A DNA stretch of 64,000 nucleotides, from NCBI GenBank assembly GCA_963666055.2, contig CAXWPH010000012.1, positions 413,976 through 477,975 on the forward strand, read 5' to 3'. Origin of the DNA: Acidobacteriota bacterium (GTDB taxonomy: Bacteria > Acidobacteriota > UBA890 > WLXD01). A program made the translations under genes and the position numbers. The notes beneath the pieces were generated by a model. It was not told where the DNA came from and ran no database searches. It worked only from the letters and a program-made list of their open reading frames with translations. Positions within the stretch are counted from its first letter, which is position 1; each line of letters starts with the position of its first letter. Positions 1 through 64,000 of the stretch are shown here, piece after piece.

Positions 1-2
1 AT

Positions 3-278
3 ATCCTCTACGCGGCCGACGGCCTTTCGGGCACGCCAAGAACCGGCCCCCCCGACCCTTGGCGGAGCAACTTCGGGTGGGAGAAGGGGATCCGAATCGG
101 CGACCTCAAAGAGGAACAGGCTTGGGTCGTGCACTTCGTTCCCCAACACGACGCGGACGTCGGGCCGGGGCTCGAGTTCCTCGGCGTAGACTTCTCCGGC
201 AACATCTACGCTGGGGAAATCAACCGCGAGCGTCTGGTGAGATACGTGCCGTTCCGGCCGCTCAACGTGAAGAGGTAG
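3..278 (+). CDS. NHL-repeat/PAL-like beta-propeller protein, 3' end (5'-truncated by window edge)
   Basis: Frame 3 reads ILYAADGLSG...GWEKGIRIGDLK...GLEFLGVDFSGNIYAGEINRERLVRYVP..KR* (TAG 276-278). It aligns by eye with the C-terminus of 47912..48919 (VLYVADS...RGIRIGS...GAEGVAADAMGNVFGAEV..RTLVKYV). Not in the supplied ORF track. Confidence 0.8.
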   Translation: MLYAADGLSGTPRTGPPDPWRSNFGWEKGIRIGDLKEEQAWVVHFVPQHDADVGPGLEFLGVDFSGNIYAGEINRERLVRYVPFRPLNVKR

Positions 279-391
279 GGCGCGTCCAGCCGTCTCCGGA
301 GGGCAGCTTTTCTCCAAGGAGACCCGACCCATCGCGGAGGACAACTTGCTCGAGCAAGAAAAGCTCGGCTCAGGCGTCAATGTGTGGCGCT

Positions 392-883
392 TCAGCCGAA
401 CACGCTTGTCCGAAGTGCGGCGAAGAAACTGACGATTCGGTCGATTGCCGGATCGAAGATGCCACTCAGAATCATGGCCACAGCGATGAGGGTCAGGACG
501 ACGCCAACGATCGTACGGACCGTCTCCCTGGTATCGGCGGGCGGAGCATTACGAAACCACGTGATTCCATTGACCACCGAGTAGGGAACCAACGAGATGA
601 ACAACAGCGCCCAGGGTGCGATAAAGACACCATAGAGAACCTGGCGGACGGTATGCGGGATTTCGGCAAACGTATCGATTGCAGCGAATACCCAGAAGAA
701 GACGATCGCGCCCACGAGCCAGGGCATGAGTAAGGCTGCAGCCCAAGACATGAGTAGCGCCGCAACCCGTGATCCGTCTTTGTTGTCCTGGGCTGTGGTG
801 TCCGTACCCTCGGAGCGCGCAAGACCGCCGGCTTGATCCGCTGACCCTGGCTCGCGCTTGTTCCACCTATCCGCGTCCGACAT
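392..883 (-). CDS. hypothetical membrane protein (~3 TM segments)
   Basis: 163-aa ORF with three hydrophobic stretches and a purine-rich sequence upstream of the ATG. Confidence 0.55.
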   Translation of the reverse strand: MSDADRWNKREPGSADQAGGLARSEGTDTTAQDNKDGSRVAALLMSWAAALLMPWLVGAIVFFWVFAAIDTFAEIPHTVRQVLYGVFIAPWALLFISLVPYSVVNGITWFRNAPPADTRETVRTIVGVVLTLIAVAMILSGIFDPAIDRIVSFFAALRTSVFG

Positions 884-1059
884 CTTGGCCGGTCTCCCTT
901 GGCCGGGATCGTAGCCGATACTCTCCGATTAAGCCCAAGGACACGCCCTTCGCCTTGAGACCGTTCACGACAGTTGGCGCGGTAGACAAGCGCCTCACGA
1001 CGACCGCACAACCTCAGGGGTTACCCTGTTTACCATATTTGGTTGCGCTGCTCCCCTAG

Positions 1060-1223
1060 CAGGCCGTGGTGAAAGTGTGGTGGGCCTGGCGACAGGGTCT
1101 TGCGAGGCGCAGGCAAGGAGAGAGGAGGAGGCGATGGTTACCCCATCGTTGACGAGGAACGACGCAGCATACGCGCGCAACCCCCTGTCGCCCGATGGGT
1201 TACCACACTTTCACCACGGCCTG
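1060..1223. mobile_element. MITE-like element, 164 bp, 22-bp perfect terminal inverted repeats, CTAG target duplication
   Basis: CTAG(1056-1059)-CAGGCCGTGGTGAAAGTGTGGT...ACCACACTTTCACCACGGCCTG-CTAG(1224-1227); internal stems GGCGACAGGG/CCCTGTCGCC and GCGATGG/CCATCGT. Confidence 0.85.
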
Positions 1224-1420
1224 CTAGACAGTCTACCGGACAACTGACTGCTGTCTGTGGGGATGCGACCAGGTAAGGTCGCTAGACGGCTCGGTTGCAC
1301 GTCCTCTGAGCGCCACCTCCGGATGGTGCCCTACTGAACGACATCGGTGGCCGAGGGCCAGGTCTGGTCAGAGTCCTTGCAGAATGCGGTCTGAAGTTGT
1401 TTCCTAATAGTTAAGGGCGA

Positions 1421-2842
1421 TTGATACTAGGCGAGGCAGGTTTATCGAGGCTCGCTATGCCTGCACCACGCGCTGTGGCAGAAGCCAACCTCACGAACCG
1501 GTCCGATCCGGACCGCGCGTGCGGCGTGCGAAGTCTCGTCACAATACTCGCGCTGTGCTTCCTGGGCTCGGTAGCCGGTGGCTGCGCCAGACCGCCCCAG
1601 CGACCGAACATCGTGATATTGGACCTGGACACGCTACGAGCCGATCACCTCGGCTCCTACGGGTACAAGCGCGATACCACGCCGCACATAGATGCTTTGG
1701 CGGACCGTGGCAGCCTCTTCTTGCGGAACTACGCTCAGGCTGGTTGGACCGGACCATCCCAGACCTCGATCCTCACGTCGATGTACGCCTCGGTTCATAA
1801 GGTGATCGAACAGGGCCAGGTCCTGGACCCGAAAATTCCTCTGCTGGCAGAGGTATTGCAAAACAACGGCTACGCAACCGGCGCCTTCTCCCAGCTAATG
1901 GGTCACAGTTTCCGCAGAGGATTCGACGAGTACATCTGGCGTGACGGGGAATGGGAGACCGGCCCCGTCGATCCCGACCTCGAGTCGACGCTCAAGGAGA
2001 TGCAGGAATGGGTCGGCAGGCAGACCCAGCCATTCTTCCTATTCATGCACACCTATCAGGTACATCTCGGGTACAAGCCGCTGGAGAAATACAAACGGCG
2101 CTTCGTGGCGCCGTACTACGACGGGCCACTACTCGACCTCGACATCACGGAGAGCTTGATGTCGGAAATGAACTCGAGAGGAGAGACGACCGACGACGAT
2201 CGAGACTACGTGGTGGCGTTGTATGACGCCGAGTTGGCCCATCTCGACGACGTCATCGGACGGTTCCTGGAGTCGCTCGACAGGCTTGGGCTCAGCGACA
2301 ACACCATCGTGGTCGTCCTGTCGGATCATGGCGAGGAGTTCGGCGAGCGTGGCCACATGGCACGTCACGGGACTCTCTACAACGAGGTGCTTCGCACGCC
2401 GTTGATCATCGCCGGACCCGACGTGCCCGTGGGCCGCGAGTTCAATCAGCTGGTCCGCAACATCGATGTTGCCCCGACCCTGCTGAGCCTGGCCGGCGTC
2501 GAGATCCCGGAGGTCTGGCAGGGCACCAGCCTTGAGCCGATCTGGGCAGGTTCAGAGCAGGAGGCCCGGGAGGTATTCGCCGAGAATCCGAACTGGGACG
2601 ACGCGACCCTGATCATCGACCGCTTCAAGATCTTCGCCGACGGTCATCTCATCGACCTTCAGAAGGATCCCGGCGAGTTGGTCAACGTAGCGTCAGAACG
2701 ACCGATAAAGGGCCGACAGTTGTGGAACCGCCTGACCGCCATCCGCGAAGCCCTGTGGGAAAAGGCGGGCTACATCGCCGGCCCCGTGGAACTGAGCCAG
2801 GAAGAGCTCCGTCAGCTCAAGGCCCTGGGCTATTTGCAGTAG
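1421..2842 (+). CDS. sulfatase-fold (AlkP superfamily) hydrolase, probable lipoprotein, Thr at the nucleophile position; true start may be downstream
   Basis: PNIVILDLDTLRADHLG, WTGPSQTSILT, SDHGEEFGERG, C-terminal LKALGYL; signal-like segment ending VAGGC. Confidence 0.85.
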   Translation: MILGEAGLSRLAMPAPRAVAEANLTNRSDPDRACGVRSLVTILALCFLGSVAGGCARPPQRPNIVILDLDTLRADHLGSYGYKRDTTPHIDALADRGSLFLRNYAQAGWTGPSQTSILTSMYASVHKVIEQGQVLDPKIPLLAEVLQNNGYATGAFSQLMGHSFRRGFDEYIWRDGEWETGPVDPDLESTLKEMQEWVGRQTQPFFLFMHTYQVHLGYKPLEKYKRRFVAPYYDGPLLDLDITESLMSEMNSRGETTDDDRDYVVALYDAELAHLDDVIGRFLESLDRLGLSDNTIVVVLSDHGEEFGERGHMARHGTLYNEVLRTPLIIAGPDVPVGREFNQLVRNIDVAPTLLSLAGVEIPEVWQGTSLEPIWAGSEQEAREVFAENPNWDDATLIIDRFKIFADGHLIDLQKDPGELVNVASERPIKGRQLWNRLTAIREALWEKAGYIAGPVELSQEELRQLKALGYLQ

Positions 2843-2985
2843 GCACCCGGCACTTCCGCCGGCAGCGGCCTCATCGAGAGGTATCGAGTTCTGATATCTC
2901 ACGATGTGGTAGGTCTGACTCGCGAGCCGAGCGCCACCTTTGTAGACGGAGTTCACCTGATCGCTGGCGAAGACGCCGCCTTCGT

Positions 2986-3315
2986 TCAAGCCCGAGTGAC
3001 CTCCGTGATCCATTGGAGGTACGGATCAGATCCGGCCGTGATTGGAAGACAGATTACCTCTGGGACATCGTAGGAATGCTCAGATTGGAGGACGGTCTCA
3101 ATTTCATCATAGAGATCGCGACGGGTCTTGATCAGTATTAGAGTTTCCGGCTCATTGGCGATCGCGCCTTGCCAAACATAAAGACTATGGATGGGCAGAA
3201 TCTGAACACATGCCGCGAGGCCATGACCAAGTAATGAGGACGCAAGCGAGCGAGCTTGCTCTTGGTCGGACGCAGTGGTCATGACCACGCAGTAGTTTTG
3301 ATTTTGTTCAGGCAT
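2986..3315 (-). CDS. cutA: divalent-cation tolerance protein CutA
   Basis: LAACVQI..I.SLYVWQG...E.LILIKT...HSYDVPEVI.LPI..G...YL.W signature; GGAG RBS. Confidence 0.93.
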   Translation of the reverse strand: MPEQNQNYCVVMTTASDQEQARSLASSLLGHGLAACVQILPIHSLYVWQGAIANEPETLILIKTRRDLYDEIETVLQSEHSYDVPEVICLPITAGSDPYLQWITEVTRA

Positions 3316-3751
3316 AGCGTTGTCTACTCCTGGTTCGAGGGCAGCAGCGTCATTCTGGACGAGAATCCCTCGTCTGTGCCGGCCGAAGTGGGAGAGGCCC
3401 GTCAGGCACCACGACGCACACTGTGGCTATCATCGACGGTACCGGCCTCCGGATTAGTTGTGCGGCTGGCGATATGGTCCCAGGCCGCGAGCCGCCATCT
3501 CTGCCAACGCTTCAGGCGGAGCAACGTGTTCGCCCAAATGGCGCGGCCACGCTGGCGCCTGTCATGCTCGGGCTTCTCGAAGCGATCCCGCTGCGGTTCT
3601 GTTTCGGCCGTCAGTGGATCCGGCACCGACCCGTCAACTGCCCACCGGCCGGTCTCTCGATCGAACTTCACGGCTCCGGTAGTTTGCTTGCTACGCACGT
3701 TGGATCGCGAGATCAGGCGGAAGTGCCTCACGCCCGTCTCGGCAACGAGAG

Positions 3752-3821
3752 TTCGAAAAATCGTGGGGAATCGAAGCCAGCAAGGACGCCTCCCGACGCC
3801 CCCCAACGGATTTGAAGTCCG
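3752..3821 (-). pseudogene. degenerate 3' half of tRNA-Sec (selC), probable att-site remnant
   Basis: Minus strand reads CGGA-CTTCAAA-TCCG (UCA anticodon), a long variable arm GGGGGCGTC-GGGA-GGCGTCCTT and a TTCGATT T-loop. No recognisable D arm or 5' acceptor strand, no CCA. Confidence 0.65.
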
Positions 3822-4273
3822 AATCCGGGGATTCCGCGCAAGTCGCTGAAGAACAAGAACTTAACTCAACTCCAAGCGACTCAACCACTTCCGACCAGGG
3901 GGACTAGGTGTGCCCTTTGGACTGAATGGATGCTTCAGCACCAGAAGCGGCTACGGTAGCGGCTACCGTTCGCCGGCTCGGCGGTTCACACCTCAGAGGA
4001 GACCATCCAGCCGCTCGCCGGGCACGTCAACCTGGGCGCACCACGCACGTGTCTTCTTGCAGCGGTAGGCCGGACGATTCGGCTGTTCCAGGGATCCAAG
4101 AATAGCCCTCGTTTCGGAGCCATTTGGAGCCGGTCGGTGGTGGTTCCCGTAACCCTAAATAGGTAGAACAAGCTGATTCTCGCCCGTTTGGACGTCGCGG
4201 CCCGACCGAGAACGCCCGAGATTCAAGGGTTTCCGGTCCACGGATCACACCCGCCTCCTCGGATTCCGCTTTC

Positions 4274-4287
4274 AACTTGACAGTACC
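4274..4287. repeat. isolated IS6-family terminal IR
   Basis: AACTTGACAGTACC, identical to the IS6 ends at 6760 and 6786 and reverse complement of 21968-21981. Confidence 0.8.
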
Positions 4288-4288
4288 G

Positions 4289-4787
4289 ACCTACATCCCA
4301 CTGCAGCGAGGCTTTCTGTACCTGGTTGCGGTGATGGACTGGGCGAGCCGCAAGGTGCTGTCTTGGCGCCTGTCCAACACGCTCGATGCGACCTTCTGCG
4401 TCGAGGCCTTGCAAGAGGCTCTCGAGCACTACGGTGCGCCCGAGATCTTCAACACGGATCAGGGTAGCCAGTTCACCAGCCTCGACTTCACCGGCGTCCT
4501 CAAGGAGGCTGGCATTCGCATCTCGATGGACGGCAAGGGCCGCTGGATGGACAACGTGTTCATCGAGCGGGCTGTGGCGATCGCTGAAGTACGAGCAGGT
4601 CTATTTGTCGGAGTACGCGACCGGCTCCGAGGCCCGCGCCGGGATCGGCTGGTGGATCGACTTCTACAACGAGCGGAGACCGCACTCGTCGCTCAACGAC
4701 CGGACGCCCGACGAGGCGTACACTGACGACACGGCTGACAGGAGCCGGGGGCTACGCCCCGTCTCCTGTCAGCCCAAGGCAGCTTGA
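4289..4787 (+). pseudogene. IS3-family transposase OrfB, 5'-truncated and frameshifted (~4570)
   Basis: TYIP..GFLYLVAVMDWASRKVLSWRLSNT, FNTDQGSQFTS, ISMDGKGRWMDN; continues in another frame as LWRSLKYE..YNERRPHSSL. Confidence 0.9.
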
Positions 4788-4812
4788 ATCATGAACCCGG
4801 ATTCCACCTTAA

Positions 4813-5981
4813 GGAACCTCTGATCAATTCGGGTTCGATGGGATAATGCACGCGGATCCGATCACGCCGCCAGAGGGAGAAGGGAATGCGCCAGCAGACG
4901 CTTGCCGAAGGGTCCTTTGAGCAGTACCGGAAGGTGACCCGCCGGGAGCGGTTCCTGGCAGAGATGGATCAGGTGGTGCCGTGGGCCCAGCTGTGCGCTT
5001 TGATCGAGCCGGTGTATCCGAAGCCGAAGGGAGCGGGACGGCGCCCAGTCGGGCTGGAGAGGATGCTGCGCATCTACTTCATGCAGCAGTGGTTCAACCT
5101 GTCGGACCCGGGGGTGGAGGAGGCGCTGTACGACTCGCGGGCGATGCGTGCCTTCGTGGGGATCGATCTGGGACGGGAGCCGGCGCCGGACGAGACGACG
5201 GTGTGCAAGTTCCGGCACCTTCTGGAGACCCACGAGCTGGGCGTGCAGGTGTTCCACATCGTTGCCGAGCACCTGCAGGGGCGGGGGCTGAAGGTCAGCA
5301 CGGGCACCATCGTCGACGCGACGATCATCACCGCCCCGTCATCGACCAAGAACAAGGCCAAGCAGCGGGATCCGGAGATGCGCTCGACCAAGAAGGGCAA
5401 CCAATGGTACTTCGGGATGAAGGGACACTTCGGTGTGGACAGCAAATCCAAGCTCATTCACTCGGTCGTGGCCACCGCCGCCAATGTCCATGACAGCCAG
5501 GTGCTAGAGGATCTGCTGCATGGGCAGGAGACGCGGGTGTGGGGAGACAGCGCTTATACGGGCCGACGGGAGGTCATTGTCCGGTGTGCTCCCGGTGCCA
5601 AGGACTTCACCAACAAGAAAGGGCACCGTCACCGGCCACTGACCGAGCGAGACCGAGCTCGAAACCGCACCAAGTCGAAGGTGCGGGCCAAAGTCGAGCA
5701 CCCGATGCTGGTGATCAAGCGCATCTTCGGCTTCAGAAAGGTCCGATACCGAGGGCTCCACAAGAACGCGCACCGGCTCTTCGTGACCTGCGCGTTGGCC
5801 AACCTATTCATGGCACGCAAGGTGCTGCTCGCGCACACCTGAAACAGGCACCCTGAGAGGCCGCCGTCGCGGTTGAACCCGTCGGCAGCAGCTCGGAGGG
5901 CGACTGCATTCCCACCCTCATGCCGACCAGTTCCTCCAATCAGGCTCCATCCTGACTGACGGCCAATTGATCAGACCTTCC
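4813..5981 (+). mobile_element. IS5-family insertion sequence (1169 bp), TTAA on both sides
   Basis: IRL GGAACCTCTGATCAATT, IRR AATTGATCAGACCTTCC (15/17 match); TTAA at 4809-4812 and 5982-5985. Confidence 0.93.
4886..5842 (+). CDS. IS5-family transposase (intact, 318 aa)
   Basis: MLRIYFMQQWFNLSDP, PDETT, IVDATII, GMKGH.GVD, WGDSAY, RAKVEHP, KVRYRGL.KN. Confidence 0.96.
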   Translation: MRQQTLAEGSFEQYRKVTRRERFLAEMDQVVPWAQLCALIEPVYPKPKGAGRRPVGLERMLRIYFMQQWFNLSDPGVEEALYDSRAMRAFVGIDLGREPAPDETTVCKFRHLLETHELGVQVFHIVAEHLQGRGLKVSTGTIVDATIITAPSSTKNKAKQRDPEMRSTKKGNQWYFGMKGHFGVDSKSKLIHSVVATAANVHDSQVLEDLLHGQETRVWGDSAYTGRREVIVRCAPGAKDFTNKKGHRHRPLTERDRARNRTKSKVRAKVEHPMLVIKRIFGFRKVRYRGLHKNAHRLFVTCALANLFMARKVLLAHT

Positions 5982-6773
5982 TTAACCCGCAGGCTGGCAC
6001 AGTTCGGCGATGAGGAACGACCGGCAGCGCTACCATCGACATCCCGTTCCGCCAGAGATCATCAGCCACGCCGTGTGGCTATATCACCGCTTCTGCCTGA
6101 GCTTGCGCGACGTCGAGGATCTCTTGGCGCAGCGAGGAGTGACCGTTTCGCATGAAGCGATCCGGTGTTGGTGCGCCAAGTTCGGGACCATCTACGCGGC
6201 CAAGCTACGGCGGCGGCAAGGTCGACTCGGCGACACCTGGTTATTGGACGAGGTCTTCGTAAGCATCAGCGGCCAGCGGCACTACCTGTGGCGTGCCGTT
6301 GACCAGGCTGGTGATCTTCTCGATATCCTGCTCCAACGCCGACGAAACGCCCGCGCTGCAAGGCGATTCTTTCGCAAGCTGCTGGAGGGGCAAGGGACGG
6401 TGCCGCGGCGGTTGGTCACCGACAAGCTCCGAAGCTACGCTGCAGCCCACCGCTCGGTCATGCCGTCAGTCGTTCACGAGACCAGGCGCTATGCGAACAA
6501 CCTAGCGGAGGTGTCGCACCAACCAAGTCGTCAACGCGAGAGACAGATGCGCAGATTCAAGTCCGTGGCTCACGCATAGCGGTTTCTGTCCGTGCACGGG
6601 GCCGTCCGGAATCTCTTCAACTTGAGCCGACACCGACTACGATCCGCGAACTACCGGGTGCTTCGGACTCGCGCCTTTGGAACCTGGAGCGAGGTAGTTG
6701 CCGCCTAAGGCGACCCGGCTCCAGGCCGCACCTTGCCCGAATCCGAGCGTCGCGTCATTAACTTGACAGTACC
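5982..6773 (+). mobile_element. IS6-family element, left IR truncated at the IS5 junction
   Basis: Leader matches the IS6 copy at 21968; right IR AACTTGACAGTACC at 6760-6773, with a second IR copy at 6786-6799. Confidence 0.85.
6010..6708 (+). pseudogene. IS6-family transposase with premature TAG at 6577-6579
   Basis: AVWLYHRF.LSLRDVE, LDEVFV, YLWRAVD, VTDKLRSY, NN.AE.SHQP.RQRER.MRRFKS; the frame continues past the stop as RFLSVHGAVRNLF...TWSEVVAA*. Confidence 0.9.
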
Positions 6774-6819
6774 TGTTGCGAGGTTAACTTGACAGTACCC
6801 TTCATGACGCAGTCGTGAC

Positions 6820-8812
6820 CTAGGTCCTCTCCGCCCACGGATACTGGAATTCAGGTCGAATGACGTCGGTCAACAGCTCGTGGACGGCTCGATGGGCTTG
6901 GTCAAACGCCGCCTGCGTGAGCGAGATCGCCGCGGCATCTGAGTTCGCGATCGCGATGCGCCCGAACCTCTGGCGCCCAACGACCCACGGGGCCTCGTCG
7001 TAGCCCCAGTCCGGGTCGTAAAGATCGTTGGCTCCCCCGGCGTAGCCGTGCGGCCAGCGGCCGACGGTGATGCCGGCGATATCGCGTGCCGGATCGAAAC
7101 CGCCCTCGCCCAGGGCACGGCCGAGCTGGTCGCGGATGTTGCGCTCGAAGGTCTCGAACGGGGTCGCCAGCAGCTCCTCGCGCCCGGCGCGGAACTGGTC
7201 GCGGGCCGACAACCCCGGCCGGTTCGGGGCGCGTTGCAACCACAGCAAGATCGGCTCCTCCGGAGACGCCGAGTGGCGATAGTCCCCCAGGTTCACGCCC
7301 CAATCCAGATCGATGAACTCGCAGAACCCACCCGGGGTGTGGATGTCTTGAACTCCAAGATTCTGGAAGGCAGTCCAGTTGCGGATCGCGACCTGTGTGT
7401 AGACGTACGGCTTGCGCACGGCCATTCGCAGCGCCTCGGCCTGCTCGGTTGGCAGTTCCGGGCACAGGAACGGAATTATGGCGTTGTAGCAGGCCATGAC
7501 ACACGTATCGGCGGCCACCGAAAGCGCCTTGCCGTCCTGCACGTACGTCACCGTTACGCCCGACGAACCGCGACGCTCACCCACGTGTCGCACACCGACA
7601 ACGGTGGAGTTCAGGCGGATTCGCACCGGGCTCGTCGGAAGGTCGAGTTGCGAATAGCGCACCGGCGTGGTCACCGAGTCGTGCATCGTGCTCCCGGGCA
7701 GCGCCGACGGGATGAGCCAGCGCACCAAGAGGCGCGCCACCCCGGCGTTGCCGTCGGGAAAGTGGAGTCCGTGGAAGGGGTTGCTCTCCGTCCCGGCGTT
7801 TCGCGGGGGCCGCGGCAGGCCGAGTCCCTGGAAGCCGGGAAACGTATCCTCGCGAAACGCGCCCCAGGAGCTGTACGAATCGATGCCCGCCGCTCCGTTC
7901 GCGTCGCCCCGCTGCCGCAGGTAAGGGATCACATCCTCACTCACGCCCACTACGTTCAAGACGTAGTCCTGATAGCTCATCTTCCGCAGACGATCGACCT
8001 TCTGCTCCACTGTGAGCTCCGGCAGGTAGTCGGTTTCATCGGCGAACAGCGTCAGGATGCCGCGCTTGGCGTCGTCCGAAAGCGGCGTCCTGGACAGGTA
8101 CTCCGTCCACCGCTGGCGCCCTTTTTCGCCGATCACACCACTGGAGAAGGAGCCCCAGGGCTCGCCAACGACGAGTCGATCTTCACCGAACACTTCGCGG
8201 GTGAAGAACACTGCCGACTGGAGGCCCAGTTCGTCATACAGGCTGCCGGAGCTGCCGCGTGGCAGGTTCGCAGCGTCGAGACCGATGTCCTCAAGCAGCG
8301 ACACGCCTGCCGGGGGGTAGTGGCCGTCGATGAACTGGGTTCCGCCGTAGCCGATCAGCTGTCGGCCGTCGACATCGAACTCCACGCGCTTCGCATGCCC
8401 GCCGAAGTCGTCGTGGTTGTCGAGGATCAGTACGGAGGCGTCGGGGAGCGCTTTGCGGAAGTAGTAGGCGGCGGCAAGGCCGCTCAGTCCGCCGCCGACG
8501 ATGACCAGGTCGTAGTGCTCGCCCGAATCCGCCGCCTCGTCCCAAGGTCTTCCCGTATCGCATCTCGTGGGCGACCTCGAAGGACCCGTCGTGGCTTCCC
8601 CGCATGCCCGTCAGCTTCGGCGGATAGTACGCATCGTCAGATGGGGAGGCATCCTGGTGTAACCCGCCCCCCGCTATCGCCGGGCTGTACTCCTGGGTCG
8701 CTCCCAACGCACCGATGGAATCAACGCCGCCCACTGCAACGCTTGCCCCGTTGAGAAAGTCGCGACGGGTGATCTCGCGGTTCATACCCAGTTCGCGGTC
8801 GCTTTTCTTCAC
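6820..8812 (-). pseudogene. spermidine-dehydrogenase-like FAD oxidoreductase (Tat leader), +1 frameshift near 8546 (decay or sequencing error)
   Basis: ORFs 8291..8812 (MKKSDRELGM..ITRRDFLNG..YYPPKLTGMRGSH) and 6820..8385 (HFPDGNA, RWPHGYA) join. It has AAGACCTTGGGAC where the paralogs have AAGACCTGGGAC. Confidence 0.85.
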
Positions 8813-9171
8813 GATTCGTTCCCTCGGTTGGTGTTGCTCGGCCGATCAGTACGGGTAGTTCCCCTCCGACCTGACATCGCTTCTGGGAAGCTCATCGGCA
8901 AGTCACGCTCGAGTACCGGCAAGCACATCTTCTTACATTGACCGGCTGGTCCGCACATGCGTTCTTCATCTCACACGTCCGGCTGGCGAAATACTCAGGT
9001 AAACAGAACTGAACTGCGATGGCGGAGAGCTGCCCCGGCGGGCGAAAGCCCCGCAGTATTGACTGTGGCACTGACCTGGTTACTGGCCGATCCTCCAGCA
9101 CATCTCCTGTGGAACCCCGAAAGCTCCGGCGATAGGCTTCATGTGCTCACCCGCCCTACTTCGGGAGCGCA

Positions 9172-9507
9172 ATGGAACCCGGCACCAAACTAGGCCCCTA
9201 CGAGATCACCGCGCAGCTCGGTGCTGGCGGGATGGGCGAAGTGTACCTGGCACAGGACACCCGCCTGGGCCGCAAGGTGGCCATCAAGGTGCTGCCCGCC
9301 GAGTTTGCCTCTGACCCTGAACGCCTGGCCCGCTTCGAGCAAAAGGCCCGCGCTGCCGCCGCCCTGAACCACCCGCACATCGCAGCCGTTCACGACATAG
9401 GCACCGAGGACGGCACCCACTTCATGGTGCAGGAGTACCTGGAGGGAGACGCTCCGGGAGCCGCTGGGCAAGGGTGCACTGCCGCTCAAGAAGGCGCTCG
9501 GATTGGC
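9172..9507 (+). pseudogene. Hanks-type Ser/Thr protein kinase, N-lobe fragment
   Basis: [31 protein letters not shown]...LNHPHI; frameshift after YLEG; no HRD or DFG motif. Confidence 0.88.
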
Positions 9508-9630
9508 CACCACCCTCGCCTCTACGGCAAGTTCCCCCGCGTATTGGGATACTAGGTGCGCGATCAGCCGCTGCGGTCCCTGGCGGACGCGATCCGCAAG
9601 ATGACCTCGCTGCCGGCGCAGGTTCTGCGG
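9508..9630 (+). pseudogene. fragment of N-acyl-D-amino-acid deacylase-type amidohydrolase
   Basis: [19 protein letters not shown]...LADAIRKMTSLPAQVL matches the HPR.YG.FPR.LG...EAIRKMTSLPA motif. Confidence 0.7.
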
Positions 9631-9681
9631 CGGCGAGACAACTTCATAGTGATCACAAGATGGCTCACCGGAGCGGGTTCC

Positions 9682-11751
9682 ATGGCCAAGTATCACGTTG
9701 TCCTAGCAAGGCAAGCTAGCTCCTTCGCCGCAATCATGCTGTTGGCAGGCCTTTCTCACGCCGGCGGGCAGCTGTCCCCGACCGAAAGCCAGATCCTGAG
9801 CGCTCTGGATAGCGACAGGACCATCGCCCTCACCCGCCGTCTCTCGGAGGAACTCGTCAAGAACGACTCGGGTGCGGGTGCCGGCTCGGCCATCGCTGGC
9901 AGCGCCGATGAGCGCCTCTTGGCCGGCTTCATCGAGGCGGAGATGAAGCGGCTAGGTCTGGAGGTGCGGCGGGAGAGCTTCCCCGTGCACGCCTATGACT
10001 ACGGCGAAGTGTCGCTGATCGCCGCTGGGAAAAGGCTCCCCGCGATCACCCTGCACACCGCCGCCGGTACCTCGGGTGCAGCCGAGGGAGTGCCCTATTC
10101 GAAGGGCAACACCGCGGGCGGAAGGACACTGCGGACGAAGCTGGTAGACGCCGAGGATGGGTTTGCCTCGGACTATGCGAAGCTGGACGAAGTGCGGGGC
10201 AAAGCGGTACTCGTGCGCCGGCCAGGATGGCCCAGCGGCTACGTGGTGATGGAAGCGGCACAGCGGGGAGCCTCCGCCATCCTGTTCTACGACTATGGCA
10301 ATTACAGCGGTGACTCGCCGGAAGACGCGTTGCAGCAGATGACCCTCGCGTATCGTGACCCGATCCCTGCAGTGACGATCAGCAACCGCGATGCCGCATG
10401 GCTCAAGGAGCGGCTTGCCGAGGGCCAGGTGATGATCGAGCTGGAGAACCGGGTCGATGTCGACTACGGCTTTTCCGAGAACGTCATCGGCATGTTACGG
10501 GGCAGGGAGTATCCCGACGAGTGGATCGTGGTCTCGGCACACCATGACCGCTGGTTCCAAGGAGCCCAGGATGACAGCGTTGGTGTGGCCGTCATGCTGG
10601 AGCTGGCCCGCGTGATCTCGGAAGGTTATCGACCGCGGCGCAGCTTCTTGTTCATTGCCTTTGGAAGCGAAGAAGTTGGGGGACTGTGGACCCAGTACGA
10701 CTGGCTGGCGGGTTCCCATGCGTTCATCCGGGCTCACCCCGAGGTCACCTCGCGACTGGCCTACGCCTTCAACGTCGATGGCGCCGGGTGGTCGGGGCGT
10801 GAGGGCCGAGTGTATGCAACCCTCGACCAGGTTGCCTTGCAGCGCGAATTGCTGGCGGAACTCGATCTTCAGGATCGGGTGACGGTGCGAGCGGGTGTGG
10901 CCAGATGGAACGACGCCTGGTCGCTCGGAGGCGTCCGGGGCGGAGCGGTCTCATATCTCTCCTGGGAGGGTGAATTCGGTCGCTACTACCACACGGAGCA
11001 TGATGTCTACCGTGCCGAGGACTACACAAACCTGATCGACGACCTGCGGCTCGGAGCACTCGGCGTGCTTCGGGTCGATCAATCGGTCGTTTTGCCAATT
11101 CGTTTCTCGGACGTCGCCGACTGGGTTAGTGGGCAACTCCGGAGCATAGAAGCGAGGCTCTCCGACGTTGCCGGGCCGTCCGAGCTGCTCCGCGAGGCTC
11201 AGAAGGGAGCCGACATGCTACGTACGCAGGCCGACAAGGCAGAGGCGGCCTATTCGTCGATAGGTGATGCCGCTGATGCAACGTTGCTGAACGCCTTGCT
11301 GATGAACACCCGCCACGACCTCGTTCCTTGGCTACTCAACACAGAAGAGCGCCTGCGAGGAAGCCGCTACGCGGAAGACTTCGCCGCTCTCCAGAGGGCT
11401 CGTCTTGCTGCTGCAGCAGGGGATACGGAGGCAGCGGCGAGGGCACTCGAGGAAGTCAACACGATGCTGTGGGGCAAGCGGGTCTCAACGGTGACCTACC
11501 GCGCAGAAAGACTGCTCTCCTACGAGCCGATCGGTTGGATGTGGGAGTTTGACCAGCACCCGCGTCCAGTCAGTCCGGAACTCCACACTATCTACTCGCA
11601 GCTCAGGGTGGGCGGCAGTAGTTCAGGTCTGGTCTCCAGGATCACCAGGCTCGAGGCGCAGGCGGAGGGCTCGCTGCGCGAGGCGCTGTTCATAGTGGGC
11701 GGCAAACTCCGGGAAGCCGCAAGCAAGCTTGCCGAGGCTCCGCTACCGTGA
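9682..11751 (+). CDS. secreted M28-family metallopeptidase with PA domain (copy A)
   Basis: SAHHDRW, GAQDDSVG, FGSEEVG, NVDG and YYHT..D Zn-ligand motifs; signal peptide; the ORF-track start at 9556 runs through the deacylase fragment. Confidence 0.88.
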   Translation: MAKYHVVLARQASSFAAIMLLAGLSHAGGQLSPTESQILSALDSDRTIALTRRLSEELVKNDSGAGAGSAIAGSADERLLAGFIEAEMKRLGLEVRRESFPVHAYDYGEVSLIAAGKRLPAITLHTAAGTSGAAEGVPYSKGNTAGGRTLRTKLVDAEDGFASDYAKLDEVRGKAVLVRRPGWPSGYVVMEAAQRGASAILFYDYGNYSGDSPEDALQQMTLAYRDPIPAVTISNRDAAWLKERLAEGQVMIELENRVDVDYGFSENVIGMLRGREYPDEWIVVSAHHDRWFQGAQDDSVGVAVMLELARVISEGYRPRRSFLFIAFGSEEVGGLWTQYDWLAGSHAFIRAHPEVTSRLAYAFNVDGAGWSGREGRVYATLDQVALQRELLAELDLQDRVTVRAGVARWNDAWSLGGVRGGAVSYLSWEGEFGRYYHTEHDVYRAEDYTNLIDDLRLGALGVLRVDQSVVLPIRFSDVADWVSGQLRSIEARLSDVAGPSELLREAQKGADMLRTQADKAEAAYSSIGDAADATLLNALLMNTRHDLVPWLLNTEERLRGSRYAEDFAALQRARLAAAAGDTEAAARALEEVNTMLWGKRVSTVTYRAERLLSYEPIGWMWEFDQHPRPVSPELHTIYSQLRVGGSSSGLVSRITRLEAQAEGSLREALFIVGGKLREAASKLAEAPLP

Positions 11752-11859
11752 GCACTCATCTCTCTAATTGGAAGAGCCGCTTGACTCCATAGAGGAAGGA
11801 ATGATCGGCTTGTCGAGCTTCACGCGCTGGTCGACCCATCCCTCCGTGATGTTCCCCGA

Positions 11860-11950
11860 CACTGGCCAAAACCAGATTGGTAGCGGTACCGTTACGCTGA
11901 TCCTCAACTGGTTCGACGAGCTGAAGCGGCTCGTGGCGACGGATCCGGAC
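11860..11950 (+). pseudogene. C-terminal remnant of a kinase/PD40-type protein
   Basis: VTLILNWFDELKRLV resembles the typical V.LNWFEELKRLVP terminus of acidobacterial kinase-TolB-like proteins. Confidence 0.6.
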
Positions 11951-12207
11951 TGGTGGAGTATCCGGGTTTGCGGGATACCAGGTCATGATGGGCGCTACCC
12001 GTCGATTGGGCAGAGGATCCCTGGAGAAAGCCGCGAAGCCGTGCTTGAATTCCGATGGCGTGAGACGTCGAACTATGGCCGAATACTCCTATGCATCGAA
12101 GGAGCCGTACTCGATTGATGCTCGTCGCTGGCAGCGATTAGAGTGCGCATGGCTCAGGACGCGCCAACTCCTCAGAGTGCATCGGCGGAGAGAGCTTGGA
12201 GGGCGGG

Positions 12208-13527
12208 ATGAGCAAGAAAGAGGAAGGCAACAAGTCGACCCGGCGTGACTTGGCGCGCAGCGCCGTTGTTGCGTACACCGCCGCCGCCATGGGGTTGCCA
12301 AGGAACCTGCTTGCCAGGGATATTCTAGATACGGGCCAGATGGGCGGCGGGGGATCGGGCGCCGCAGGGTGGCTAAAAAACACTGTTGCCGCGGAGTACT
12401 ACACGGACGCAGAGCGCTACGCGTTCGATGAGCGCTTGGTGGCCGATCATTTCTGGCTCATGGCCGATCACGAAAGCAGGATTCCCGACCCGGGCGACTA
12501 CTTCGCCTTCGAATACGGGCGCAGCGACAGCATCATCATCCTGCGCGATGACGCCGGCGCGGTGCGCGCTTACTACAACGTCTGCCGCCATCGTGGATCA
12601 AGGCTTTGTCGCCACGAAGCCGACGCCGTCCCGCAGGATGAACGCCTGTCGGTTCGACAGCTCGGGCAGACGGGCAACACGCCGGTCTTCCGATGCCCGT
12701 ACCACGCCTGGACCTACGACCTCAGCGGCAAGCTCGTCTATGCCTATGGCATGCAGGAAGACTTCGACCCAGCGGAGAACGGTCTCATCCCCTGCCACGT
12801 CCGCTCAGCAGACGGCTTCATCTTCATCAACCTCTCGCGAGAGCCGGAACCGCCGGAGTTCGAGTCAGCGATCGAGCCCTTCCGCCGCAAAGTGGGCGGA
12901 AAACACGGCACCGCACAATTGAAGGTCGGCGAACGAGTCTTCGTTCCGATGCACGCCAACTGGAAGCTGGCGCTCGAGAACTTCCTGGAGTGCTACCACT
13001 GCGGGCCGTCGCACGAGTACCTTTGCAGGGTGACCCCAAGCATTGACCTCTCGATACCTGAATCTCAAAGGCCTCCGCGAGGGAAGGCTCCGGGCTTCGT
13101 CACCGGCACGCTCGACGGCAAGCCGGCGGCACCGTTGCTGCCCGCCTTTGAGCGCAGAGAAATAACGTCGAGCCAAACGGCGACGGCTTGGTCGACCGGT
13201 TACTGGCTTGGCTACGACGATTACGTCTTCGCGGTTCGATTCACCCCCCGTGATGTCGACCTCACTGACGTGGAATGCCTCTGGCTCGTGCACCCGGATG
13301 CGAAGCGAGGCGTGGATTACGATGCGGAGAGGCTGAAGGAGTTGTGGTTCGTCACGCTCCTCGAGGATATCTGGTTGTGCGAGAACAACCACGCCGGCAT
13401 CTGCTCAGGCGCCTACGGGCCCGGGCGCTACTCCACCCATGAGATTGGCCGGATCTTGCCGGCTAATTTCATCCACTGGTACATGAACGCCGTAGCGGGT
13501 GACGTCGGGCCAGCGCTGCCATACTGA
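12208..13527 (+). CDS. Rieske non-heme iron oxygenase alpha subunit (GbcA/choline-monooxygenase-like), with Tat-like N-terminus
   Basis: NVCRHRG...CPYHAW Rieske ligands; NWKLALENFLECYHC..SH mononuclear Fe site; GGAGG RBS before ATG 12208. Confidence 0.9.
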   Translation: MSKKEEGNKSTRRDLARSAVVAYTAAAMGLPRNLLARDILDTGQMGGGGSGAAGWLKNTVAAEYYTDAERYAFDERLVADHFWLMADHESRIPDPGDYFAFEYGRSDSIIILRDDAGAVRAYYNVCRHRGSRLCRHEADAVPQDERLSVRQLGQTGNTPVFRCPYHAWTYDLSGKLVYAYGMQEDFDPAENGLIPCHVRSADGFIFINLSREPEPPEFESAIEPFRRKVGGKHGTAQLKVGERVFVPMHANWKLALENFLECYHCGPSHEYLCRVTPSIDLSIPESQRPPRGKAPGFVTGTLDGKPAAPLLPAFERREITSSQTATAWSTGYWLGYDDYVFAVRFTPRDVDLTDVECLWLVHPDAKRGVDYDAERLKELWFVTLLEDIWLCENNHAGICSGAYGPGRYSTHEIGRILPANFIHWYMNAVAGDVGPALPY

Positions 13528-13675
13528 CGAGCTACGGTGTCCGAGAGAGTGATCTGCGGTGAAGATCTTGCCGCCGGCGAGGGTCCAGTGGGTGCGCGGT
13601 TGACCTGAATCTCCGAGTTGCTGCGTTAGGTAGCGACTGCGGGCAACCCGCGAACTGCGCGGACCGAAGGTGCAC

Positions 13676-13756
13676 ATGAGAGATCGGGATCTTGATCTGG
13701 GAATGCACCGGGAGATCACCCGTCGCGATTTCGTCTCCGGTATCAGCGTAGCGCTG
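13676..13756 (+). pseudogene. 5' stub of an SpdH-like gene, fused to an inverted M28 fragment
   Basis: MRDRDLDLGMHREITRRDFVSG matches the N-terminus of 36413..38428. Confidence 0.7.
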
Positions 13757-15945
13757 ATTGTCCTGTCGCTATCCAGAGCGCTCAGGATCTGGCTTTCGGT
13801 CGGGGAGATCACCTCGTACCCGGCGCCGACGGTCTCCCGCTCAGCGCGCTCCGTAAACAACAGAGGAGGGTGAACCCTACCCCGAGATCCAGCTAGGACA
13901 ACGTGAAGAGCGGACTCCCCGAGGCCTGCAACGTACCGTCTATGTCCAACTGCTGCAGGAGGGTGCAGTTACCTGATGTTCCCAAACCCGAGTCTTTCTC
14001 GTTTTCGACGGACCAAAGTTGGGGTACACCTCATCAGGAGCGCATATGAGATGGGAAGTGGTACAAGTACAAGTCCTCGGGGCAAGCCAGGCGGAACGGC
14101 CGCTCATACGCTACTGATCGAGTATCGTTGATTGGGACTAACAGGCCGTGTTGAAAGTGTGATGGGTCTGGTTGCGCCGCCAAGGGTGCAGATGCAAGGT
14201 GCCGCGCCGGCGATGCCTTGGCGCATCGTTCAGGAGCGGCAACGCCGCCTATGTCCCCTTCGCGGCACAACCTCTACGGGCCACCACACTTCCACCACGG
14301 CCTGCTAAAGGTCACCGCGCCGGAATACGCATTGCGGAGGAACTGATTATGAAGGATCAGGTGTTGGCGACGATTCGTGGTATCAGCACTCATAGGAAGC
14401 CATATTTGTTTACCTCCCTACTCCTCCTCTCTTCTGCAATAGCCGCAGGACCACAAGTTTCTTCTGCAATGTCCGCAGGAGCGCAAGTTAGGCCAAACAT
14501 TCTCTACATAGTGGTCGACAACCAACCCGCCTCGATCGTGGGGGCTTATGGAAATCCGGATGTCAGGACGCCCAATATCGATCGACTAGCCAACGAAGGA
14601 ATACGTCTTACGCGTGTTTTCGCCGTGCACGGATATTGTTCTCCAACACGTGCAACACTGCTGACCGGACTTATGCCTTCTCAACATGGCGTTCACTCCT
14701 GGCTAGATAACGGAAAGATAGAGAATTGGCCCGAAGATTGGAATGCGATCAGAGAGTATAGAACGTTACCGTACACACTAAGGACTCGAGGATATCAGAC
14801 ATCATTAATCGGCAAATGGCACCTAGGTCACACACGCCCGCCGGACGGCTGGTTCGATTCTTGGGTGACGTTCGATGGCGGCCTCACCGCCGATTTCTGG
14901 TCCACTGAGATCAATGACAACAGCAGAACGTACAGGTTAGAGGATAAGCACAGTGTCGAGTTCTTTACCGACAAAGCAGTCGCATACTTGGAGGACTATG
15001 ATCATCAACGGCCCTTCTTCCTGCTAGTTACATTCAACGGTCCTTATATGCAACCTCCACCGAACCTCGGTCCCGCCAGGAACCCGCATTATGAATACTA
15101 TAAGGACAAAGAGTTCCCTTCGTTTCCTAGAAACAGGATCAACGACAGGATACTCGAGCGGTTAAGGCCCCCCTACTCCGGATGGTACGCCAGCTTGGCT
15201 CGCATGCATAACGACCAAGCATCGATGGCTAATATAGCGTCAGAGAATACGATGGTGGACGATGGTGTCGGCCGTCTGTTGACAGCACTGAAGGAAACCG
15301 GACTCGAAGAAGACACGTTAGTGATTTACACGAGTGATCAGGGAACCTTCTTCGGACAACATGGCCTTTGGGGCCATCCCGCTAGCACATTTCCAGCGAG
15401 CCTCTACGATACGCCGATGAACGTACCGTTCATTGCTCGCTATCCAGGCACCATTAAGACAGGGCAAGTAAGTGATCTGCTCGTTGGGCAATACGACCTT
15501 ATGCCCACAATACTTGATCTGGCTGGGTTTGGGGATGTGGAAATAGCCAACTCCCCTGGAAGGAGCTTTGCGGAACACCTGGAAGGGAGGAAGCTCGAGG
15601 CATGGGCCGATGCCGTGTATATGGATGAAGAGGCAACTCGTGCAATCAGAACCGATCGTTATTCCTATTGGAAACGGCTGAAAGGTACGGGTGAGCATGA
15701 GCTCTACGATATACAAGAGGATCCTGAGCAAATGCACGATCTATACGGGACTCCTGGCTACGCCGAAGCGGTTTCGGAACTGGATGGAAAGCTCACCACG
15801 TTCTTCGACACCTATTCTGATGTTGAGTATGATCTTTGGCGGGGCGGCACCGTGAAGGGATCGACCGACCACGTTCGAGTTTTCAAGTCTCTTTACGGTG
15901 AGCAGTGGGAGGAGGAGGCAAAAGTCAAACCAGCCTTTAGAGAGA
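13756..15945. repeat. inverted segmental duplication, partner 22615..24671
   Basis: M28 5' fragment, intergenic region and sulfatase gene are near-identical to the reverse complement of 22615..24671. Confidence 0.92.
14142..14304. mobile_element. second MITE-family copy (163 bp), CTAA target duplication
   Basis: CTAA-CAGGCCGTGTTGAAAGTGTG...CACACTTCCACCACGGCCTG-CTAA; absent from the duplicated partner region. Confidence 0.82.
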
Positions 15946-15965
15946 ACAATGGCGTTGTCCAGTAA
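14349..15965 (+). CDS. Cys-type (formylglycine-dependent) sulfatase, secreted (copy A)
   Basis: PNILYIVVDN, CSPTRATLLTG (CxPxR), GKWHLG, SDQG...HGLWGH; GGAGG RBS; visibly AT-richer than its flanks. Confidence 0.92.
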   Translation: MKDQVLATIRGISTHRKPYLFTSLLLLSSAIAAGPQVSSAMSAGAQVRPNILYIVVDNQPASIVGAYGNPDVRTPNIDRLANEGIRLTRVFAVHGYCSPTRATLLTGLMPSQHGVHSWLDNGKIENWPEDWNAIREYRTLPYTLRTRGYQTSLIGKWHLGHTRPPDGWFDSWVTFDGGLTADFWSTEINDNSRTYRLEDKHSVEFFTDKAVAYLEDYDHQRPFFLLVTFNGPYMQPPPNLGPARNPHYEYYKDKEFPSFPRNRINDRILERLRPPYSGWYASLARMHNDQASMANIASENTMVDDGVGRLLTALKETGLEEDTLVIYTSDQGTFFGQHGLWGHPASTFPASLYDTPMNVPFIARYPGTIKTGQVSDLLVGQYDLMPTILDLAGFGDVEIANSPGRSFAEHLEGRKLEAWADAVYMDEEATRAIRTDRYSYWKRLKGTGEHELYDIQEDPEQMHDLYGTPGYAEAVSELDGKLTTFFDTYSDVEYDLWRGGTVKGSTDHVRVFKSLYGEQWEEEAKVKPAFRENNGVVQ

Positions 15966-16268
15966 GTTCGCGGGCTAAGCGATCCGTCTGAGGAGCGGAC
16001 GAGTGAACGCCTTGTCGCCGCCGAAATACGGTGGCCTTCGCGCTCGGTGAGGCGGCCCCGTAGCCTTCGGGCTGGAGCCTCTGCGGGTCGGCTTCGTCGG
16101 CGCCGGGGGCGATGCGGTGCTAAGAAGCCAGCTGACTGAGAAATCTCAGTGCAGTGAGTAATGAGTTGCGAATCGGTGACTCGCGGTTTCTACGACTACC
16201 CGTGGTGGTTGGTTCCCTCGCTGCTCGCGGGATGCTTCACATATTTGGTGGAAGCTTGGCCGAGTCAG

Positions 16269-16298
16269 TTGACAGCGGCCTCGGTGCGGTGCTAGTAC
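16269..16298 (+). promoter_or_regulatory. putative sigma70 promoter of TonB receptor A
   Basis: TTGACA-18 nt-TAGTAC with TG extension, conserved upstream of the paralog. Confidence 0.55.
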
Positions 16299-16379
16299 CC
16301 CCTTCGAAGCATCAACTAGTTTGACATCGGGTGACGGCGTTGCCCACGGCGCGGGCGTTGCCCAGGAGAAAGAGGTGTA

Positions 16380-19259
16380 ATGCGCGCTACGCTCGCCGTC
16401 ATGACCCTTGCTATGGTGCTGATACTCCCCGCGCAGCTGATGGCGCAGGGCGCGCGGACGACCGGAATTATCGCCGGGGAGGTTCGGGACGTGGATGGTG
16501 CGGGGCTGCCCGGCGCCACCGCCACCATCGAGGGAGACAACCTCATCCAGGAATCTCTCTCGCAGGTAAGCGACGTCGCGGGGGTTTTCCGGTTTCGTAA
16601 TCTCAGGCCGGGAAGCTACATCGTGACGGTCGCACTCACCGGGTTTCAGACGATGGCCTACAACGTCCCGGTGAGCGTCGGCGCAACCTCAGCCGTGATC
16701 GCGGAGCTGCAGCTGGCGGGGGTCGCAGAGACCGTCACTGTGATCTCCGAGACGCCGTTGATCGACGTGGCGTCGGCATCGCTCGCGACGAATTACACGG
16801 CGGATCTGCTGGAAAACGTTCCGGTGGCGCGTGACTTCACCGAGATGACGAACTTCGCCCCTGGTTTCGCCGACAAGGGAGCCTATGGCGCCGGCGGCAA
16901 CCACGCCGAGGGCACCAGCGTGCATCGGGTGGGTGCGGCAACCAACGGCTACCGGCTCAACGGCGTTGACATCACCGAAAACGAATGGGGTGCCGCCTGG
17001 GTCAACCCGAACGTGGATACGATCGCCGAGATCCAGATTGTCGGTATCGGCGCCAGCGTCGAGTACAGCGAGTTCACCGGCGCGATGATCAATATTGTGA
17101 CCAAGGGGGGCACCAACGAGTTTCATGGCACCGGCGCTTTCTACTTCCAGAACGGCGATTTGAGAGCCGACAACTCGCGCGGCATCGTGGATCTGCAGCG
17201 CGGAAAGTTCTCCTACGACCGCGACCTTTCCGTCACTATCGGTGGCCCGATTGTGCGCAACAAGGCGCTCTTCTTTGCCAGCGCCGCCCGTCAAGAAACG
17301 CTCAAGTCGGTTGTCGCCGACCAGATCTGGGTGGACGGTGGAATCTCCGTCGAAGATGCCCAGCAGGGTAACGATAGGTGGACACTGCACGGCAGGCTGG
17401 ATTTCTTGCTCAACGACTCCAACACGCTCGGTTTCATGATCAACTATGATCCGGGCAGAGAGTCCAATAAGGACCTGCGACCAGGTTCGCCGGTCGACAT
17501 CGGCATGGATAGTAGCTACGGCAGCACGACCTTGTTGTTCAGCTGGCAATCCCAACTGGGCGACAACACCTTCACCGATCTCCGCCTCGCAGCCAATAGG
17601 GCGGACTACTTGCGCCTCCCGTTCGTGTGCTGCGAGCTACCCGATTACTGGTACAACGGGTCGAGGAGGATCACCCGGGGCTTCCTGGAGGACGAGGACA
17701 ACGCCCGCAAAGAGGTCTCGGCAACGGTGACCCAGTACGTCGACGACTTCCTGGGCGCCGCGCATGACGTCAAGGTCGGCCTCGGCTACAAGGACAGCTG
17801 GGCCAGCTGGCTTGCTAGTTATACCGGCCTCGGGGGTCTGTTTACCTATGGCTCGTACGTATACGGGTCTGTCTACGACTTTGGCCTCGAGGGCCAACTC
17901 CGACCCATGTCAGCCTTTATTCAGGATGTCGTTACCCCTAGCGACAACCTCACCCTCAACCTCGGGCTGCGCTATGACCACACGAACGGTTACGAAAGAC
18001 TCGGTGGGAAGTCAACCGGGAAGGGTCCGGCGGTAACGTTCAGGAACTTGGCGCCACGCCTTGGTGCAACCTTCGATCTGAGCGGTGATGGCCGTGCCGT
18101 TGTGCATAGCAGCTGGGGGCGCTACTTCGAAAAGATGACCGTCGGCTTCATCTCTGGCGCTAGCGGCACCGGGTACTCGGACCCATACCAACCCTACTCG
18201 TCGTACTTCTTCGTGATACCTGACGGGTTTTTCCCTGCCGACTACGACCCGCTCAATCCGACCGACGCGCAGTTGTTCGCGCTGCAAGACGCTGTTTTCC
18301 GACCCGAAAACCAGACTAGTGTCAGCGCCGCTATATTTCCGCTCGACCCAAACTTGCAGTCGCTGCACACGGATGTCTGGAACGTCGGATTCGAGTATGA
18401 ATTCGCCAGAAACTGGGTCGCGGGGGTCGACTACATCCACAAAGATGACCGCAACATGTTCCGACACAGGAACACCATCGAGCATGTGTACACGCCCTTC
18501 GAATTCACCGCCCCCGACGCGACGTTAGCGGACGGAACCGTGGTGCCCGGGTTGACACAAACGCTCTATTCGAGGGAGAGCGGCGAGTGGGCCCCCATCC
18601 GCAGCAACGACGACTTCTATAAGCGGCAGCACGACATCGTGATGCTGACGCTGGACCGACGGCGAACGGGTTCCGGCCTCAACTTCAGCACCTCGCTCGC
18701 CTACCAGAACCACAAGGGAACGTTTAATAATCGCGACGGCGACAGCGTCTGGGGTGGGGGCTTCGACGCAGCAAACAACCCGAACTTCAGGGGCCACCCG
18801 TTCGCCGAGTCTGGTCCGTTGGGCTTCAGCAGGAAGTGGAGCTGGAAGGTGCTGGGCAACTACAGGCTGCCTGGAGGCATCCTCGCGGGTATGTACTGGA
18901 ACCTGGCGTCGGGTCGGCCATGGAACCTCACGATCAGGCACGGACTCAGGGGGATTCCCCAGTTGCTCACCGCCAACTACAGCACTACGGCCATCGAGCC
19001 GGTCCGCAGCAGGACGTGGGACTCGCATAAGCAGCTCGATCTGCGGCTCTCGAAGTCCTTTGATATGGGGAGTAGTAGCCGGCTAGAGGTGATGGTCGAC
19101 GGATTCAACATGCTCAACGACTTCTCCCCGACCGGCGTTGAAGGGCGAATCGACCGAACGTTCGTCGTTGCCGGGGGCTCCGCGGTCGGGTCGCCCCGGC
19201 GATCAACCTCACTGCTGCCCGGGCGGCAGTTTCGGTTCGGGGTACGACTCTCCTTCTGA
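16380..19259 (+). CDS. TonB-dependent receptor, Oar-like with N-terminal carboxypeptidase-regulatory-like domain (copy A)
   Basis: Signal peptide; G.V.D..GA.LPGA; plug GAMINIVTKGGTNEFHG; LNLGLRYD; C-terminal RLSF. Confidence 0.93.
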   Translation: MRATLAVMTLAMVLILPAQLMAQGARTTGIIAGEVRDVDGAGLPGATATIEGDNLIQESLSQVSDVAGVFRFRNLRPGSYIVTVALTGFQTMAYNVPVSVGATSAVIAELQLAGVAETVTVISETPLIDVASASLATNYTADLLENVPVARDFTEMTNFAPGFADKGAYGAGGNHAEGTSVHRVGAATNGYRLNGVDITENEWGAAWVNPNVDTIAEIQIVGIGASVEYSEFTGAMINIVTKGGTNEFHGTGAFYFQNGDLRADNSRGIVDLQRGKFSYDRDLSVTIGGPIVRNKALFFASAARQETLKSVVADQIWVDGGISVEDAQQGNDRWTLHGRLDFLLNDSNTLGFMINYDPGRESNKDLRPGSPVDIGMDSSYGSTTLLFSWQSQLGDNTFTDLRLAANRADYLRLPFVCCELPDYWYNGSRRITRGFLEDEDNARKEVSATVTQYVDDFLGAAHDVKVGLGYKDSWASWLASYTGLGGLFTYGSYVYGSVYDFGLEGQLRPMSAFIQDVVTPSDNLTLNLGLRYDHTNGYERLGGKSTGKGPAVTFRNLAPRLGATFDLSGDGRAVVHSSWGRYFEKMTVGFISGASGTGYSDPYQPYSSYFFVIPDGFFPADYDPLNPTDAQLFALQDAVFRPENQTSVSAAIFPLDPNLQSLHTDVWNVGFEYEFARNWVAGVDYIHKDDRNMFRHRNTIEHVYTPFEFTAPDATLADGTVVPGLTQTLYSRESGEWAPIRSNDDFYKRQHDIVMLTLDRRRTGSGLNFSTSLAYQNHKGTFNNRDGDSVWGGGFDAANNPNFRGHPFAESGPLGFSRKWSWKVLGNYRLPGGILAGMYWNLASGRPWNLTIRHGLRGIPQLLTANYSTTAIEPVRSRTWDSHKQLDLRLSKSFDMGSSSRLEVMVDGFNMLNDFSPTGVEGRIDRTFVVAGGSAVGSPRRSTSLLPGRQFRFGVRLSF

Positions 19260-19292
19260 TCGGAATACACGCGAGCGGCGCCGTAACCACCT

Positions 19293-19610
19293 CTAAACCC
19301 GGTGCCCCTGGTCGAAGGCGGCCTGGGTGAGACAGACGGCAGCCGCGTCGGAGTTGGCGGTCGTGATACGCCCGAAGCGCTTGCAGCCCCGGACCCAGGG
19401 TGCCTGATCGTACGGCCAGTCCCGGATCGTAGAGGTCGTTGCCGGCGCCAGCGTAACCGTGTGGCCAGCGGTTGACGGTGATCGCCCGGATATCGCTGGC
19501 CGGATCGAAGCCGGCATCCGAAAGCGCCCGACCCATCTGGTGCCGGATGTTGCGCTCGAAGGGTCTCGAACCGGGTGGTTGGGGGACCATCGAGTTGTAG
19601 CACGCCATGA
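19293..19610 (-). pseudogene. internally deleted 3' fragment of an SpdH-like gene
   Basis: MACYNSMVP joined directly to FERNIR..GFDPA.DI.AITVNRWPHGYAG; frameshift; GRIT.ANSDAAA. Confidence 0.8.
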
Positions 19611-19647
19611 CGACGCCACCGGCGGCGGAGAGAGCTTGGAGGACGTG

Positions 19648-21468
19648 ATGAGCAATAACGAACGCACCGACGCCGGGCTGAAGCGGACGAAGGGGCAGCA
19701 TCATCCGCTCGTAATGACGTGGTCGCGAGTGCTGGGTGTCATGTTGACCAGCCTCAGCGTGCTGGCCTGTCAGCCTTCATCGCAGCCGGGGGCTGGCGGT
19801 ATCAGCGGTCCTGCTGACCGCGTCTTGCACGGGGCCAAGATCTTTACGGTGAACGACGACCAACCCTGGGCCGAGGCCGTTGCGATCAAAGGCGGAAAAC
19901 TCGTCTATGTGGGGGATGATGCGGGCGTACAGGGGTTCGTTGGCCGCGAAACTGTCGGTCACGATCTGCAAGGGAAACTGGTTATTCCTGGGCTGGTGGA
20001 TGCCCATACCCATCCCGGGGGCACGGGCCGCTTCAGCGGGCCTTCGGGAAGCCTGCCGAGAACCAACAAGACAGAAATACTCGCTGCCGTGAAGGCGTAT
20101 TCAGAGGCGAACCCGGATCTGCCCTGGATCGTGATGTGTTGCTGGCCAGTGCACCTATACGGCAACGGCAAGGAAGGGCCTCACAAGAGAGATCTGGATG
20201 CGATCGTGCCGGATCGGCCGGTTTGGTTGGGCAGCAATATTGGCCACAGTATTTGGGTCAATTCGAAGGCGCTCGAAATGATGGGTGTTGATCGCCATAC
20301 GCTCGATCCCGTGCCTGGTCTAGCGCTCTTTGCACGCGACACCGATGGTGAGCTTACTGGCTGGGTCAAGGAGAGCGCTTATCGTCCCTATCGAGAGAAG
20401 TTCTTTGAGGTAGACGAAGAGGCCAACCAAGAGGGTATCGTCGGCTTTCTGGATTACCTTGCGAGCCACGGCGTCACCTCGCTCTACGATGGGGGCAATG
20501 CCTACTACAACGACGCTGTCTATTCATTCCTCGCCGAGCTCGACAGGGCAGGGAAGTTGCCGGTCCGCTATGAAGGCACCTATCACATGTTCCTTCCCGG
20601 TCAGGAGGACGTGGCGGTCGAAGAGCTACTGCGCTTGCGCGACAGCTACGGTGGTGACCGGCTGCGCTTCAACACCATAAAGATTCACTTCGATGGTTCC
20701 AACGAGAACCGTACGGGCGCCGTGCTCCAACCGTTCAGTGACGATCCGGGAAACCGCGGCAATACGCTGTTGAGCACCGACGAGTTGCGCGATTTCCTTC
20801 TTCGTTTACACGAGGCCGAGATCGACCTGCACTTACATACCGTCGGAGATCGGGCCGTCCGAATCGCGCTCGACGCAGTGGAGGCGGCCCAGGGATTGCT
20901 CAGCGGCGATCTCTACACGCGGGTCACAGTCTCCCATCTGGACATCATCGATACAGCCGACTATCCGCGCTTCAGGCAACTCGGCGTCATCGCGAGCTAT
21001 ACGCCGGCATGGCACGGCTTCACCGACGGCCCTGTTCCCTACGCCTTGGGTGATGAGCGATACAGCAGGACGTTGCTGACGCAACCGCTGTTGGATGACG
21101 GTGCCATTGTCACCTTTTCCAGCGATTCGGGAATGAGTCGGGCCAGCCCCTACCTGGGGATGCAGATCGCCCACAACCGCCAACACGAGAGACAAGGTGA
21201 GGCGGCCCCGATCCGACCGCCCCTGACCGAGCGGCTGGCGCTCGAGGATCTGATCAAGGGATACACCTGGAACGGTGCCTATCAGCTGCGTATGGAGGAG
21301 CAGCTTGGCTCAATCGAGGTAGGCAAGCTCGCCGACCTGGTCGTGTTGGATCGCAACCTGTTCGAAATCGATCGCTACGAGATCCACGAGGTTCGACCCG
21401 AAGCGGTCATCATGGAAGGCGAGATCATCAGGGGAAGCTTAGACGGTGGCGCGGAGATGAGACCATAG
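19648..21468 (+). CDS. amidohydrolase family 3 (YtcJ-like) lipoprotein
   Basis: PGLVDAHTH, IKIHFDG, HTVGDRA, FSSD, GSIEVGKLADLVVLD; lipobox VLAC. Confidence 0.9.
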   Translation: MSNNERTDAGLKRTKGQHHPLVMTWSRVLGVMLTSLSVLACQPSSQPGAGGISGPADRVLHGAKIFTVNDDQPWAEAVAIKGGKLVYVGDDAGVQGFVGRETVGHDLQGKLVIPGLVDAHTHPGGTGRFSGPSGSLPRTNKTEILAAVKAYSEANPDLPWIVMCCWPVHLYGNGKEGPHKRDLDAIVPDRPVWLGSNIGHSIWVNSKALEMMGVDRHTLDPVPGLALFARDTDGELTGWVKESAYRPYREKFFEVDEEANQEGIVGFLDYLASHGVTSLYDGGNAYYNDAVYSFLAELDRAGKLPVRYEGTYHMFLPGQEDVAVEELLRLRDSYGGDRLRFNTIKIHFDGSNENRTGAVLQPFSDDPGNRGNTLLSTDELRDFLLRLHEAEIDLHLHTVGDRAVRIALDAVEAAQGLLSGDLYTRVTVSHLDIIDTADYPRFRQLGVIASYTPAWHGFTDGPVPYALGDERYSRTLLTQPLLDDGAIVTFSSDSGMSRASPYLGMQIAHNRQHERQGEAAPIRPPLTERLALEDLIKGYTWNGAYQLRMEEQLGSIEVGKLADLVVLDRNLFEIDRYEIHEVRPEAVIMEGEIIRGSLDGGAEMRP

Positions 21469-21773
21469 CGGCAGCTTCGGCTTCGTGCGCGCCTTGCGGG
21501 ACCGCCTAGTGGCGTCGACGACGATGTCGATCAGCTCGTCGGGGGCCACGGCCAGCGAATCCCCAGCCACCACGTCGCTCATCGAAGCCGCTCCAGCTCC
21601 TCGTTTCTGATGCCACTCGCAGGCAGTTGTTCCTTATCCACCAGAGCCCGCTGTTTGGACGGCCCCCAGGTACTTGTCGAGGAACGGTAGAGTCTCCTTG
21701 ATTACCTCATGCCTCGGCCCCAGCTTCGCATAGTCGGAGGTCGACGCGGAGATCATTCCCTATTTTCTCCTGC

Positions 21774-21956
21774 GTGGTGGAGTTCGACCGCGCCTACGAA
21801 GAGGGGACGCTCTTCCTTCTGACCAACCATCCGCACATCATCGGTCGACATTCGCGTATCGTCGTGCTCGAGGAGCTCGTGCGGTATATGAGATCGTTCT
21901 CCGGTGTTTGGTTCGCGACCCACGAGGAGGTCGCCCGGGCCGTACAGACGTCGTGA
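21774..21956 (+). pseudogene. polysaccharide deacetylase (PuuE-like) C-terminal fragment
   Basis: EFDRAYEEG.LF.LT.HPHIIGR..R...LE..........VWFATHEEVA. Confidence 0.75.
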
Positions 21957-21967
21957 CGTAGCCAGAG

Positions 21968-22569
21968 GGTACTGTCAAGTTGACCGGCAGCCTGGCAGAG
22001 TTCGGCGATGAACACCGTCCCGCACAGCTACCGTCGGCATCGGTTCCCGCCTGAGATCATCAGTCACGCCGTTTGGCTATATCTCACCGCTTCTGCTTGA
22101 GCTTCCGCGATGTGGAAGACCTCTTGCGGCACGCGGCATGATCGTCTCCTACGAAGCGATCCGCTGCTGGTGCGCGAAGTTCGGACCCGGCTACGCGGCG
22201 AAGCTACGGCGGCGGCAAGGTCGACGAAACGCCCACGCCGCCAAGCGATTCTTCCGCAAGTTGCTAAGACGGCAGGGGAGCGAACCTCGATGGCTGACCA
22301 CCGACAAGCTCGGAAGCTATGGGGCCGCGCACAGGAGTGTGATGCCCTGTTCAAATCCGCTGCTCAGGCGCAGCGGTTCTTGGCGGTGCGTGGCCTCGTT
22401 CGCAATCTCTTCGACCTAAGTCGGCACCGATTACGAGCAGCGGACTATCGGACGCTTCGAGGGCGCGCTTTAGCGGCTTGGGTCGAGGTCGCGGCTGACT
22501 GAGAAAGGCCAGCTCGATGCCAAGCAGTCTGACCTGATCTCGAGGCGGCGAAGTTAACGTGCCAGTGCC
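21968..22569 (+). mobile_element. decayed IS6-family element with internal deletions and frameshifts
   Basis: IRL GGTACTGTCAAGTT, degenerate IRR AACGTGCCAGTGCC; transposase pieces VSYEAIRCWCAKFG, TTDKLGSY, FKSAAQAQRFL. Confidence 0.87.
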
Positions 22570-22610
22570 GGATAGATCGATCGCTCAGCCCGCGAGCTTA
22601 CGGGACAATG

Positions 22611-24212
22611 CTACTGTTCTCTAAAGGCTGGTTTGACTTTTGCCTCCTCCTCCCACTGCTCACCGTAAAGAGACTTGAAAACTCGAACGTGGTCGGTCGA
22701 TCCCTTCACGGTGCCGCCCCGCCAAAGATCATACTCAACATCAGAATAGGTGTCGAAGAACGTGGTGAGCTTTCCATCCAGTTCCGAAACCGCTTCGGCG
22801 TAGCCAGGAGTCCCGTATAGATCGTGCATTTGCTCAGGATCCTCTTGTATATCATAGAGCTCATGCTCACCCGTACCTTTCAGCCGTTTCCAATATGAAT
22901 AACGATCGGTTCTGATTGCACGAGTTGCCTCTTCATCCATATACACGGCATCGGCCCATGCCTCGAGCTTCCTCCCTTCCAGGTGTTCCGCAAAGCTCCT
23001 TCCAGGGGAGTTGGCTATTTCCACATCCGCAAACCCAGCTAGATCAAGTATTGTGGGCATGAGGTCGTATTGCCCAACGAGCAGATCACTTACTTGCCCT
23101 GTCTTAATGGTGCCTGGATAGCGAGCAATGAACGGTACGTTCATCGGCGTATCGTAGAGGCTCGCTGGAAATGTGCTAGCGGGATGGCCCCAAAGGCCAT
23201 GTTGTCCGAAGAAGTTTCCCTGATCACTCGTGTAAATCACTAACGTGTCTTCTTCGAGTCCGGTTTCCTTCAGTGTTGTCAATAGACGGCCGACACCATC
23301 GTCCACCATCGTATTTTGTGACGCTACATTAGCCATCGATGCTTGGTCGTTGTGCATGCGAGCTAAGCTGGCGTACCATCCGGAGTAGGGTGGCCTTAAC
23401 TGCTCGAGTATCCTGTCGTTGATCCTGTTTCTAGGAAACGAAGGAAACTCTTTGTCCTTATAGTATTCATAATGCGGGTTCCTGGCGGGACCGAGATTCG
23501 TTGGAGGTTGCATATAAGGACCGTTGAAGGTAACCAGCAGGAAGAAGGGCCGTTGATGATCATAGTCCTCCAAGTATGCGACTGCTTTGTCGGCAAAGAA
23601 CTCGACACTGTGCTTATCCTCTAATCTGTACGTTCTGCTGTTGTCATTGATTTCATTGGACCAGAAATCGAGGGTATGGCCCAAACTGAACGTCACCCAA
23701 TAATCGAACCAGTCGTCCGGCGGACGTGGCTGGCCTAGGTGCCATTTACCGATTAATGATGTCTGGTATCCTCGATTCTTTAGTGTATGCGGTAATGTTC
23801 TATACTCTCTGATCGCATTCCAATCTTCGGGCCAATTCTCCATCTTTCCGTCATCTAGCCAGGAATGAACGCCATGTTGAGAAGGCATAAGTCCGGTCAG
23901 CAGTGTTGCACGTGTTGGAGAACAATAACCGTGCACGGCGAAAACACGCGTAAGACGTATTCCTTCGTTGGCTAGTCGATCGATATTGGGCGTCCTGACA
24001 TCCGGGTTGCCATAAGCCCCCAGGATCGAGGCGGGTTGGTTGTCGACCACTATGTAGAGAATATTTGGCCTGCCTTGTGCTCCTGCGGGCATCGCAGAAG
24101 AAACTTGTGGTCCTGCGCCTATTGCAGAAGAGAGGAGGAGTAGGGAGATAAACAAATATGGCTTCCTATGAGTGCTGATACCACGAATCGTCGCCAACAC
24201 GTGATCCTTCAT
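22611..24212 (-). CDS. Cys-type sulfatase, secreted (copy B)
   Basis: Near-identical to 14349..15965; CSPTRATLLTG. Confidence 0.92.
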   Translation of the reverse strand: MKDHVLATIRGISTHRKPYLFISLLLLSSAIGAGPQVSSAMPAGAQGRPNILYIVVDNQPASILGAYGNPDVRTPNIDRLANEGIRLTRVFAVHGYCSPTRATLLTGLMPSQHGVHSWLDDGKMENWPEDWNAIREYRTLPHTLKNRGYQTSLIGKWHLGQPRPPDDWFDYWVTFSLGHTLDFWSNEINDNSRTYRLEDKHSVEFFADKAVAYLEDYDHQRPFFLLVTFNGPYMQPPTNLGPARNPHYEYYKDKEFPSFPRNRINDRILEQLRPPYSGWYASLARMHNDQASMANVASQNTMVDDGVGRLLTTLKETGLEEDTLVIYTSDQGNFFGQHGLWGHPASTFPASLYDTPMNVPFIARYPGTIKTGQVSDLLVGQYDLMPTILDLAGFADVEIANSPGRSFAEHLEGRKLEAWADAVYMDEEATRAIRTDRYSYWKRLKGTGEHELYDIQEDPEQMHDLYGTPGYAEAVSELDGKLTTFFDTYSDVEYDLWRGGTVKGSTDHVRVFKSLYGEQWEEEAKVKPAFREQ

Positions 24213-24542
24213 AATCAGTTCCTCCGCAATGCGTATTCCGGCGCGGTGACCTTTCCCCCGAGGACTTGTACTTGTACCACTTCCTATCTCATATGCGCTA
24301 CTGATGAGGTGTACCCCAACTTTGGTCCGTCGAAAACGAGAAAGACTCGGGTTTGGGAACATCAGGTAACTGCACCCTCCTGCAGCAGTTGGACATAGAC
24401 GGTAGGTTGCAGGCCTCGGGAGTCCGCTCTTCACGTTGTCCTAGCTGGATCTCGGGGGTAGGGTTCACCCTCCTCTGTTGTTTACGGAGCGCGCTGAGCG
24501 GGAGACCGTCGGCGCCGGGTACGAGGTGAGCTGGAGCAGACA

Positions 24543-26600
24543 ATGCGCCGAACAAGGCTCGCTAGCTCCTTTGCCGCCATCATGCTGTTGGCGGGGCTTT
24601 CGCACGCCGGCGGGCAGCTCTCCCCGACCGAAAGGCAGATCCTGAGCGCTCTGGATAGCGACAGGACAATCGCCCTCACCCGCCGCCTCTCGGAGGAACT
24701 CGTCAAGAACAACTCGGGTGCGGGTGCCGGCTCGGCCATCGCTGGCAGCGCCGATGAGCGCCTGTTGGCCGGCTTCATCGAGGCGGAGATGAAGCGGATA
24801 GGTTTGGAGGTGCGGCGGGAGAGCTTCCCCGTGCACGCTTACGACTACGGGGAAGTATTGCTGCGGGCATCGGGCAAACAGCTGCCGGCGATCACCCAGC
24901 ACTCCGGCGCAGGGACCTGGGGTACGGTCGAGCGAGTGCCGTACACCAAGGGCAACACGTCTGGTGGGAAGCGCTTGCGGACGGCGTTACTCGATGCAGG
25001 AGAAGGCTGGGTCCATGACTACGCGAACCTGAGCGAGGTGCGCGGTAAAGCCGTGCTGGTGCGCCGCGGAGCGGGTTGGCTCAACAGCCAGGTCGTGATG
25101 GAGGCCGCAGAACAGGGAGCGTCCGCGATCTTGCTCTACGACTACGACAGCGGTGCCGAGGCCCCCCAGGACTCGATCCAGCAGATGAGCATCGTTTACC
25201 GCGACCCGATCCCGACCGTGACGATCAGCAACCGTGATGCCGCATGGCTCAAGGAACGGCTTGCCGAGGGCCAGGTGATGATCGAGCTGGAGAACCGGGT
25301 CGATGTCGACTACGGCTTTTCCGAGAACGTCATCGGCATGTTACGGGGCAGGGAGTATCCCGACGAGTGGATCGTGGTCTCAGCACACCACGACCGCTGG
25401 TTCCAAGGAGCCCAGGATGACAGCGTTGGTGTGGCCGTCATGCTGGAGCTGGCCCGCGTGATCTCGGAAAGTTACCGACCGCGGCGCAGCTTTCTGTTCA
25501 TTTCCTTTGGAAGCGAAGAAGTCGGAGGACTGTGGACACAGTACGACTGGCTGGCGGGTTCCCATGCGTTCATTCGGGCGCACCCCGAGATCACCTCGCG
25601 TCTGGCCTATGCCTTCAACGTGGATGGCGCTGGATGGAAGGGGCGTGAGGGCCGGTTGTATGCCACCCTCGACCAGGTTGCCTTCCAAAGCGGTTTGCTG
25701 GCAGAGCTCGGCCTCGACGAGCGGGTGACCGTACGTGAGATTATCGGTACGGGCGTCGATGCTTGGTCGTTGGGAGGGGTTCGGGGCGGAGCGGTGGCAT
25801 ACATGAGTTGGATCGGTGACGTCCCCTTCAGCCGCTACTACCACACGCAGCACGATGTCTATAGCGCGGAGGATTACACCAACCTGCAGGACCACCTGCG
25901 AGTCGGAGCACTCGGCGTGCTTCGGATGGATCAAGCTGTTGTCCTGCCCGTCGGTTTCTCGGAGATCGCTGACTGGGTCGCCCAACAGCTCGAGAGGATC
26001 GAGCAGATACTCTCCGCTCTCTCGGCACCGACGGAGCTGCTTGGCGACGCTAGACAGGCGGCAGAGCGCCTTCGCACGCAGGCTAAAAGGCTGGCAACGG
26101 CTAATGCGTCAGTAGTGGATGTCGATCACGCAGCGGTCGTCAATGCTCTCATGATGAGGACCCGACACGATCTCGTTCCCTGGCTTCTGAACACAGAAGG
26201 ACGCCTGAGAGGAAGCCGTTACGTGGAAGATTTCGCTGCACTCCAGAGAGCCCGCCTCGCTGCCACGGATGGAGATACGGAGGCTGCAGCGAGAGCGCTC
26301 GAAGAGGTCAACACGATGCAGTGGGGCAAGCGGGTTTCGCCCGGGACCTACCGCGCTGAGAGGCTGCTCTCCTACGAGCCGGTCGGTTGGATGTGGGAGT
26401 TCGACCAGCACGCGCGTCCGATCGGTCCGGAACTCCACACCATCTACTCGCAGCTCGGGGCGGGACGCGGCTCTGATTCGGTCACCGGGATCGCCAGACT
26501 CGAGGCGCAGGCGGAGGGTTCGCTGCGTGAGGCATTGTTCATCGTGAGCGGCAAGCTCCGGGAAGCCGCGAGGGCGCTTGCCGATGTTCCGCTACCGTAA
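24543..26600 (+). CDS. secreted M28-family metallopeptidase with PA domain (copy B)
   Basis: Same Zn-ligand motifs as copy A; GGAG RBS; signal peptide. Confidence 0.9.
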   Translation: MRRTRLASSFAAIMLLAGLSHAGGQLSPTERQILSALDSDRTIALTRRLSEELVKNNSGAGAGSAIAGSADERLLAGFIEAEMKRIGLEVRRESFPVHAYDYGEVLLRASGKQLPAITQHSGAGTWGTVERVPYTKGNTSGGKRLRTALLDAGEGWVHDYANLSEVRGKAVLVRRGAGWLNSQVVMEAAEQGASAILLYDYDSGAEAPQDSIQQMSIVYRDPIPTVTISNRDAAWLKERLAEGQVMIELENRVDVDYGFSENVIGMLRGREYPDEWIVVSAHHDRWFQGAQDDSVGVAVMLELARVISESYRPRRSFLFISFGSEEVGGLWTQYDWLAGSHAFIRAHPEITSRLAYAFNVDGAGWKGREGRLYATLDQVAFQSGLLAELGLDERVTVREIIGTGVDAWSLGGVRGGAVAYMSWIGDVPFSRYYHTQHDVYSAEDYTNLQDHLRVGALGVLRMDQAVVLPVGFSEIADWVAQQLERIEQILSALSAPTELLGDARQAAERLRTQAKRLATANASVVDVDHAAVVNALMMRTRHDLVPWLLNTEGRLRGSRYVEDFAALQRARLAATDGDTEAAARALEEVNTMQWGKRVSPGTYRAERLLSYEPVGWMWEFDQHARPIGPELHTIYSQLGAGRGSDSVTGIARLEAQAEGSLREALFIVSGKLREAARALADVPLP

Positions 26601-26651
26601 GTACGGATCCCTCTACTTGGAAGAGTCGGTTGGCTGCGGCCTTGAGCCGGG

Positions 26652-28652
26652 TTACCTCAAGGAGGCAAGCTCGATGCCTCGATCGATCATGCGCTGGACG
26701 TCTTCTGGTAACAGCAGGCCCTGTTGTAACAGTCGGTGGGCGGCTTCTGCCAACCGGCGGACATAGTCTTCGTGGCTCGCATAGCGCTCCGCGATCGACA
26801 GCCGTGGATCACCCGTTGCCAAGCGCTCCTCACGATCCTGAGGAAACGCGATGCTGGACCCGGTGACACCGCAGAGAGCGCCTTCCGCATAGCCCGCACG
26901 CCGCAGATTCCAACCAAGATAGGTGGCAACTGGAACCTCGACCGCCGGCAGCCGAATGCCGGCGATGTCGTTGCCGTCGTCATCTACCGCGGGCACGAAC
27001 AATGGGTAGGCTGCACCTTCTGGGGGAGGCTGGGCATCGTAATCGACGACGTGCAGGTGGTTGATCTGGCCGTGGTAGCGCAGACCGGGGATCGCGGGCA
27101 AGCCGAAGGTTTTTCGATCGGCAGCAACCAGCGTCCCATCCGAGATCGTCGGGAAGCGGCTAACGGGCGGCTCGACGCCATCGGTAACCCAACGGTCGAG
27201 CGCTACCAGCAAGGCCCGCATCGGTCCGCCCTTATGGAGCGGATTGCTCGGCTGCTGGCAGGTTCTCGTCGGCGCGGGCAGAGCGTCGATCCTAGCCGAA
27301 TGCTGGGTGCTGGAGATCAAGTAAGCGCGCACGTTGCCGGGTAGCTCGATCGGCTTGCCGTCGGTGTCCGTCACCACCAACGACGAACGCGCCTGAAAGA
27401 ACTCTGTCGACGAGTCGACATGCATGATCTTCGGACAGTTTCCTGCCCGCTGGCAGCGGGCAAGTACTCCGTCACGCTTCCCGGTCAGGGAATCGGTCGT
27501 GATGCCGTAGGTGAAGGGGAACTGGTCTCCGGGTTGGAGATGTTCCTCGTGCTGTCGCGAGAACCGACCCGGTTGGGCGAAACGGTGGTTGATGTACGTC
27601 TTGCGGCCACCGGCGACGTCGGGGATCAGGGCATCGAAGACGACCAACCCCTCTTCGTCTTCATTGAACCCCTGATAGAGGAGGTCACGCAGAAAGCGAC
27701 CGCTCTGTGAGATACCAAGGGCGTAGGCACGCTCGATTAGGGGCGCACCGTTGGGAGCCAGCGGATTGGGGTTACCTACCGAGTCCTCCACCTGCCGCCG
27801 AAGAAACGCGACCACGTCGCGCACGGAGGCGAAGGCCAACCCCATGACGACCGGATCTCTGGCCGGGTAGACGATCTCGTAGATTGCCCCGGCATCGAAA
27901 CCGGCCGGTCTCTGGATCAGGATCTGACGCGGGTCCCGGTACGAGATTCCGGAGCGGCGAACGCTGAAGTATTCGAAAGACAGATCGTCCGGCGACTGCC
28001 GGGGATGCGTTTGCTGCTGGCGGACCGTCAGGGACGCCAGCGTCGGATCCATGTCGGCGGCCGGATAGCTGAGCGTCGCCACAACCGGATTGATGTCGTC
28101 GTTGAAGATGAACTCGTCCCGACTCGGACCAGTGATGCCTTTGGCGACCGGCACCGTGAGACTCATGAGCTTCTCTCCCGGACCCAGGTCGCCTTGCCAG
28201 CCGGACCAGACGATGGTGTAGCCCTGTCGCATGAGAAAGCCGTTGCCCGCATCCTCGGCCGTCGTCGGATCATCCTCCCAGGGCCCATCGTTCATCAGAT
28301 TCAGGCCGATCTTTTCCCCACGGTTGAGGACATCGTAGAAGATCCGACGGTTGCCGCGCTCCAGGTCGACCGGCTTCAGCAGCACGACATCGGCGATGAA
28401 CTCGACGTGCCCGGCAGCATTCCGAGGAGCAGCGGCAAGATCCACGATCCCGGCATTGCATGGTGCCTCCGGATCGACCTCAAGAGTCGCTCTGATGATC
28501 AGCTTCTCGTAGACGCCGATGCTACCAAAACGCCGACCGTCGAAGGTTGGTGACTCGACCTCGACGATCTCGAATCGTACGACTTCTGCAAGCCCGGTGG
28601 CCGCCATCAAGCCGAAACCGAGCTGGATAACCAGCATCGACTTCCATCGCAT
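26652..28652 (-). CDS. secreted alpha/beta-hydrolase-domain protein (large uncharacterised family)
   Basis: VVRFEI...FG.IG.YE, YDVLNRG, GYTIVWSGWQGD, nucleophile elbow GISQSGRFLR, D.DGN.IAGIRLP, DPRLSIAERY. Confidence 0.85.
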   Translation of the reverse strand: MRWKSMLVIQLGFGLMAATGLAEVVRFEIVEVESPTFDGRRFGSIGVYEKLIIRATLEVDPEAPCNAGIVDLAAAPRNAAGHVEFIADVVLLKPVDLERGNRRIFYDVLNRGEKIGLNLMNDGPWEDDPTTAEDAGNGFLMRQGYTIVWSGWQGDLGPGEKLMSLTVPVAKGITGPSRDEFIFNDDINPVVATLSYPAADMDPTLASLTVRQQQTHPRQSPDDLSFEYFSVRRSGISYRDPRQILIQRPAGFDAGAIYEIVYPARDPVVMGLAFASVRDVVAFLRRQVEDSVGNPNPLAPNGAPLIERAYALGISQSGRFLRDLLYQGFNEDEEGLVVFDALIPDVAGGRKTYINHRFAQPGRFSRQHEEHLQPGDQFPFTYGITTDSLTGKRDGVLARCQRAGNCPKIMHVDSSTEFFQARSSLVVTDTDGKPIELPGNVRAYLISSTQHSARIDALPAPTRTCQQPSNPLHKGGPMRALLVALDRWVTDGVEPPVSRFPTISDGTLVAADRKTFGLPAIPGLRYHGQINHLHVVDYDAQPPPEGAAYPLFVPAVDDDGNDIAGIRLPAVEVPVATYLGWNLRRAGYAEGALCGVTGSSIAFPQDREERLATGDPRLSIAERYASHEDYVRRLAEAAHRLLQQGLLLPEDVQRMIDRGIELASLR

Positions 28653-28881
28653 CGCACACCTCTGCATATGCCAGGCGCCGTCGGCTCCCGCTCTGATCAT
28701 CGTGAGCGACAGTCGTGCAGGGCGCTCCCAGTGCCTGCTGTTTGAGGGTTCAGCAAATCTCGGTGGGCCGGTGTTCACAAGCTCTCACCTCAGCCCTCCT
28801 GGCGGGGTAAGCGAGACGAGCAGAAGATCGGTGCCGATCACGAACGGGCCCTCTTCGACATCTTAGAGGCTCAAGCCGAAG

Positions 28882-28957
28882 CGGGATATTGTCAAGTTCG
28901 GGATATTGTCAAGTTAAGGACGCGACGGTCGGATTCGGGCAAGCTGCGGCCTTGAGC
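28882..28957. repeat. 17-bp tandem repeat containing IS6-like IRs, plus IS6 subterminal sequence
   Basis: CGGGATATTGTCAAGTT x2, then a sequence matching the reverse complement of 6715-6760. Confidence 0.75.
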
Positions 28958-28969
28958 ACGTGCTCCGCG

Positions 28970-31381
28970 TCAGCGTTGTATCCCTTCTCGGAGCTGCATC
29001 CCAAGACGCGCGTGCTGGTTGGAGAGCTCGCTTCTCCCGAGTTGATTGTAGATATCCGCCAGTAAGAGATGACCCAGCACCTGGTCCTGCCTGGTGATCT
29101 CTTGCGGCACCCCGCTCGCAGTCGCCGACTCGAGTCGCTCCAGCGCCCCCTCGACGAGCGACACGGCCTCGTCGAGGCGCTCGTTCTTCACCAGGTAGAT
29201 GCGAGCGAGGAAAAGGCGCCCACCGGCGAACTGCGGGTCGATCTCGAGGGCCAGACGCAGGTAGCGCTCCTCCTCGACGAGGTCGCCGCGGTTGCGGTAG
29301 ATGGCGCTGAGTTTGAAGGCGGCCTCGCCGTTGCGCGGCGCGTTCTCGAGCTCGCGGCGGTAGGCTCCGATCGCCTCGTTCGGCTGTCCCCGGGCCTGGA
29401 AAAGCAAGGCGCGATTGAAGTGCAGATCGGCGAGGTTATCGTTGAAGCCACGCGCCAGGTTCAGGTGTTCCTCCGCCAGACGCGGGCGGCCGGCGGCCAG
29501 GTGGACGGCCCCGATCCCGACGTGTGCGGCGGCCATGATGTTGTCCGCCGGAACATCCTCGCTGAGGCGCAACGCCTCGTTGAAATAGGTCGCCGCCTCG
29601 TCGTATGAGCGCCTGGCCTGCTTGATGCGCCCGAGGCTAATATACAGTCGGGCATCCGGCTCCAGGACGTCGATGAAGTCCAGCAACACCTTCTCGGCCT
29701 CGTCTATCCGACCGGCCTGCCTCTGTGTGCGGGCGAGAAAGAGCACCAGGGCCGCATCCTCGGGCCTCATAGAGAGTGCGGTCTCGAAGGCCTCGATCGC
29801 CTCGTTGTAGCGGAGCTGCTCGACGAGCAGGTTGCCGAGCGACTGGTGCGCATCGACCACGCCGGGATCCTCGGCGATAACCCCCCGCAGCAGCACCTCG
29901 GCCTCGGCCGGTTCGTTCTGGACGGTCAGACGGCGGGCCCGCAGCAGGTCGTTGTATATCTCGACCTTGTCCCTCGGGTTAGCGCGCTTGACCTCCGGGT
30001 CGTCTGCATCGGCGCTGTAGCCGCCGATGTACCCGAGCGCGGCGAGCCGCTGGAGAGTCTCCTGGTCGAGCGTGACGGTGTTCGCCGGGTTGGCGTTCTC
30101 CTCGAACTGCGCCACCAGCTCCTCGGCCTCCCGGCGCAGCGCCTCTGCCGTGGCGGCGCGCTCTGATGCGAGGTTCTCCTGCTCCTCGGGGTCCTGAAGA
30201 AGATCGTAGAGCTCCGGCTCGGACGAGATGATGAGCTTGTGGGTGGGCTCGAGGATCGCCTGGAGCTCGCTCCAGCCGAAATGCAGGCGCGGGTAGAAGG
30301 TTTCGGCGTAGACACGCTCGTCGGTCCTGCCCTCGACCTCGGCGTCGTTGGTAAACAGCGGTACCAGGCTCCTGCCATGCACCTGCCCGGGGGTCTCCAG
30401 CCCGGTCAACTCCAGCACGGTCGGCATGACGTCGATCAACGAGACCAGTTCGTGGCGCCGGATGCCCTGCGGCTCGTCGAATGGGGTGGCGATGATCAGC
30501 GGCACCCGGATGGCCGACTCGTACAGCAGCAGCCCGTGCTCGTTCTCCCCGTGCTCTCCGAGGCTCTCGCCATGATCGGCTGCCACCACCACGTAGGTGT
30601 CTTCGGATCGGCCGGAGTCGTCCAGCCACGAGGTCAGCCGGCCCACCAAGGAGTCGGTCCAGGCGATCTCACCAACGTAGGGGTTGGCGTATCGTGACCT
30701 GAAAGGTTCGGGTGGCTCGTATGGGGTATGCGGGTCGTACAGGTGAACCCACATGAAGAACGGGGTCGTGTCGTCCTCGCCGGCCCACGCCAGGGCGGTA
30801 TCGACGACCTCTGATCCGGGGCGCTGCACGCGGCTCAGAAAGATCGCTCGCTGCTTGGGCATCTCGAACTCGTCGAAGTACCGGTCGAACCCCTGGGCCA
30901 GGCCCCAGCGCGAGTCGAGGACGAAGGCTCCGACGAAGGCGCCGGTGCGGTAGCCGGCCTCCTGGAAGCTCTCGGCCAGGGTCTGCAGCCCTTCCGGCGC
31001 GACGTGCACGCCGTTGTCGCGCACCCCGTGGTAGGGCGGGTGGGTGCCAGTGAACAGCGACGTGTGCGAGGGCAGCGTCAGCGGCGTCGAGGCGTAGGCG
31101 CGCATGAAGGTGACGCCGCGGGCGGCAAGACCATCGATGACGGGCGTGTCGACCTGGTCGAATCGGTAGACTCCGATGTGATCGGCCCGCGTCGTGTCGA
31201 GCGTCACCAGCAGGACGTTGAGCCTGCGGTCGCCGCGGAGCTGGTCGAGATTGGCCCCCGGGGACGCTCCCGGGCCACAGCTGATCGTCAGCAGGATGAT
31301 CGCGGACACGGACGCGAGAACGGCGAGCGCTGCGATCACACCAGGCCGCGGCATACGCCGACCGCGGTCGAAGCTCGGCAT
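28970..31381 (-). CDS. sulfatase-fold hydrolase (Thr-type) fused to C-terminal TPR repeats
   Basis: NVLLVTLDTTRADH, PLTLPSHTSLFTG, HLYDPHTPY, ADHGESLGEHGE, LAALGYI, then TPR helices; GGAGG RBS. Confidence 0.9.
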   Translation of the reverse strand: MPSFDRGRRMPRPGVIAALAVLASVSAIILLTISCGPGASPGANLDQLRGDRRLNVLLVTLDTTRADHIGVYRFDQVDTPVIDGLAARGVTFMRAYASTPLTLPSHTSLFTGTHPPYHGVRDNGVHVAPEGLQTLAESFQEAGYRTGAFVGAFVLDSRWGLAQGFDRYFDEFEMPKQRAIFLSRVQRPGSEVVDTALAWAGEDDTTPFFMWVHLYDPHTPYEPPEPFRSRYANPYVGEIAWTDSLVGRLTSWLDDSGRSEDTYVVVAADHGESLGEHGENEHGLLLYESAIRVPLIIATPFDEPQGIRRHELVSLIDVMPTVLELTGLETPGQVHGRSLVPLFTNDAEVEGRTDERVYAETFYPRLHFGWSELQAILEPTHKLIISSEPELYDLLQDPEEQENLASERAATAEALRREAEELVAQFEENANPANTVTLDQETLQRLAALGYIGGYSADADDPEVKRANPRDKVEIYNDLLRARRLTVQNEPAEAEVLLRGVIAEDPGVVDAHQSLGNLLVEQLRYNEAIEAFETALSMRPEDAALVLFLARTQRQAGRIDEAEKVLLDFIDVLEPDARLYISLGRIKQARRSYDEAATYFNEALRLSEDVPADNIMAAAHVGIGAVHLAAGRPRLAEEHLNLARGFNDNLADLHFNRALLFQARGQPNEAIGAYRRELENAPRNGEAAFKLSAIYRNRGDLVEEERYLRLALEIDPQFAGGRLFLARIYLVKNERLDEAVSLVEGALERLESATASGVPQEITRQDQVLGHLLLADIYNQLGRSELSNQHARLGMQLREGIQR

Positions 31382-31424
31382 CCTACTCGCCTCCATCGTC
31401 AGGGGTCGGAGACGCGCGCGATAT

Positions 31425-31520
31425 CCGGGCGCATCACGATCGCCAACTCCGACGCGGCTGCCGTCTGTCTCACCCAGGCCGCCTTCGATCAGGGGCACCG
31501 GGCGGTTCAGGAACTGCCCC
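31425..31520 (+). pseudogene. 3' fragment of an SpdH-like gene
   Basis: GRITIANSDAAAVCLTQAAFDQGHRAVQEL, nearly identical in DNA to the reverse complement of 19299-19372. Confidence 0.75.
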
Positions 31521-31570
31521 CTGGGCCGAACGTACCTGAGGGACGCCTCGGTTTGAGCGCTATGAGGCTG

Positions 31571-31599
31571 CCTGGCCGGGCCTGAAACGCCCGGCCAGG
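31571..31599. terminator. GC-rich hairpin between convergent units
   Basis: CCTGGCCGGGC-CTGAAAC-GCCCGGCCAGG, 11-bp stem, no clear U-tract. Confidence 0.45.
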
Positions 31600-31650
31600 G
31601 TAAAGGACTCGAGGTTCATGGATCGCGAGTTTGGCGCCGATTTTCGAGTT

Positions 31651-31664
31651 AACTTGACAGTGCC
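31651..31664. repeat. isolated IS6-family terminal IR
   Basis: AACTTGACAGTGCC. Confidence 0.75.
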
Positions 31665-31681
31665 GCTCGCGTCCATTCCGA

Positions 31682-34570
31682 TCAGAAGGAGAGTCGTGCC
31701 CCGAGCCTAAACTGCCGCCCGGGCAGCAGATTGGTTGATCGCCGGGGTGACCCGACCGAGGAGCCTCCGGCCACGGGGAACGTGCGGTGGATTCGCTCGC
31801 TGACGCCGGTCGGGGAGAAGTTGTTGAGCAAGTTGAATCCGTCGACCATCAGCTCCAACCGGCCTTGCGCCCCCATATTGAAGGATTTCGACAACCGCAG
31901 ATCGAGCTGATTGAGCGAGTCCCACGTCCTGCTGCCGATCTTCTCGATGTGTGTGCTGCCGTAGGGCATGTTGCGCAAAATGCGAAGTCCCCCCGCTCGG
32001 CTGTTGTGATCTACCTGGAGGTTCCACGGCCGACCCGACGACAGGTTCCAGTACATACCCGCAAGGATGTCTCCGGGCAGCCTGTAGTTGCCCAGTACCT
32101 TCCAGCTCCACTTCCTGCTGAAGCGCAACGGACCATCCATGGCGAACGGGTTGCCGTTGAAGTTCGGGTGGTTTGCTGCGTCGGGGCCCCACCCCCAGAG
32201 GCTCTCGCCGTCGCCATTCTCCAGCGTTCCCCTGTTGTTCTGGTAGGTGAGGGAGGTGCTCATGTTGAGACCGGAACCCGTTCGCCTTCGGTCCAGCGTC
32301 AGCGTCACGATGTCGTGCGTCCGCTTGTAGTAGTCGTGGTTGCCGAGAAAGGGCGTTCGCAGGCCGTCATCTTTGGAATAGAGCGTCTGCGACGTCCCGG
32401 GCACCACGGTTCCGTTCGCTAACGTCGCGTCGGGGCTGGTGTATTCGAAGGCTGTGTAGTTGTGCGTGATGGTGTCGATCGCCCTGACAAAGTTGCTGTC
32501 GTCTTTGTGGATGTAGTCGACGCCCACGACCCAGTCGTCGACGAACTCATATTCGAATCCGATGTTGAAGATATCCGTGTGCATCCCCTGCAAGTCTGGG
32601 GCGAGCGGAATTGTAGCGGCGTCGAGCGAAACCAGGTTTCCGGGTTGGAAAACAAGCTCTTGCAGCACCAACAGTTCCGCGTCCGTCGGGTTGTTCGGGT
32701 CAGCCAACAAACCGTCAGGTATATCGAAGTAGTACGACGCGTAGGGTTGGTATGGGTCCTGGTACGCGGTGCCGCTGGCTGTGGAGACGTGTGAGATGAC
32801 GCTCTTTTCGAAGTAGCGCCCCCAGCTGCCATGCACAACGCCACGGCCATCACCGCCCAGGTCCCAGGTCCCACCAAAGCGTGGCGCCAAGTAGTTGAGC
32901 TGGTGCACCCAGGGGGCGCCGGTCGGCTTGCCGTCGAGTCTCTCGTGCCAGTTGGTCCTCTCAAAGCGCAGCCCGAGGTTGAGGGTGACGTTGTCGGTAA
33001 CGGTGACGTCATCCTGAATAAAGGCTGCGGAGGTTACGGTTTGGCCCTCGAGGCCAATGTCGTAGATAGACCCGTATGTGTACGAGTAGCCATAATAGTT
33101 ATAGGTAAACAGACCCCCGAGGCCGGTATAACCAGCAATCCAGCTGGACCAACTGTCCTTGTACTGGAGACCGACCTTGGCGTCATGCGCGACGCCCAGG
33201 AAGTCGTCGACGTATTGGGTCACCGTTCCCGAGATCTCTTTGCGGGCGTTGTCCTCGTCCTCCAGGAAGCCCCGGGTGATCCTCCTCGACCCGTTAAACC
33301 AGTAATCGGGTAGCTCGCAGCACACCAGAGGGAGGCGCAAGAAGTCCGCCGCATTTGATGCGAAGCGGAGATCGGTGAAGGTGTTGTCGCCCAGTTGGGA
33401 TTGCCAGGACAACAACATGGTTATGCTGCCGTAGTCGGTATCCATGGCGACGTCGAGCGGTGAACCTGTTCGCAGGTCGCGGTTCGTCTCTCTGCCCGGA
33501 TCGTTGTTGATCATGAACCCGAACGTGTTGGTGTCGTTGAGCAAGAAATCTACCCTGCCGTGCATCGTCCATCTATCGTTACCCTGCTGGGCATCTTCGA
33601 CGGCGATTCCGCCGTCAAGCCAGATCTGGTCGGCGACCACCGAATCGAGCGTCTCATTACGGCCGACGCTGCCGAAGAAGAGCAGCTTGTTGCGCACAAT
33701 CGGGCCACCGACAGTGACGGACCATTCGCGGTCGTAGGAGTACTTTCCGCGCTCGAGATCGATGATGTCGCCGGAGTTGTCACTTCTCAGCGAGCCGTTT
33801 TCCCAGTAGAAAGAGCCCGTGCCGTGAAACTCGTTGGTGCCCCCCTTGGTGACTATATTGATCATCGCGCCAGTGAACTCGCTGTGCTCGGCGCTGGCGC
33901 CGACACCGACAATCTGGATCTCGGCGATCGTATCCACGTTCGGGTTGACCCAGGTGGTACCCCATTCGTTCTCGGTGATATCAACGCCGTTGAGCCGGTA
34001 GCCGTTGGTTGCCGAACCCACCCGATGCGCGCTGGTGCCCTCGGCGTGGTTGCCGCCGGCGCCATAGGCTCCCTTGTCGGCGAAGCCAGGGGCGAAGTTC
34101 GTCATGTCGGTGAAATCACGCACCACCGGAACGTTTTCCAGCATATCCGCGCCGTATGACGTCGTAAGCGATGACGACTCGATGTCGATCAACGGCGTCT
34201 CGGAGACCACTGTGACTGTCTCTGAGATCCCCGCCAGCTCCAGCTCCGCAATCACGGTTGCGGTTGTGCCGACGCTCACCCGGACGTTGTAGGCCATCGT
34301 CTGGAACCCGGTGAGCGCGACCGTCACGATGTAATTTCCCGGCCTGAGATTACGGAACCGGAACTCACCCGCGACGTCGCTCGTCGCCGAGCGAGATGCC
34401 TCGATGAGGTTTTCTCCCTCGATGGTGGCTGTGGCACCGGGCAGCCCCGCACCATCCGCGTCCACAACCTCTCCGTCGACTATTCCGGTCAACTGGTCCC
34501 CCTGCGCCATGACCTGCGTGGGGAGTATCAGCAACATAGCAACAGTCATGACGGCGAGCGTAGCGCGCAT
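31682..34570 (-). CDS. TonB-dependent receptor, Oar-like (copy B)
   Basis: Full-length paralog of 16380..19259; C-terminal RLSF. Confidence 0.93.
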   Translation of the reverse strand: MRATLAVMTVAMLLILPTQVMAQGDQLTGIVDGEVVDADGAGLPGATATIEGENLIEASRSATSDVAGEFRFRNLRPGNYIVTVALTGFQTMAYNVRVSVGTTATVIAELELAGISETVTVVSETPLIDIESSSLTTSYGADMLENVPVVRDFTDMTNFAPGFADKGAYGAGGNHAEGTSAHRVGSATNGYRLNGVDITENEWGTTWVNPNVDTIAEIQIVGVGASAEHSEFTGAMINIVTKGGTNEFHGTGSFYWENGSLRSDNSGDIIDLERGKYSYDREWSVTVGGPIVRNKLLFFGSVGRNETLDSVVADQIWLDGGIAVEDAQQGNDRWTMHGRVDFLLNDTNTFGFMINNDPGRETNRDLRTGSPLDVAMDTDYGSITMLLSWQSQLGDNTFTDLRFASNAADFLRLPLVCCELPDYWFNGSRRITRGFLEDEDNARKEISGTVTQYVDDFLGVAHDAKVGLQYKDSWSSWIAGYTGLGGLFTYNYYGYSYTYGSIYDIGLEGQTVTSAAFIQDDVTVTDNVTLNLGLRFERTNWHERLDGKPTGAPWVHQLNYLAPRFGGTWDLGGDGRGVVHGSWGRYFEKSVISHVSTASGTAYQDPYQPYASYYFDIPDGLLADPNNPTDAELLVLQELVFQPGNLVSLDAATIPLAPDLQGMHTDIFNIGFEYEFVDDWVVGVDYIHKDDSNFVRAIDTITHNYTAFEYTSPDATLANGTVVPGTSQTLYSKDDGLRTPFLGNHDYYKRTHDIVTLTLDRRRTGSGLNMSTSLTYQNNRGTLENGDGESLWGWGPDAANHPNFNGNPFAMDGPLRFSRKWSWKVLGNYRLPGDILAGMYWNLSSGRPWNLQVDHNSRAGGLRILRNMPYGSTHIEKIGSRTWDSLNQLDLRLSKSFNMGAQGRLELMVDGFNLLNNFSPTGVSERIHRTFPVAGGSSVGSPRRSTNLLPGRQFRLGARLSF

Positions 34571-34650
34571 TACACCTCTTCCCTGGGCGACGCCTTCATC
34601 GCAGGGAAAACGTCGTCGCCCGGACTCGAGCTAACCAATTTGCCATACGG

Positions 34651-34680
34651 TTAGTAGCACCGTACCGATGCCGATGTCAA
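34651..34680 (-). promoter_or_regulatory. putative sigma70 promoter of TonB receptor B
   Basis: TTGACA-18 nt-TACTAA with TG extension; spacer similar to that of copy A. Confidence 0.55.
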
Positions 34681-34814
34681 TGGGCGCGCGTCCTACATCC
34701 TCCGCCAATGGCTTGTACATCGTCGGCTGTTCTTTCCTGGCGGCTCCGATTCTCCGCGGCCGACGTCGAAAGGGAGAACGAGAACGCTGCTAGAAATCCG
34801 GATGGAATGCTAGC

Positions 34815-36356
34815 TTGTGCCCAGTGACAAAAAACTCACAGAACATCGCTGTCATCGGTGCTGGTATCAACGGCCTGGTCGCGGCCAACTACCTGGTGCG
34901 CGCTGGACACCAGGTCACCCTGCTCGAGCGTAGCGATCGGGTTGGCGGCGCCTGTGTGTCGGAGACCGTCGAGGTGCAGGGCATCCGGCAAGATTACCCG
35001 CTCGGCGCTTCGACGCTGGGGCTGATGCAGGACTTTGTCTGGCGGAAGACCGGTCTGGCGGATCGCTTGCAGGGCTGGGCAGGCAGCCATCCGGATTTGG
35101 TGTTCTTCCCTGGCATCGAACAGCCCACCCGGATCTACCGTGATGCGTCCCAGGCGGCCGGGGAGTTCGCCGACAGGTGGGGAGAACAAGGTGATCTGGC
35201 GGCTTACCGCGCCGACGAAGGTCGGGTGGTGCGCTTTCTGCAAGCCGGCTATCGAGCCGGTCAGCCGCCCAGCTTGGAGGAAACGGTTGCTGAGTTGGGG
35301 GCAGACCTGACGGCGCTGTGGATCACCGGGAGCGTCAGGACGCTATTGGATCATTACCTGAGCGCCGAACGTACCAAGCTGCACATTGCCATGAGTGTCA
35401 CGGAAAGCGGTCCGGTATCCCTGTCCGAGCCCTACTCCGCATTCATTGTTCCGATGATGGGCTCCGGCTCAGTATTCGGCGGCTACTACGGCTACGTGCG
35501 GGGCGGCATCTGGCAGATCACACGTGAACTCGGCCGAATCAATCAGCAACTCGGCGTGGATCTCGTGTTGTCCTGCACGGTGCACGAAGTGGACGCGAAG
35601 ACCGGCCTCGTGCGCTATGAGAATTCTTCCGGCCCGCAGACGCTTCACACGGACCACGTAGCGTTTGCTACCGATCCTCAAACCGCCGCGCGCCTGACTG
35701 CCGATGCGGCGCTAATCAAACACACGGCTCAGGAACGGGTGCTTGGCACTGCCGGCAAACTCAACCTCATGTTCCGCAATCCTGTGCGGTGGAAACACGG
35801 CGGTGAGAATCCGGAAGCTGACGCCGCTTTCCGCTACATGTTTGCCGTGGACACGATGGCAGACTTTGAAGCAGCGACCCTGGCGGTCGTAGATGGGGAG
35901 GAGTTCGCCCCCGGCTACTTCCAGGTTTATTGCGAAGGCGCAGTCATGCGTCACATGGGCCTCGTCGAGCCCTATGACCGGCTGACGGTGTTCTTCAAGA
36001 ATCTCGCGCTGGCGCAAACCGGAGAACAACTCGCAGGGGTGGAAGCCGAGGTGAAGGAGCTCATCCTGAGCTTTATCGCAAATCCCGAAGATTGCGTCTG
36101 GACTCGCTTACTCACACCTCGGGACCTGCAGCAGACCTTCGGAATTCCAGGCGGCAACATTGAACACACCATGCTCGTCGAGGGGCAAAGTTACTTCGAT
36201 CGGCAATATGCCGACGATGCGAACCGGCGCTTCTACCAGTTCGGCGAGTTCGAGAACGTGTCCATCTGTGGCTCCAGCACCTACCCCTGCGGCTCGGTAG
36301 CCGGAACCCCCGGCTACATGTGCGCCAGCGAGTTGCTGCGCCAAATGGGGACATAG
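34815..36356 (+). CDS. phytoene-dehydrogenase-like FAD oxidoreductase (COG1233 type)
   Basis: VIGAGINGLVAA..L...G..V.LLER..VGGAC; TPRDL...GGNI.H; GSSTYP.GSVAG.PG. Confidence 0.85.
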   Translation: MCPVTKNSQNIAVIGAGINGLVAANYLVRAGHQVTLLERSDRVGGACVSETVEVQGIRQDYPLGASTLGLMQDFVWRKTGLADRLQGWAGSHPDLVFFPGIEQPTRIYRDASQAAGEFADRWGEQGDLAAYRADEGRVVRFLQAGYRAGQPPSLEETVAELGADLTALWITGSVRTLLDHYLSAERTKLHIAMSVTESGPVSLSEPYSAFIVPMMGSGSVFGGYYGYVRGGIWQITRELGRINQQLGVDLVLSCTVHEVDAKTGLVRYENSSGPQTLHTDHVAFATDPQTAARLTADAALIKHTAQERVLGTAGKLNLMFRNPVRWKHGGENPEADAAFRYMFAVDTMADFEAATLAVVDGEEFAPGYFQVYCEGAVMRHMGLVEPYDRLTVFFKNLALAQTGEQLAGVEAEVKELILSFIANPEDCVWTRLLTPRDLQQTFGIPGGNIEHTMLVEGQSYFDRQYADDANRRFYQFGEFENVSICGSSTYPCGSVAGTPGYMCASELLRQMGT

Positions 36357-36412
36357 AAGCGCCTGCGATCGCCACCCGCCCTGGCGACGGACAACCCACC
36401 GGGGGCCCGCGA

Positions 36413-38428
36413 TCAGGTTCGCTCGGCCCACGGATACTGGAACTCGGGACGGATGACGTCGGTCAATAGCTCCTGGACCGCGCGGTGTGCCTGGTCGATG
36501 GCGGCGTGGGTCAAGCTGGTGGCGGCGGCGTCGGAGTTGGCTACCGTGATGCGACCGAAGCGCTGACGGCCGCGTACCCAGGGCACCTCGTCATAACCCC
36601 ATTCAGGGTCGTAGAGGTCGTTGGCGCCGCCGGCGTAGCCGTGCGGCCAGCGGTTCACCGTGATGGCCTCGATATCCCGAGCTGGATCGAAGCCGCCATC
36701 CGTCAACGCACGGCCCAGGTGATCACGGATATTGCGCTCGAAGGTCTCGAACGAGGTCGACTGCAGCTCCTCGCGGCCGGCACGGAACTGGTCGCGGGCC
36801 GTCAACCCCGGGTGGATCGGAAAGCGTTGCAGATGCAGCACCATCGGATCGTCGGGCGTCTGTGCGCACTGGTAGTCGCCGAGGCTGCGGCCGTAGTCCA
36901 GGTCAATTACCTCGTGGTATCCGCCTGGGCTGTAGATGTTCGCCACGCCGAGCTTCTCGAAGGCCTTCCAGTCCCGCAGCACGACGCTGGTGTAGACGAG
37001 CGGCCGGCGCACGGCCATGTGCAGGGCTTCCTTCTGCTCCTCGGGAAAGTCGGGACAGAGATAGGGGATCATGGCGTTGTAGCAGGCCATCACACAGGTG
37101 GCGCCGCGCGCACGGTGCGCCTTCCCGTGGCGCACGTAGGTCACCTCGACCTCGCTGGCGGTGCGGCGCTCGCCGACGTGGCGGGCGTTGACCACCGTGC
37201 TGTTGAGCCGGATGCGCACCGGGCTGCCGTCCTCGTCGATGGCGGCGTAGTTGACCGGCGTCGCCACCGAGTCCTCCATCGTCGTGCCGGGGAGAGCCTT
37301 CGGGATCAGCCACCTGACGATCAGCCGAGCGACCGTGGCGTTGCCGTCGGGGAAGTGGATGCTGGGGCCAAAATCGTCTCCCTCCCCGAGCCAGCTCTGC
37401 GGCGGCTGCTCCACACCGAGCCCATCGAACCCCGGGAACCACCCGGTGCGCAGGGCGCCCCAGGCGCTACAGGAGTCGATCCCGGCCGAGCCGTTGGCGT
37501 CGCCCCGCCGCATGAAGAAGGGGATTACCCCCGGATCCGCCTTCACGACCTCGAGCAGATAGTCCTGATAGCTGATCTTGCGCAACCGCTGTTTCTTCTC
37601 TTCGAGCGACAAGCCCGGCAGGTAGTCGCGCTTGTCCTCGTGGAGCCGCAGCATGTCCTTCTTCACGTTGTCCGACAGCGGCGTCTTGGCGAGGAACTCC
37701 TCCCAGGTGAGCGAGCCGGGTCGGGCCGGCTGGGAGCTCCGCCGCGTCCTCCCGACCACTAGCCGATCCGCGCCGAAGGTCTCGCGGTCGAAGAAGACAC
37801 CCGGTTGCAGGCCCATCCTCCGGTAGAGGCCGCGGTCCGCCTCGGTGGTCGCCAGGTAACGCGGTTTGTCGATGCCGATCTCCTCCAGCAGCGCTTTGGC
37901 CTCGTAGGGGTAGCTGTTGGCGCCGTGGATCGACATCGTGCCGCCGAAGCCGATCACCTGGCGGCCGTTCACCATGAACTCGTTGCGCTTGGCATGGCCG
38001 CCGAAGTCGTCGTGGTTATCGAGCACGAGCACTTTCGATTCAGGGAGCGCTTTCTTGAAGAACCACGCGGCGGCCAGCCCGCTCAACCCTCCTCCCACCA
38101 CGATCAGGTCGTAGCTCTCGCCGGTATCCTCCGCCTCGTCCCAGGTCTTCCCGTCGCGCATCTCGTGCGCGACTTCGAAAGACCCCTCGTGGCTGCCGCG
38201 CATCCCGGTCAGCTTTGGCGGGTAGTAGACCTCGGACCCGGGCGAGTCCTGTGCCGACGGTGTCTGGCCGGAAGAGGTCCTGGGCGGCTCCGACGCGCTG
38301 GCCTCGGCACCTGAGAGTGCTCCCGCACCGATCGCGCCCGCGCCGCCGATTGCTGCGCTGGCGCCGTTCAGGAAGTCGCGCCGGGTGATCTCCCGGTCCA
38401 TCCCCAGTTCACAGTCTGACTTCTTCAT
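36413..38428 (-). CDS. spermidine-dehydrogenase-like FAD oxidoreductase, intact, Tat leader
   Basis: ITRRDFLNG, YYPPKLTGMRGSH, VVGGGLSGL, DNHDDFGGHAKRNEF, HFPDGNA, NRWPHGYA, ANSDA. Confidence 0.9.
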   Translation of the reverse strand: MKKSDCELGMDREITRRDFLNGASAAIGGAGAIGAGALSGAEASASEPPRTSSGQTPSAQDSPGSEVYYPPKLTGMRGSHEGSFEVAHEMRDGKTWDEAEDTGESYDLIVVGGGLSGLAAAWFFKKALPESKVLVLDNHDDFGGHAKRNEFMVNGRQVIGFGGTMSIHGANSYPYEAKALLEEIGIDKPRYLATTEADRGLYRRMGLQPGVFFDRETFGADRLVVGRTRRSSQPARPGSLTWEEFLAKTPLSDNVKKDMLRLHEDKRDYLPGLSLEEKKQRLRKISYQDYLLEVVKADPGVIPFFMRRGDANGSAGIDSCSAWGALRTGWFPGFDGLGVEQPPQSWLGEGDDFGPSIHFPDGNATVARLIVRWLIPKALPGTTMEDSVATPVNYAAIDEDGSPVRIRLNSTVVNARHVGERRTASEVEVTYVRHGKAHRARGATCVMACYNAMIPYLCPDFPEEQKEALHMAVRRPLVYTSVVLRDWKAFEKLGVANIYSPGGYHEVIDLDYGRSLGDYQCAQTPDDPMVLHLQRFPIHPGLTARDQFRAGREELQSTSFETFERNIRDHLGRALTDGGFDPARDIEAITVNRWPHGYAGGANDLYDPEWGYDEVPWVRGRQRFGRITVANSDAAATSLTHAAIDQAHRAVQELLTDVIRPEFQYPWAERT

Positions 38429-38467
38429 GCGCCCATTCTAGCCTTTGCCTCGCGGGCTGACGACCGC

Positions 38468-38935
38468 ATGGCGTTGAGCAAAGGTCTTCCTATATATAGC
38501 CGTCATGCCGCCGAACTGCGCCACCATCTCCCCGACGTGGCGAGCGCGCTGACTGAGTATCACAGCAACTTGGATGCGATCGTGGATCTCGCGGCTGCCC
38601 ATGAAGCGCGGCTGGTTCTTATCACCCAGCCATCCGTATGGCGACCGGGCATGACGGCCGCCGAGCAGGAACGGCTATGGCTCGGTGGTGTCGGCGACTA
38701 CCAGGAGCTACCCGGTCAGCCGTACTACTCGGTCGACGCATTGGCCGATGCCATGCAACGCTATAACGACGTGCTCGTTGACACCTGTCGCCAACGCGAC
38801 GTCGAATGTCTCGATCTCGCTGCGGTGTTGGCGCGCAGCACGGACACTTTCTTCGACGACGTTCACTTCACCGAGGCTGGCTCGGCAGAAGTTGGACGAC
38901 TCGTCGCGGCACAGCTGGGTCGGGGCGCGTTCTGA
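38468..38935 (+). pseudogene. SGNH/GDSL hydrolase C-terminal part (probably 5'-truncated)
   Basis: LVLITQP, YNDVL, FFDDVHFTEAG (DxxH block V); no GDS block I. Confidence 0.65.
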
Positions 38936-38975
38936 GGCAGCGTTCACAACGGAGCGAGCCCCAGCCGGAGTTGAA

Positions 38976-40367
38976 ATGTCCTTTCGGCATCGTTCGCTTT
39001 GGCTCCAGGAAGTAGCGGGCGACGCGCCCGACGCACCTCCACTGCGCGGCCGCGCCCGAGCCGACGTTGCAATCATCGGTGGGGGCTACGTCGGACTATG
39101 GACGGCGATTCGTATCAAGCAGGCAGAACCGCGATGCGATGTCGCTATTCTCGAGCAGGACATCTGCGGTGGAGGTGCCTCCGGCCGCAACGGTGGCTTC
39201 GTGCTCTCGTGGTGGCCGAAGCTTGCCTCGCTGAGCAAGATCATCGGCACCACCGAGGCGATTCGTGTGGCGCGGAGCTCCGAGCAAGCGATAGCCGAGA
39301 TCGGCGATTTCTGCGCCGACCACGCCATCGACGCCGACTATCGCCAAGGTGGGTGGCTATGGGCCGCCACAAGTGAGGCGCAACGCGGCGCGTGGGACGG
39401 GTTGCTCGATCTCTGCGCTCGCCACGGGGTGGACGCCTTCCGGCGTCTGGACCCTGCCGACGTCGGACGCCGCAGCGGCTCGACGGCCCATCGCGAGGGT
39501 GTTTTCGAGAGCACGGCTGCCATCGTGCAGCCGGCCGCGCTAGCCCGCGGGTTGCGTCGCGTCGCATTGGAGATGGGCGTTCGGATCTTCGAGCACACGG
39601 AGATGCGAACCTTCTCGCGTCGTCGACCGGTCACGGTTGAGTGCGATAACGGAACGCTGCTTACCGACATGCTGGTCATCGCCACCAACGCCTGGGCGGC
39701 GCGCATCCCCGAACTTTCACGCGCCATCGTGGTGGTCTCCAGCGACATGATCGCTACCGCGCCGATCCCGCAAGAGCTGAACCGCATCGGCTGGGAACGC
39801 GACCTGGCGATCACCGATTCGCAACTCATGGTCGACTACTATCGCACCACCCGAGACGGCCGCATTGCTTTCGGCAAGGGCGGCAGTACCCTCGCCTACG
39901 GCGGCAACGTCGGAGGCGCCTTCGATCGCAGCGCTCGCCGCGCTCGCGAGGTCGAGGCGGACTTCCGACGCTACTACCCGTCACTCGAGCATGTGCCCAT
40001 CACTCATGACTGGTCGGGGCCCATCGATCGAACGCCCAACAGCCTCCCGTTGATGGGCCACCTCGGAGGGCTCGAGCACATCGTTTACGGGGTCGGCTGG
40101 AGCGGCAACGGGGTTGGGCCCAGCGTCGTCGGGGGCAAGGTCCTCGCCAGCCTGGCGCTGCGAACCCAGGACGAATGGTCAAACCATCCGCTGGTTGACC
40201 GGCCCACTGCCGGGTTTCCGCCTGAGCCCATTCGGTTCGTCGGTGCCCATATCGTTCGTGCGGCGGTGGCCAGCAAGGAACGCGCCGAGATTCGCGACCG
40301 CAAGCCATCGTGGCTGTCGGTGAAACTCGCCGCCCTCGCGCCATCGGGCCTCGAGGACAAGGAGTGA
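38976..40367 (+). CDS. FAD-dependent amine oxidoreductase (DadA/PuuB-like)
   Basis: SLWL, DVAIIGGGYVGLWTA, GASGRNGG, VQPAALARGL, WSGPID, GWSGNGVGPS. Confidence 0.88.
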   Translation: MSFRHRSLWLQEVAGDAPDAPPLRGRARADVAIIGGGYVGLWTAIRIKQAEPRCDVAILEQDICGGGASGRNGGFVLSWWPKLASLSKIIGTTEAIRVARSSEQAIAEIGDFCADHAIDADYRQGGWLWAATSEAQRGAWDGLLDLCARHGVDAFRRLDPADVGRRSGSTAHREGVFESTAAIVQPAALARGLRRVALEMGVRIFEHTEMRTFSRRRPVTVECDNGTLLTDMLVIATNAWAARIPELSRAIVVVSSDMIATAPIPQELNRIGWERDLAITDSQLMVDYYRTTRDGRIAFGKGGSTLAYGGNVGGAFDRSARRAREVEADFRRYYPSLEHVPITHDWSGPIDRTPNSLPLMGHLGGLEHIVYGVGWSGNGVGPSVVGGKVLASLALRTQDEWSNHPLVDRPTAGFPPEPIRFVGAHIVRAAVASKERAEIRDRKPSWLSVKLAALAPSGLEDKE

Positions 40368-40563
40368 GTTTCCGAACGTCGTAGACAGGCCCTTCGACAC
40401 TTGAGAATGTCCTCCCTCCATGGTGCAATGCGCGTAGCTGCATGTCATCCTTGAGGGCAACATCGGGCCACCATCGATCGGTGACCGCCGGCGGGGCGCG
40501 AGCAACGCCGAGGGCGGGCGGGAGACGTATGTCGTGAGAGCTGGTGCGGAGCGCATCCGTGCG

Positions 40564-43020
40564 ATGTCGCGGCTGGCAGCAGCTACTCTGGGTGCCGGCT
40601 TGGTCGCAACGAGCCTGAGCGCCGCGGGCCCGGCGCAGAACAACACGAGGCGGGTCGATCTGCCACCGGCGGCCAACGAGATCGCCGCGAGTGCCGCAGG
40701 CTACCAGTCGCAGAATCGTGTCATCGGCCAGTATTGCGTGCGCTGCCACAACGACGCGAACCGTACCGCCGGCCTGTCGCTCGAGTCGTTCGACGTGGCT
40801 CGTGCCGACGAGAGCGCCGAAATCGTCGAAAAGATGATCCGCAAGCTGCAGGCCGGCATGATGCCGCCGCCGCCGCTGCGCCGGCCCGACCGGGCGACCG
40901 TCAACGCGCTGGTGACGTCGTTGGCAGGGCGCATCGATGATGCTGCGGCGGCCGGATTCTACGGCGGGGGCCGCACGTTTCAGCGGCTCAATCGCGCCGA
41001 GTACGAGCGTTCCGTGCGCCACTTGTTGGATCTTGAGATCGATGCCGACGCTTATCTGCCGCCCGACACGATCAGCGAGGGATTCGACAACGTGGCCGAT
41101 GTACAGGGTTTGTCGGTAACGGTGATGCAGGGGTTCTTGGCGGCGGCCGGCGAAGTGAGCCGCATGGCGCTCGGCAACGTAAGGGCCACGCCGAGCGCGA
41201 CGACATATTCGGTGTCGCGCTTCGCTTCACAGCGGCAGCAAGTGGACGGCGCGCCTTACGGCACGCGCGGCGGACTCTCGGTGATCCACCATTTCCCGGC
41301 CGATGCCGAGTACACGTTTGCGATGGATTTCTACGACTCGCCGATCGCCGCGCTGTTCGGCATGCGCACGCTACACGACGAGCAGATCGAGATCTCCATC
41401 AATGGCGAGCGGGTGGCGCTGGTAGATATCGATCGGTGGATGAACGCCGACAACGGTCTCCTCGAGGCCGATGCTCCGATCTTTGTCAGGGCGGGACCAC
41501 AACGCGTATCGGCGGCGTTTCTACAGCGCTTCGAGGGGCCTGTCGAAGACGCGCTCTCACCGCACGAGTGGAGCCTGGCCGACAAGAAGATCGGCAGCTC
41601 GTACGGGGTGACTTCCTTGCCGCATTTGCAGGACCTGATCATCGGTGGGCCCTACAACGCGAGGGGCGTGTCGGCAACGCCGAGCCGCGACCATATCTTT
41701 AGCTGCCGGCCTACGGCTCCAGACGAGGAGCTGCCGTGCGCTCGCCAGATCGTCTCGCGCCTGGCAACCGAGGCCTACCGACGGCCGCTGACAAGCGCCG
41801 ACGTCGATGCGCTGATCAGTTTCTACGAGAATGGTGCCGCCGGGGGCGGGTTCGAGATCGGAATCCGAGATGCCCTACAGGCAATCCTGGCGAGCCCCCA
41901 CTTCATCTTCCGTTTCGAGCAGGCAGCTGCCGACCTGCCAGCCGCATCGCATCGGATCAGCGATCTGACCCTTGCCTCGCGACTGTCATTCTTCCTCTGG
42001 GCCGCCGCCCCCGACGACGAGCTGGTTGAGCTGGCCCGGCACGGTCAGCTGTCCGACCCGCGGGTTATCGAGGTCCAAGTAGCCCGGATGCTGGCCGATC
42101 CGCGCGCGGCGTCGCTAGGCACGCGTTTCGCCGCCCAATGGCTTCGCCTCCAGGATCTGTACCTGGTGCAGCCGGATGCGGTGATGTACCCCGATTTCCC
42201 ACGACAGCTCGCCGATGCCATGCGCCAGGAGACCGAGCTGCTCTTCAACTATCTCGTGCGGGAAGATCGTGGCGTTCTCGAGTTGCTGACCGCCGACTAC
42301 ACGTTCGTCAACGAGCGTTTGGCCAGACACTACGGAATCCCGAATGTCGCCGGCACGCATTTCCGCAAGGTGCCCCAGAGCGATCGCAATCGACGAGGTA
42401 TTCTGGGGCACGGCAGCTTTCTCACCCTCACCTCGCACTCCAACCGAACCTCTCCGGTGCTGCGCGGCAAGTGGCTGATGGAGGTTCTGCTGGGCACTCC
42501 GCCTCCGCCTCCGCCTGCGGACGTGCCGGATCTCGAAGACAGCGATTTCGTCGGCGATACCAAGCTCACCACGGTGCGCGAGCGACTCGAGCAGCATCGT
42601 GCCGATCCGACCTGCATGTCGTGCCACCGGGTTATTGATCCGCTCGGCCTGGCGCTCGAGAACTTCGACGTCATGGGATCCTGGCGCATCAACGACAACG
42701 GCGTGCCGGTTCAGGTTGCGGGCGAGCTGTACGACGGTACGCAGCTGGAGGGCCCCATCGACCTGCAACGGGCGCTGCTGAACTACTCCGACGCCATCAT
42801 CACGAACTTCGCCAAGAACCTCATGGCCTATGGACTCGGCCGGCGGATCGAGTACACCGACATGCCTTTCATTCGGGCCATCGTTGCCGACGCGCGTAGG
42901 AATGACGACAGGATGTCGTCGTTCATCCTCGGCATCGTTCGCAGTCCCTTATTCCAGACCAACGACCGCGCATTGCGCATACAGGTAGCCGACGGCGATG
43001 GCGTCGAACACCGACCTTGA
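40564..43020 (+). CDS. DUF1587/1595/1592/1588/1585 planctomycete-type c-cytochrome protein
   Basis: CVRCH, GMMPP, RLNRAEY, LASRLSFFLW..PD, FAAQWL, RTSPVLRGKW, CMSCH..IDPLG.ALENFD; start uncertain (GTG 40534 or ATG 40564). Confidence 0.9.
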   Translation: MSRLAAATLGAGLVATSLSAAGPAQNNTRRVDLPPAANEIAASAAGYQSQNRVIGQYCVRCHNDANRTAGLSLESFDVARADESAEIVEKMIRKLQAGMMPPPPLRRPDRATVNALVTSLAGRIDDAAAAGFYGGGRTFQRLNRAEYERSVRHLLDLEIDADAYLPPDTISEGFDNVADVQGLSVTVMQGFLAAAGEVSRMALGNVRATPSATTYSVSRFASQRQQVDGAPYGTRGGLSVIHHFPADAEYTFAMDFYDSPIAALFGMRTLHDEQIEISINGERVALVDIDRWMNADNGLLEADAPIFVRAGPQRVSAAFLQRFEGPVEDALSPHEWSLADKKIGSSYGVTSLPHLQDLIIGGPYNARGVSATPSRDHIFSCRPTAPDEELPCARQIVSRLATEAYRRPLTSADVDALISFYENGAAGGGFEIGIRDALQAILASPHFIFRFEQAAADLPAASHRISDLTLASRLSFFLWAAAPDDELVELARHGQLSDPRVIEVQVARMLADPRAASLGTRFAAQWLRLQDLYLVQPDAVMYPDFPRQLADAMRQETELLFNYLVREDRGVLELLTADYTFVNERLARHYGIPNVAGTHFRKVPQSDRNRRGILGHGSFLTLTSHSNRTSPVLRGKWLMEVLLGTPPPPPPADVPDLEDSDFVGDTKLTTVRERLEQHRADPTCMSCHRVIDPLGLALENFDVMGSWRINDNGVPVQVAGELYDGTQLEGPIDLQRALLNYSDAIITNFAKNLMAYGLGRRIEYTDMPFIRAIVADARRNDDRMSSFILGIVRSPLFQTNDRALRIQVADGDGVEHRP

Positions 43021-43104
43021 CTGCAACCTTGCCGGAACAATTGGAGCTCGATTGACCCGCGGAAACGGGGGGACGGCGGTATACAACCGAGCCTTGGAGG
43101 AACG

Positions 43105-44496
43105 ATGTTCATTCTGAACAAGCCGCTTCCGCGCCGCACAGTTCTGCGCGGCGTGGGCGCAACCGTTGCATTGCCCTTGCTCGACGCGATGGTGCCAGCA
43201 GCTAGCTGGGCGCGGACTGGCGTCAACACCACCGATCCCATTCGGCTGATCTGTATCGAAATGGTGCACGGCGCTGCCGGCTGCAACGACTACGGTGCTT
43301 CGAAGAACTACTGGTCGCCCGCCGATACGGGCCGCCAATTCGATCTCAGCCCGAGCTCGCTGCGCGCCCTCGAGCCGTTTCGCGAATACCTGACCATCAT
43401 CAGCAATACCGACTGTCAGGGCGCCGAGGCGGTTATCCCCAAGGAGATCGGCGGCGATCACTTCCGCTCGAGCGCCGTCTTCCTGACCCAGGCGCACCCG
43501 CTGCAAACTCAGGGCTCGGACGTGCGCGTCGGCACCTCCATGGATCAGCTGTACGCCCAGCGCTTCGGTCAGAACACGCCGATTCCGTCAATGCAGCTGT
43601 GTATCGAGAACGTCGATGCCGCAGGCGGATGCGCGTACGGATACGCCTGCGTGTACACCGACACGATCAGTTGGGCTGCCCCGAATCGGCCGCTACCGAT
43701 GATCCGAGATCCTCGCGTGGTCTTCGATCAGCTGTTCGGTGTCGGGGGTACCCCGGAGGAGCGCGCCGAGCGCCGGCGAGCGGATCGCAGCATTCTCGAC
43801 TGGATAACCGGCGAGGTCTCACGCCTGAAGACCGGCTTCGGACCCGAAGATCGGCGGCGCATAGATCGGTATCTCGAGAATGTTCGTGAGATCGAGCGCC
43901 GAATACTGCGAATCGAGGAGCGCAACGCGAGCGGTGAGGTACGCGAGCTGCCCGCGGCCCCAGCGGGCGTGCCGGACTCCTTCGAGGAGCACGTCAAGCT
44001 CATGTTCGACCTCCAGGTTCTGGGCTTCGCTGCCGATGTGACCCGCGTGTTCTCGTTCAAGATGGGGCGCGACGCTTCGTCGCGCGTCTATCCAGAGAGC
44101 GGCACCAACAAGGGCTTCCACCCCGCCTCACACCACGGAGGCAAGGAAGAAAACGTCGACGAGTTTGCCCTCATCAACGACTACCACGTCAGCTTGATGC
44201 CGTACTTCCTGGAGCAGCTGCGGAACACGATGGAGGGTGACAGTAGTCTGCTCGACAAGAGCATGGTGATCTACGGGTCGCCGATGGGCGATCCGAACCT
44301 CCACAATCACAAGAGGTGCCCGTTGTTCGTTGTCGGCGGCGCCAACGGCCAGCTCGATGGGAACCTCCACCTGCGAGCCGACGCCGCCACCCCGATGGCC
44401 AACGTCATGTTGAGCCTGATGCACAAGCTCGGCCACAACGACATGACGAGCTTCGGTGATAGCACCGGCGAGTTCTCGCTATCGGCGCCGGCGTGA
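43105..44496 (+). CDS. DUF1552 (HXXSHH) protein, Tat leader
   Basis: LPRRTVLRGVGATVALPLLDAM, SMDQ, VFDQLFG, SILD, FHPASHH, FGDSTG; GGAGG RBS. Confidence 0.92.
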   Translation: MFILNKPLPRRTVLRGVGATVALPLLDAMVPAASWARTGVNTTDPIRLICIEMVHGAAGCNDYGASKNYWSPADTGRQFDLSPSSLRALEPFREYLTIISNTDCQGAEAVIPKEIGGDHFRSSAVFLTQAHPLQTQGSDVRVGTSMDQLYAQRFGQNTPIPSMQLCIENVDAAGGCAYGYACVYTDTISWAAPNRPLPMIRDPRVVFDQLFGVGGTPEERAERRRADRSILDWITGEVSRLKTGFGPEDRRRIDRYLENVREIERRILRIEERNASGEVRELPAAPAGVPDSFEEHVKLMFDLQVLGFAADVTRVFSFKMGRDASSRVYPESGTNKGFHPASHHGGKEENVDEFALINDYHVSLMPYFLEQLRNTMEGDSSLLDKSMVIYGSPMGDPNLHNHKRCPLFVVGGANGQLDGNLHLRADAATPMANVMLSLMHKLGHNDMTSFGDSTGEFSLSAPA

Positions 44497-46397
44497 TTCG
44501 GTCAGCGATGAGCTTTCGACGAAACAGCATGCTCCGACGATACGCAGGCCGACCGACCGTCGCGCTGATCGTCGCCGTTTGTCTGCCCGCGCTGGTGGCA
44601 GCGGCACCGAGTGCCTCACCGGTAGCCGACGCGGCGATGCGCGGCGATGCCGAGGCAGTGCACTCGTTGCTCCGGCAAGGCGCCGATGTAAACGCGGCCC
44701 AGGGTGATGGCATGACCGCCCTGCACTGGGCGGCGCGCAACGACGACAGCGCCATGCTCGAGATGCTGATCTACGCTGGTGCCAACCCCACCGCGGTCAC
44801 ACGAATCGGCGACTACACTGCGCTTCACCTGGCCGCCAAATCCGGGCACGCGCAAGCGGTCGAGGTATTATTGCGGGCCGGCAGCAGGGTGGACGCCATG
44901 ACAACGGCGGGAGGCGCGAGCGCCCTGCACTTCGCCTCGGCAGCGGGCGACTTGAACGCCATCACCGCGCTGCTGGACCATGGCGCCGACGTCAACGCAC
45001 GCGAGTCGACCTGGGGACAGACGTCGCTGATGTTTGCTGCCGCAGCGAACCGCGTCGAGGCGGTGGACCTGCTTGTTCGACGGGGCGCGGACTCCTCTAT
45101 CACGGCCAAGGTCGTCGATCTTCCTGCTTTCGAAGAACGCCTGAACGCCCAAAAGGAGCAGCGCGACCGACGCATCGCGGTGCTTCAGGCGATCGATCCG
45201 GAGGATTCCGTCGAGCCTGTGAAGCCCACGGCCTCGAGGGAGCCGCTCGACGCAACGCCGGCCGAGCCGACCGCCAATCCGACACCGGCTGCCGAGGCGA
45301 AGCCCGAGCCTGAGTCAGAGGAGACGCCATCTCCACCCGACGCCGGCTCGGCCGGATTCGAAGAGGAAGAGGACAAGGAAGAGGCGGAGGGAGAGCCGCC
45401 GAACTACGAGGACCTCGTCGGTACGCACGGCGGCATGACGGCGCTGCTGCACGCGGCACGCGAAGGTCATGGCGCCACCGTACAGGCCTTGCTGGAATCC
45501 GCAGCCGACGTCAATCTGGTCAACGCCGGCGATCGCACCAGCCCGCTACTGATGTCCGTGGTGAACGGCCACTTCGACCTGGCGATGTACCTTCTCGACC
45601 AAGGTGCCGATCCGGCCCTGGCAACCACCGGCGGCCTGACACCGCTCTACGCCGCCATAAAGGTGCAGTGGGCGCCCAAGTCGCGGTACCCACAGCAGTA
45701 CGCCTACACGCAGCAGCGCACTGGCTATATGGAGTTGCTACAGGCGCTGTTGGATGCGGGGGCCGATCCGAACGTTCGGCTCAATAAGCACCTCTGGCAT
45801 ATGTCGTACAACTTCCACCTGCTCGGCGTCGACTCCAAAGGTGCGACGCCGCTCTGGCGGGCCGCCTACGCCACCGATGTCGCGGCGATGCGGCTACTGG
45901 TCGCCCACGGCGCCGATCCGAAGGTGCCCACCCAGGTAGTGCCCAAGCGCCGGCGCTACGCGGACAGCGGCGGCGAGGACGGCAAGTCGGACCCCTCGGG
46001 TCTGCCCCCGGTGCCGATCGGCGGGCCCGCCGTATATCCCATCCACGCCGCCTCAGGCGTGGGATACGGCCAGGGCTACGCAGGGAACTCGCACCGGCAT
46101 GTGCCGGACGCGTGGTTGGCGACCGTTACGTATCTGATGGAAGAGCTCGGTGCGGACGTCAACACCCGCGACCATGACGGGTACGCGCCGCTGCACCATG
46201 CCGCCGCACGAGGAGACAATGAGCTCATCCGTTACCTCGTGGAGCACGGCGCCGATCCCACCTTGATAAGCCGCCGCGGTCAGACGACGGTCGATATGGC
46301 GAACGGACCCGTACAGCGCATCCAGCCGTTCCCCGAGACCATCGCGCTACTCGAGAGCTTGGGCGCCACGAACAGCCATAACTGCGTCTCCTGCTGA
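44493..46397 (+). CDS. secreted ankyrin-repeat protein (start may be slightly downstream)
   Basis: Multiple GADVN..G.TALH.AA repeats; acidic Pro/Glu linker; ends NCVSC. Confidence 0.9.
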   Translation: MIRSAMSFRRNSMLRRYAGRPTVALIVAVCLPALVAAAPSASPVADAAMRGDAEAVHSLLRQGADVNAAQGDGMTALHWAARNDDSAMLEMLIYAGANPTAVTRIGDYTALHLAAKSGHAQAVEVLLRAGSRVDAMTTAGGASALHFASAAGDLNAITALLDHGADVNARESTWGQTSLMFAAAANRVEAVDLLVRRGADSSITAKVVDLPAFEERLNAQKEQRDRRIAVLQAIDPEDSVEPVKPTASREPLDATPAEPTANPTPAAEAKPEPESEETPSPPDAGSAGFEEEEDKEEAEGEPPNYEDLVGTHGGMTALLHAAREGHGATVQALLESAADVNLVNAGDRTSPLLMSVVNGHFDLAMYLLDQGADPALATTGGLTPLYAAIKVQWAPKSRYPQQYAYTQQRTGYMELLQALLDAGADPNVRLNKHLWHMSYNFHLLGVDSKGATPLWRAAYATDVAAMRLLVAHGADPKVPTQVVPKRRRYADSGGEDGKSDPSGLPPVPIGGPAVYPIHAASGVGYGQGYAGNSHRHVPDAWLATVTYLMEELGADVNTRDHDGYAPLHHAAARGDNELIRYLVEHGADPTLISRRGQTTVDMANGPVQRIQPFPETIALLESLGATNSHNCVSC

Positions 46398-46436
46398 CGG
46401 GCGGGCGACGCTGGCTCTCTCGGCCTGATCGCGCCT

Positions 46437-47222
46437 CTACTTGAGCGTCACCCAGATCAGATCGATCGGGGCATCGCCCGTGTTCCCCGACTCGTGCTGC
46501 TCGCTCAGGGGAACTGCCTCCATCCAGCCGACCGAGCCGGTCTCGGAGAACGGTGACGGATCGCGCTGCACGCCGCCGCGGCGTCCCGACCAGATGCCTC
46601 CCTTGATGTGGATGTAGACCTGGTTGCCGGGATGCGAGTGGATGCCCTCCCACTCACCGGGGCGGATGATAAACCGTTGTACGACGACGCGCTCGTTCTC
46701 CAGCAGCACCTCGCCGTCAGGGTCCGCCAGGTTCGGATAGGTCAACAGAACCTGCTTGTCGGCAGGACCAACCGGCGCATCTTTCTTCAGCGTCACCCAG
46801 ATCAGATCGATCGGGGCATCGCCGGTGTTGCCGGATTCGTGCCCCTCGCTGAGCGGAATCGCCTCCATCCAGCCCACCGAACCGTCCGCGGAGGGGGAAC
46901 CGGAAGAGGTAGGCTCGCCTCCTCCAGTAATGCCGGACCACTGCCCGCCCTTGACATGCACGTAGACCTGGTTGCCGGGATGAGAGTGGATCCCCTCCCA
47001 CTCGCCCGCGCCCACGACGAACCGTTGCACCACAACAAGCTCGTTCTCGAGCAGCACCTCGCCGTCAGGGTTCGCCAGGTTCGGATAGGTCAACAGAAAC
47101 TGCTTGTCGCTGGCGGCAGTAGGCGTGGCGATTTGTTCGGTCGGTGTCGGGGTCGGCTCGCTTCCGGCAGGGGCAACGGCGAACATGAGTATGACGAGGG
47201 TCAAAATCAATCTGCGGCGCAT
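46437..47222 (-). CDS. secreted tandem-cupin protein
   Basis: Signal peptide followed by two near-identical VLLENE.VVVQRF...GIHSHPGNQVY...HESGNTGDAPIDLIWVTLK units; GGAG RBS. Confidence 0.85.
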   Translation of the reverse strand: MRRRLILTLVILMFAVAPAGSEPTPTPTEQIATPTAASDKQFLLTYPNLANPDGEVLLENELVVVQRFVVGAGEWEGIHSHPGNQVYVHVKGGQWSGITGGGEPTSSGSPSADGSVGWMEAIPLSEGHESGNTGDAPIDLIWVTLKKDAPVGPADKQVLLTYPNLADPDGEVLLENERVVVQRFIIRPGEWEGIHSHPGNQVYIHIKGGIWSGRRGGVQRDPSPFSETGSVGWMEAVPLSEQHESGNTGDAPIDLIWVTLK

Positions 47223-47400
47223 GGTTTCTCTCCTGCGCACACCAAGGCGCGCGGCCAGTTGGCTCGGAACTCGGCGGCAAGCATTCACCATGCGGGCAAC
47301 TCGTTCAAGCGTCCATGGCCGGTCGCGATTGCTCCATACCGAGGGTGGCCGTTACGATCCCCACGCAGGAGCATTCCGAATCCCCAAACACGGCGCCGAC

Positions 47401-47853
47401 ATGAAGCTTCGACCTACGACAATAGCCACGGCCACCTGCTTGGCTCTGGGCGGTTTTCTCACCGCGCTCGGTTCGCCCGCCACGGTTGGGGCAAGACAGA
47501 CTCAATCGGTGTGGAACGGGATCTATACCGTGGAGCAGGCGGAACGTGGCCGGCCGCTCTACGAAACCGCCTGCGCCGGGTGTCACGGCGCCGACCTCAC
47601 GGGCGGCGACGAAGCGCCGCTGCTTGCCGGCGGCGAGTTCGTCTGGACCTGGAACGGGCTGACGGTCGGAGCGCTATTCGAACGCATCCGTAAGTCGATG
47701 CCCGTTGACGATCCCGACAGCGTGAGTCGCCAGGAGAAGGCCGACATCCTCGCCTTCGTGTTTTCGGTCAACGAGTTTCCGGCCGGCGAGTCCGAGCTGA
47801 CTTCGCGCACCTCTGCGCTAGAACGAATCATGTTCGAGGCCATCCAGCAGTAG
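47401..47853 (+). CDS. class I c-type cytochrome, secreted
   Basis: SVWNGIYTVEQAERG, CAGCHG.DL.G, axial Met in SMP. Confidence 0.9.
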   Translation: MKLRPTTIATATCLALGGFLTALGSPATVGARQTQSVWNGIYTVEQAERGRPLYETACAGCHGADLTGGDEAPLLAGGEFVWTWNGLTVGALFERIRKSMPVDDPDSVSRQEKADILAFVFSVNEFPAGESELTSRTSALERIMFEAIQQ

Positions 47854-47911
47854 CGACCGAGCGCGCGCCGCCACAAACCTCGCGAGAGCGGTAGCGATCA
47901 GGAGAGAGACC

Positions 47912-48919
47912 ATGCGCGCAACGCAACAAATTCAGGCGGCGACCGGAGCCGCCCTACTCGCGCTCCTCGTGCCGTTGGCGGTCTTCGCCCGGGCGCAGGA
48001 CAATCCCTACCGCGTCGCCGATGCGGCCTGGGGCGAGCTCCCCGACGGTCGTACCTACGGATCCATAAGCGCGGTGCACCCGGCACCTGACGGGACCCTG
48101 TGGGTTGCCGACCGATGCGGCCAGAATAGCTGCCTCGGACGAGATGAGGCTCCCATCCTGCACTTCGATGCGTCCGGGAAGCTGCTCAACAGCTTCGGCG
48201 CCGGCTTGTTCGTGTGGCCTCACGGCATCGAGGTCGACGCGGAGGGCAACGTCTGGGTGACCGACGCCCAGGTTCGGAGCGGCCAGGGCAATCAGGTGCT
48301 GAAGTTCAGCCCGGAGGGCGAGCTGTTGCTGGCCCTGGGCCTCAAGGGCCGAGTCGACGGTGACCGCCCCGACTCGTTCACCGGACCGACGGACGTCGCC
48401 GTCACAGCGGCCGGCGACATCTTCGTCCTCGACGGACACGGCCCGCTCGGTAACAACCGTGTGGTGAGGTTCACAGGCGACGGTGAGTTGGTCACCTCTT
48501 GGGGCGAGACCGGAAGCGGGGTGGGCCAGTTTCACGATCCCCACGCTATCGACATCGATTCCCAGGGTCGTATCTTCGTCGGCGACCGCGGCAACAACCG
48601 CATCCAGATCTTCGATCAGGACGGCCACCATCTTGCTACGTGGACGCAGTTCGGGCGGCCGAGTGGCCTGTTTATCGACGCCAACGACGTTCTGTACGTG
48701 GCGGATTCGGAGTCGCACTCGGGCAACCCTGGCTACAGCCGTGGTATCCGCATCGGCAGCGCCACGGACGGCTGGGTCTCCGCCTTCATCCCCGACCCTG
48801 AGCCCAACCCCGGGAACTACATCACGAGTGGAGCGGAGGGGGTCGCGGCCGACGCCATGGGCAACGTCTTCGGCGCCGAGGTAACGAATCGGACGCTGGT
48901 GAAGTACGTCCGGCGGTAG
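47912..48919 (+). CDS. NHL-repeat beta-propeller, peptidyl-alpha-hydroxyglycine lyase (PAL)-like, secreted
   Basis: WPHGIEVD.EGNVWVTD, QVLKFSP.G, PTDVAV..GDIFVLDGH, PHAIDID, GDRGNNRIQIFD. Confidence 0.85.
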   Translation: MRATQQIQAATGAALLALLVPLAVFARAQDNPYRVADAAWGELPDGRTYGSISAVHPAPDGTLWVADRCGQNSCLGRDEAPILHFDASGKLLNSFGAGLFVWPHGIEVDAEGNVWVTDAQVRSGQGNQVLKFSPEGELLLALGLKGRVDGDRPDSFTGPTDVAVTAAGDIFVLDGHGPLGNNRVVRFTGDGELVTSWGETGSGVGQFHDPHAIDIDSQGRIFVGDRGNNRIQIFDQDGHHLATWTQFGRPSGLFIDANDVLYVADSESHSGNPGYSRGIRIGSATDGWVSAFIPDPEPNPGNYITSGAEGVAADAMGNVFGAEVTNRTLVKYVRR

Positions 48920-48955
48920 TCGCGCCGCGCCGCGGGCAGAACGCTGTTCCGCCGC

Positions 48956-50329
48956 CTACTCCTCGCTCTCGGCCGCTGCCCGGCGCTTGTCGACCTCGGC
49001 GTCGAAGTCCTCCTGTTCCATGTAGGTGAAGTCGATCCAGACGTGCGCCATCTCGTCGACGGTGCGGTCGCCGTAGCCAACCCACTGATCGGGATCCGGA
49101 TTGCTCGGATTGTCCTCGGTATTGTCGTGCCAGGTGGTGACCAGCAGCGTCGTTCCGGCAGGCAGCAACGGCGCCACATCATCGTCATAGATGTAGTTGA
49201 TGTGCCAGTTCCATTGGAAATCGCCGACGTGGCTGAGTACCTCCCGACGACCATCCGGATAGATCGCTTCCAAGGTCTGCGCCTTGCCACGCATGTGCAT
49301 GTGTGGCTGGAAGTTCTCGATCCGCGCCGGGGCGACGAGCACTTGCTGGTGCTGGATGACGCTGACCTGGTGCGGCGGGATGTCCAGCCGGGACTCGCGC
49401 GACCCCTCGCCAATCATTCCCAGCATCGTACGGTGCTTTGGCACGTAGTCGCGGGGATAGAAGTACACGCCCAGCTCGACGACGTCGTCGGTCACCTGTG
49501 CGCCGTACGCGTAATAGTGCACCTCCCACTGAATCATCGAACCGGGCAACATCAGCTTGCCCGCGGTAGGGGGAAACACTTCGCCGACCTTGCCGATCGC
49601 CCACTCCATGAAGGTCCCGGCGCGGCGTGCCTCTGGAGGAACGTTGCTCGCCAGGCCGACAATGTCGTCCTCCTCTTGGAGTAGATAGGTGAGGACGTGA
49701 TGCACTGCTTTGCGTCCCCCAGGGTAGGACGGCTTGATCTCGATGGCGCGCACCCAACGTGCCTCGGTCAGGCCGGTCTCGACGATGGGGCGCCACCATT
49801 TGTCCTCGCCGAGATCCTCCACGGTGTATGGCTCCGAACGGACGATCAGATCGGGCTCACCGAACTCGTCGGCCAGCCGCCATTCGGCGGGGTCAGGGAA
49901 GTCGCGCGGCGGCGGCATGTCGGCGGGATCACCCATGGGGGCGCCCTCATCGATCCAACGAACGATGGTGGCCAACTCGTCGTCGGTCAGCGAACGGTCG
50001 TTCTTGTAGCGCTGGATTCCGACCGTCTTGTCGATGTGCCAGGGTGGCATACGACGCGCTACCAGCGCCTTGCGAATCGGCCTGAGAAAAGCTCGTACGT
50101 CCTCATATGTCAGCAACGACATCGGAGCGATGGAGTCTGGCTTGTGGCACTCCTGACACTTCACCTGGAGGATCGGCGCTACATCCTTGGTGAATGTGAT
50201 CGGGTCGTCGTCCGCGATCGGCGCACTGCCCGAGAAGGCGCTCCCGCTTAAGGCCAATACCACGACGAAGGCGACGCTGGCGATAGCGAGGCTCTGCAAC
50301 ACGCGAGGGTAAGACCGGTTGCTTGTCAT
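48956..50329 (-). CDS. copper type II (PHM/DBH-like) monooxygenase fused to N-terminal c-type heme domain, secreted
   Basis: TFTKDVAPILQVKCQECH, MPPW; Cu ligands VHH, EVHY, PHMH, DEM; AGGAG RBS. Confidence 0.85.
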   Translation of the reverse strand: MTSNRSYPRVLQSLAIASVAFVVVLALSGSAFSGSAPIADDDPITFTKDVAPILQVKCQECHKPDSIAPMSLLTYEDVRAFLRPIRKALVARRMPPWHIDKTVGIQRYKNDRSLTDDELATIVRWIDEGAPMGDPADMPPPRDFPDPAEWRLADEFGEPDLIVRSEPYTVEDLGEDKWWRPIVETGLTEARWVRAIEIKPSYPGGRKAVHHVLTYLLQEEDDIVGLASNVPPEARRAGTFMEWAIGKVGEVFPPTAGKLMLPGSMIQWEVHYYAYGAQVTDDVVELGVYFYPRDYVPKHRTMLGMIGEGSRESRLDIPPHQVSVIQHQQVLVAPARIENFQPHMHMRGKAQTLEAIYPDGRREVLSHVGDFQWNWHINYIYDDDVAPLLPAGTTLLVTTWHDNTEDNPSNPDPDQWVGYGDRTVDEMAHVWIDFTYMEQEDFDAEVDKRRAAAESEE

Positions 50330-50340
50330 GGTGGGCTCCT

Positions 50341-51189
50341 TCATGGAGTAACGGTGACTCGTACAAACGAATTCGTCCAGCAGCACTGGGCATGCCCCGC
50401 GGCAAAGGTCCCCGAGACGTCGTTGGCGAGCACTCGAAGGACGTACTTTCCCGGTGCGCTGAATGTCGCGGTGGTGGTCGCTTTTCCGCCATCTGCGCGA
50501 TCGACCGAGGGGGTGGCATCGCCAAACGAGACTTCCCCCTCGCCCTGGTGCTTGTGCCAGGTAAGGTCGAGGGTGTCTCCGGTGGACCTCCGGTGCCAAT
50601 ACGACTCGCTTCTGGCATCGTCGATCGCCCAGACCGTGAGGGTCAGCGGATCGCCGACGGCAACGGTCCGGGGCGGACCGTAGATTCCTCCCGGCCCGCT
50701 ACCTCCCGGGCCATCAGCGGCGAACTTGACAACCGGCGGCGTGTTCTGCACGCCCGCCTCGCCTTCCAGGGCATCGATGTAATAGCCGCGTTCCAGGTGC
50801 CCCGGTATCGAGTACGTCTTGCCGCGAATGACGATCGTCCAGAAGAGCTTCTGGTCGCCGAAATCGGCCGGCACTTTGACGCCGAACACGCCCCAGTGAC
50901 GACGTGGCCCAAAGCGGGTCGGCTGGCCCCGGTCGGGGTCGCCGGTCTCGAAACGATTGTTCGGACCCAGCGGAATCTCGACGAGCTCTTCCGAGTTGCG
51001 GTTGAAGTAGCCGAACGAGAGCGTCCGTGTGTCATCCGAGTTTATGTACCAGCCCTCGAAGACCGGGGTTACCCCCTCCCCTGACCTTGCCACGGGCCCG
51101 AGCGGTAGCTGGCGAGCAAAGAGTGCCGTGCTAGCTGTAGCGACGGCAACCGCGGTCAGCAGTACTAATGCCACGCGACCTCTAGACAT
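50341..51189 (-). CDS. conserved secreted hypothetical protein with C-terminal PKD/Ig-like domain
   Basis: Signal peptide, VTPVFEGW...SFGYFNRN, ATFSAPGKYVLRVLAND, AQCCWTN; ends 12 bp upstream of the monooxygenase. Confidence 0.8.
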   Translation of the reverse strand: MSRGRVALVLLTAVAVATASTALFARQLPLGPVARSGEGVTPVFEGWYINSDDTRTLSFGYFNRNSEELVEIPLGPNNRFETGDPDRGQPTRFGPRRHWGVFGVKVPADFGDQKLFWTIVIRGKTYSIPGHLERGYYIDALEGEAGVQNTPPVVKFAADGPGGSGPGGIYGPPRTVAVGDPLTLTVWAIDDARSESYWHRRSTGDTLDLTWHKHQGEGEVSFGDATPSVDRADGGKATTTATFSAPGKYVLRVLANDVSGTFAAGHAQCCWTNSFVRVTVTP

Positions 51190-51389
51190 CGGCTCTCCTG
51201 AGGAGGATCCGCACATGGGCGCTCGGGGCAATCCTGTGTGCGCCCGCAGGTGGAAGAGATCGTACACGTACCATCGGCCAGCACGGTCAGTCAACGAAGG
51301 GTGCACCGCGAATGAGCGCGGATACAATAGCCGCCGCTCCACCATGCGCCAAGCAACCACCCCGTGATCGAAGAACCAGCGGTAGAGAG

Positions 51390-52673
51390 TTGAAAATACG
51401 AAGTAATCGGTACGTGATCCTCGCCTGCCTGATAGTGGCCGGAGAGATGGTGTTCTCTCTGCCATTCCACGTGGGCAGGTTCTTCCGCGCTACGACCCTC
51501 GCCGTGTTCGGTTTCTCGAACACGCAATTCGGTGATGCCTTCGCGGTCTACGGCGTCACGGCGATGCTCTCCTATTTCTTCGGCGGCCCGCTCGCCGATC
51601 GCTTCTCCGCGCGCAAGCTGATCGCCACGTCGCTATTCGCCACTGGCTTGGGTGGCTTCTACATGGCGAGCATCCCGGGCTTCGCCGGCACCACGTTCTT
51701 GTTCGGGTACTGGGGGGCCACCACCATCCTCTTCCTGTGGGCCGCGATGATCCGCGCTACCCGCGAGTGGGGCGGCGTGGCGGCGCAGGGGCGCGCGTTC
51801 GGATTGCTGGATGGCGGCCGTGGTCTGGCAGCTGCGGCCATGGCCAGCGTCGCGGTCGTGCTCTTCGGGCTGTTTCTACCCGGCGAGACGACTGAGATAA
51901 CGGCGACCGAGCGGCTCGCTGCGCTCCGCGCGGTCATCTATTTCTACACCGCAATGACCATCGCCGCGGGGGCCCTCGTATTGCTCGTCATACCCGAGTC
52001 GAAGCGCAACCACCTCTCGTCCCCGCGCAGCCCGCTTCCGGCGCTGCGGGCGGTCGTGGGTACGGCGTCCGTCTGGGCTCAGGCGCTTATCGTCGTGTGC
52101 GCCTACTGTGCCTACAAAGGTCTAGACAACTACTCGCTCTACGCCGTCGAGGTGATGGGAATGAGCGAGCTCCAGGCGGCGCAGTTCACCGCCAGCGCGA
52201 CGTACCTCCGCCTGTTCGGGGCGATCGGCGCCGGGTTACTCGCCGACCGCTTCACCGCCCGGCGAACCCTGGCCGGACTCTTCATGATTCTGACGGTGAG
52301 CTACGTCGCCCTGGCGCTGTCGAGCCCGGCGGCAGGACTGGTCGGTGTCATCTACGCCAACCTCCTCGTAACCTTCGCCGCTACCTACGGTCTTCGCGGC
52401 ATCTATTTCGCCCTGCTGGAGGAGACCAAGGTGCCGAGCACTAGCACCGGTACCGCGGTTGGCGTGATCTCCGTCGTCGGCTTCACGCCAGAGATATTCT
52501 TCGCGTCGATCGCCGGGCGGATTCTCGATTACTCACCGGGCGTCACCGGCCACCAGAACTTCTTCGCCTTCCTTGCGATGATCGCGGTGGTCGGGGTCGG
52601 CGCCTACTTCGTGCTGGCGCGTCTGTTGAGATCCCAGGATTCGCGAGCTACATCCGATCACGGCTGCGCGTGA
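51390..52673 (+). CDS. MFS transporter
   Basis: About 12 TM segments; GGPLADRFSARK and GLLADRFTARR motif-A copies. Confidence 0.9.
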   Translation: MKIRSNRYVILACLIVAGEMVFSLPFHVGRFFRATTLAVFGFSNTQFGDAFAVYGVTAMLSYFFGGPLADRFSARKLIATSLFATGLGGFYMASIPGFAGTTFLFGYWGATTILFLWAAMIRATREWGGVAAQGRAFGLLDGGRGLAAAAMASVAVVLFGLFLPGETTEITATERLAALRAVIYFYTAMTIAAGALVLLVIPESKRNHLSSPRSPLPALRAVVGTASVWAQALIVVCAYCAYKGLDNYSLYAVEVMGMSELQAAQFTASATYLRLFGAIGAGLLADRFTARRTLAGLFMILTVSYVALALSSPAAGLVGVIYANLLVTFAATYGLRGIYFALLEETKVPSTSTGTAVGVISVVGFTPEIFFASIAGRILDYSPGVTGHQNFFAFLAMIAVVGVGAYFVLARLLRSQDSRATSDHGCA

Positions 52674-52687
52674 CGTTCGATAGGCGC

Positions 52688-55063
52688 TCAGGCCATCGAG
52701 TCCAACACCGCGTCAAGCGTCGCCACTAGCCGCTCCGCATGACTGGATGCGAAGACGATCGGGGGGCGGATCTTCAATACATTACCGTGCGGGCCCTCAC
52801 GCCCCACCAGCACGCCACGCTCCCGCAGCTGATTCACCACCCGGCGTGTTTCCACCGGCGCCGGCTCTCGTGTGCTTCGGTCGAGCACCAGCTCGACGCC
52901 GATGAACAGACCCGGGCCGCGCACGTCTCCGATCACCGCGTGACGATCTGCCAGTTCTTCCAAGGCCGTACGCAACTCGGCGCCGACTCGCTGAGCGTTC
53001 TGCTGCAGCTCTTCGATTTCAATGACATCGAGGACCGCCGTCGCCGCAGCGCACGACACCGGGTTGCCCCCGGTGGTGCTGAAGAACCCGCTGGCCGCCT
53101 GGAACTCCTCCGCCAGCTCTCGTCGCGTCACCACCGCACCTACCGGGTGACCGTTGCCGATCGGCTTGCCGAACGTGACGATGTCAGGCACGACACCGTC
53201 GACCTCGAATCCCCACATGTGCGCTCCGGTGCGTCCGAAGCCGGCCTGAACTTCGTCGGCAACACATAGTCCCCCAGCAGCCCGCACGCGGTCGAAGACA
53301 CCCGACAGGAACCCCGGCGGGATGTCGAAGATCCCGTCGCTACTGAGCACCGTGTCGATGAGGAACATGGCGGGCTCGTGACCCTTGTCACGCAACTTCG
53401 CGATGGCCGTGTCGGCGCCGGCAGCAAACTTCGCTCCGCGATCCTGATCGTCTCTGCGCCATCGACCGCGGTAATCGTCCGGCGGATCGATGGTCTCGAC
53501 ATAGGGGGCAATATCACCGTGGCGGCCTGAGGGCGACAGATCGTGAGTTATCTGGGTCACACCGTGATAGGCGTTGCGCGTCACCAGGGCTCCGCTGTGC
53601 CCTGTACAGGTGGCGGCGATACGCCACGCCAGGTCGTTGGCCTCGCTCCCCGACGAAACCAGCATGCATACTTCGAGCTCACCGGGCAGCGTGCCTACTA
53701 GCCGATCGCCGAACTCTACAATGTGCTCGTAGAGGTAGCGGGTGTTGGTGTTCAAGGTCGCTGCCTGGCGGGCGATCGCGCTCACCACGCTCGGATGACA
53801 GTGCCCCACTTGCGGGACGTTGTTGTAGCAATCCAGGTAGGCGGTCTGCTCAGGGCCGTACAGCCACACTCCCTCACCGCGCACCGTGTGGACCGGTGTC
53901 TCGTACGAGAGCTCGTAGCCGCTGCCCAGGCGTGCCACCCGTCGTCGCTGTAGAGCCGTCGTAGACGTCTCCGCCGGAACGGTAACCGTCGCTGGAGATA
54001 TCCCACAGGCGCTTCGGTACAGATCCGCTACTTCTTCATGACCAGCCGCCTGCATGGCCTCGAGCGAGTTGGCGAGATCTTCCTCGATGTTGTCGAAGTG
54101 ATCGCGCTCGTCCGAGAATGGCTTCCACGACTCGATGGCGAAAAACATCGCCAACCGGGTGGCTGCGAGCACCGGTAGCAGCTCGATCTCGAGGGGCTCC
54201 AACGGCGTCACCGAGTGAAACCCGGCAACGATCCGCGCACTCAGCGCCAGCTCGCCCTTGCGTCCGGACGGAATCTCTGCCGCTGCGACAGCGAGATCCT
54301 GGACCAGCGGGGCGTGGATCACGTCGCCGAAGTCGTACACGCCAGCGACACTCCAGGGGCGATCGGCGTCAACCAGCGCGTTGTGGAACGAGACGTCGTT
54401 GTGGATGATCTGGGCGCGCAAGCGCTGCAGCTGAGGCGCCGCCGTGCGATCGAACGTCTCGAACGCGGCTTCCGCCAGCACTCGATGCCGGTGGTCGACA
54501 ATTCCGCTCGCCAGCTCGCCGATCCGCCCCGCGCGCTTGATATCCCAGGCCAAGGGATGGTCGGCGGCCCGATGAAACAGTCCGCGCAGGCCGACGCCGA
54601 TCTTGGCGGTGATGGCGCCCAGCGCGTGCATCATGCGCGGATCGTCGGGCGCGTCCCCAACCAGCATGCCCGGCAGGTAGCTGAGCAACCTGGCGTGGTG
54701 CGGGCGTCCCTGGTCGTCGAGCACCTCAACCCAATGGGAGCGCGTGTTGCCCTCGAATAGACGCGGCACGGGAAGCGCCGGAGCCATCGATGCCAGGCGT
54801 CGAAGAACCGTGCACTGAAGGTCGATCAGCGCGGCAAAATCGGCCCGGTTGCCGATCTTGAGGACGCGCCGGTCATCATCGGCGCCGGTGAGCAAAAAGT
54901 TCTGGTCGCGCTCCCCACCGAGCGCTGCGGCTTCTCCCACGAAGCCGAAGGCCTCAGCCGCAATTGCAGCGGCATCGGCCACGCTGAACTCCGGCGGCGC
55001 CACCGATAAACAGCGCAGAAGCTCATCGAGGTCCGGTTCTGGTGTGGATTCGGGAGGGAGCAT
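52688..55063 (-). CDS. fusion of APH/hydroxylysine-kinase-like phosphotransferase and class III PLP aminotransferase/phospho-lyase
   Basis: LGGERDQNF, VLKI, IIHND, YDFGD; then YLDCYNNVPQVGHCHP, NTNTRYL, SGSEANDLA, DEVQAGFGR, TFGKPIGNG, VLKIRPP. Confidence 0.9.
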   Translation of the reverse strand: MLPPESTPEPDLDELLRCLSVAPPEFSVADAAAIAAEAFGFVGEAAALGGERDQNFLLTGADDDRRVLKIGNRADFAALIDLQCTVLRRLASMAPALPVPRLFEGNTRSHWVEVLDDQGRPHHARLLSYLPGMLVGDAPDDPRMMHALGAITAKIGVGLRGLFHRAADHPLAWDIKRAGRIGELASGIVDHRHRVLAEAAFETFDRTAAPQLQRLRAQIIHNDVSFHNALVDADRPWSVAGVYDFGDVIHAPLVQDLAVAAAEIPSGRKGELALSARIVAGFHSVTPLEPLEIELLPVLAATRLAMFFAIESWKPFSDERDHFDNIEEDLANSLEAMQAAGHEEVADLYRSACGISPATVTVPAETSTTALQRRRVARLGSGYELSYETPVHTVRGEGVWLYGPEQTAYLDCYNNVPQVGHCHPSVVSAIARQAATLNTNTRYLYEHIVEFGDRLVGTLPGELEVCMLVSSGSEANDLAWRIAATCTGHSGALVTRNAYHGVTQITHDLSPSGRHGDIAPYVETIDPPDDYRGRWRRDDQDRGAKFAAGADTAIAKLRDKGHEPAMFLIDTVLSSDGIFDIPPGFLSGVFDRVRAAGGLCVADEVQAGFGRTGAHMWGFEVDGVVPDIVTFGKPIGNGHPVGAVVTRRELAEEFQAASGFFSTTGGNPVSCAAATAVLDVIEIEELQQNAQRVGAELRTALEELADRHAVIGDVRGPGLFIGVELVLDRSTREPAPVETRRVVNQLRERGVLVGREGPHGNVLKIRPPIVFASSHAERLVATLDAVLDSMA

Positions 55064-55083
55064 CCGGTGCACCGAGACGCCCG

Positions 55084-56139
55084 CTAGCTCCTCAAGCCAG
55101 CTACGTAGCCGATATCGGCCTCGCTGACTGTCTCCGCGTCGCCGAGAGAATAGTGCTTCGACATGTCCGGTGAGTACCGGCTGGCGGGCGGCTGGCGTCC
55201 GAGTGCTTCGGCCATGGCACGAACATGGTGCGGTGCCCCCCCACAACAGATTCCCAGGTAGCGAATGTCGAGGTCACGTGCCTGGCGGGCAAACTCCGCC
55301 ATCTCGTAGCGGTTGCACGTGAACGCGTCGAGCGCCACCGGAAACGGCCGGCTTTCCGGTATGCAATCGCATGCCGGATCGGCCAGCGCCTGGAACGATT
55401 CGCAGTCGGGGGTCGTCCGATAGGGTACCGGGAGCAACGCCACGTGGCACGAAACGGCGGCGCGAATACGCTCCCCGACTGGCAACATGGTTGCGGGACC
55501 GCGGGTGCAGTTGAGACCCACGACGTCCGCCCCTGCTTGTTCGAGCCGTTGCGCCGCTTCCTCGACGGTCACGTCGTCGCGCAGGCGCGGATCCTCGTGC
55601 AGTGCCAAAGTGACCACCGCAGGCACTCCGGCCGCCTTGATGGCGCTGGCCGCTAGCTCGGCCTCGCCACAGTACGGGAACGTCTCGCCGATGATGAAAT
55701 CCACGCCCGCCTCGACAGCCCATTCGATCTGCTCGTCGAACATCGCCCGCACCTCGGACTCCGAGCTTGCGTCGACCCACAGGTTCGTGTTGCAGATGTT
55801 GCCGGCGACGAGCGGTGGGTTGGCTGGGAACTCCGAGGCCACCTCGAACGCCAGCGCCAGCGCCTGACGCTGCATGGGCTCCAGTAGGTCCTCCTTACCG
55901 ATGCTACGCAGCTTCTCACGATGCGCATAGTAGGTCAGCGCCTCGATCACGTCGGAGCCAGCGCGCACGAACTCACGATGCAACTGCTTTACCGAATCCG
56001 GAAACTCCAGCACCACTTCAGGCACAAAGGCACCCGCCTGTAGATAACCGCGCCGCTCGAGCTCGAACACGTAGCCTTCCGCACAGATGACGACTCCGGC
56101 GTCGAGCTGTTCGATCAGTCCTTTCTTCGGATTGCTCAT
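55084..56139 (-). CDS. betaine-homocysteine S-methyltransferase-like (homocysteine S-methyltransferase family)
   Basis: AEGYVFELERRGYLQAG, LHREFVRAGSDV, GLNC, LGICCG Zn ligands. Confidence 0.88.
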   Translation of the reverse strand: MSNPKKGLIEQLDAGVVICAEGYVFELERRGYLQAGAFVPEVVLEFPDSVKQLHREFVRAGSDVIEALTYYAHREKLRSIGKEDLLEPMQRQALALAFEVASEFPANPPLVAGNICNTNLWVDASSESEVRAMFDEQIEWAVEAGVDFIIGETFPYCGEAELAASAIKAAGVPAVVTLALHEDPRLRDDVTVEEAAQRLEQAGADVVGLNCTRGPATMLPVGERIRAAVSCHVALLPVPYRTTPDCESFQALADPACDCIPESRPFPVALDAFTCNRYEMAEFARQARDLDIRYLGICCGGAPHHVRAMAEALGRQPPASRYSPDMSKHYSLGDAETVSEADIGYVAGLRS

Positions 56140-56353
56140 GTCACACCCCGCCGATTTCAGCCCGCCTCACGCATGCCCGCCCCGTGCATCTGAGAACGGC
56201 TCCACAGAGGGTACACGCGGTGGCGAAATAGCGAGACCGAGATCGGCGCGCAGATCTTGGTCGACCCTCTCTCGCCGACCTGCGAGGCAGCCCGGGACCC
56301 CCGTCGACATGGAGAAAGACGGCGCGCTAGAATGCGCCGTTTGGGAGGAGCCC

Positions 56354-57652
56354 ATGTCGCTGTTGGCCGGCCGTATCGCAACCCTGGGGACCGAGAATGC
56401 CTTTCGGCTGGGTGCCGATATCCAGCGCTGTGTCGAGCGGGGTATGGAGGTCATCAGGTTCAATCTGGGCGAGCCTGACTTCGACAGCGCCCCGCACATC
56501 AACCGTGAGGCCATCGCGCAGATCGAGGCGGGGAACTCGCACTATTGCGACCCCGCCGGATTGCTCGGCTTACGCGAGAGCATCGCACGGCATGTTTCGG
56601 CGACCCGTGAGATCGACGTCGATCCCGGCCGAGTGGTGGTGACCACGGGCGGCAAGCCACCGATCGGCTACACCTTCCAGACCTACGTCGACCCTGGCGA
56701 CGAGGTCATCTACCCGAGCCCCGGGTTTCCGATCTACGAGTCGTGGGTCACGTTCGTCGGCGCCGTTCCGGTACCGCTGCAACTCTCCGAGGACGCCGGG
56801 TTCGGCTTCTCCGCCGATGAATTAGCGACGCTGATCACCGAGCGCACCAAGCTGATCATCCTCTGCTCGCCGTCGAACCCGACCGGCGGAGTGGTCTCCC
56901 GGAAAGACCTCGGCGAGATCGCCGCGGTGATTCGCGAGCGCTGCCGCCCGGAGGTCAGAATTTACTCCGACGAGATCTACGAGCACATTCTGTTCGACGG
57001 CGAGGCCCACCACAGCATCGCCTCCCATCCCCAGATGCCCGAGCGCACCGTCCTAGTGAGCGGCCACTCGAAAGGCTTCGCGATGACCGGATGGCGACTC
57101 GGCTTCGCCGTGCTGCCGAGCCTCGAGGAGGCGGCGATCTTCAAACAGCTCAACATCAACATCGTCTCCTGCGTGCCGGCATTCATCCAGGAGGCTGGCC
57201 GCGAGGCCCTCGAGAACCCTGAATCCGAGCGCACGGTGGGTGAGCTGGTGACGGCCTTCGAGAGGCGCCGCGACTGGGTGGTGCCAGCGCTAGCCGGCAT
57301 CAACGGCTTTCGATGCCAGAACCCGAAGGGCGCCTTCTATGTGTTCCCCAACGTCGCCGGAGCTTGTGAGCGTCTGGGCGTCCTCGAAGCCCACGCTGGC
57401 ATGGCGCCCGAGGTCCGTGCGCGGACCAGCCCATCGGGGATGTTGCAGATGTTCCTGCTCTACCACTACGGCGTGGCGACGATGGATCGTCCCTCGTTCG
57501 GCCAGGTAGGCGCCGAAGGCCAACATTTCTTGCGGCTCTCGATTGCCACCGGGATGGAGGAAATCAAGCGTGGCGTGGCTCGGATCGCTGAGGCGGTCGA
57601 GGATCGGCAGGGCTTCGAGGCCTTTTTCGAGGAGCAGCACCTATGGGACTGA
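56354..57652 (+). CDS. class I/II PLP aminotransferase (aspartate aminotransferase-like)
   Basis: NLGEPDF, SPSNPTG, SDEIY, SKGFAMTGWRLG, GAFYVFPN; GGAGGAG RBS. Confidence 0.92.
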   Translation: MSLLAGRIATLGTENAFRLGADIQRCVERGMEVIRFNLGEPDFDSAPHINREAIAQIEAGNSHYCDPAGLLGLRESIARHVSATREIDVDPGRVVVTTGGKPPIGYTFQTYVDPGDEVIYPSPGFPIYESWVTFVGAVPVPLQLSEDAGFGFSADELATLITERTKLIILCSPSNPTGGVVSRKDLGEIAAVIRERCRPEVRIYSDEIYEHILFDGEAHHSIASHPQMPERTVLVSGHSKGFAMTGWRLGFAVLPSLEEAAIFKQLNINIVSCVPAFIQEAGREALENPESERTVGELVTAFERRRDWVVPALAGINGFRCQNPKGAFYVFPNVAGACERLGVLEAHAGMAPEVRARTSPSGMLQMFLLYHYGVATMDRPSFGQVGAEGQHFLRLSIATGMEEIKRGVARIAEAVEDRQGFEAFFEEQHLWD

Positions 57653-57686
57653 GCCGCGCCCTACAGCGCCGAGAGAGGGGCACCGT

Positions 57687-58721
57687 ATGAGCGGTCCCAG
57701 GATCTTCGTGACCCGCAGGATGCCACCGCCGGGAATGGAGATTCTCGCCGCCTCGGAAGCCGCGATCACGGTCTGCCAAGAGATCGAAGACGAAGGCGTA
57801 AGCCGGGTAGACCTGATCGAGGGGGTGCGCGGTTGCAACGTGCTCGTATCGCTGCTGACCGAAACGGTGGACCGCGACCTGATGATGGTCAACGAGGGCC
57901 TGCTTGGCGTCGCCAATATGGCCGTGGGCTTCAACAACATCGACATCGCGGCCGCCACCGAGCTGGGAATCCCAGTATCCAACACCCCGGGCGTCCTGAC
58001 GGACACTACCGCGGACCTCGCCTGGGCGCTGATCCTGGCGGTGGCACGGCGGATCCCGGAGGCCCACAACTACATGGTCGAAGGGCGGTACAAGATCTGG
58101 GGACCGAACCTTTTCCTCGGCGGGGACGTCGGCCCGGGCGCCAGCGGCGTGCGCAAGGTATTGGGGATCGTGGGGTACGGCCGCATCGGCGCGGCGGTGG
58201 CCAAGCGAGCGCTCGGATTCGACATGGACGTTCTGGCCTTTGATCCGCATGCGCGGGAGGCGATCGACGAGTCGGACTGGGCCAGCTGGGCCGACTTCGG
58301 GGAGCTGCTCGAGCGCAGCGATTTCGTCAGCCTGCACCCGTTGCTGAGCGACCAGACCCACCACCTGATGGGCGCGGCAGAACTACGTCAGATGAAGTCG
58401 ACCGCCTATCTGGTCAACACCTCGCGAGGCCCGGTGATTGACGAAGCGGCCTTGGTGACGGCGCTTCGCGAGGGTTGGATCGCCGGCGCCGGCCTCGATG
58501 TCTACGAGAACGAGCCGGCGATGGCGCCAAGCCTCAGCGAGTTCCCCAACGCGGTGCTGCTGCCGCATATCGCCAGTGCCTCGACGGACACCCGCGGCAA
58601 GATGAGCAGCATGGCGGCGAACAACGCCCTCGCCCATCTGCGCCGCCAGCGGGCCGCCAACCCGGTCAACCCCGAGGTCTACGACACCTCGGCCTATCGC
58701 CGGCGCACGGACGGCGGCTGA
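57687..58721 (+). CDS. D-2-hydroxyacid dehydrogenase (glyoxylate/hydroxypyruvate reductase-like)
   Basis: AVGFNNID, NTPGVLTDTTADL, GYGRIG, NTSRGPVIDE, GLDVYENEP, PHIASA. Confidence 0.92.
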   Translation: MSGPRIFVTRRMPPPGMEILAASEAAITVCQEIEDEGVSRVDLIEGVRGCNVLVSLLTETVDRDLMMVNEGLLGVANMAVGFNNIDIAAATELGIPVSNTPGVLTDTTADLAWALILAVARRIPEAHNYMVEGRYKIWGPNLFLGGDVGPGASGVRKVLGIVGYGRIGAAVAKRALGFDMDVLAFDPHAREAIDESDWASWADFGELLERSDFVSLHPLLSDQTHHLMGAAELRQMKSTAYLVNTSRGPVIDEAALVTALREGWIAGAGLDVYENEPAMAPSLSEFPNAVLLPHIASASTDTRGKMSSMAANNALAHLRRQRAANPVNPEVYDTSAYRRRTDGG

Positions 58722-58749
58722 TCTACGCTTGTGGCAGAGTGCGGTTGAG

Positions 58750-59676
58750 ATGGAAACGCGTGTATTCGCACCTGCGACGATTTCGAACATAGGCCCGGGA
58801 TTCGACGTACTCGGTTTGGCACTCGATGCGCCCGGCGACACGGTCACGGCTCGCCTTGACCCCACCGGGCGGCGCGGCGTGAGCATTGTCGCCATCCGCG
58901 GCGACGGCGGAGCTCTCCCTGTTGATACGCACACCAACACGGCAGGGGTAGCGGCGCTGGCTACTCTGAAACGTATCGGGCTGGACGGCAGCGTCGAGAT
59001 CGAGATCGACAAGGGACTGCCTATCGGATCGGGTCTAGGCAGTTCCGCGGCCAGCGCCGCCGCGGCCGCCTTCGCGGTCAACGTGTTGCTCGGATCTCCG
59101 CTGAGCGCCCACGAGTTAGTGGGTCCGTGCATCGAGGCGGAGAGCGCAGTTTCCGGCCGACACGGCGACAACGTTGCGCCCGCATTGATGGGCGGCCTGA
59201 TCCTCGTCCGGTCGGTCGATCCGATCGACGTCGTGCGTGTCCCGGTGCCCGCTGGAGTGTTCGTGGCCTTCACCACCCCGTCGATCGAGGTCTCGACCCG
59301 GCGGGCGCGCGCCATACTCCCGCAGCAGGTGTCGCTACAAGCGATGGTCCGCAACGGCGCCAACCTCGCAGCCCTGGTGAGCGCCTGTCACTCCGGTGAT
59401 CTCGATTTGCTGGGCGCATGCATCACCGACGATATCGTCGGTCCGGCTCGCGCCGAGCTGATCCCGGGAAGCGGTGAGGCGACGCGGGCAGCCGACGAAG
59501 CGGGTGCGATCGGCAGCTCGATCAGCGGTGGAGGCCCCACCATCATGGCGCTCTGTAGATCGGAGGCTGAGGCAGAGCGTGCTGGTGCTGCGATGGCGGC
59601 CGCGTTCGAGACCGTCGGCCTGGGATCCTCCACCCACGTCTCCCCCGCCGACTGCCCCGGCGCCCGGACGGTCTGA
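58750..59676 (+). CDS. thrB: homoserine kinase
   Basis: APATISNIGPGFDVLGLA, PIGSGLGSSAAS, HGDNVAPALMGG, ISGGGPT. Confidence 0.93.
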   Translation: METRVFAPATISNIGPGFDVLGLALDAPGDTVTARLDPTGRRGVSIVAIRGDGGALPVDTHTNTAGVAALATLKRIGLDGSVEIEIDKGLPIGSGLGSSAASAAAAAFAVNVLLGSPLSAHELVGPCIEAESAVSGRHGDNVAPALMGGLILVRSVDPIDVVRVPVPAGVFVAFTTPSIEVSTRRARAILPQQVSLQAMVRNGANLAALVSACHSGDLDLLGACITDDIVGPARAELIPGSGEATRAADEAGAIGSSISGGGPTIMALCRSEAEAERAGAAMAAAFETVGLGSSTHVSPADCPGARTV

Positions 59677-59690
59677 GCGAGGCATCTTGT

Positions 59691-60986
59691 ATGGGCGCTG
59701 ACGTAACCCCGTGGAAGCTGCGATGCGTGGCGACCGGCGCCACCTATCCGGGACTCGAGGTGCGCTATCGGTCCGATGTCGGGGAGACACTCGATGTCGT
59801 ACACGACTTTGCCGCCGCAGAGCCGATCGATCTCGACACCTTCGATCGCCGGCTGGGGTCGAAGCAGCTCGCCGACCGATCCGGCGTGTGGCGCTTCCGC
59901 GAGCTGATCCTACCCGTAGACGCGGACGCTCCGGTCACCAAGCCAGAAGGCAATACCAACCTGTACTACTCGGATGCCATCGCCCGCTACGTCGGCCTGG
60001 ATTCGTTCGGTCTGAAGCACGAGGGAGAAAACCCTACCGGTTCGTTCAAAGACCGCGGCATGACCGTGGGGGTGACAGTAGCCAAGATGCTCGGCATGCG
60101 TCGGGTCGCCTGCGCCTCCACCGGCAACACGTCGGCCTCGATGGCCGCCTATGCCGCGCAGGCCGGCATGCAGGCGCTGGTCTTCGTTCCAGAGGGAAAG
60201 ATCGCCTACGGGAAGCTCTCACAGGCTCTCGCCTACGGAGCCATCACCATCCAGCTGGCCGGTGACTTCGATCGCGCCATGGAGCTCGTGCAGGAGGTAT
60301 GCGCGAGCGAAGGCATCTACCTACTCAACTCGGTCAATCCGTTCCGCATCGAGGGTCAAAAAGCGATCGGTTTCGAGCTGCTGCAGGATCTGCACTGGGC
60401 CGTACCCGACTGGATCGTGCTTCCCGGCGGCAATCTCGGCAACAACGCTGCCCTGTCGAAGGGAATGATGGAGCTGCGCGATCTCGACCTCATCGACCGG
60501 GTACCGCGCATTGCGGTGATTCAAGCGGCCGGTGCCAACCCGCTATATCGCGCCTTCCTAGACGGAACCCCGGTGGAGCCGCTGGCCAATCCCGAGACGC
60601 TTGCCACGGCGATCCGCATCGGCAACCCGGTGTCGTGGCGAAAGAGCCAGCGCGGTATCACTGCCTGCGACGGCGTCGTCGAAGAAGTCACAGATCAGGA
60701 GATCCTCGACGCCAAGGCGCAGGTAGACGCGGCCGGCATCGGCGCGGAACCTGCCTCGTGCACCACCGTCGCCGGAGCGCGCAAGCTGGTGGCTGCCGGT
60801 GTCATCGACCCCGCCGACAGCGTTTGCGGCATCCTCACCGGGCACCTGCTGAAGGACTCCGATACGGTGGTCGGTTATCACCGCGGTGAGCTCGAGGGGG
60901 TCGACTCGCGCTTCGCCAACGCGCCGATTCGGGCCCCCGCTGAGCTCGGTGCGATCGTTGATCTGGTACGGTCAGTGGAGCCCTAG
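59691..60986 (+). CDS. thrC: threonine synthase
   Basis: EGENPTGSFKDRG, CASTGNTSAS, NSVNPFRIEGQK, PGGNLGN, ATAIRIGNP, LTGHLLKD. Confidence 0.94.
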   Translation: MGADVTPWKLRCVATGATYPGLEVRYRSDVGETLDVVHDFAAAEPIDLDTFDRRLGSKQLADRSGVWRFRELILPVDADAPVTKPEGNTNLYYSDAIARYVGLDSFGLKHEGENPTGSFKDRGMTVGVTVAKMLGMRRVACASTGNTSASMAAYAAQAGMQALVFVPEGKIAYGKLSQALAYGAITIQLAGDFDRAMELVQEVCASEGIYLLNSVNPFRIEGQKAIGFELLQDLHWAVPDWIVLPGGNLGNNAALSKGMMELRDLDLIDRVPRIAVIQAAGANPLYRAFLDGTPVEPLANPETLATAIRIGNPVSWRKSQRGITACDGVVEEVTDQEILDAKAQVDAAGIGAEPASCTTVAGARKLVAAGVIDPADSVCGILTGHLLKDSDTVVGYHRGELEGVDSRFANAPIRAPAELGAIVDLVRSVEP

Positions 60987-61005
60987 CAGGCCGTGGTTGT
61001 GGCGT

Positions 61006-62076
61006 TCAATCGCCCCGCAGCTCGCCCAGGCGCATGATGATCGCCTGCGCGATCTCATCGACACCGTCCAGTAGCGGAAAGGCCACCGGCAGGTCGAAGC
61101 GATCGGCGAGGTTGGCGCGTAGGTCATCGCACTGCTCCGTCGACAGGCCGTCGTGATTCAGGGTCAGCGCCAACACTGGTGAGCCCAGCAGGCGCACTAG
61201 CTCGATCTCCTCCTCCAGGGGCGGTATGGGACCGCCGGCTTCGCCGAGGCCGTCGAACGATGGACGCCCAGGCGCGTGCTGCAGGACCACCCCACTGGCG
61301 GCGCCGGAGATGATGAGCTCGGAGCCACACGGGCCGCTCGGGTTGCGTAGGGCCGACTGACCTTCGAGCAGGATCACGTCGGGCTGTTGCTCACGGTCAC
61401 AGTCGACGATGACGCGCTCCAACTCACCGGAGACGAAGTCGTTGAGGGTGGCGTCGAGGATGAACCCGTGCTTCTGACCCGACAACCAGCCCGTTTGCCC
61501 GGTATAGACCATCTCGGTCTTCGTGCCCGCAGCAGTTAGCGATTTCATCAGCAAAGCGGTTGTGGTGCGCTTGCCGAGGGCGCAATCGGTTCCCAGCACG
61601 GCGATCCGCGGTGCCCGAACTTGCCGGATCTTCCCCACCCAAAAGTGGAGCTCCGGGGTCGGGCGCGGCTTACGGATATCAAGGATACTGGCGCCGCTTG
61701 ACGCCGCAGAGGCGACGATCTCAGCATCGTCTTCAAGGAAATGATGCAGGCCGCTCACCACCGAGATACCGGCCTTCGCCGCGGTTAGCAGGGACGCACG
61801 CAGGTCGGACGGAATCACTCCACCCTCGGTGGCGATGCCGATCACGCAGAAGTCGGGCCGCGTCGACAGTTTGTCGAGCGACTCGGCCACCGACCGGAAG
61901 ACCGGAATGTCGCGCCCCCGTCCGTCCAGCAATTCGCCCGCGTCGGCACCGGCGCAGCTCGCGTCAATGACCCCGACGATCGTGTACCGGCTTGGGCCAC
62001 GGACAAGGCCATGAGCGGTTTTTGCCCAGGCCGTTTCGAACAGACCATTCGCTAACAGGATCGCCGTCTGGCTCAA
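61006..62076 (-). CDS. DUF1611 domain protein (D-glutamate N-acetyltransferase DgcN-like)
   Basis: AKTAHGL, VVSGLH, LGTDCALGKRTT, TGQTG, DFVSGELE, EGQSAL; TTG start after GGGGAG. Confidence 0.85.
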   Translation of the reverse strand: MSQTAILLANGLFETAWAKTAHGLVRGPSRYTIVGVIDASCAGADAGELLDGRGRDIPVFRSVAESLDKLSTRPDFCVIGIATEGGVIPSDLRASLLTAAKAGISVVSGLHHFLEDDAEIVASAASSGASILDIRKPRPTPELHFWVGKIRQVRAPRIAVLGTDCALGKRTTTALLMKSLTAAGTKTEMVYTGQTGWLSGQKHGFILDATLNDFVSGELERVIVDCDREQQPDVILLEGQSALRNPSGPCGSELIISGAASGVVLQHAPGRPSFDGLGEAGGPIPPLEEEIELVRLLGSPVLALTLNHDGLSTEQCDDLRANLADRFDLPVAFPLLDGVDEIAQAIIMRLGELRGD

Positions 62077-62153
62077 CGCATCGTCTCCCCTACCCGATCG
62101 ATCGCGCCCGTATGCGATCATTCCCCCCAGTCCACGATCACGGAGGCATCGGC

Positions 62154-62989
62154 ATGAATTCCGCAGAACAGGATCGAGGTTCGCGCCGCGCGCCGGCCCC
62201 GACCACCCTGGTGAATCTCGAACTCTACCCGATCGACAAGCTCTCGTCGGAAGAGGGACGGACCCCTGGTGCGGCGCTGCCGCGAACAGCTGGCCGAAGA
62301 CGGCGTGTGCCTACTGCCAAACTTTCTTGCCCCGCAGGTCGCGGCCCTAATGGCGGCGCAGGTCGACGAGGTCGTGGGTGAGAGCTATCGCTGCGACACG
62401 ACGCACAACGTGTATCTCGAGCCCGACGACGACTCCTTCCCGTCGGATCACCCCCGGCGGCAGCCGCAACGAACACATTTGAGGTCGGTTGCCTACGATC
62501 AAATCGTCGAGAGCCACGATCTCCGCGCCCTCTATGAGTGGGATCTGCTTACCGATTTCGTCGCCGCAGCGACGTCCGATGTGCCGATGTTTCGCATGGG
62601 CGATCCGCTCGCCGCTTTGACCATCAACGTGATGGCCGAAGGGCAGCATCACGGATGGCATTTCGACGAGTCGGAGACCACCATCACCCTCATGCTGCAG
62701 GCTCCGCTTCTGGGAGGTGAGTTCGAGTATGTTCCGCGACTGCGCCGACCCGACGGCGAGGAGTACGAGGCCGTGAGGCAGGATTCTTGCCGGCGACACG
62801 CAAGCTGCCCGCAGCCTCGAGGTGTCACCGGGAACGTTGATGATGTTCGAAGGCCACGAGGCTCTGCATCGTGTCTCTCCGGTGATCGGCAGTACTGCCC
62901 GATACGTCGCCGTCCTCTGCTACAAGAGCGAGCCCGGTGAATGCAACAGCCCGGAGGTCCAGCAACTCTTCTACGGGCGCACTGCCTAG
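62154..62989 (+). pseudogene. 2OG-Fe(II) oxygenase, BesD/HalD-family hydroxylase-like, two frameshifts (~62265, ~62783)
   Basis: VNLELYPID / CREQLAEDGVCLLPNFL...DPLAALTINVM..G..HGWHFD...GGEFEY / PGTLMMFEG..LHRVSPV.G...R.VAVL..FYGR*. Confidence 0.75.
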
Positions 62990-63280
62990 GCGACGCGGCG
63001 CTCGCCCGAACTTCCCTGCTAAGCTCGCGGCTCAGGCTGACCTGACCCGATGCGTCGACGCCCAACCGCGTATAGCACCGCCCCGCTCAGAATCATCACC
63101 AGGGATGTCCTCCGAGGGCTCCTCGGGATCGGCGATTGCGGGGCAGGGTCCACCCCGTATCGGTGCGCCCCTGTGAGCGCGGTCCGAAAGTGTGCCAGAA
63201 TCCGGCACGCAACCCGGCGGACAACAGTTCAACACAAACGCTGCGAACGACGAATTCCATCGCGCTGAGGAGAAGACACA

Positions 63281-64000
63281 ATGAAGAAGTCCGACCGTGA
63301 GCTCGGCATGGGTCGCGACATTACTCGCCGCGATTTTCTCAACGGCGCCGGCGTGGCGATCGGTGGTGCCGGTGCAATTGGCGCCGCGATGGGCACGCGA
63401 GTGGCGCTCGCCGACGAGCCGCCAGTGAATCGCGCCCAGAGTCCGGGGCCCTTCCGCTCCGACGAGTACTACCCGCCCAAGCTCACCGGGATGCGCGGCA
63501 GCCACCCGGGCTCGTTCGAGGTGGCGCACGAGATGCGCTACGGCAAGACCTGGGACGAGGCCGAGGACACCGGCGAGAGCTATGACCTGATCGTCGTCGG
63601 CGGTGGGCTGAGCGGCCTGGCCGCCGCCTACTACTTCCGCAAGGCGTTGCCCGAAGCCAAGGTCCTGGTGCTCGACAACCACGATGACTTCGGCGGCCAC
63701 GCCAAGCGCAACGAGTTCATGCTCGGAGACCGGCAGATCATCGGCTACGGCGGCACGATGTTCATCACCGGGGCGTATACCCCAGAGGGCGTGACCCTAT
63801 TCGACGACATCGGGCTCAACGCCGAGCGCTTCAACGCCGCTACGGGGGGCGCCACGGACGACTCCGATCCGCTCGCCAGATACGACCTCCAGCCGGGCGT
63901 GTTCTTCGACCGCGAGACCTTCGACGAAGACCGACTGGTCGTCGGCACCCCAGACAACGGCTGGGGCGGCGCCAACGCGGCATCGATCACGTGGTCGGAG
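63281..64000 (+). CDS. spermidine-dehydrogenase-like FAD oxidoreductase, 3'-truncated by window edge
   Basis: MKKSDRELGMGRDITRRDFLNG...YYPPKLTGMRGSH...VVGGGLSGL...DNHDDFGGHAKRNEF; GAGGAG RBS; frame open to the window end. Confidence 0.9.
   Translation, partial: MKKSDRELGMGRDITRRDFLNGAGVAIGGAGAIGAAMGTRVALADEPPVNRAQSPGPFRSDEYYPPKLTGMRGSHPGSFEVAHEMRYGKTWDEAEDTGESYDLIVVGGGLSGLAAAYYFRKALPEAKVLVLDNHDDFGGHAKRNEFMLGDRQIIGYGGTMFITGAYTPEGVTLFDDIGLNAERFNAATGGATDDSDPLARYDLQPGVFFDRETFDEDRLVVGTPDNGWGGANAASITWSE

Follow-up and report, generated by a model that had tools for sequence, protein, structure and literature searches.

Two types of copper monooxygenase, peptidylglycine alpha-hydroxylating monooxygenase (PHM) and dopamine beta-hydroxylase (DBH), through which animals produce peptide hormones and noradrenaline, and the lyase PAL (peptidyl-alpha-hydroxyglycine alpha-amidating lyase) are the closest described relatives of the proteins treated here. 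The available part of PMC12164859 describes R240, N316 and Y318 of PHM as the residues that bind the C-terminal glycine. DBH is presented in the available part of PMC4846438 with an N-terminal DOMON and a C-terminal dimerisation domain, and with the copper ligands H262/H263/H333 and H412/H414/M487. The PAL from Exiguobacterium, ExiPAL, uses H95, H210 and H309 as zinc ligands and R225 as catalytic arginine (PMC10900485). A review table from 2020 lists PHM and DBM under eukaryotic copper proteins only (PMC7435645), and our literature search for studies of the enzyme family described below found none.

The window is the whole analysed stretch of 64,000 nucleotides from an Acidobacteriota bacterium. 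A first-pass annotation of positions 47401 to 51189 postulated a split PAM-like system for peptidyl- or acyl-glycines, in which a heme-c-fused monooxygenase is paired with a PAL-like propeller and a reductase at 57687 consumes the glyoxylate. We favour another reading with some confidence: the enzyme gene and its upstream neighbour (Table 1) would form a conserved cassette for a periplasmic two-subunit monooxygenase, in which heme c replaces ascorbate; its likely reaction would be C-H hydroxylation of a small organic compound that is not glycine-extended. The cassette model rests on domain structure and fold, on conserved ligands, on genes that are linked and in some relatives naturally fused, and on the lost glycine clamp.

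Table 1. Features of the locus and its surroundings (positions in the window)
Feature	Position	Strand	Description and basis
Catalytic subunit P0001, 457 aa	48956..50329	-	signal peptide; mono-heme c domain ~43-135; PHM/DBH-type CuH + CuM beta-sandwich domains ~158-440; C-terminal helix
CQECH heme c attachment motif (C58/C61/H62)	50144..50158	-	conserved across relatives
Predicted CuH ligands H210, H211, H271 (PHM H107, H108, H172)	49517..49702	-	alignment
Predicted CuM ligands H343, H345, M427 (PHM H242, H244, M314)	49049..49303	-	alignment
Dedicated partner P0004, 282 aa	50341..51189	-	signal peptide; two beta-sandwich domains, second PKD/Ig-like
QCCW vicinal-cysteine motif of P0004	~50377-50388	-	sequence
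Partner stop codon, then AGGAG, enzyme ATG 11 bp on	50330..50344	-	sequence
His/Glu-type NHL six-bladed propeller P0002, 335 aa, PAL-related	47912..48919	+	sequence; loose companion
Mono-heme cytochrome c P0003, family accompanying PQQ dehydrogenases	47401..47853	+	sequence
Context: DUF1592/PSD cytochrome, DUF1552 (HXXSHH), ankyrin genes	40534..46397	+	upstream run
Context: MFS transporter	51312..52673	+	directly after propeller in G003, where enzyme pair absent

The coordinates and motifs given in the first-pass annotation for the enzyme, the propeller and the cytochrome proved correct. Behind a hydrophobic N-terminus the enzyme carries CQECH, MPPW (M94), HH (H210/H211), VHY (H271), HMH (H343/H345) and DEM (M427); M94, whose codon is at 50050, is likely to be the distal heme ligand. 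The CQECH motif is kept in all rows of a 129-row alignment, which includes some duplicate rows, and in 153 of 154 distant stretches. The copper ligands are kept in the same 129 rows, except for M427 (126/129, with three gaps), and likewise in 153/154 distant stretches. A CxxCH motif in a predicted exported protein, together with ccmE and ccmF in the source genome, argues for a c-type cytochrome domain. Export of the subunit is likely, the signal peptides at this locus being called by eye.

Searches of Pfam, NCBIfam and, with the single sequence, the PDB gave no relevant match to the enzyme, and neither Cu2_monooxygen nor Cu2_monoox_C matched above the Pfam cut-off; it was recognised solely by a diverse profile and by fold comparison. 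The family profile aligns all six copper ligands to rat PHM (E 5.7e-9). The predicted structure matches DBH and PHM in Foldseek (E 4e-12), the check that had been proposed for it, with VIA Z 20.2 for DBH (rmsd 3.5, 268 aligned) and 19.7 for PHM (rmsd 2.6, 241 aligned) against 8.4 for the next unrelated fold. The Pfam cut-off is exceeded by a paralogue in the source genome, C7:213929 (PF03712, 24.7 against 23 bits), and a PF03712-type domain is found in 12-13% of neighbouring Atlas cluster members. On the strength of the structural model the enzyme consists of a heme c domain joined to a PHM/DBH-type core with a predicted two-copper site, and this part of the first-pass annotation stands.

Like PHM (rat PAM; PDB 1PHM, 1OPM, 1SDW, 5WJA) the enzyme has two beta-sandwich domains with CuH His3 and CuM His2Met in the same order, and it is predicted to be secreted. 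Unlike PHM, to which it is ~16% identical, it has a fused heme c, a dedicated QCCW partner, no PAL fusion and no cysteines outside the heme motif. With DBH (PDB 4ZEL), its best structural match, and tyramine beta-monooxygenase it shares the ligand set and the presence of an accessory N-terminal domain. This domain is, however, a helical CxxCH-bearing cytochrome c in place of DOMON, the chain ends after one helix so that the dimerisation domain of the DBH/TBH/MOXD1 type is absent too, the partner gene is separate, and the electron donor is likely a protein and not ascorbate. A Gln two residues before the CuM HxH is presumably another feature in common with DBH.

The propeller is a sequence homologue of rat PAL (E 6e-25) with the motifs WPHG, DGH, DPHAI, DRGNNRIQ and GAEG. 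As in PAL (rat, PDB 3FVZ; ExiPAL), the fold is an NHL six-bladed propeller with two zinc histidines, H104 and H211, and the catalytic arginine, R226, which are spaced as H95, H210 and R225 of ExiPAL (PMC10900485). Unlike in PAL the catalytic tyrosine is replaced by H176 (DGY to DGH) and the third zinc histidine by E309. Both substitutions are constant throughout a large subfamily, which is marked by a CGxNxC motif, and C69-C74 is conserved; judged by sequence, His/Glu propellers of this kind are a large PAL-like subfamily of their own, hitherto uncharacterised.

In the enzyme the glycine-carboxylate clamp is changed as well. In the family profile alignment R240, N316 and Y318 of PHM correspond to Q341, H429 and W431, and an arginine at the R240 column occurs in 1/154 distant stretches and in none of the 129 close rows. 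Since the glycine-gripping residues are missing, the enzyme likely oxidises something other than a glycine-extended peptide. With Q/H/W at the clamp, and His and Glu in place of the PAL tyrosine and third histidine, the enzyme is by its sequence not a member of PHM, nor the propeller of PAL. A canonical split PAM, in which a peptidyl- or acyl-glycine is hydroxylated and then cleaved to amide and glyoxylate with the reductase at 57687 taking the latter, would agree with the PHM fold and ligands, with the PAL homology of the propeller and with the existence of active bacterial PALs (PMC10900485), and R422 and H429, both invariant in the enzyme subfamily, could stand in for the lost clamp. We nevertheless consider it very unlikely. 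Besides the replaced residues in both proteins, propellers that keep DGY and the last histidine exist in the source genome (C15:1142676, C15:1080367 and others), and all of them are more than 8 kb away from any enzyme gene. Among the genes called in the window, no precursor peptide stood out. The reductase occurs in 1/80 related loci and is absent from the examined stretches of G003 and G004, two genomes of the same genus, and was rejected as a pathway member.

A different gene is the enzyme's fixed and conserved partner, as far as gene order and sequence can tell: the minus-strand gene directly upstream. It lies within the range covered by the first-pass annotation, which also ends at 51189, and was not mentioned there. 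The partner gene adjoins the enzyme gene in 75 of 80 GTDB loci, in both gene orders; four of the five loci without it reach a contig edge on one side, and at one locus, L071, no partner match was found although the flanks of the enzyme gene are complete. In a set of 41 relatives, 31 partner genes were counted: 29 stand no more than 1 kb from an enzyme gene and two are at contig ends. Of the 30 closest enzyme genes, 29 are accompanied by a partner. Enzyme and partner form a single chain in P0332 and in 11/18 longer partner relatives, in both orders. Relatives of the partner are also fused to propellers, to alpha/beta hydrolases and to FG-GAP proteins, so fusion alone is no proof of binding to the enzyme. 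Nor do we count as evidence the correlation between enzyme and partner distances (Spearman 0.80, 71 pairs), because adjacent genes are co-inherited. The gene pair is likely read as one transcript with coupled translation. An upstream TTG start for the enzyme at 50599 was rejected, since it overlaps the partner gene and AGGAG precedes the ATG at 50329.

In fold searches the partner matched nothing more specific than Ig/PKD sandwiches of a generic kind (best Z 10.3, 109 residues), and these searches hardly covered its N-terminal domain. Its most conspicuous feature is the pair of vicinal cysteines C269/C270, kept in 77/80 rows. This near-invariance would fit a maturation factor, delivering copper or serving as thiol reductant, in place of a lasting subunit, by analogy with redoxin domains that some other family members carry as fusions: an AhpC/TSA-like domain was found in 27 of 150 enzyme-family representatives and in the paralogue C6:392838, and these have no QCCW neighbour; of the 106 long representatives, 68 were run through Pfam. 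Such a role seems fairly improbable to us, as each of six paralogues in the source genome (6/6) has its own partner copy, as would be expected of a specific subunit more than of a shared chaperone. In addition, a third subfamily of the enzyme has a cysteine-poor lipoprotein as partner, the histidines of the partner are not conserved between subfamilies, and one partner, at L065, lacks the CC pair.

The propeller is much less tightly tied to the enzyme. The two genes converge with 36 bp between them, and no convincing terminator or promoter was found around this gap (z 0.1-0.3). Cytochrome and propeller are the tail of a plus-strand run in 5/5 genus genomes examined. In G003 they are kept in the absence of the enzyme pair and the propeller is followed by the MFS gene 3 bp on; in G002 and G004 the enzyme-partner cassette is inserted between the two. 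In this genus, to judge from gene order, the cytochrome travels with the propeller, and both are looser companions of the enzyme and not its fixed partner, which contradicts the earlier pairing of propeller and enzyme.

The propeller could still act on the product. A non-canonical hydroxylase/lyase has been considered, in which the substrate is a small amide, amine or ether that the enzyme pair hydroxylates at a position adjacent to N or O. The resulting carbinolamide or hemiacetal would then be cleaved by the His/Glu propeller, working as a metal-dependent lyase or hydrolase; the logic would be that of PAM, on another substrate and with a propeller gene that usually lies elsewhere. Proximity speaks for it to some degree. 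With 43 weaker partner matches left out, 11 of 130 His/Glu propellers are within 8 kb of a partner gene (2.2 expected) and 3/130 within 1.5 kb (0.6 expected); a smaller count gave 4/58 within 8 kb. Linkage of hydroxylase and propeller, seen in 5/80 related loci, is above chance but confined to a minority, unlike the obligate linkage or fusion of a PAM-type system. Partner-propeller fusions exist (P0396, L186, L187), and L186 is a single co-oriented run of enzyme, partner/propeller, PQQ dehydrogenase and cytochrome; the metagenome loci were, however, chosen with a fusion query and over-represent linkage, and none of 150 enzyme representatives is fused to a propeller. In a propeller tree from a quick IQ-TREE run an 18-row clade (SH-aLRT 98) has 12 members linked to the pair and holds all three His/Glu propellers of the unbiased 80 loci, but the propeller of the window falls in a separate 25-row group, where only the three orthologues of this locus are linked. 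A His/Glu propeller is present in 49/50 and 11/12 genomes carrying the partner, counts in which, as in all the counts of loci, rows and genomes given here, related members are not independent; against this, G003 has the propeller without the cassette, and G005, G007 and G013 (91-97% complete) have it with no enzyme match. The neighbours of the propeller are cytochrome c (11/30) and PQQ dehydrogenase (9/30) far more often than the partner (1/30), so the link to the enzyme pair may be indirect. We regard this hydroxylase/lyase as rather unlikely. The opposite view, of the propeller as a pure chance neighbour, was also given up in its strict form, being softened by the above-chance proximity, the partner-propeller fusions and the linked clade; the gene data point to a weak link, not to none.

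The cassette model needs a supply of electrons. The family of the cytochrome at 47401 occurs in 13/80 related loci, mostly with a PQQ dehydrogenase, which makes the exported enzyme with cytochrome-type electron supply of the first-pass annotation likely. PQQ dehydrogenases are found in 27/80 enzyme loci by clustering and in 24/80 by a stricter search, usually as direct neighbours (about 3.4 expected); about two thirds of the loci have none within 8 kb, and dehydrogenase and cytochrome family flank the enzyme in ~30%. The source genome has the co-oriented order cytochrome-PQQ-partner-enzyme on C6 and enzyme-partner-PQQ on C15. No PQQ dehydrogenase lies within the window, and a pqqC search of the source genome gave no match, but its controls gave none either. 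The 24 neighbouring dehydrogenases have neither vicinal CC nor CxxCH. The arrangement resembles PQQ dehydrogenase/cytochrome c periplasmic systems (PF01011) in that members of the cytochrome family adjoin PQQ dehydrogenases in the vicinity of the enzyme pair and of the propeller alike; it differs in that the electrons would likely end on a copper monooxygenase and not only on a terminal oxidase. Electrons might also flow the other way, with the dicopper core oxidising a substrate or reducing O2 or NO without hydroxylation and the heme exporting or shuttling electrons to the respiratory chain. Two points speak for this: heme c fusions in the periplasm are often dehydrogenases, and the heme domain resembles that of hydrazine synthase alpha (E 0.0055). 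Against it, all H3/H2M ligands of the O2-activating PHM/DBH enzymes are kept, and the recurrent neighbours are electron donors, so that reverse flow appears quite unlikely.

According to the cassette model the enzyme would be exported by Sec and receive its heme from Ccm. PQQ dehydrogenases would oxidise sugars or alcohols and pass electrons to a soluble cytochrome c, for example of the 47401 family, and from there to the fused heme, to CuH and to CuM, which would bind O2 and hydroxylate the substrate. The QCCW protein would sit as second subunit on the enzyme and close or shape the cleft, and its vicinal cysteines would have a structural or a redox role. Propeller and cytochrome would belong first to a module of propeller, cytochrome and PQQ dehydrogenase; at this locus they would end a different operon, into which position the cassette was presumably inserted in opposite orientation. 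Both may work in the redox network that the enzyme uses in the periplasm, and would not be a required half of the enzyme.

The enzyme family comprises 8,065 clusters at 50% identity (E up to 1e-30), and the source genome has 11 copies. Abundant uncultured bacteria may have in it a major pathway of C-H oxidation outside the cytoplasm that has so far gone unrecognised. The built-in heme would be a coloured, triggerable electron donor that needs no ascorbate, and would make the questions of open versus closed forms and of ascorbate gating in PHM/DBH, as raised in the available part of PMC12164859, directly testable; natural single-chain fusions such as P0332 offer ready constructs. A bolder and, in our estimate, improbable extension is that soil and marine Acidobacteriota and Gemmatimonadota have a modular periplasmic network, in which PQQ dehydrogenases feed cytochrome c and this in turn a self-wired heme/dicopper monooxygenase with a vicinal-cysteine subunit, and the His/Glu propeller cleaves the hydroxylated product. 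If true, prokaryotes would possess in this network an ascorbate-free equivalent of PAM/DBH chemistry, possibly its ancestor, diversified into thousands of substrate-specific versions that break C-N or C-O bonds in organic matter.

The three genes named in the first-pass annotation, coding for an enzyme (P0001), a propeller (P0002) and a mono-heme cytochrome c (P0003), were confirmed where it had placed them. A fourth gene, coding for a partner protein (P0004), falls within the same range. The enzyme and propeller genes have their 3' ends separated by 36 bp, and the partner gene ends 11 bp ahead of the P0001 ATG with an AGGAG in between. Signal peptides were called by eye, and the nearest named relatives are Acidobacteriota and Gemmatimonadota. 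In the same genus the cytochrome and the propeller form the tail of a plus-strand PSD-HXXSHH-ankyrin run; in G002 and G004 the enzyme pair is inserted at the same place as in the window, and in G003 the pair is absent and the propeller is followed 3 bp on by an MFS gene. The window also carries four sulfatases and two TonB-type receptors.

Coordinates of the locus genes and of other features
Feature	Position	Strand	Remark
P0003, cytochrome c	window 47401-47853	+	
P0002, His/Glu NHL propeller	window 47912-48919	+	
P0001, enzyme	window 48956-50329	-	
P0004, partner	window 50341-51189	-	QCCW motif
Second His/Glu-type propeller paralogue, 3' end	window 1-278	+	G000:C12:413108-414253
Integrase and IS-type transposase genes; Ser/Thr kinase fragment	window 4277-5842, 9172-9555		fragment of 127 aa, ends just ahead of M28 peptidase
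FAD oxidoreductases, three related genes or fragments	window 6820-8385, 36413-38428, 63281-64000		two have identical C-terminal residues; two begin with twin-arginine-type leader
Operon DUF1592/PSD cytochrome, DUF1552 (HXXSHH), ankyrin	window 40534-46397		also adjoins enzyme pair in L006, L075 (2/80 loci)
Secreted protein, two near-identical cupin-like repeats	window 46437-47222	-	at this spot in G001, G002; missing from G003, G004
APH-aminotransferase III fusion, homocysteine methyltransferase, class I aminotransferase, 2-hydroxyacid dehydrogenase	window 52688-57652, 57687-58721		G003, G004 retain only the methyltransferase at this spot
WNLK partner genes	L147 12776-13357; L150 7801-8460; L151 5250-5942, 7202-7885		
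Partner of paralogue C14:537181	L149 7594-8034		truncated, 146 aa, no QCCW domain
Enzyme, partner/propeller fusion, PQQ dehydrogenase, cytochrome c	L186 700-6517		co-oriented run

P0001 has no relevant match in Pfam or NCBIfam. The Foldseek comparison with PHM proposed in the first-pass annotation matched its AlphaFold model (pLDDT 83.7) to human DBH and rat PHM at E 4e-12 to 2e-8; VIA gives Z 20.2 for DBH and 19.7 for PHM, the next unrelated fold having Z 8.4. A sequence profile of 28 diverse members recovers PHM (E 5.7e-9) and DBH (E 8.6e-8) and aligns the HH, VHY, HxH and DEM motifs of the family to the PHM ligands. All 129 rows of a close-relative alignment, some of them duplicates from the source genome itself, have the CxxCH, M94 and the five predicted His ligands, while M427 is present in 126 and falls in a gap in 3; among 150 distant representatives plus the query, CxxCH, M94 and the predicted copper ligands are kept in 153 of 154 stretches. 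The first-pass annotation had read the heme domain and these six ligands, in PHM/DBH order, from P0001 itself. According to PMC12164859, R240, N316 and Y318 of PHM grip the terminal glycine of the substrate; in the profile alignment these columns hold Q341, H429 and W431 of P0001, and Arg at the R240 column occurs in 0/129 close rows and 1/154 distant stretches. Since the glycine-holding residues are replaced and the fold is kept, P0001 is PHM/DBH-like in build, yet not a PHM.

Clustered at 90%, the family counts no fewer than 7,998 relatives. Clustering at 50% gives 8,065 clusters if matches with E up to 1e-30 are taken, and 19,560 if the limit is 1e-10. Pfam already labels some members. Redoxin-like domains occur in longer members (27/150 representatives), and some longer relatives have TPR tails (68/106 long ones scanned). 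The source genome holds 11 copies. Its distant copies either carry an AhpC/TSA domain within the same chain or have a different partner, a lipoprotein; next to four of them lies a member of a partner family unrelated to P0004, which is lipoprotein-like, has a WNLK motif and gives no Pfam match.

A relative of P0004 adjoins the enzyme in 75/80 GTDB loci. Of the 71 complete pairs, 42 have it upstream of the enzyme and 29 downstream; four of the five loci lacking it reach a contig edge on one side, and L071 is a real miss. Among 41 relatives 29/31 partner genes have an enzyme gene no more than 1 kb away, the other two being at contig ends, and the partner is present for 29/30 closest enzyme genes versus 0/51 more distant matches. 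The predicted structure of P0004 (pLDDT 86.6) consists of two beta-sandwiches with generic Ig/PKD fold matches only, and C269 and C270 are conserved in 77/80 rows. Enzyme and partner are found on single chains, in both orders, in P0332 and 11/18 longer relatives, and one group of four such chains (70-76% identity) has no second signal peptide. Since the partner also forms single chains with a propeller, with alpha/beta hydrolases or with FG-GAP domains, the enzyme-partner fusions should not be over-read. Partner-like domains with FG-GAP repeats or an alpha/beta hydrolase (P0404, P0405, P0397, P0407) lack CCW in three of four cases; their clusters have 4 to 107 members.

The first-pass annotation had proposed a candidate split PAM-like system, with P0001 as hydroxylase and P0002 as a PAL-like lyase. 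The kinship of P0002 to PAL stands (E 6e-25), but DGH replaces the DGY of PAL and AEG stands at the column of its last His. Where PMC10900485 gives H95, H210, H309, Y178 and R225 as metal or catalytic residues of ExiPAL, P0002 has H104, H211, E309, H176 and R226. Both changes are fixed throughout a propeller subfamily with six paralogues in the source genome; other propellers there retain the Tyr and the His, and they are all distant from any enzyme gene. With the PHM glycine clamp and the PAL Tyr and last His replaced, and P0004 as the fixed partner, a canonical pair of PHM-type and PAL-type proteins is very unlikely in spite of both kinships. The reductase at 57687, suggested as a glyoxylate consumer, recurs in 1/80 loci only, which argues against that role.

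The propeller follows the enzyme pair loosely. Of 58 propeller matches among relatives, 4 have an enzyme match no more than 8 kb away, and 3 of these 4 are the locus of the window. Nearest neighbours of propellers are a P0003-type cytochrome (11/30), a PQQ dehydrogenase (9/30) or a partner (1/30); the 30 loci nearest to P0002 contain 9 cytochromes, 1 PQQ dehydrogenase and 3 enzymes. A His/Glu propeller is present in 49/50 genomes selected for the enzyme (50 out of 78 tried). A quickly computed tree covered 55 rows, its linkage labels assigned by the analyst and many "free" rows having 1.5 kb flanks only; one clade has 12/18 members linked, and P0002 is in a group of 25 rows where only its 3 orthologues are linked. 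P0396 is a fusion of partner and His/Glu propeller, the propeller sharing 53% identity with P0002. A metagenome search, biased towards linked loci by its use of P0396 as query, gave 69 partner loci, 61 with enzyme and 14 with some propeller; in 6 the partner is followed immediately by a close P0002 relative, which is fused to it in 2 and cut short ahead of the motif in 1. Among the partner matches listed, 43 weaker ones left out, 11/130 propellers have a partner gene no more than 8 kb away, where 2.2 would be expected, kin not being independent. On this count and the fusions the propeller is more than a purely accidental neighbour at family level. They also favour a looser hydroxylase/lyase pathway of enzyme pair and propeller, against which stand G003, where the propeller lies without the enzyme pair, and G005, G007 and G013, with a propeller and no enzyme match; such a pathway is possible, if rather doubtful. 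The original observation is confirmed and its interpretation partly supported.

PQQ dehydrogenases occur in 27/80 loci by clustering and in 24/80 by a stricter search, where about 3.4 are expected from the density in the source genome (19). In the stricter search they mostly abut the enzyme pair, often with a P0003-type cytochrome; two enzyme paralogues of the source genome share an operon with one, and none lies within the 64-kb window. Ccm genes are present in the source genome. From gene linkage and PHM/DBH chemistry we infer that electrons would pass from dehydrogenase to cytochrome, fused heme, CuH and finally CuM.

A full-text literature search, with most subscription papers outside it, found no study on PHM-like enzymes of bacteria with a fused heme, and the family is apparently unstudied. 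Older papers reportedly mention bacterial PAL- and PHM-like sequences, and P0001-like proteins may have been mentioned in print at the sequence level. We read the propeller module and the enzyme-pair module as spokes on a PQQ/cytochrome hub, and L186 is the best single locus for rebuilding the whole enzyme/partner/propeller/PQQ/cytochrome network. The enzyme is a very widespread variant on PHM and DBH that is heme-wired and has a second protein of its own.
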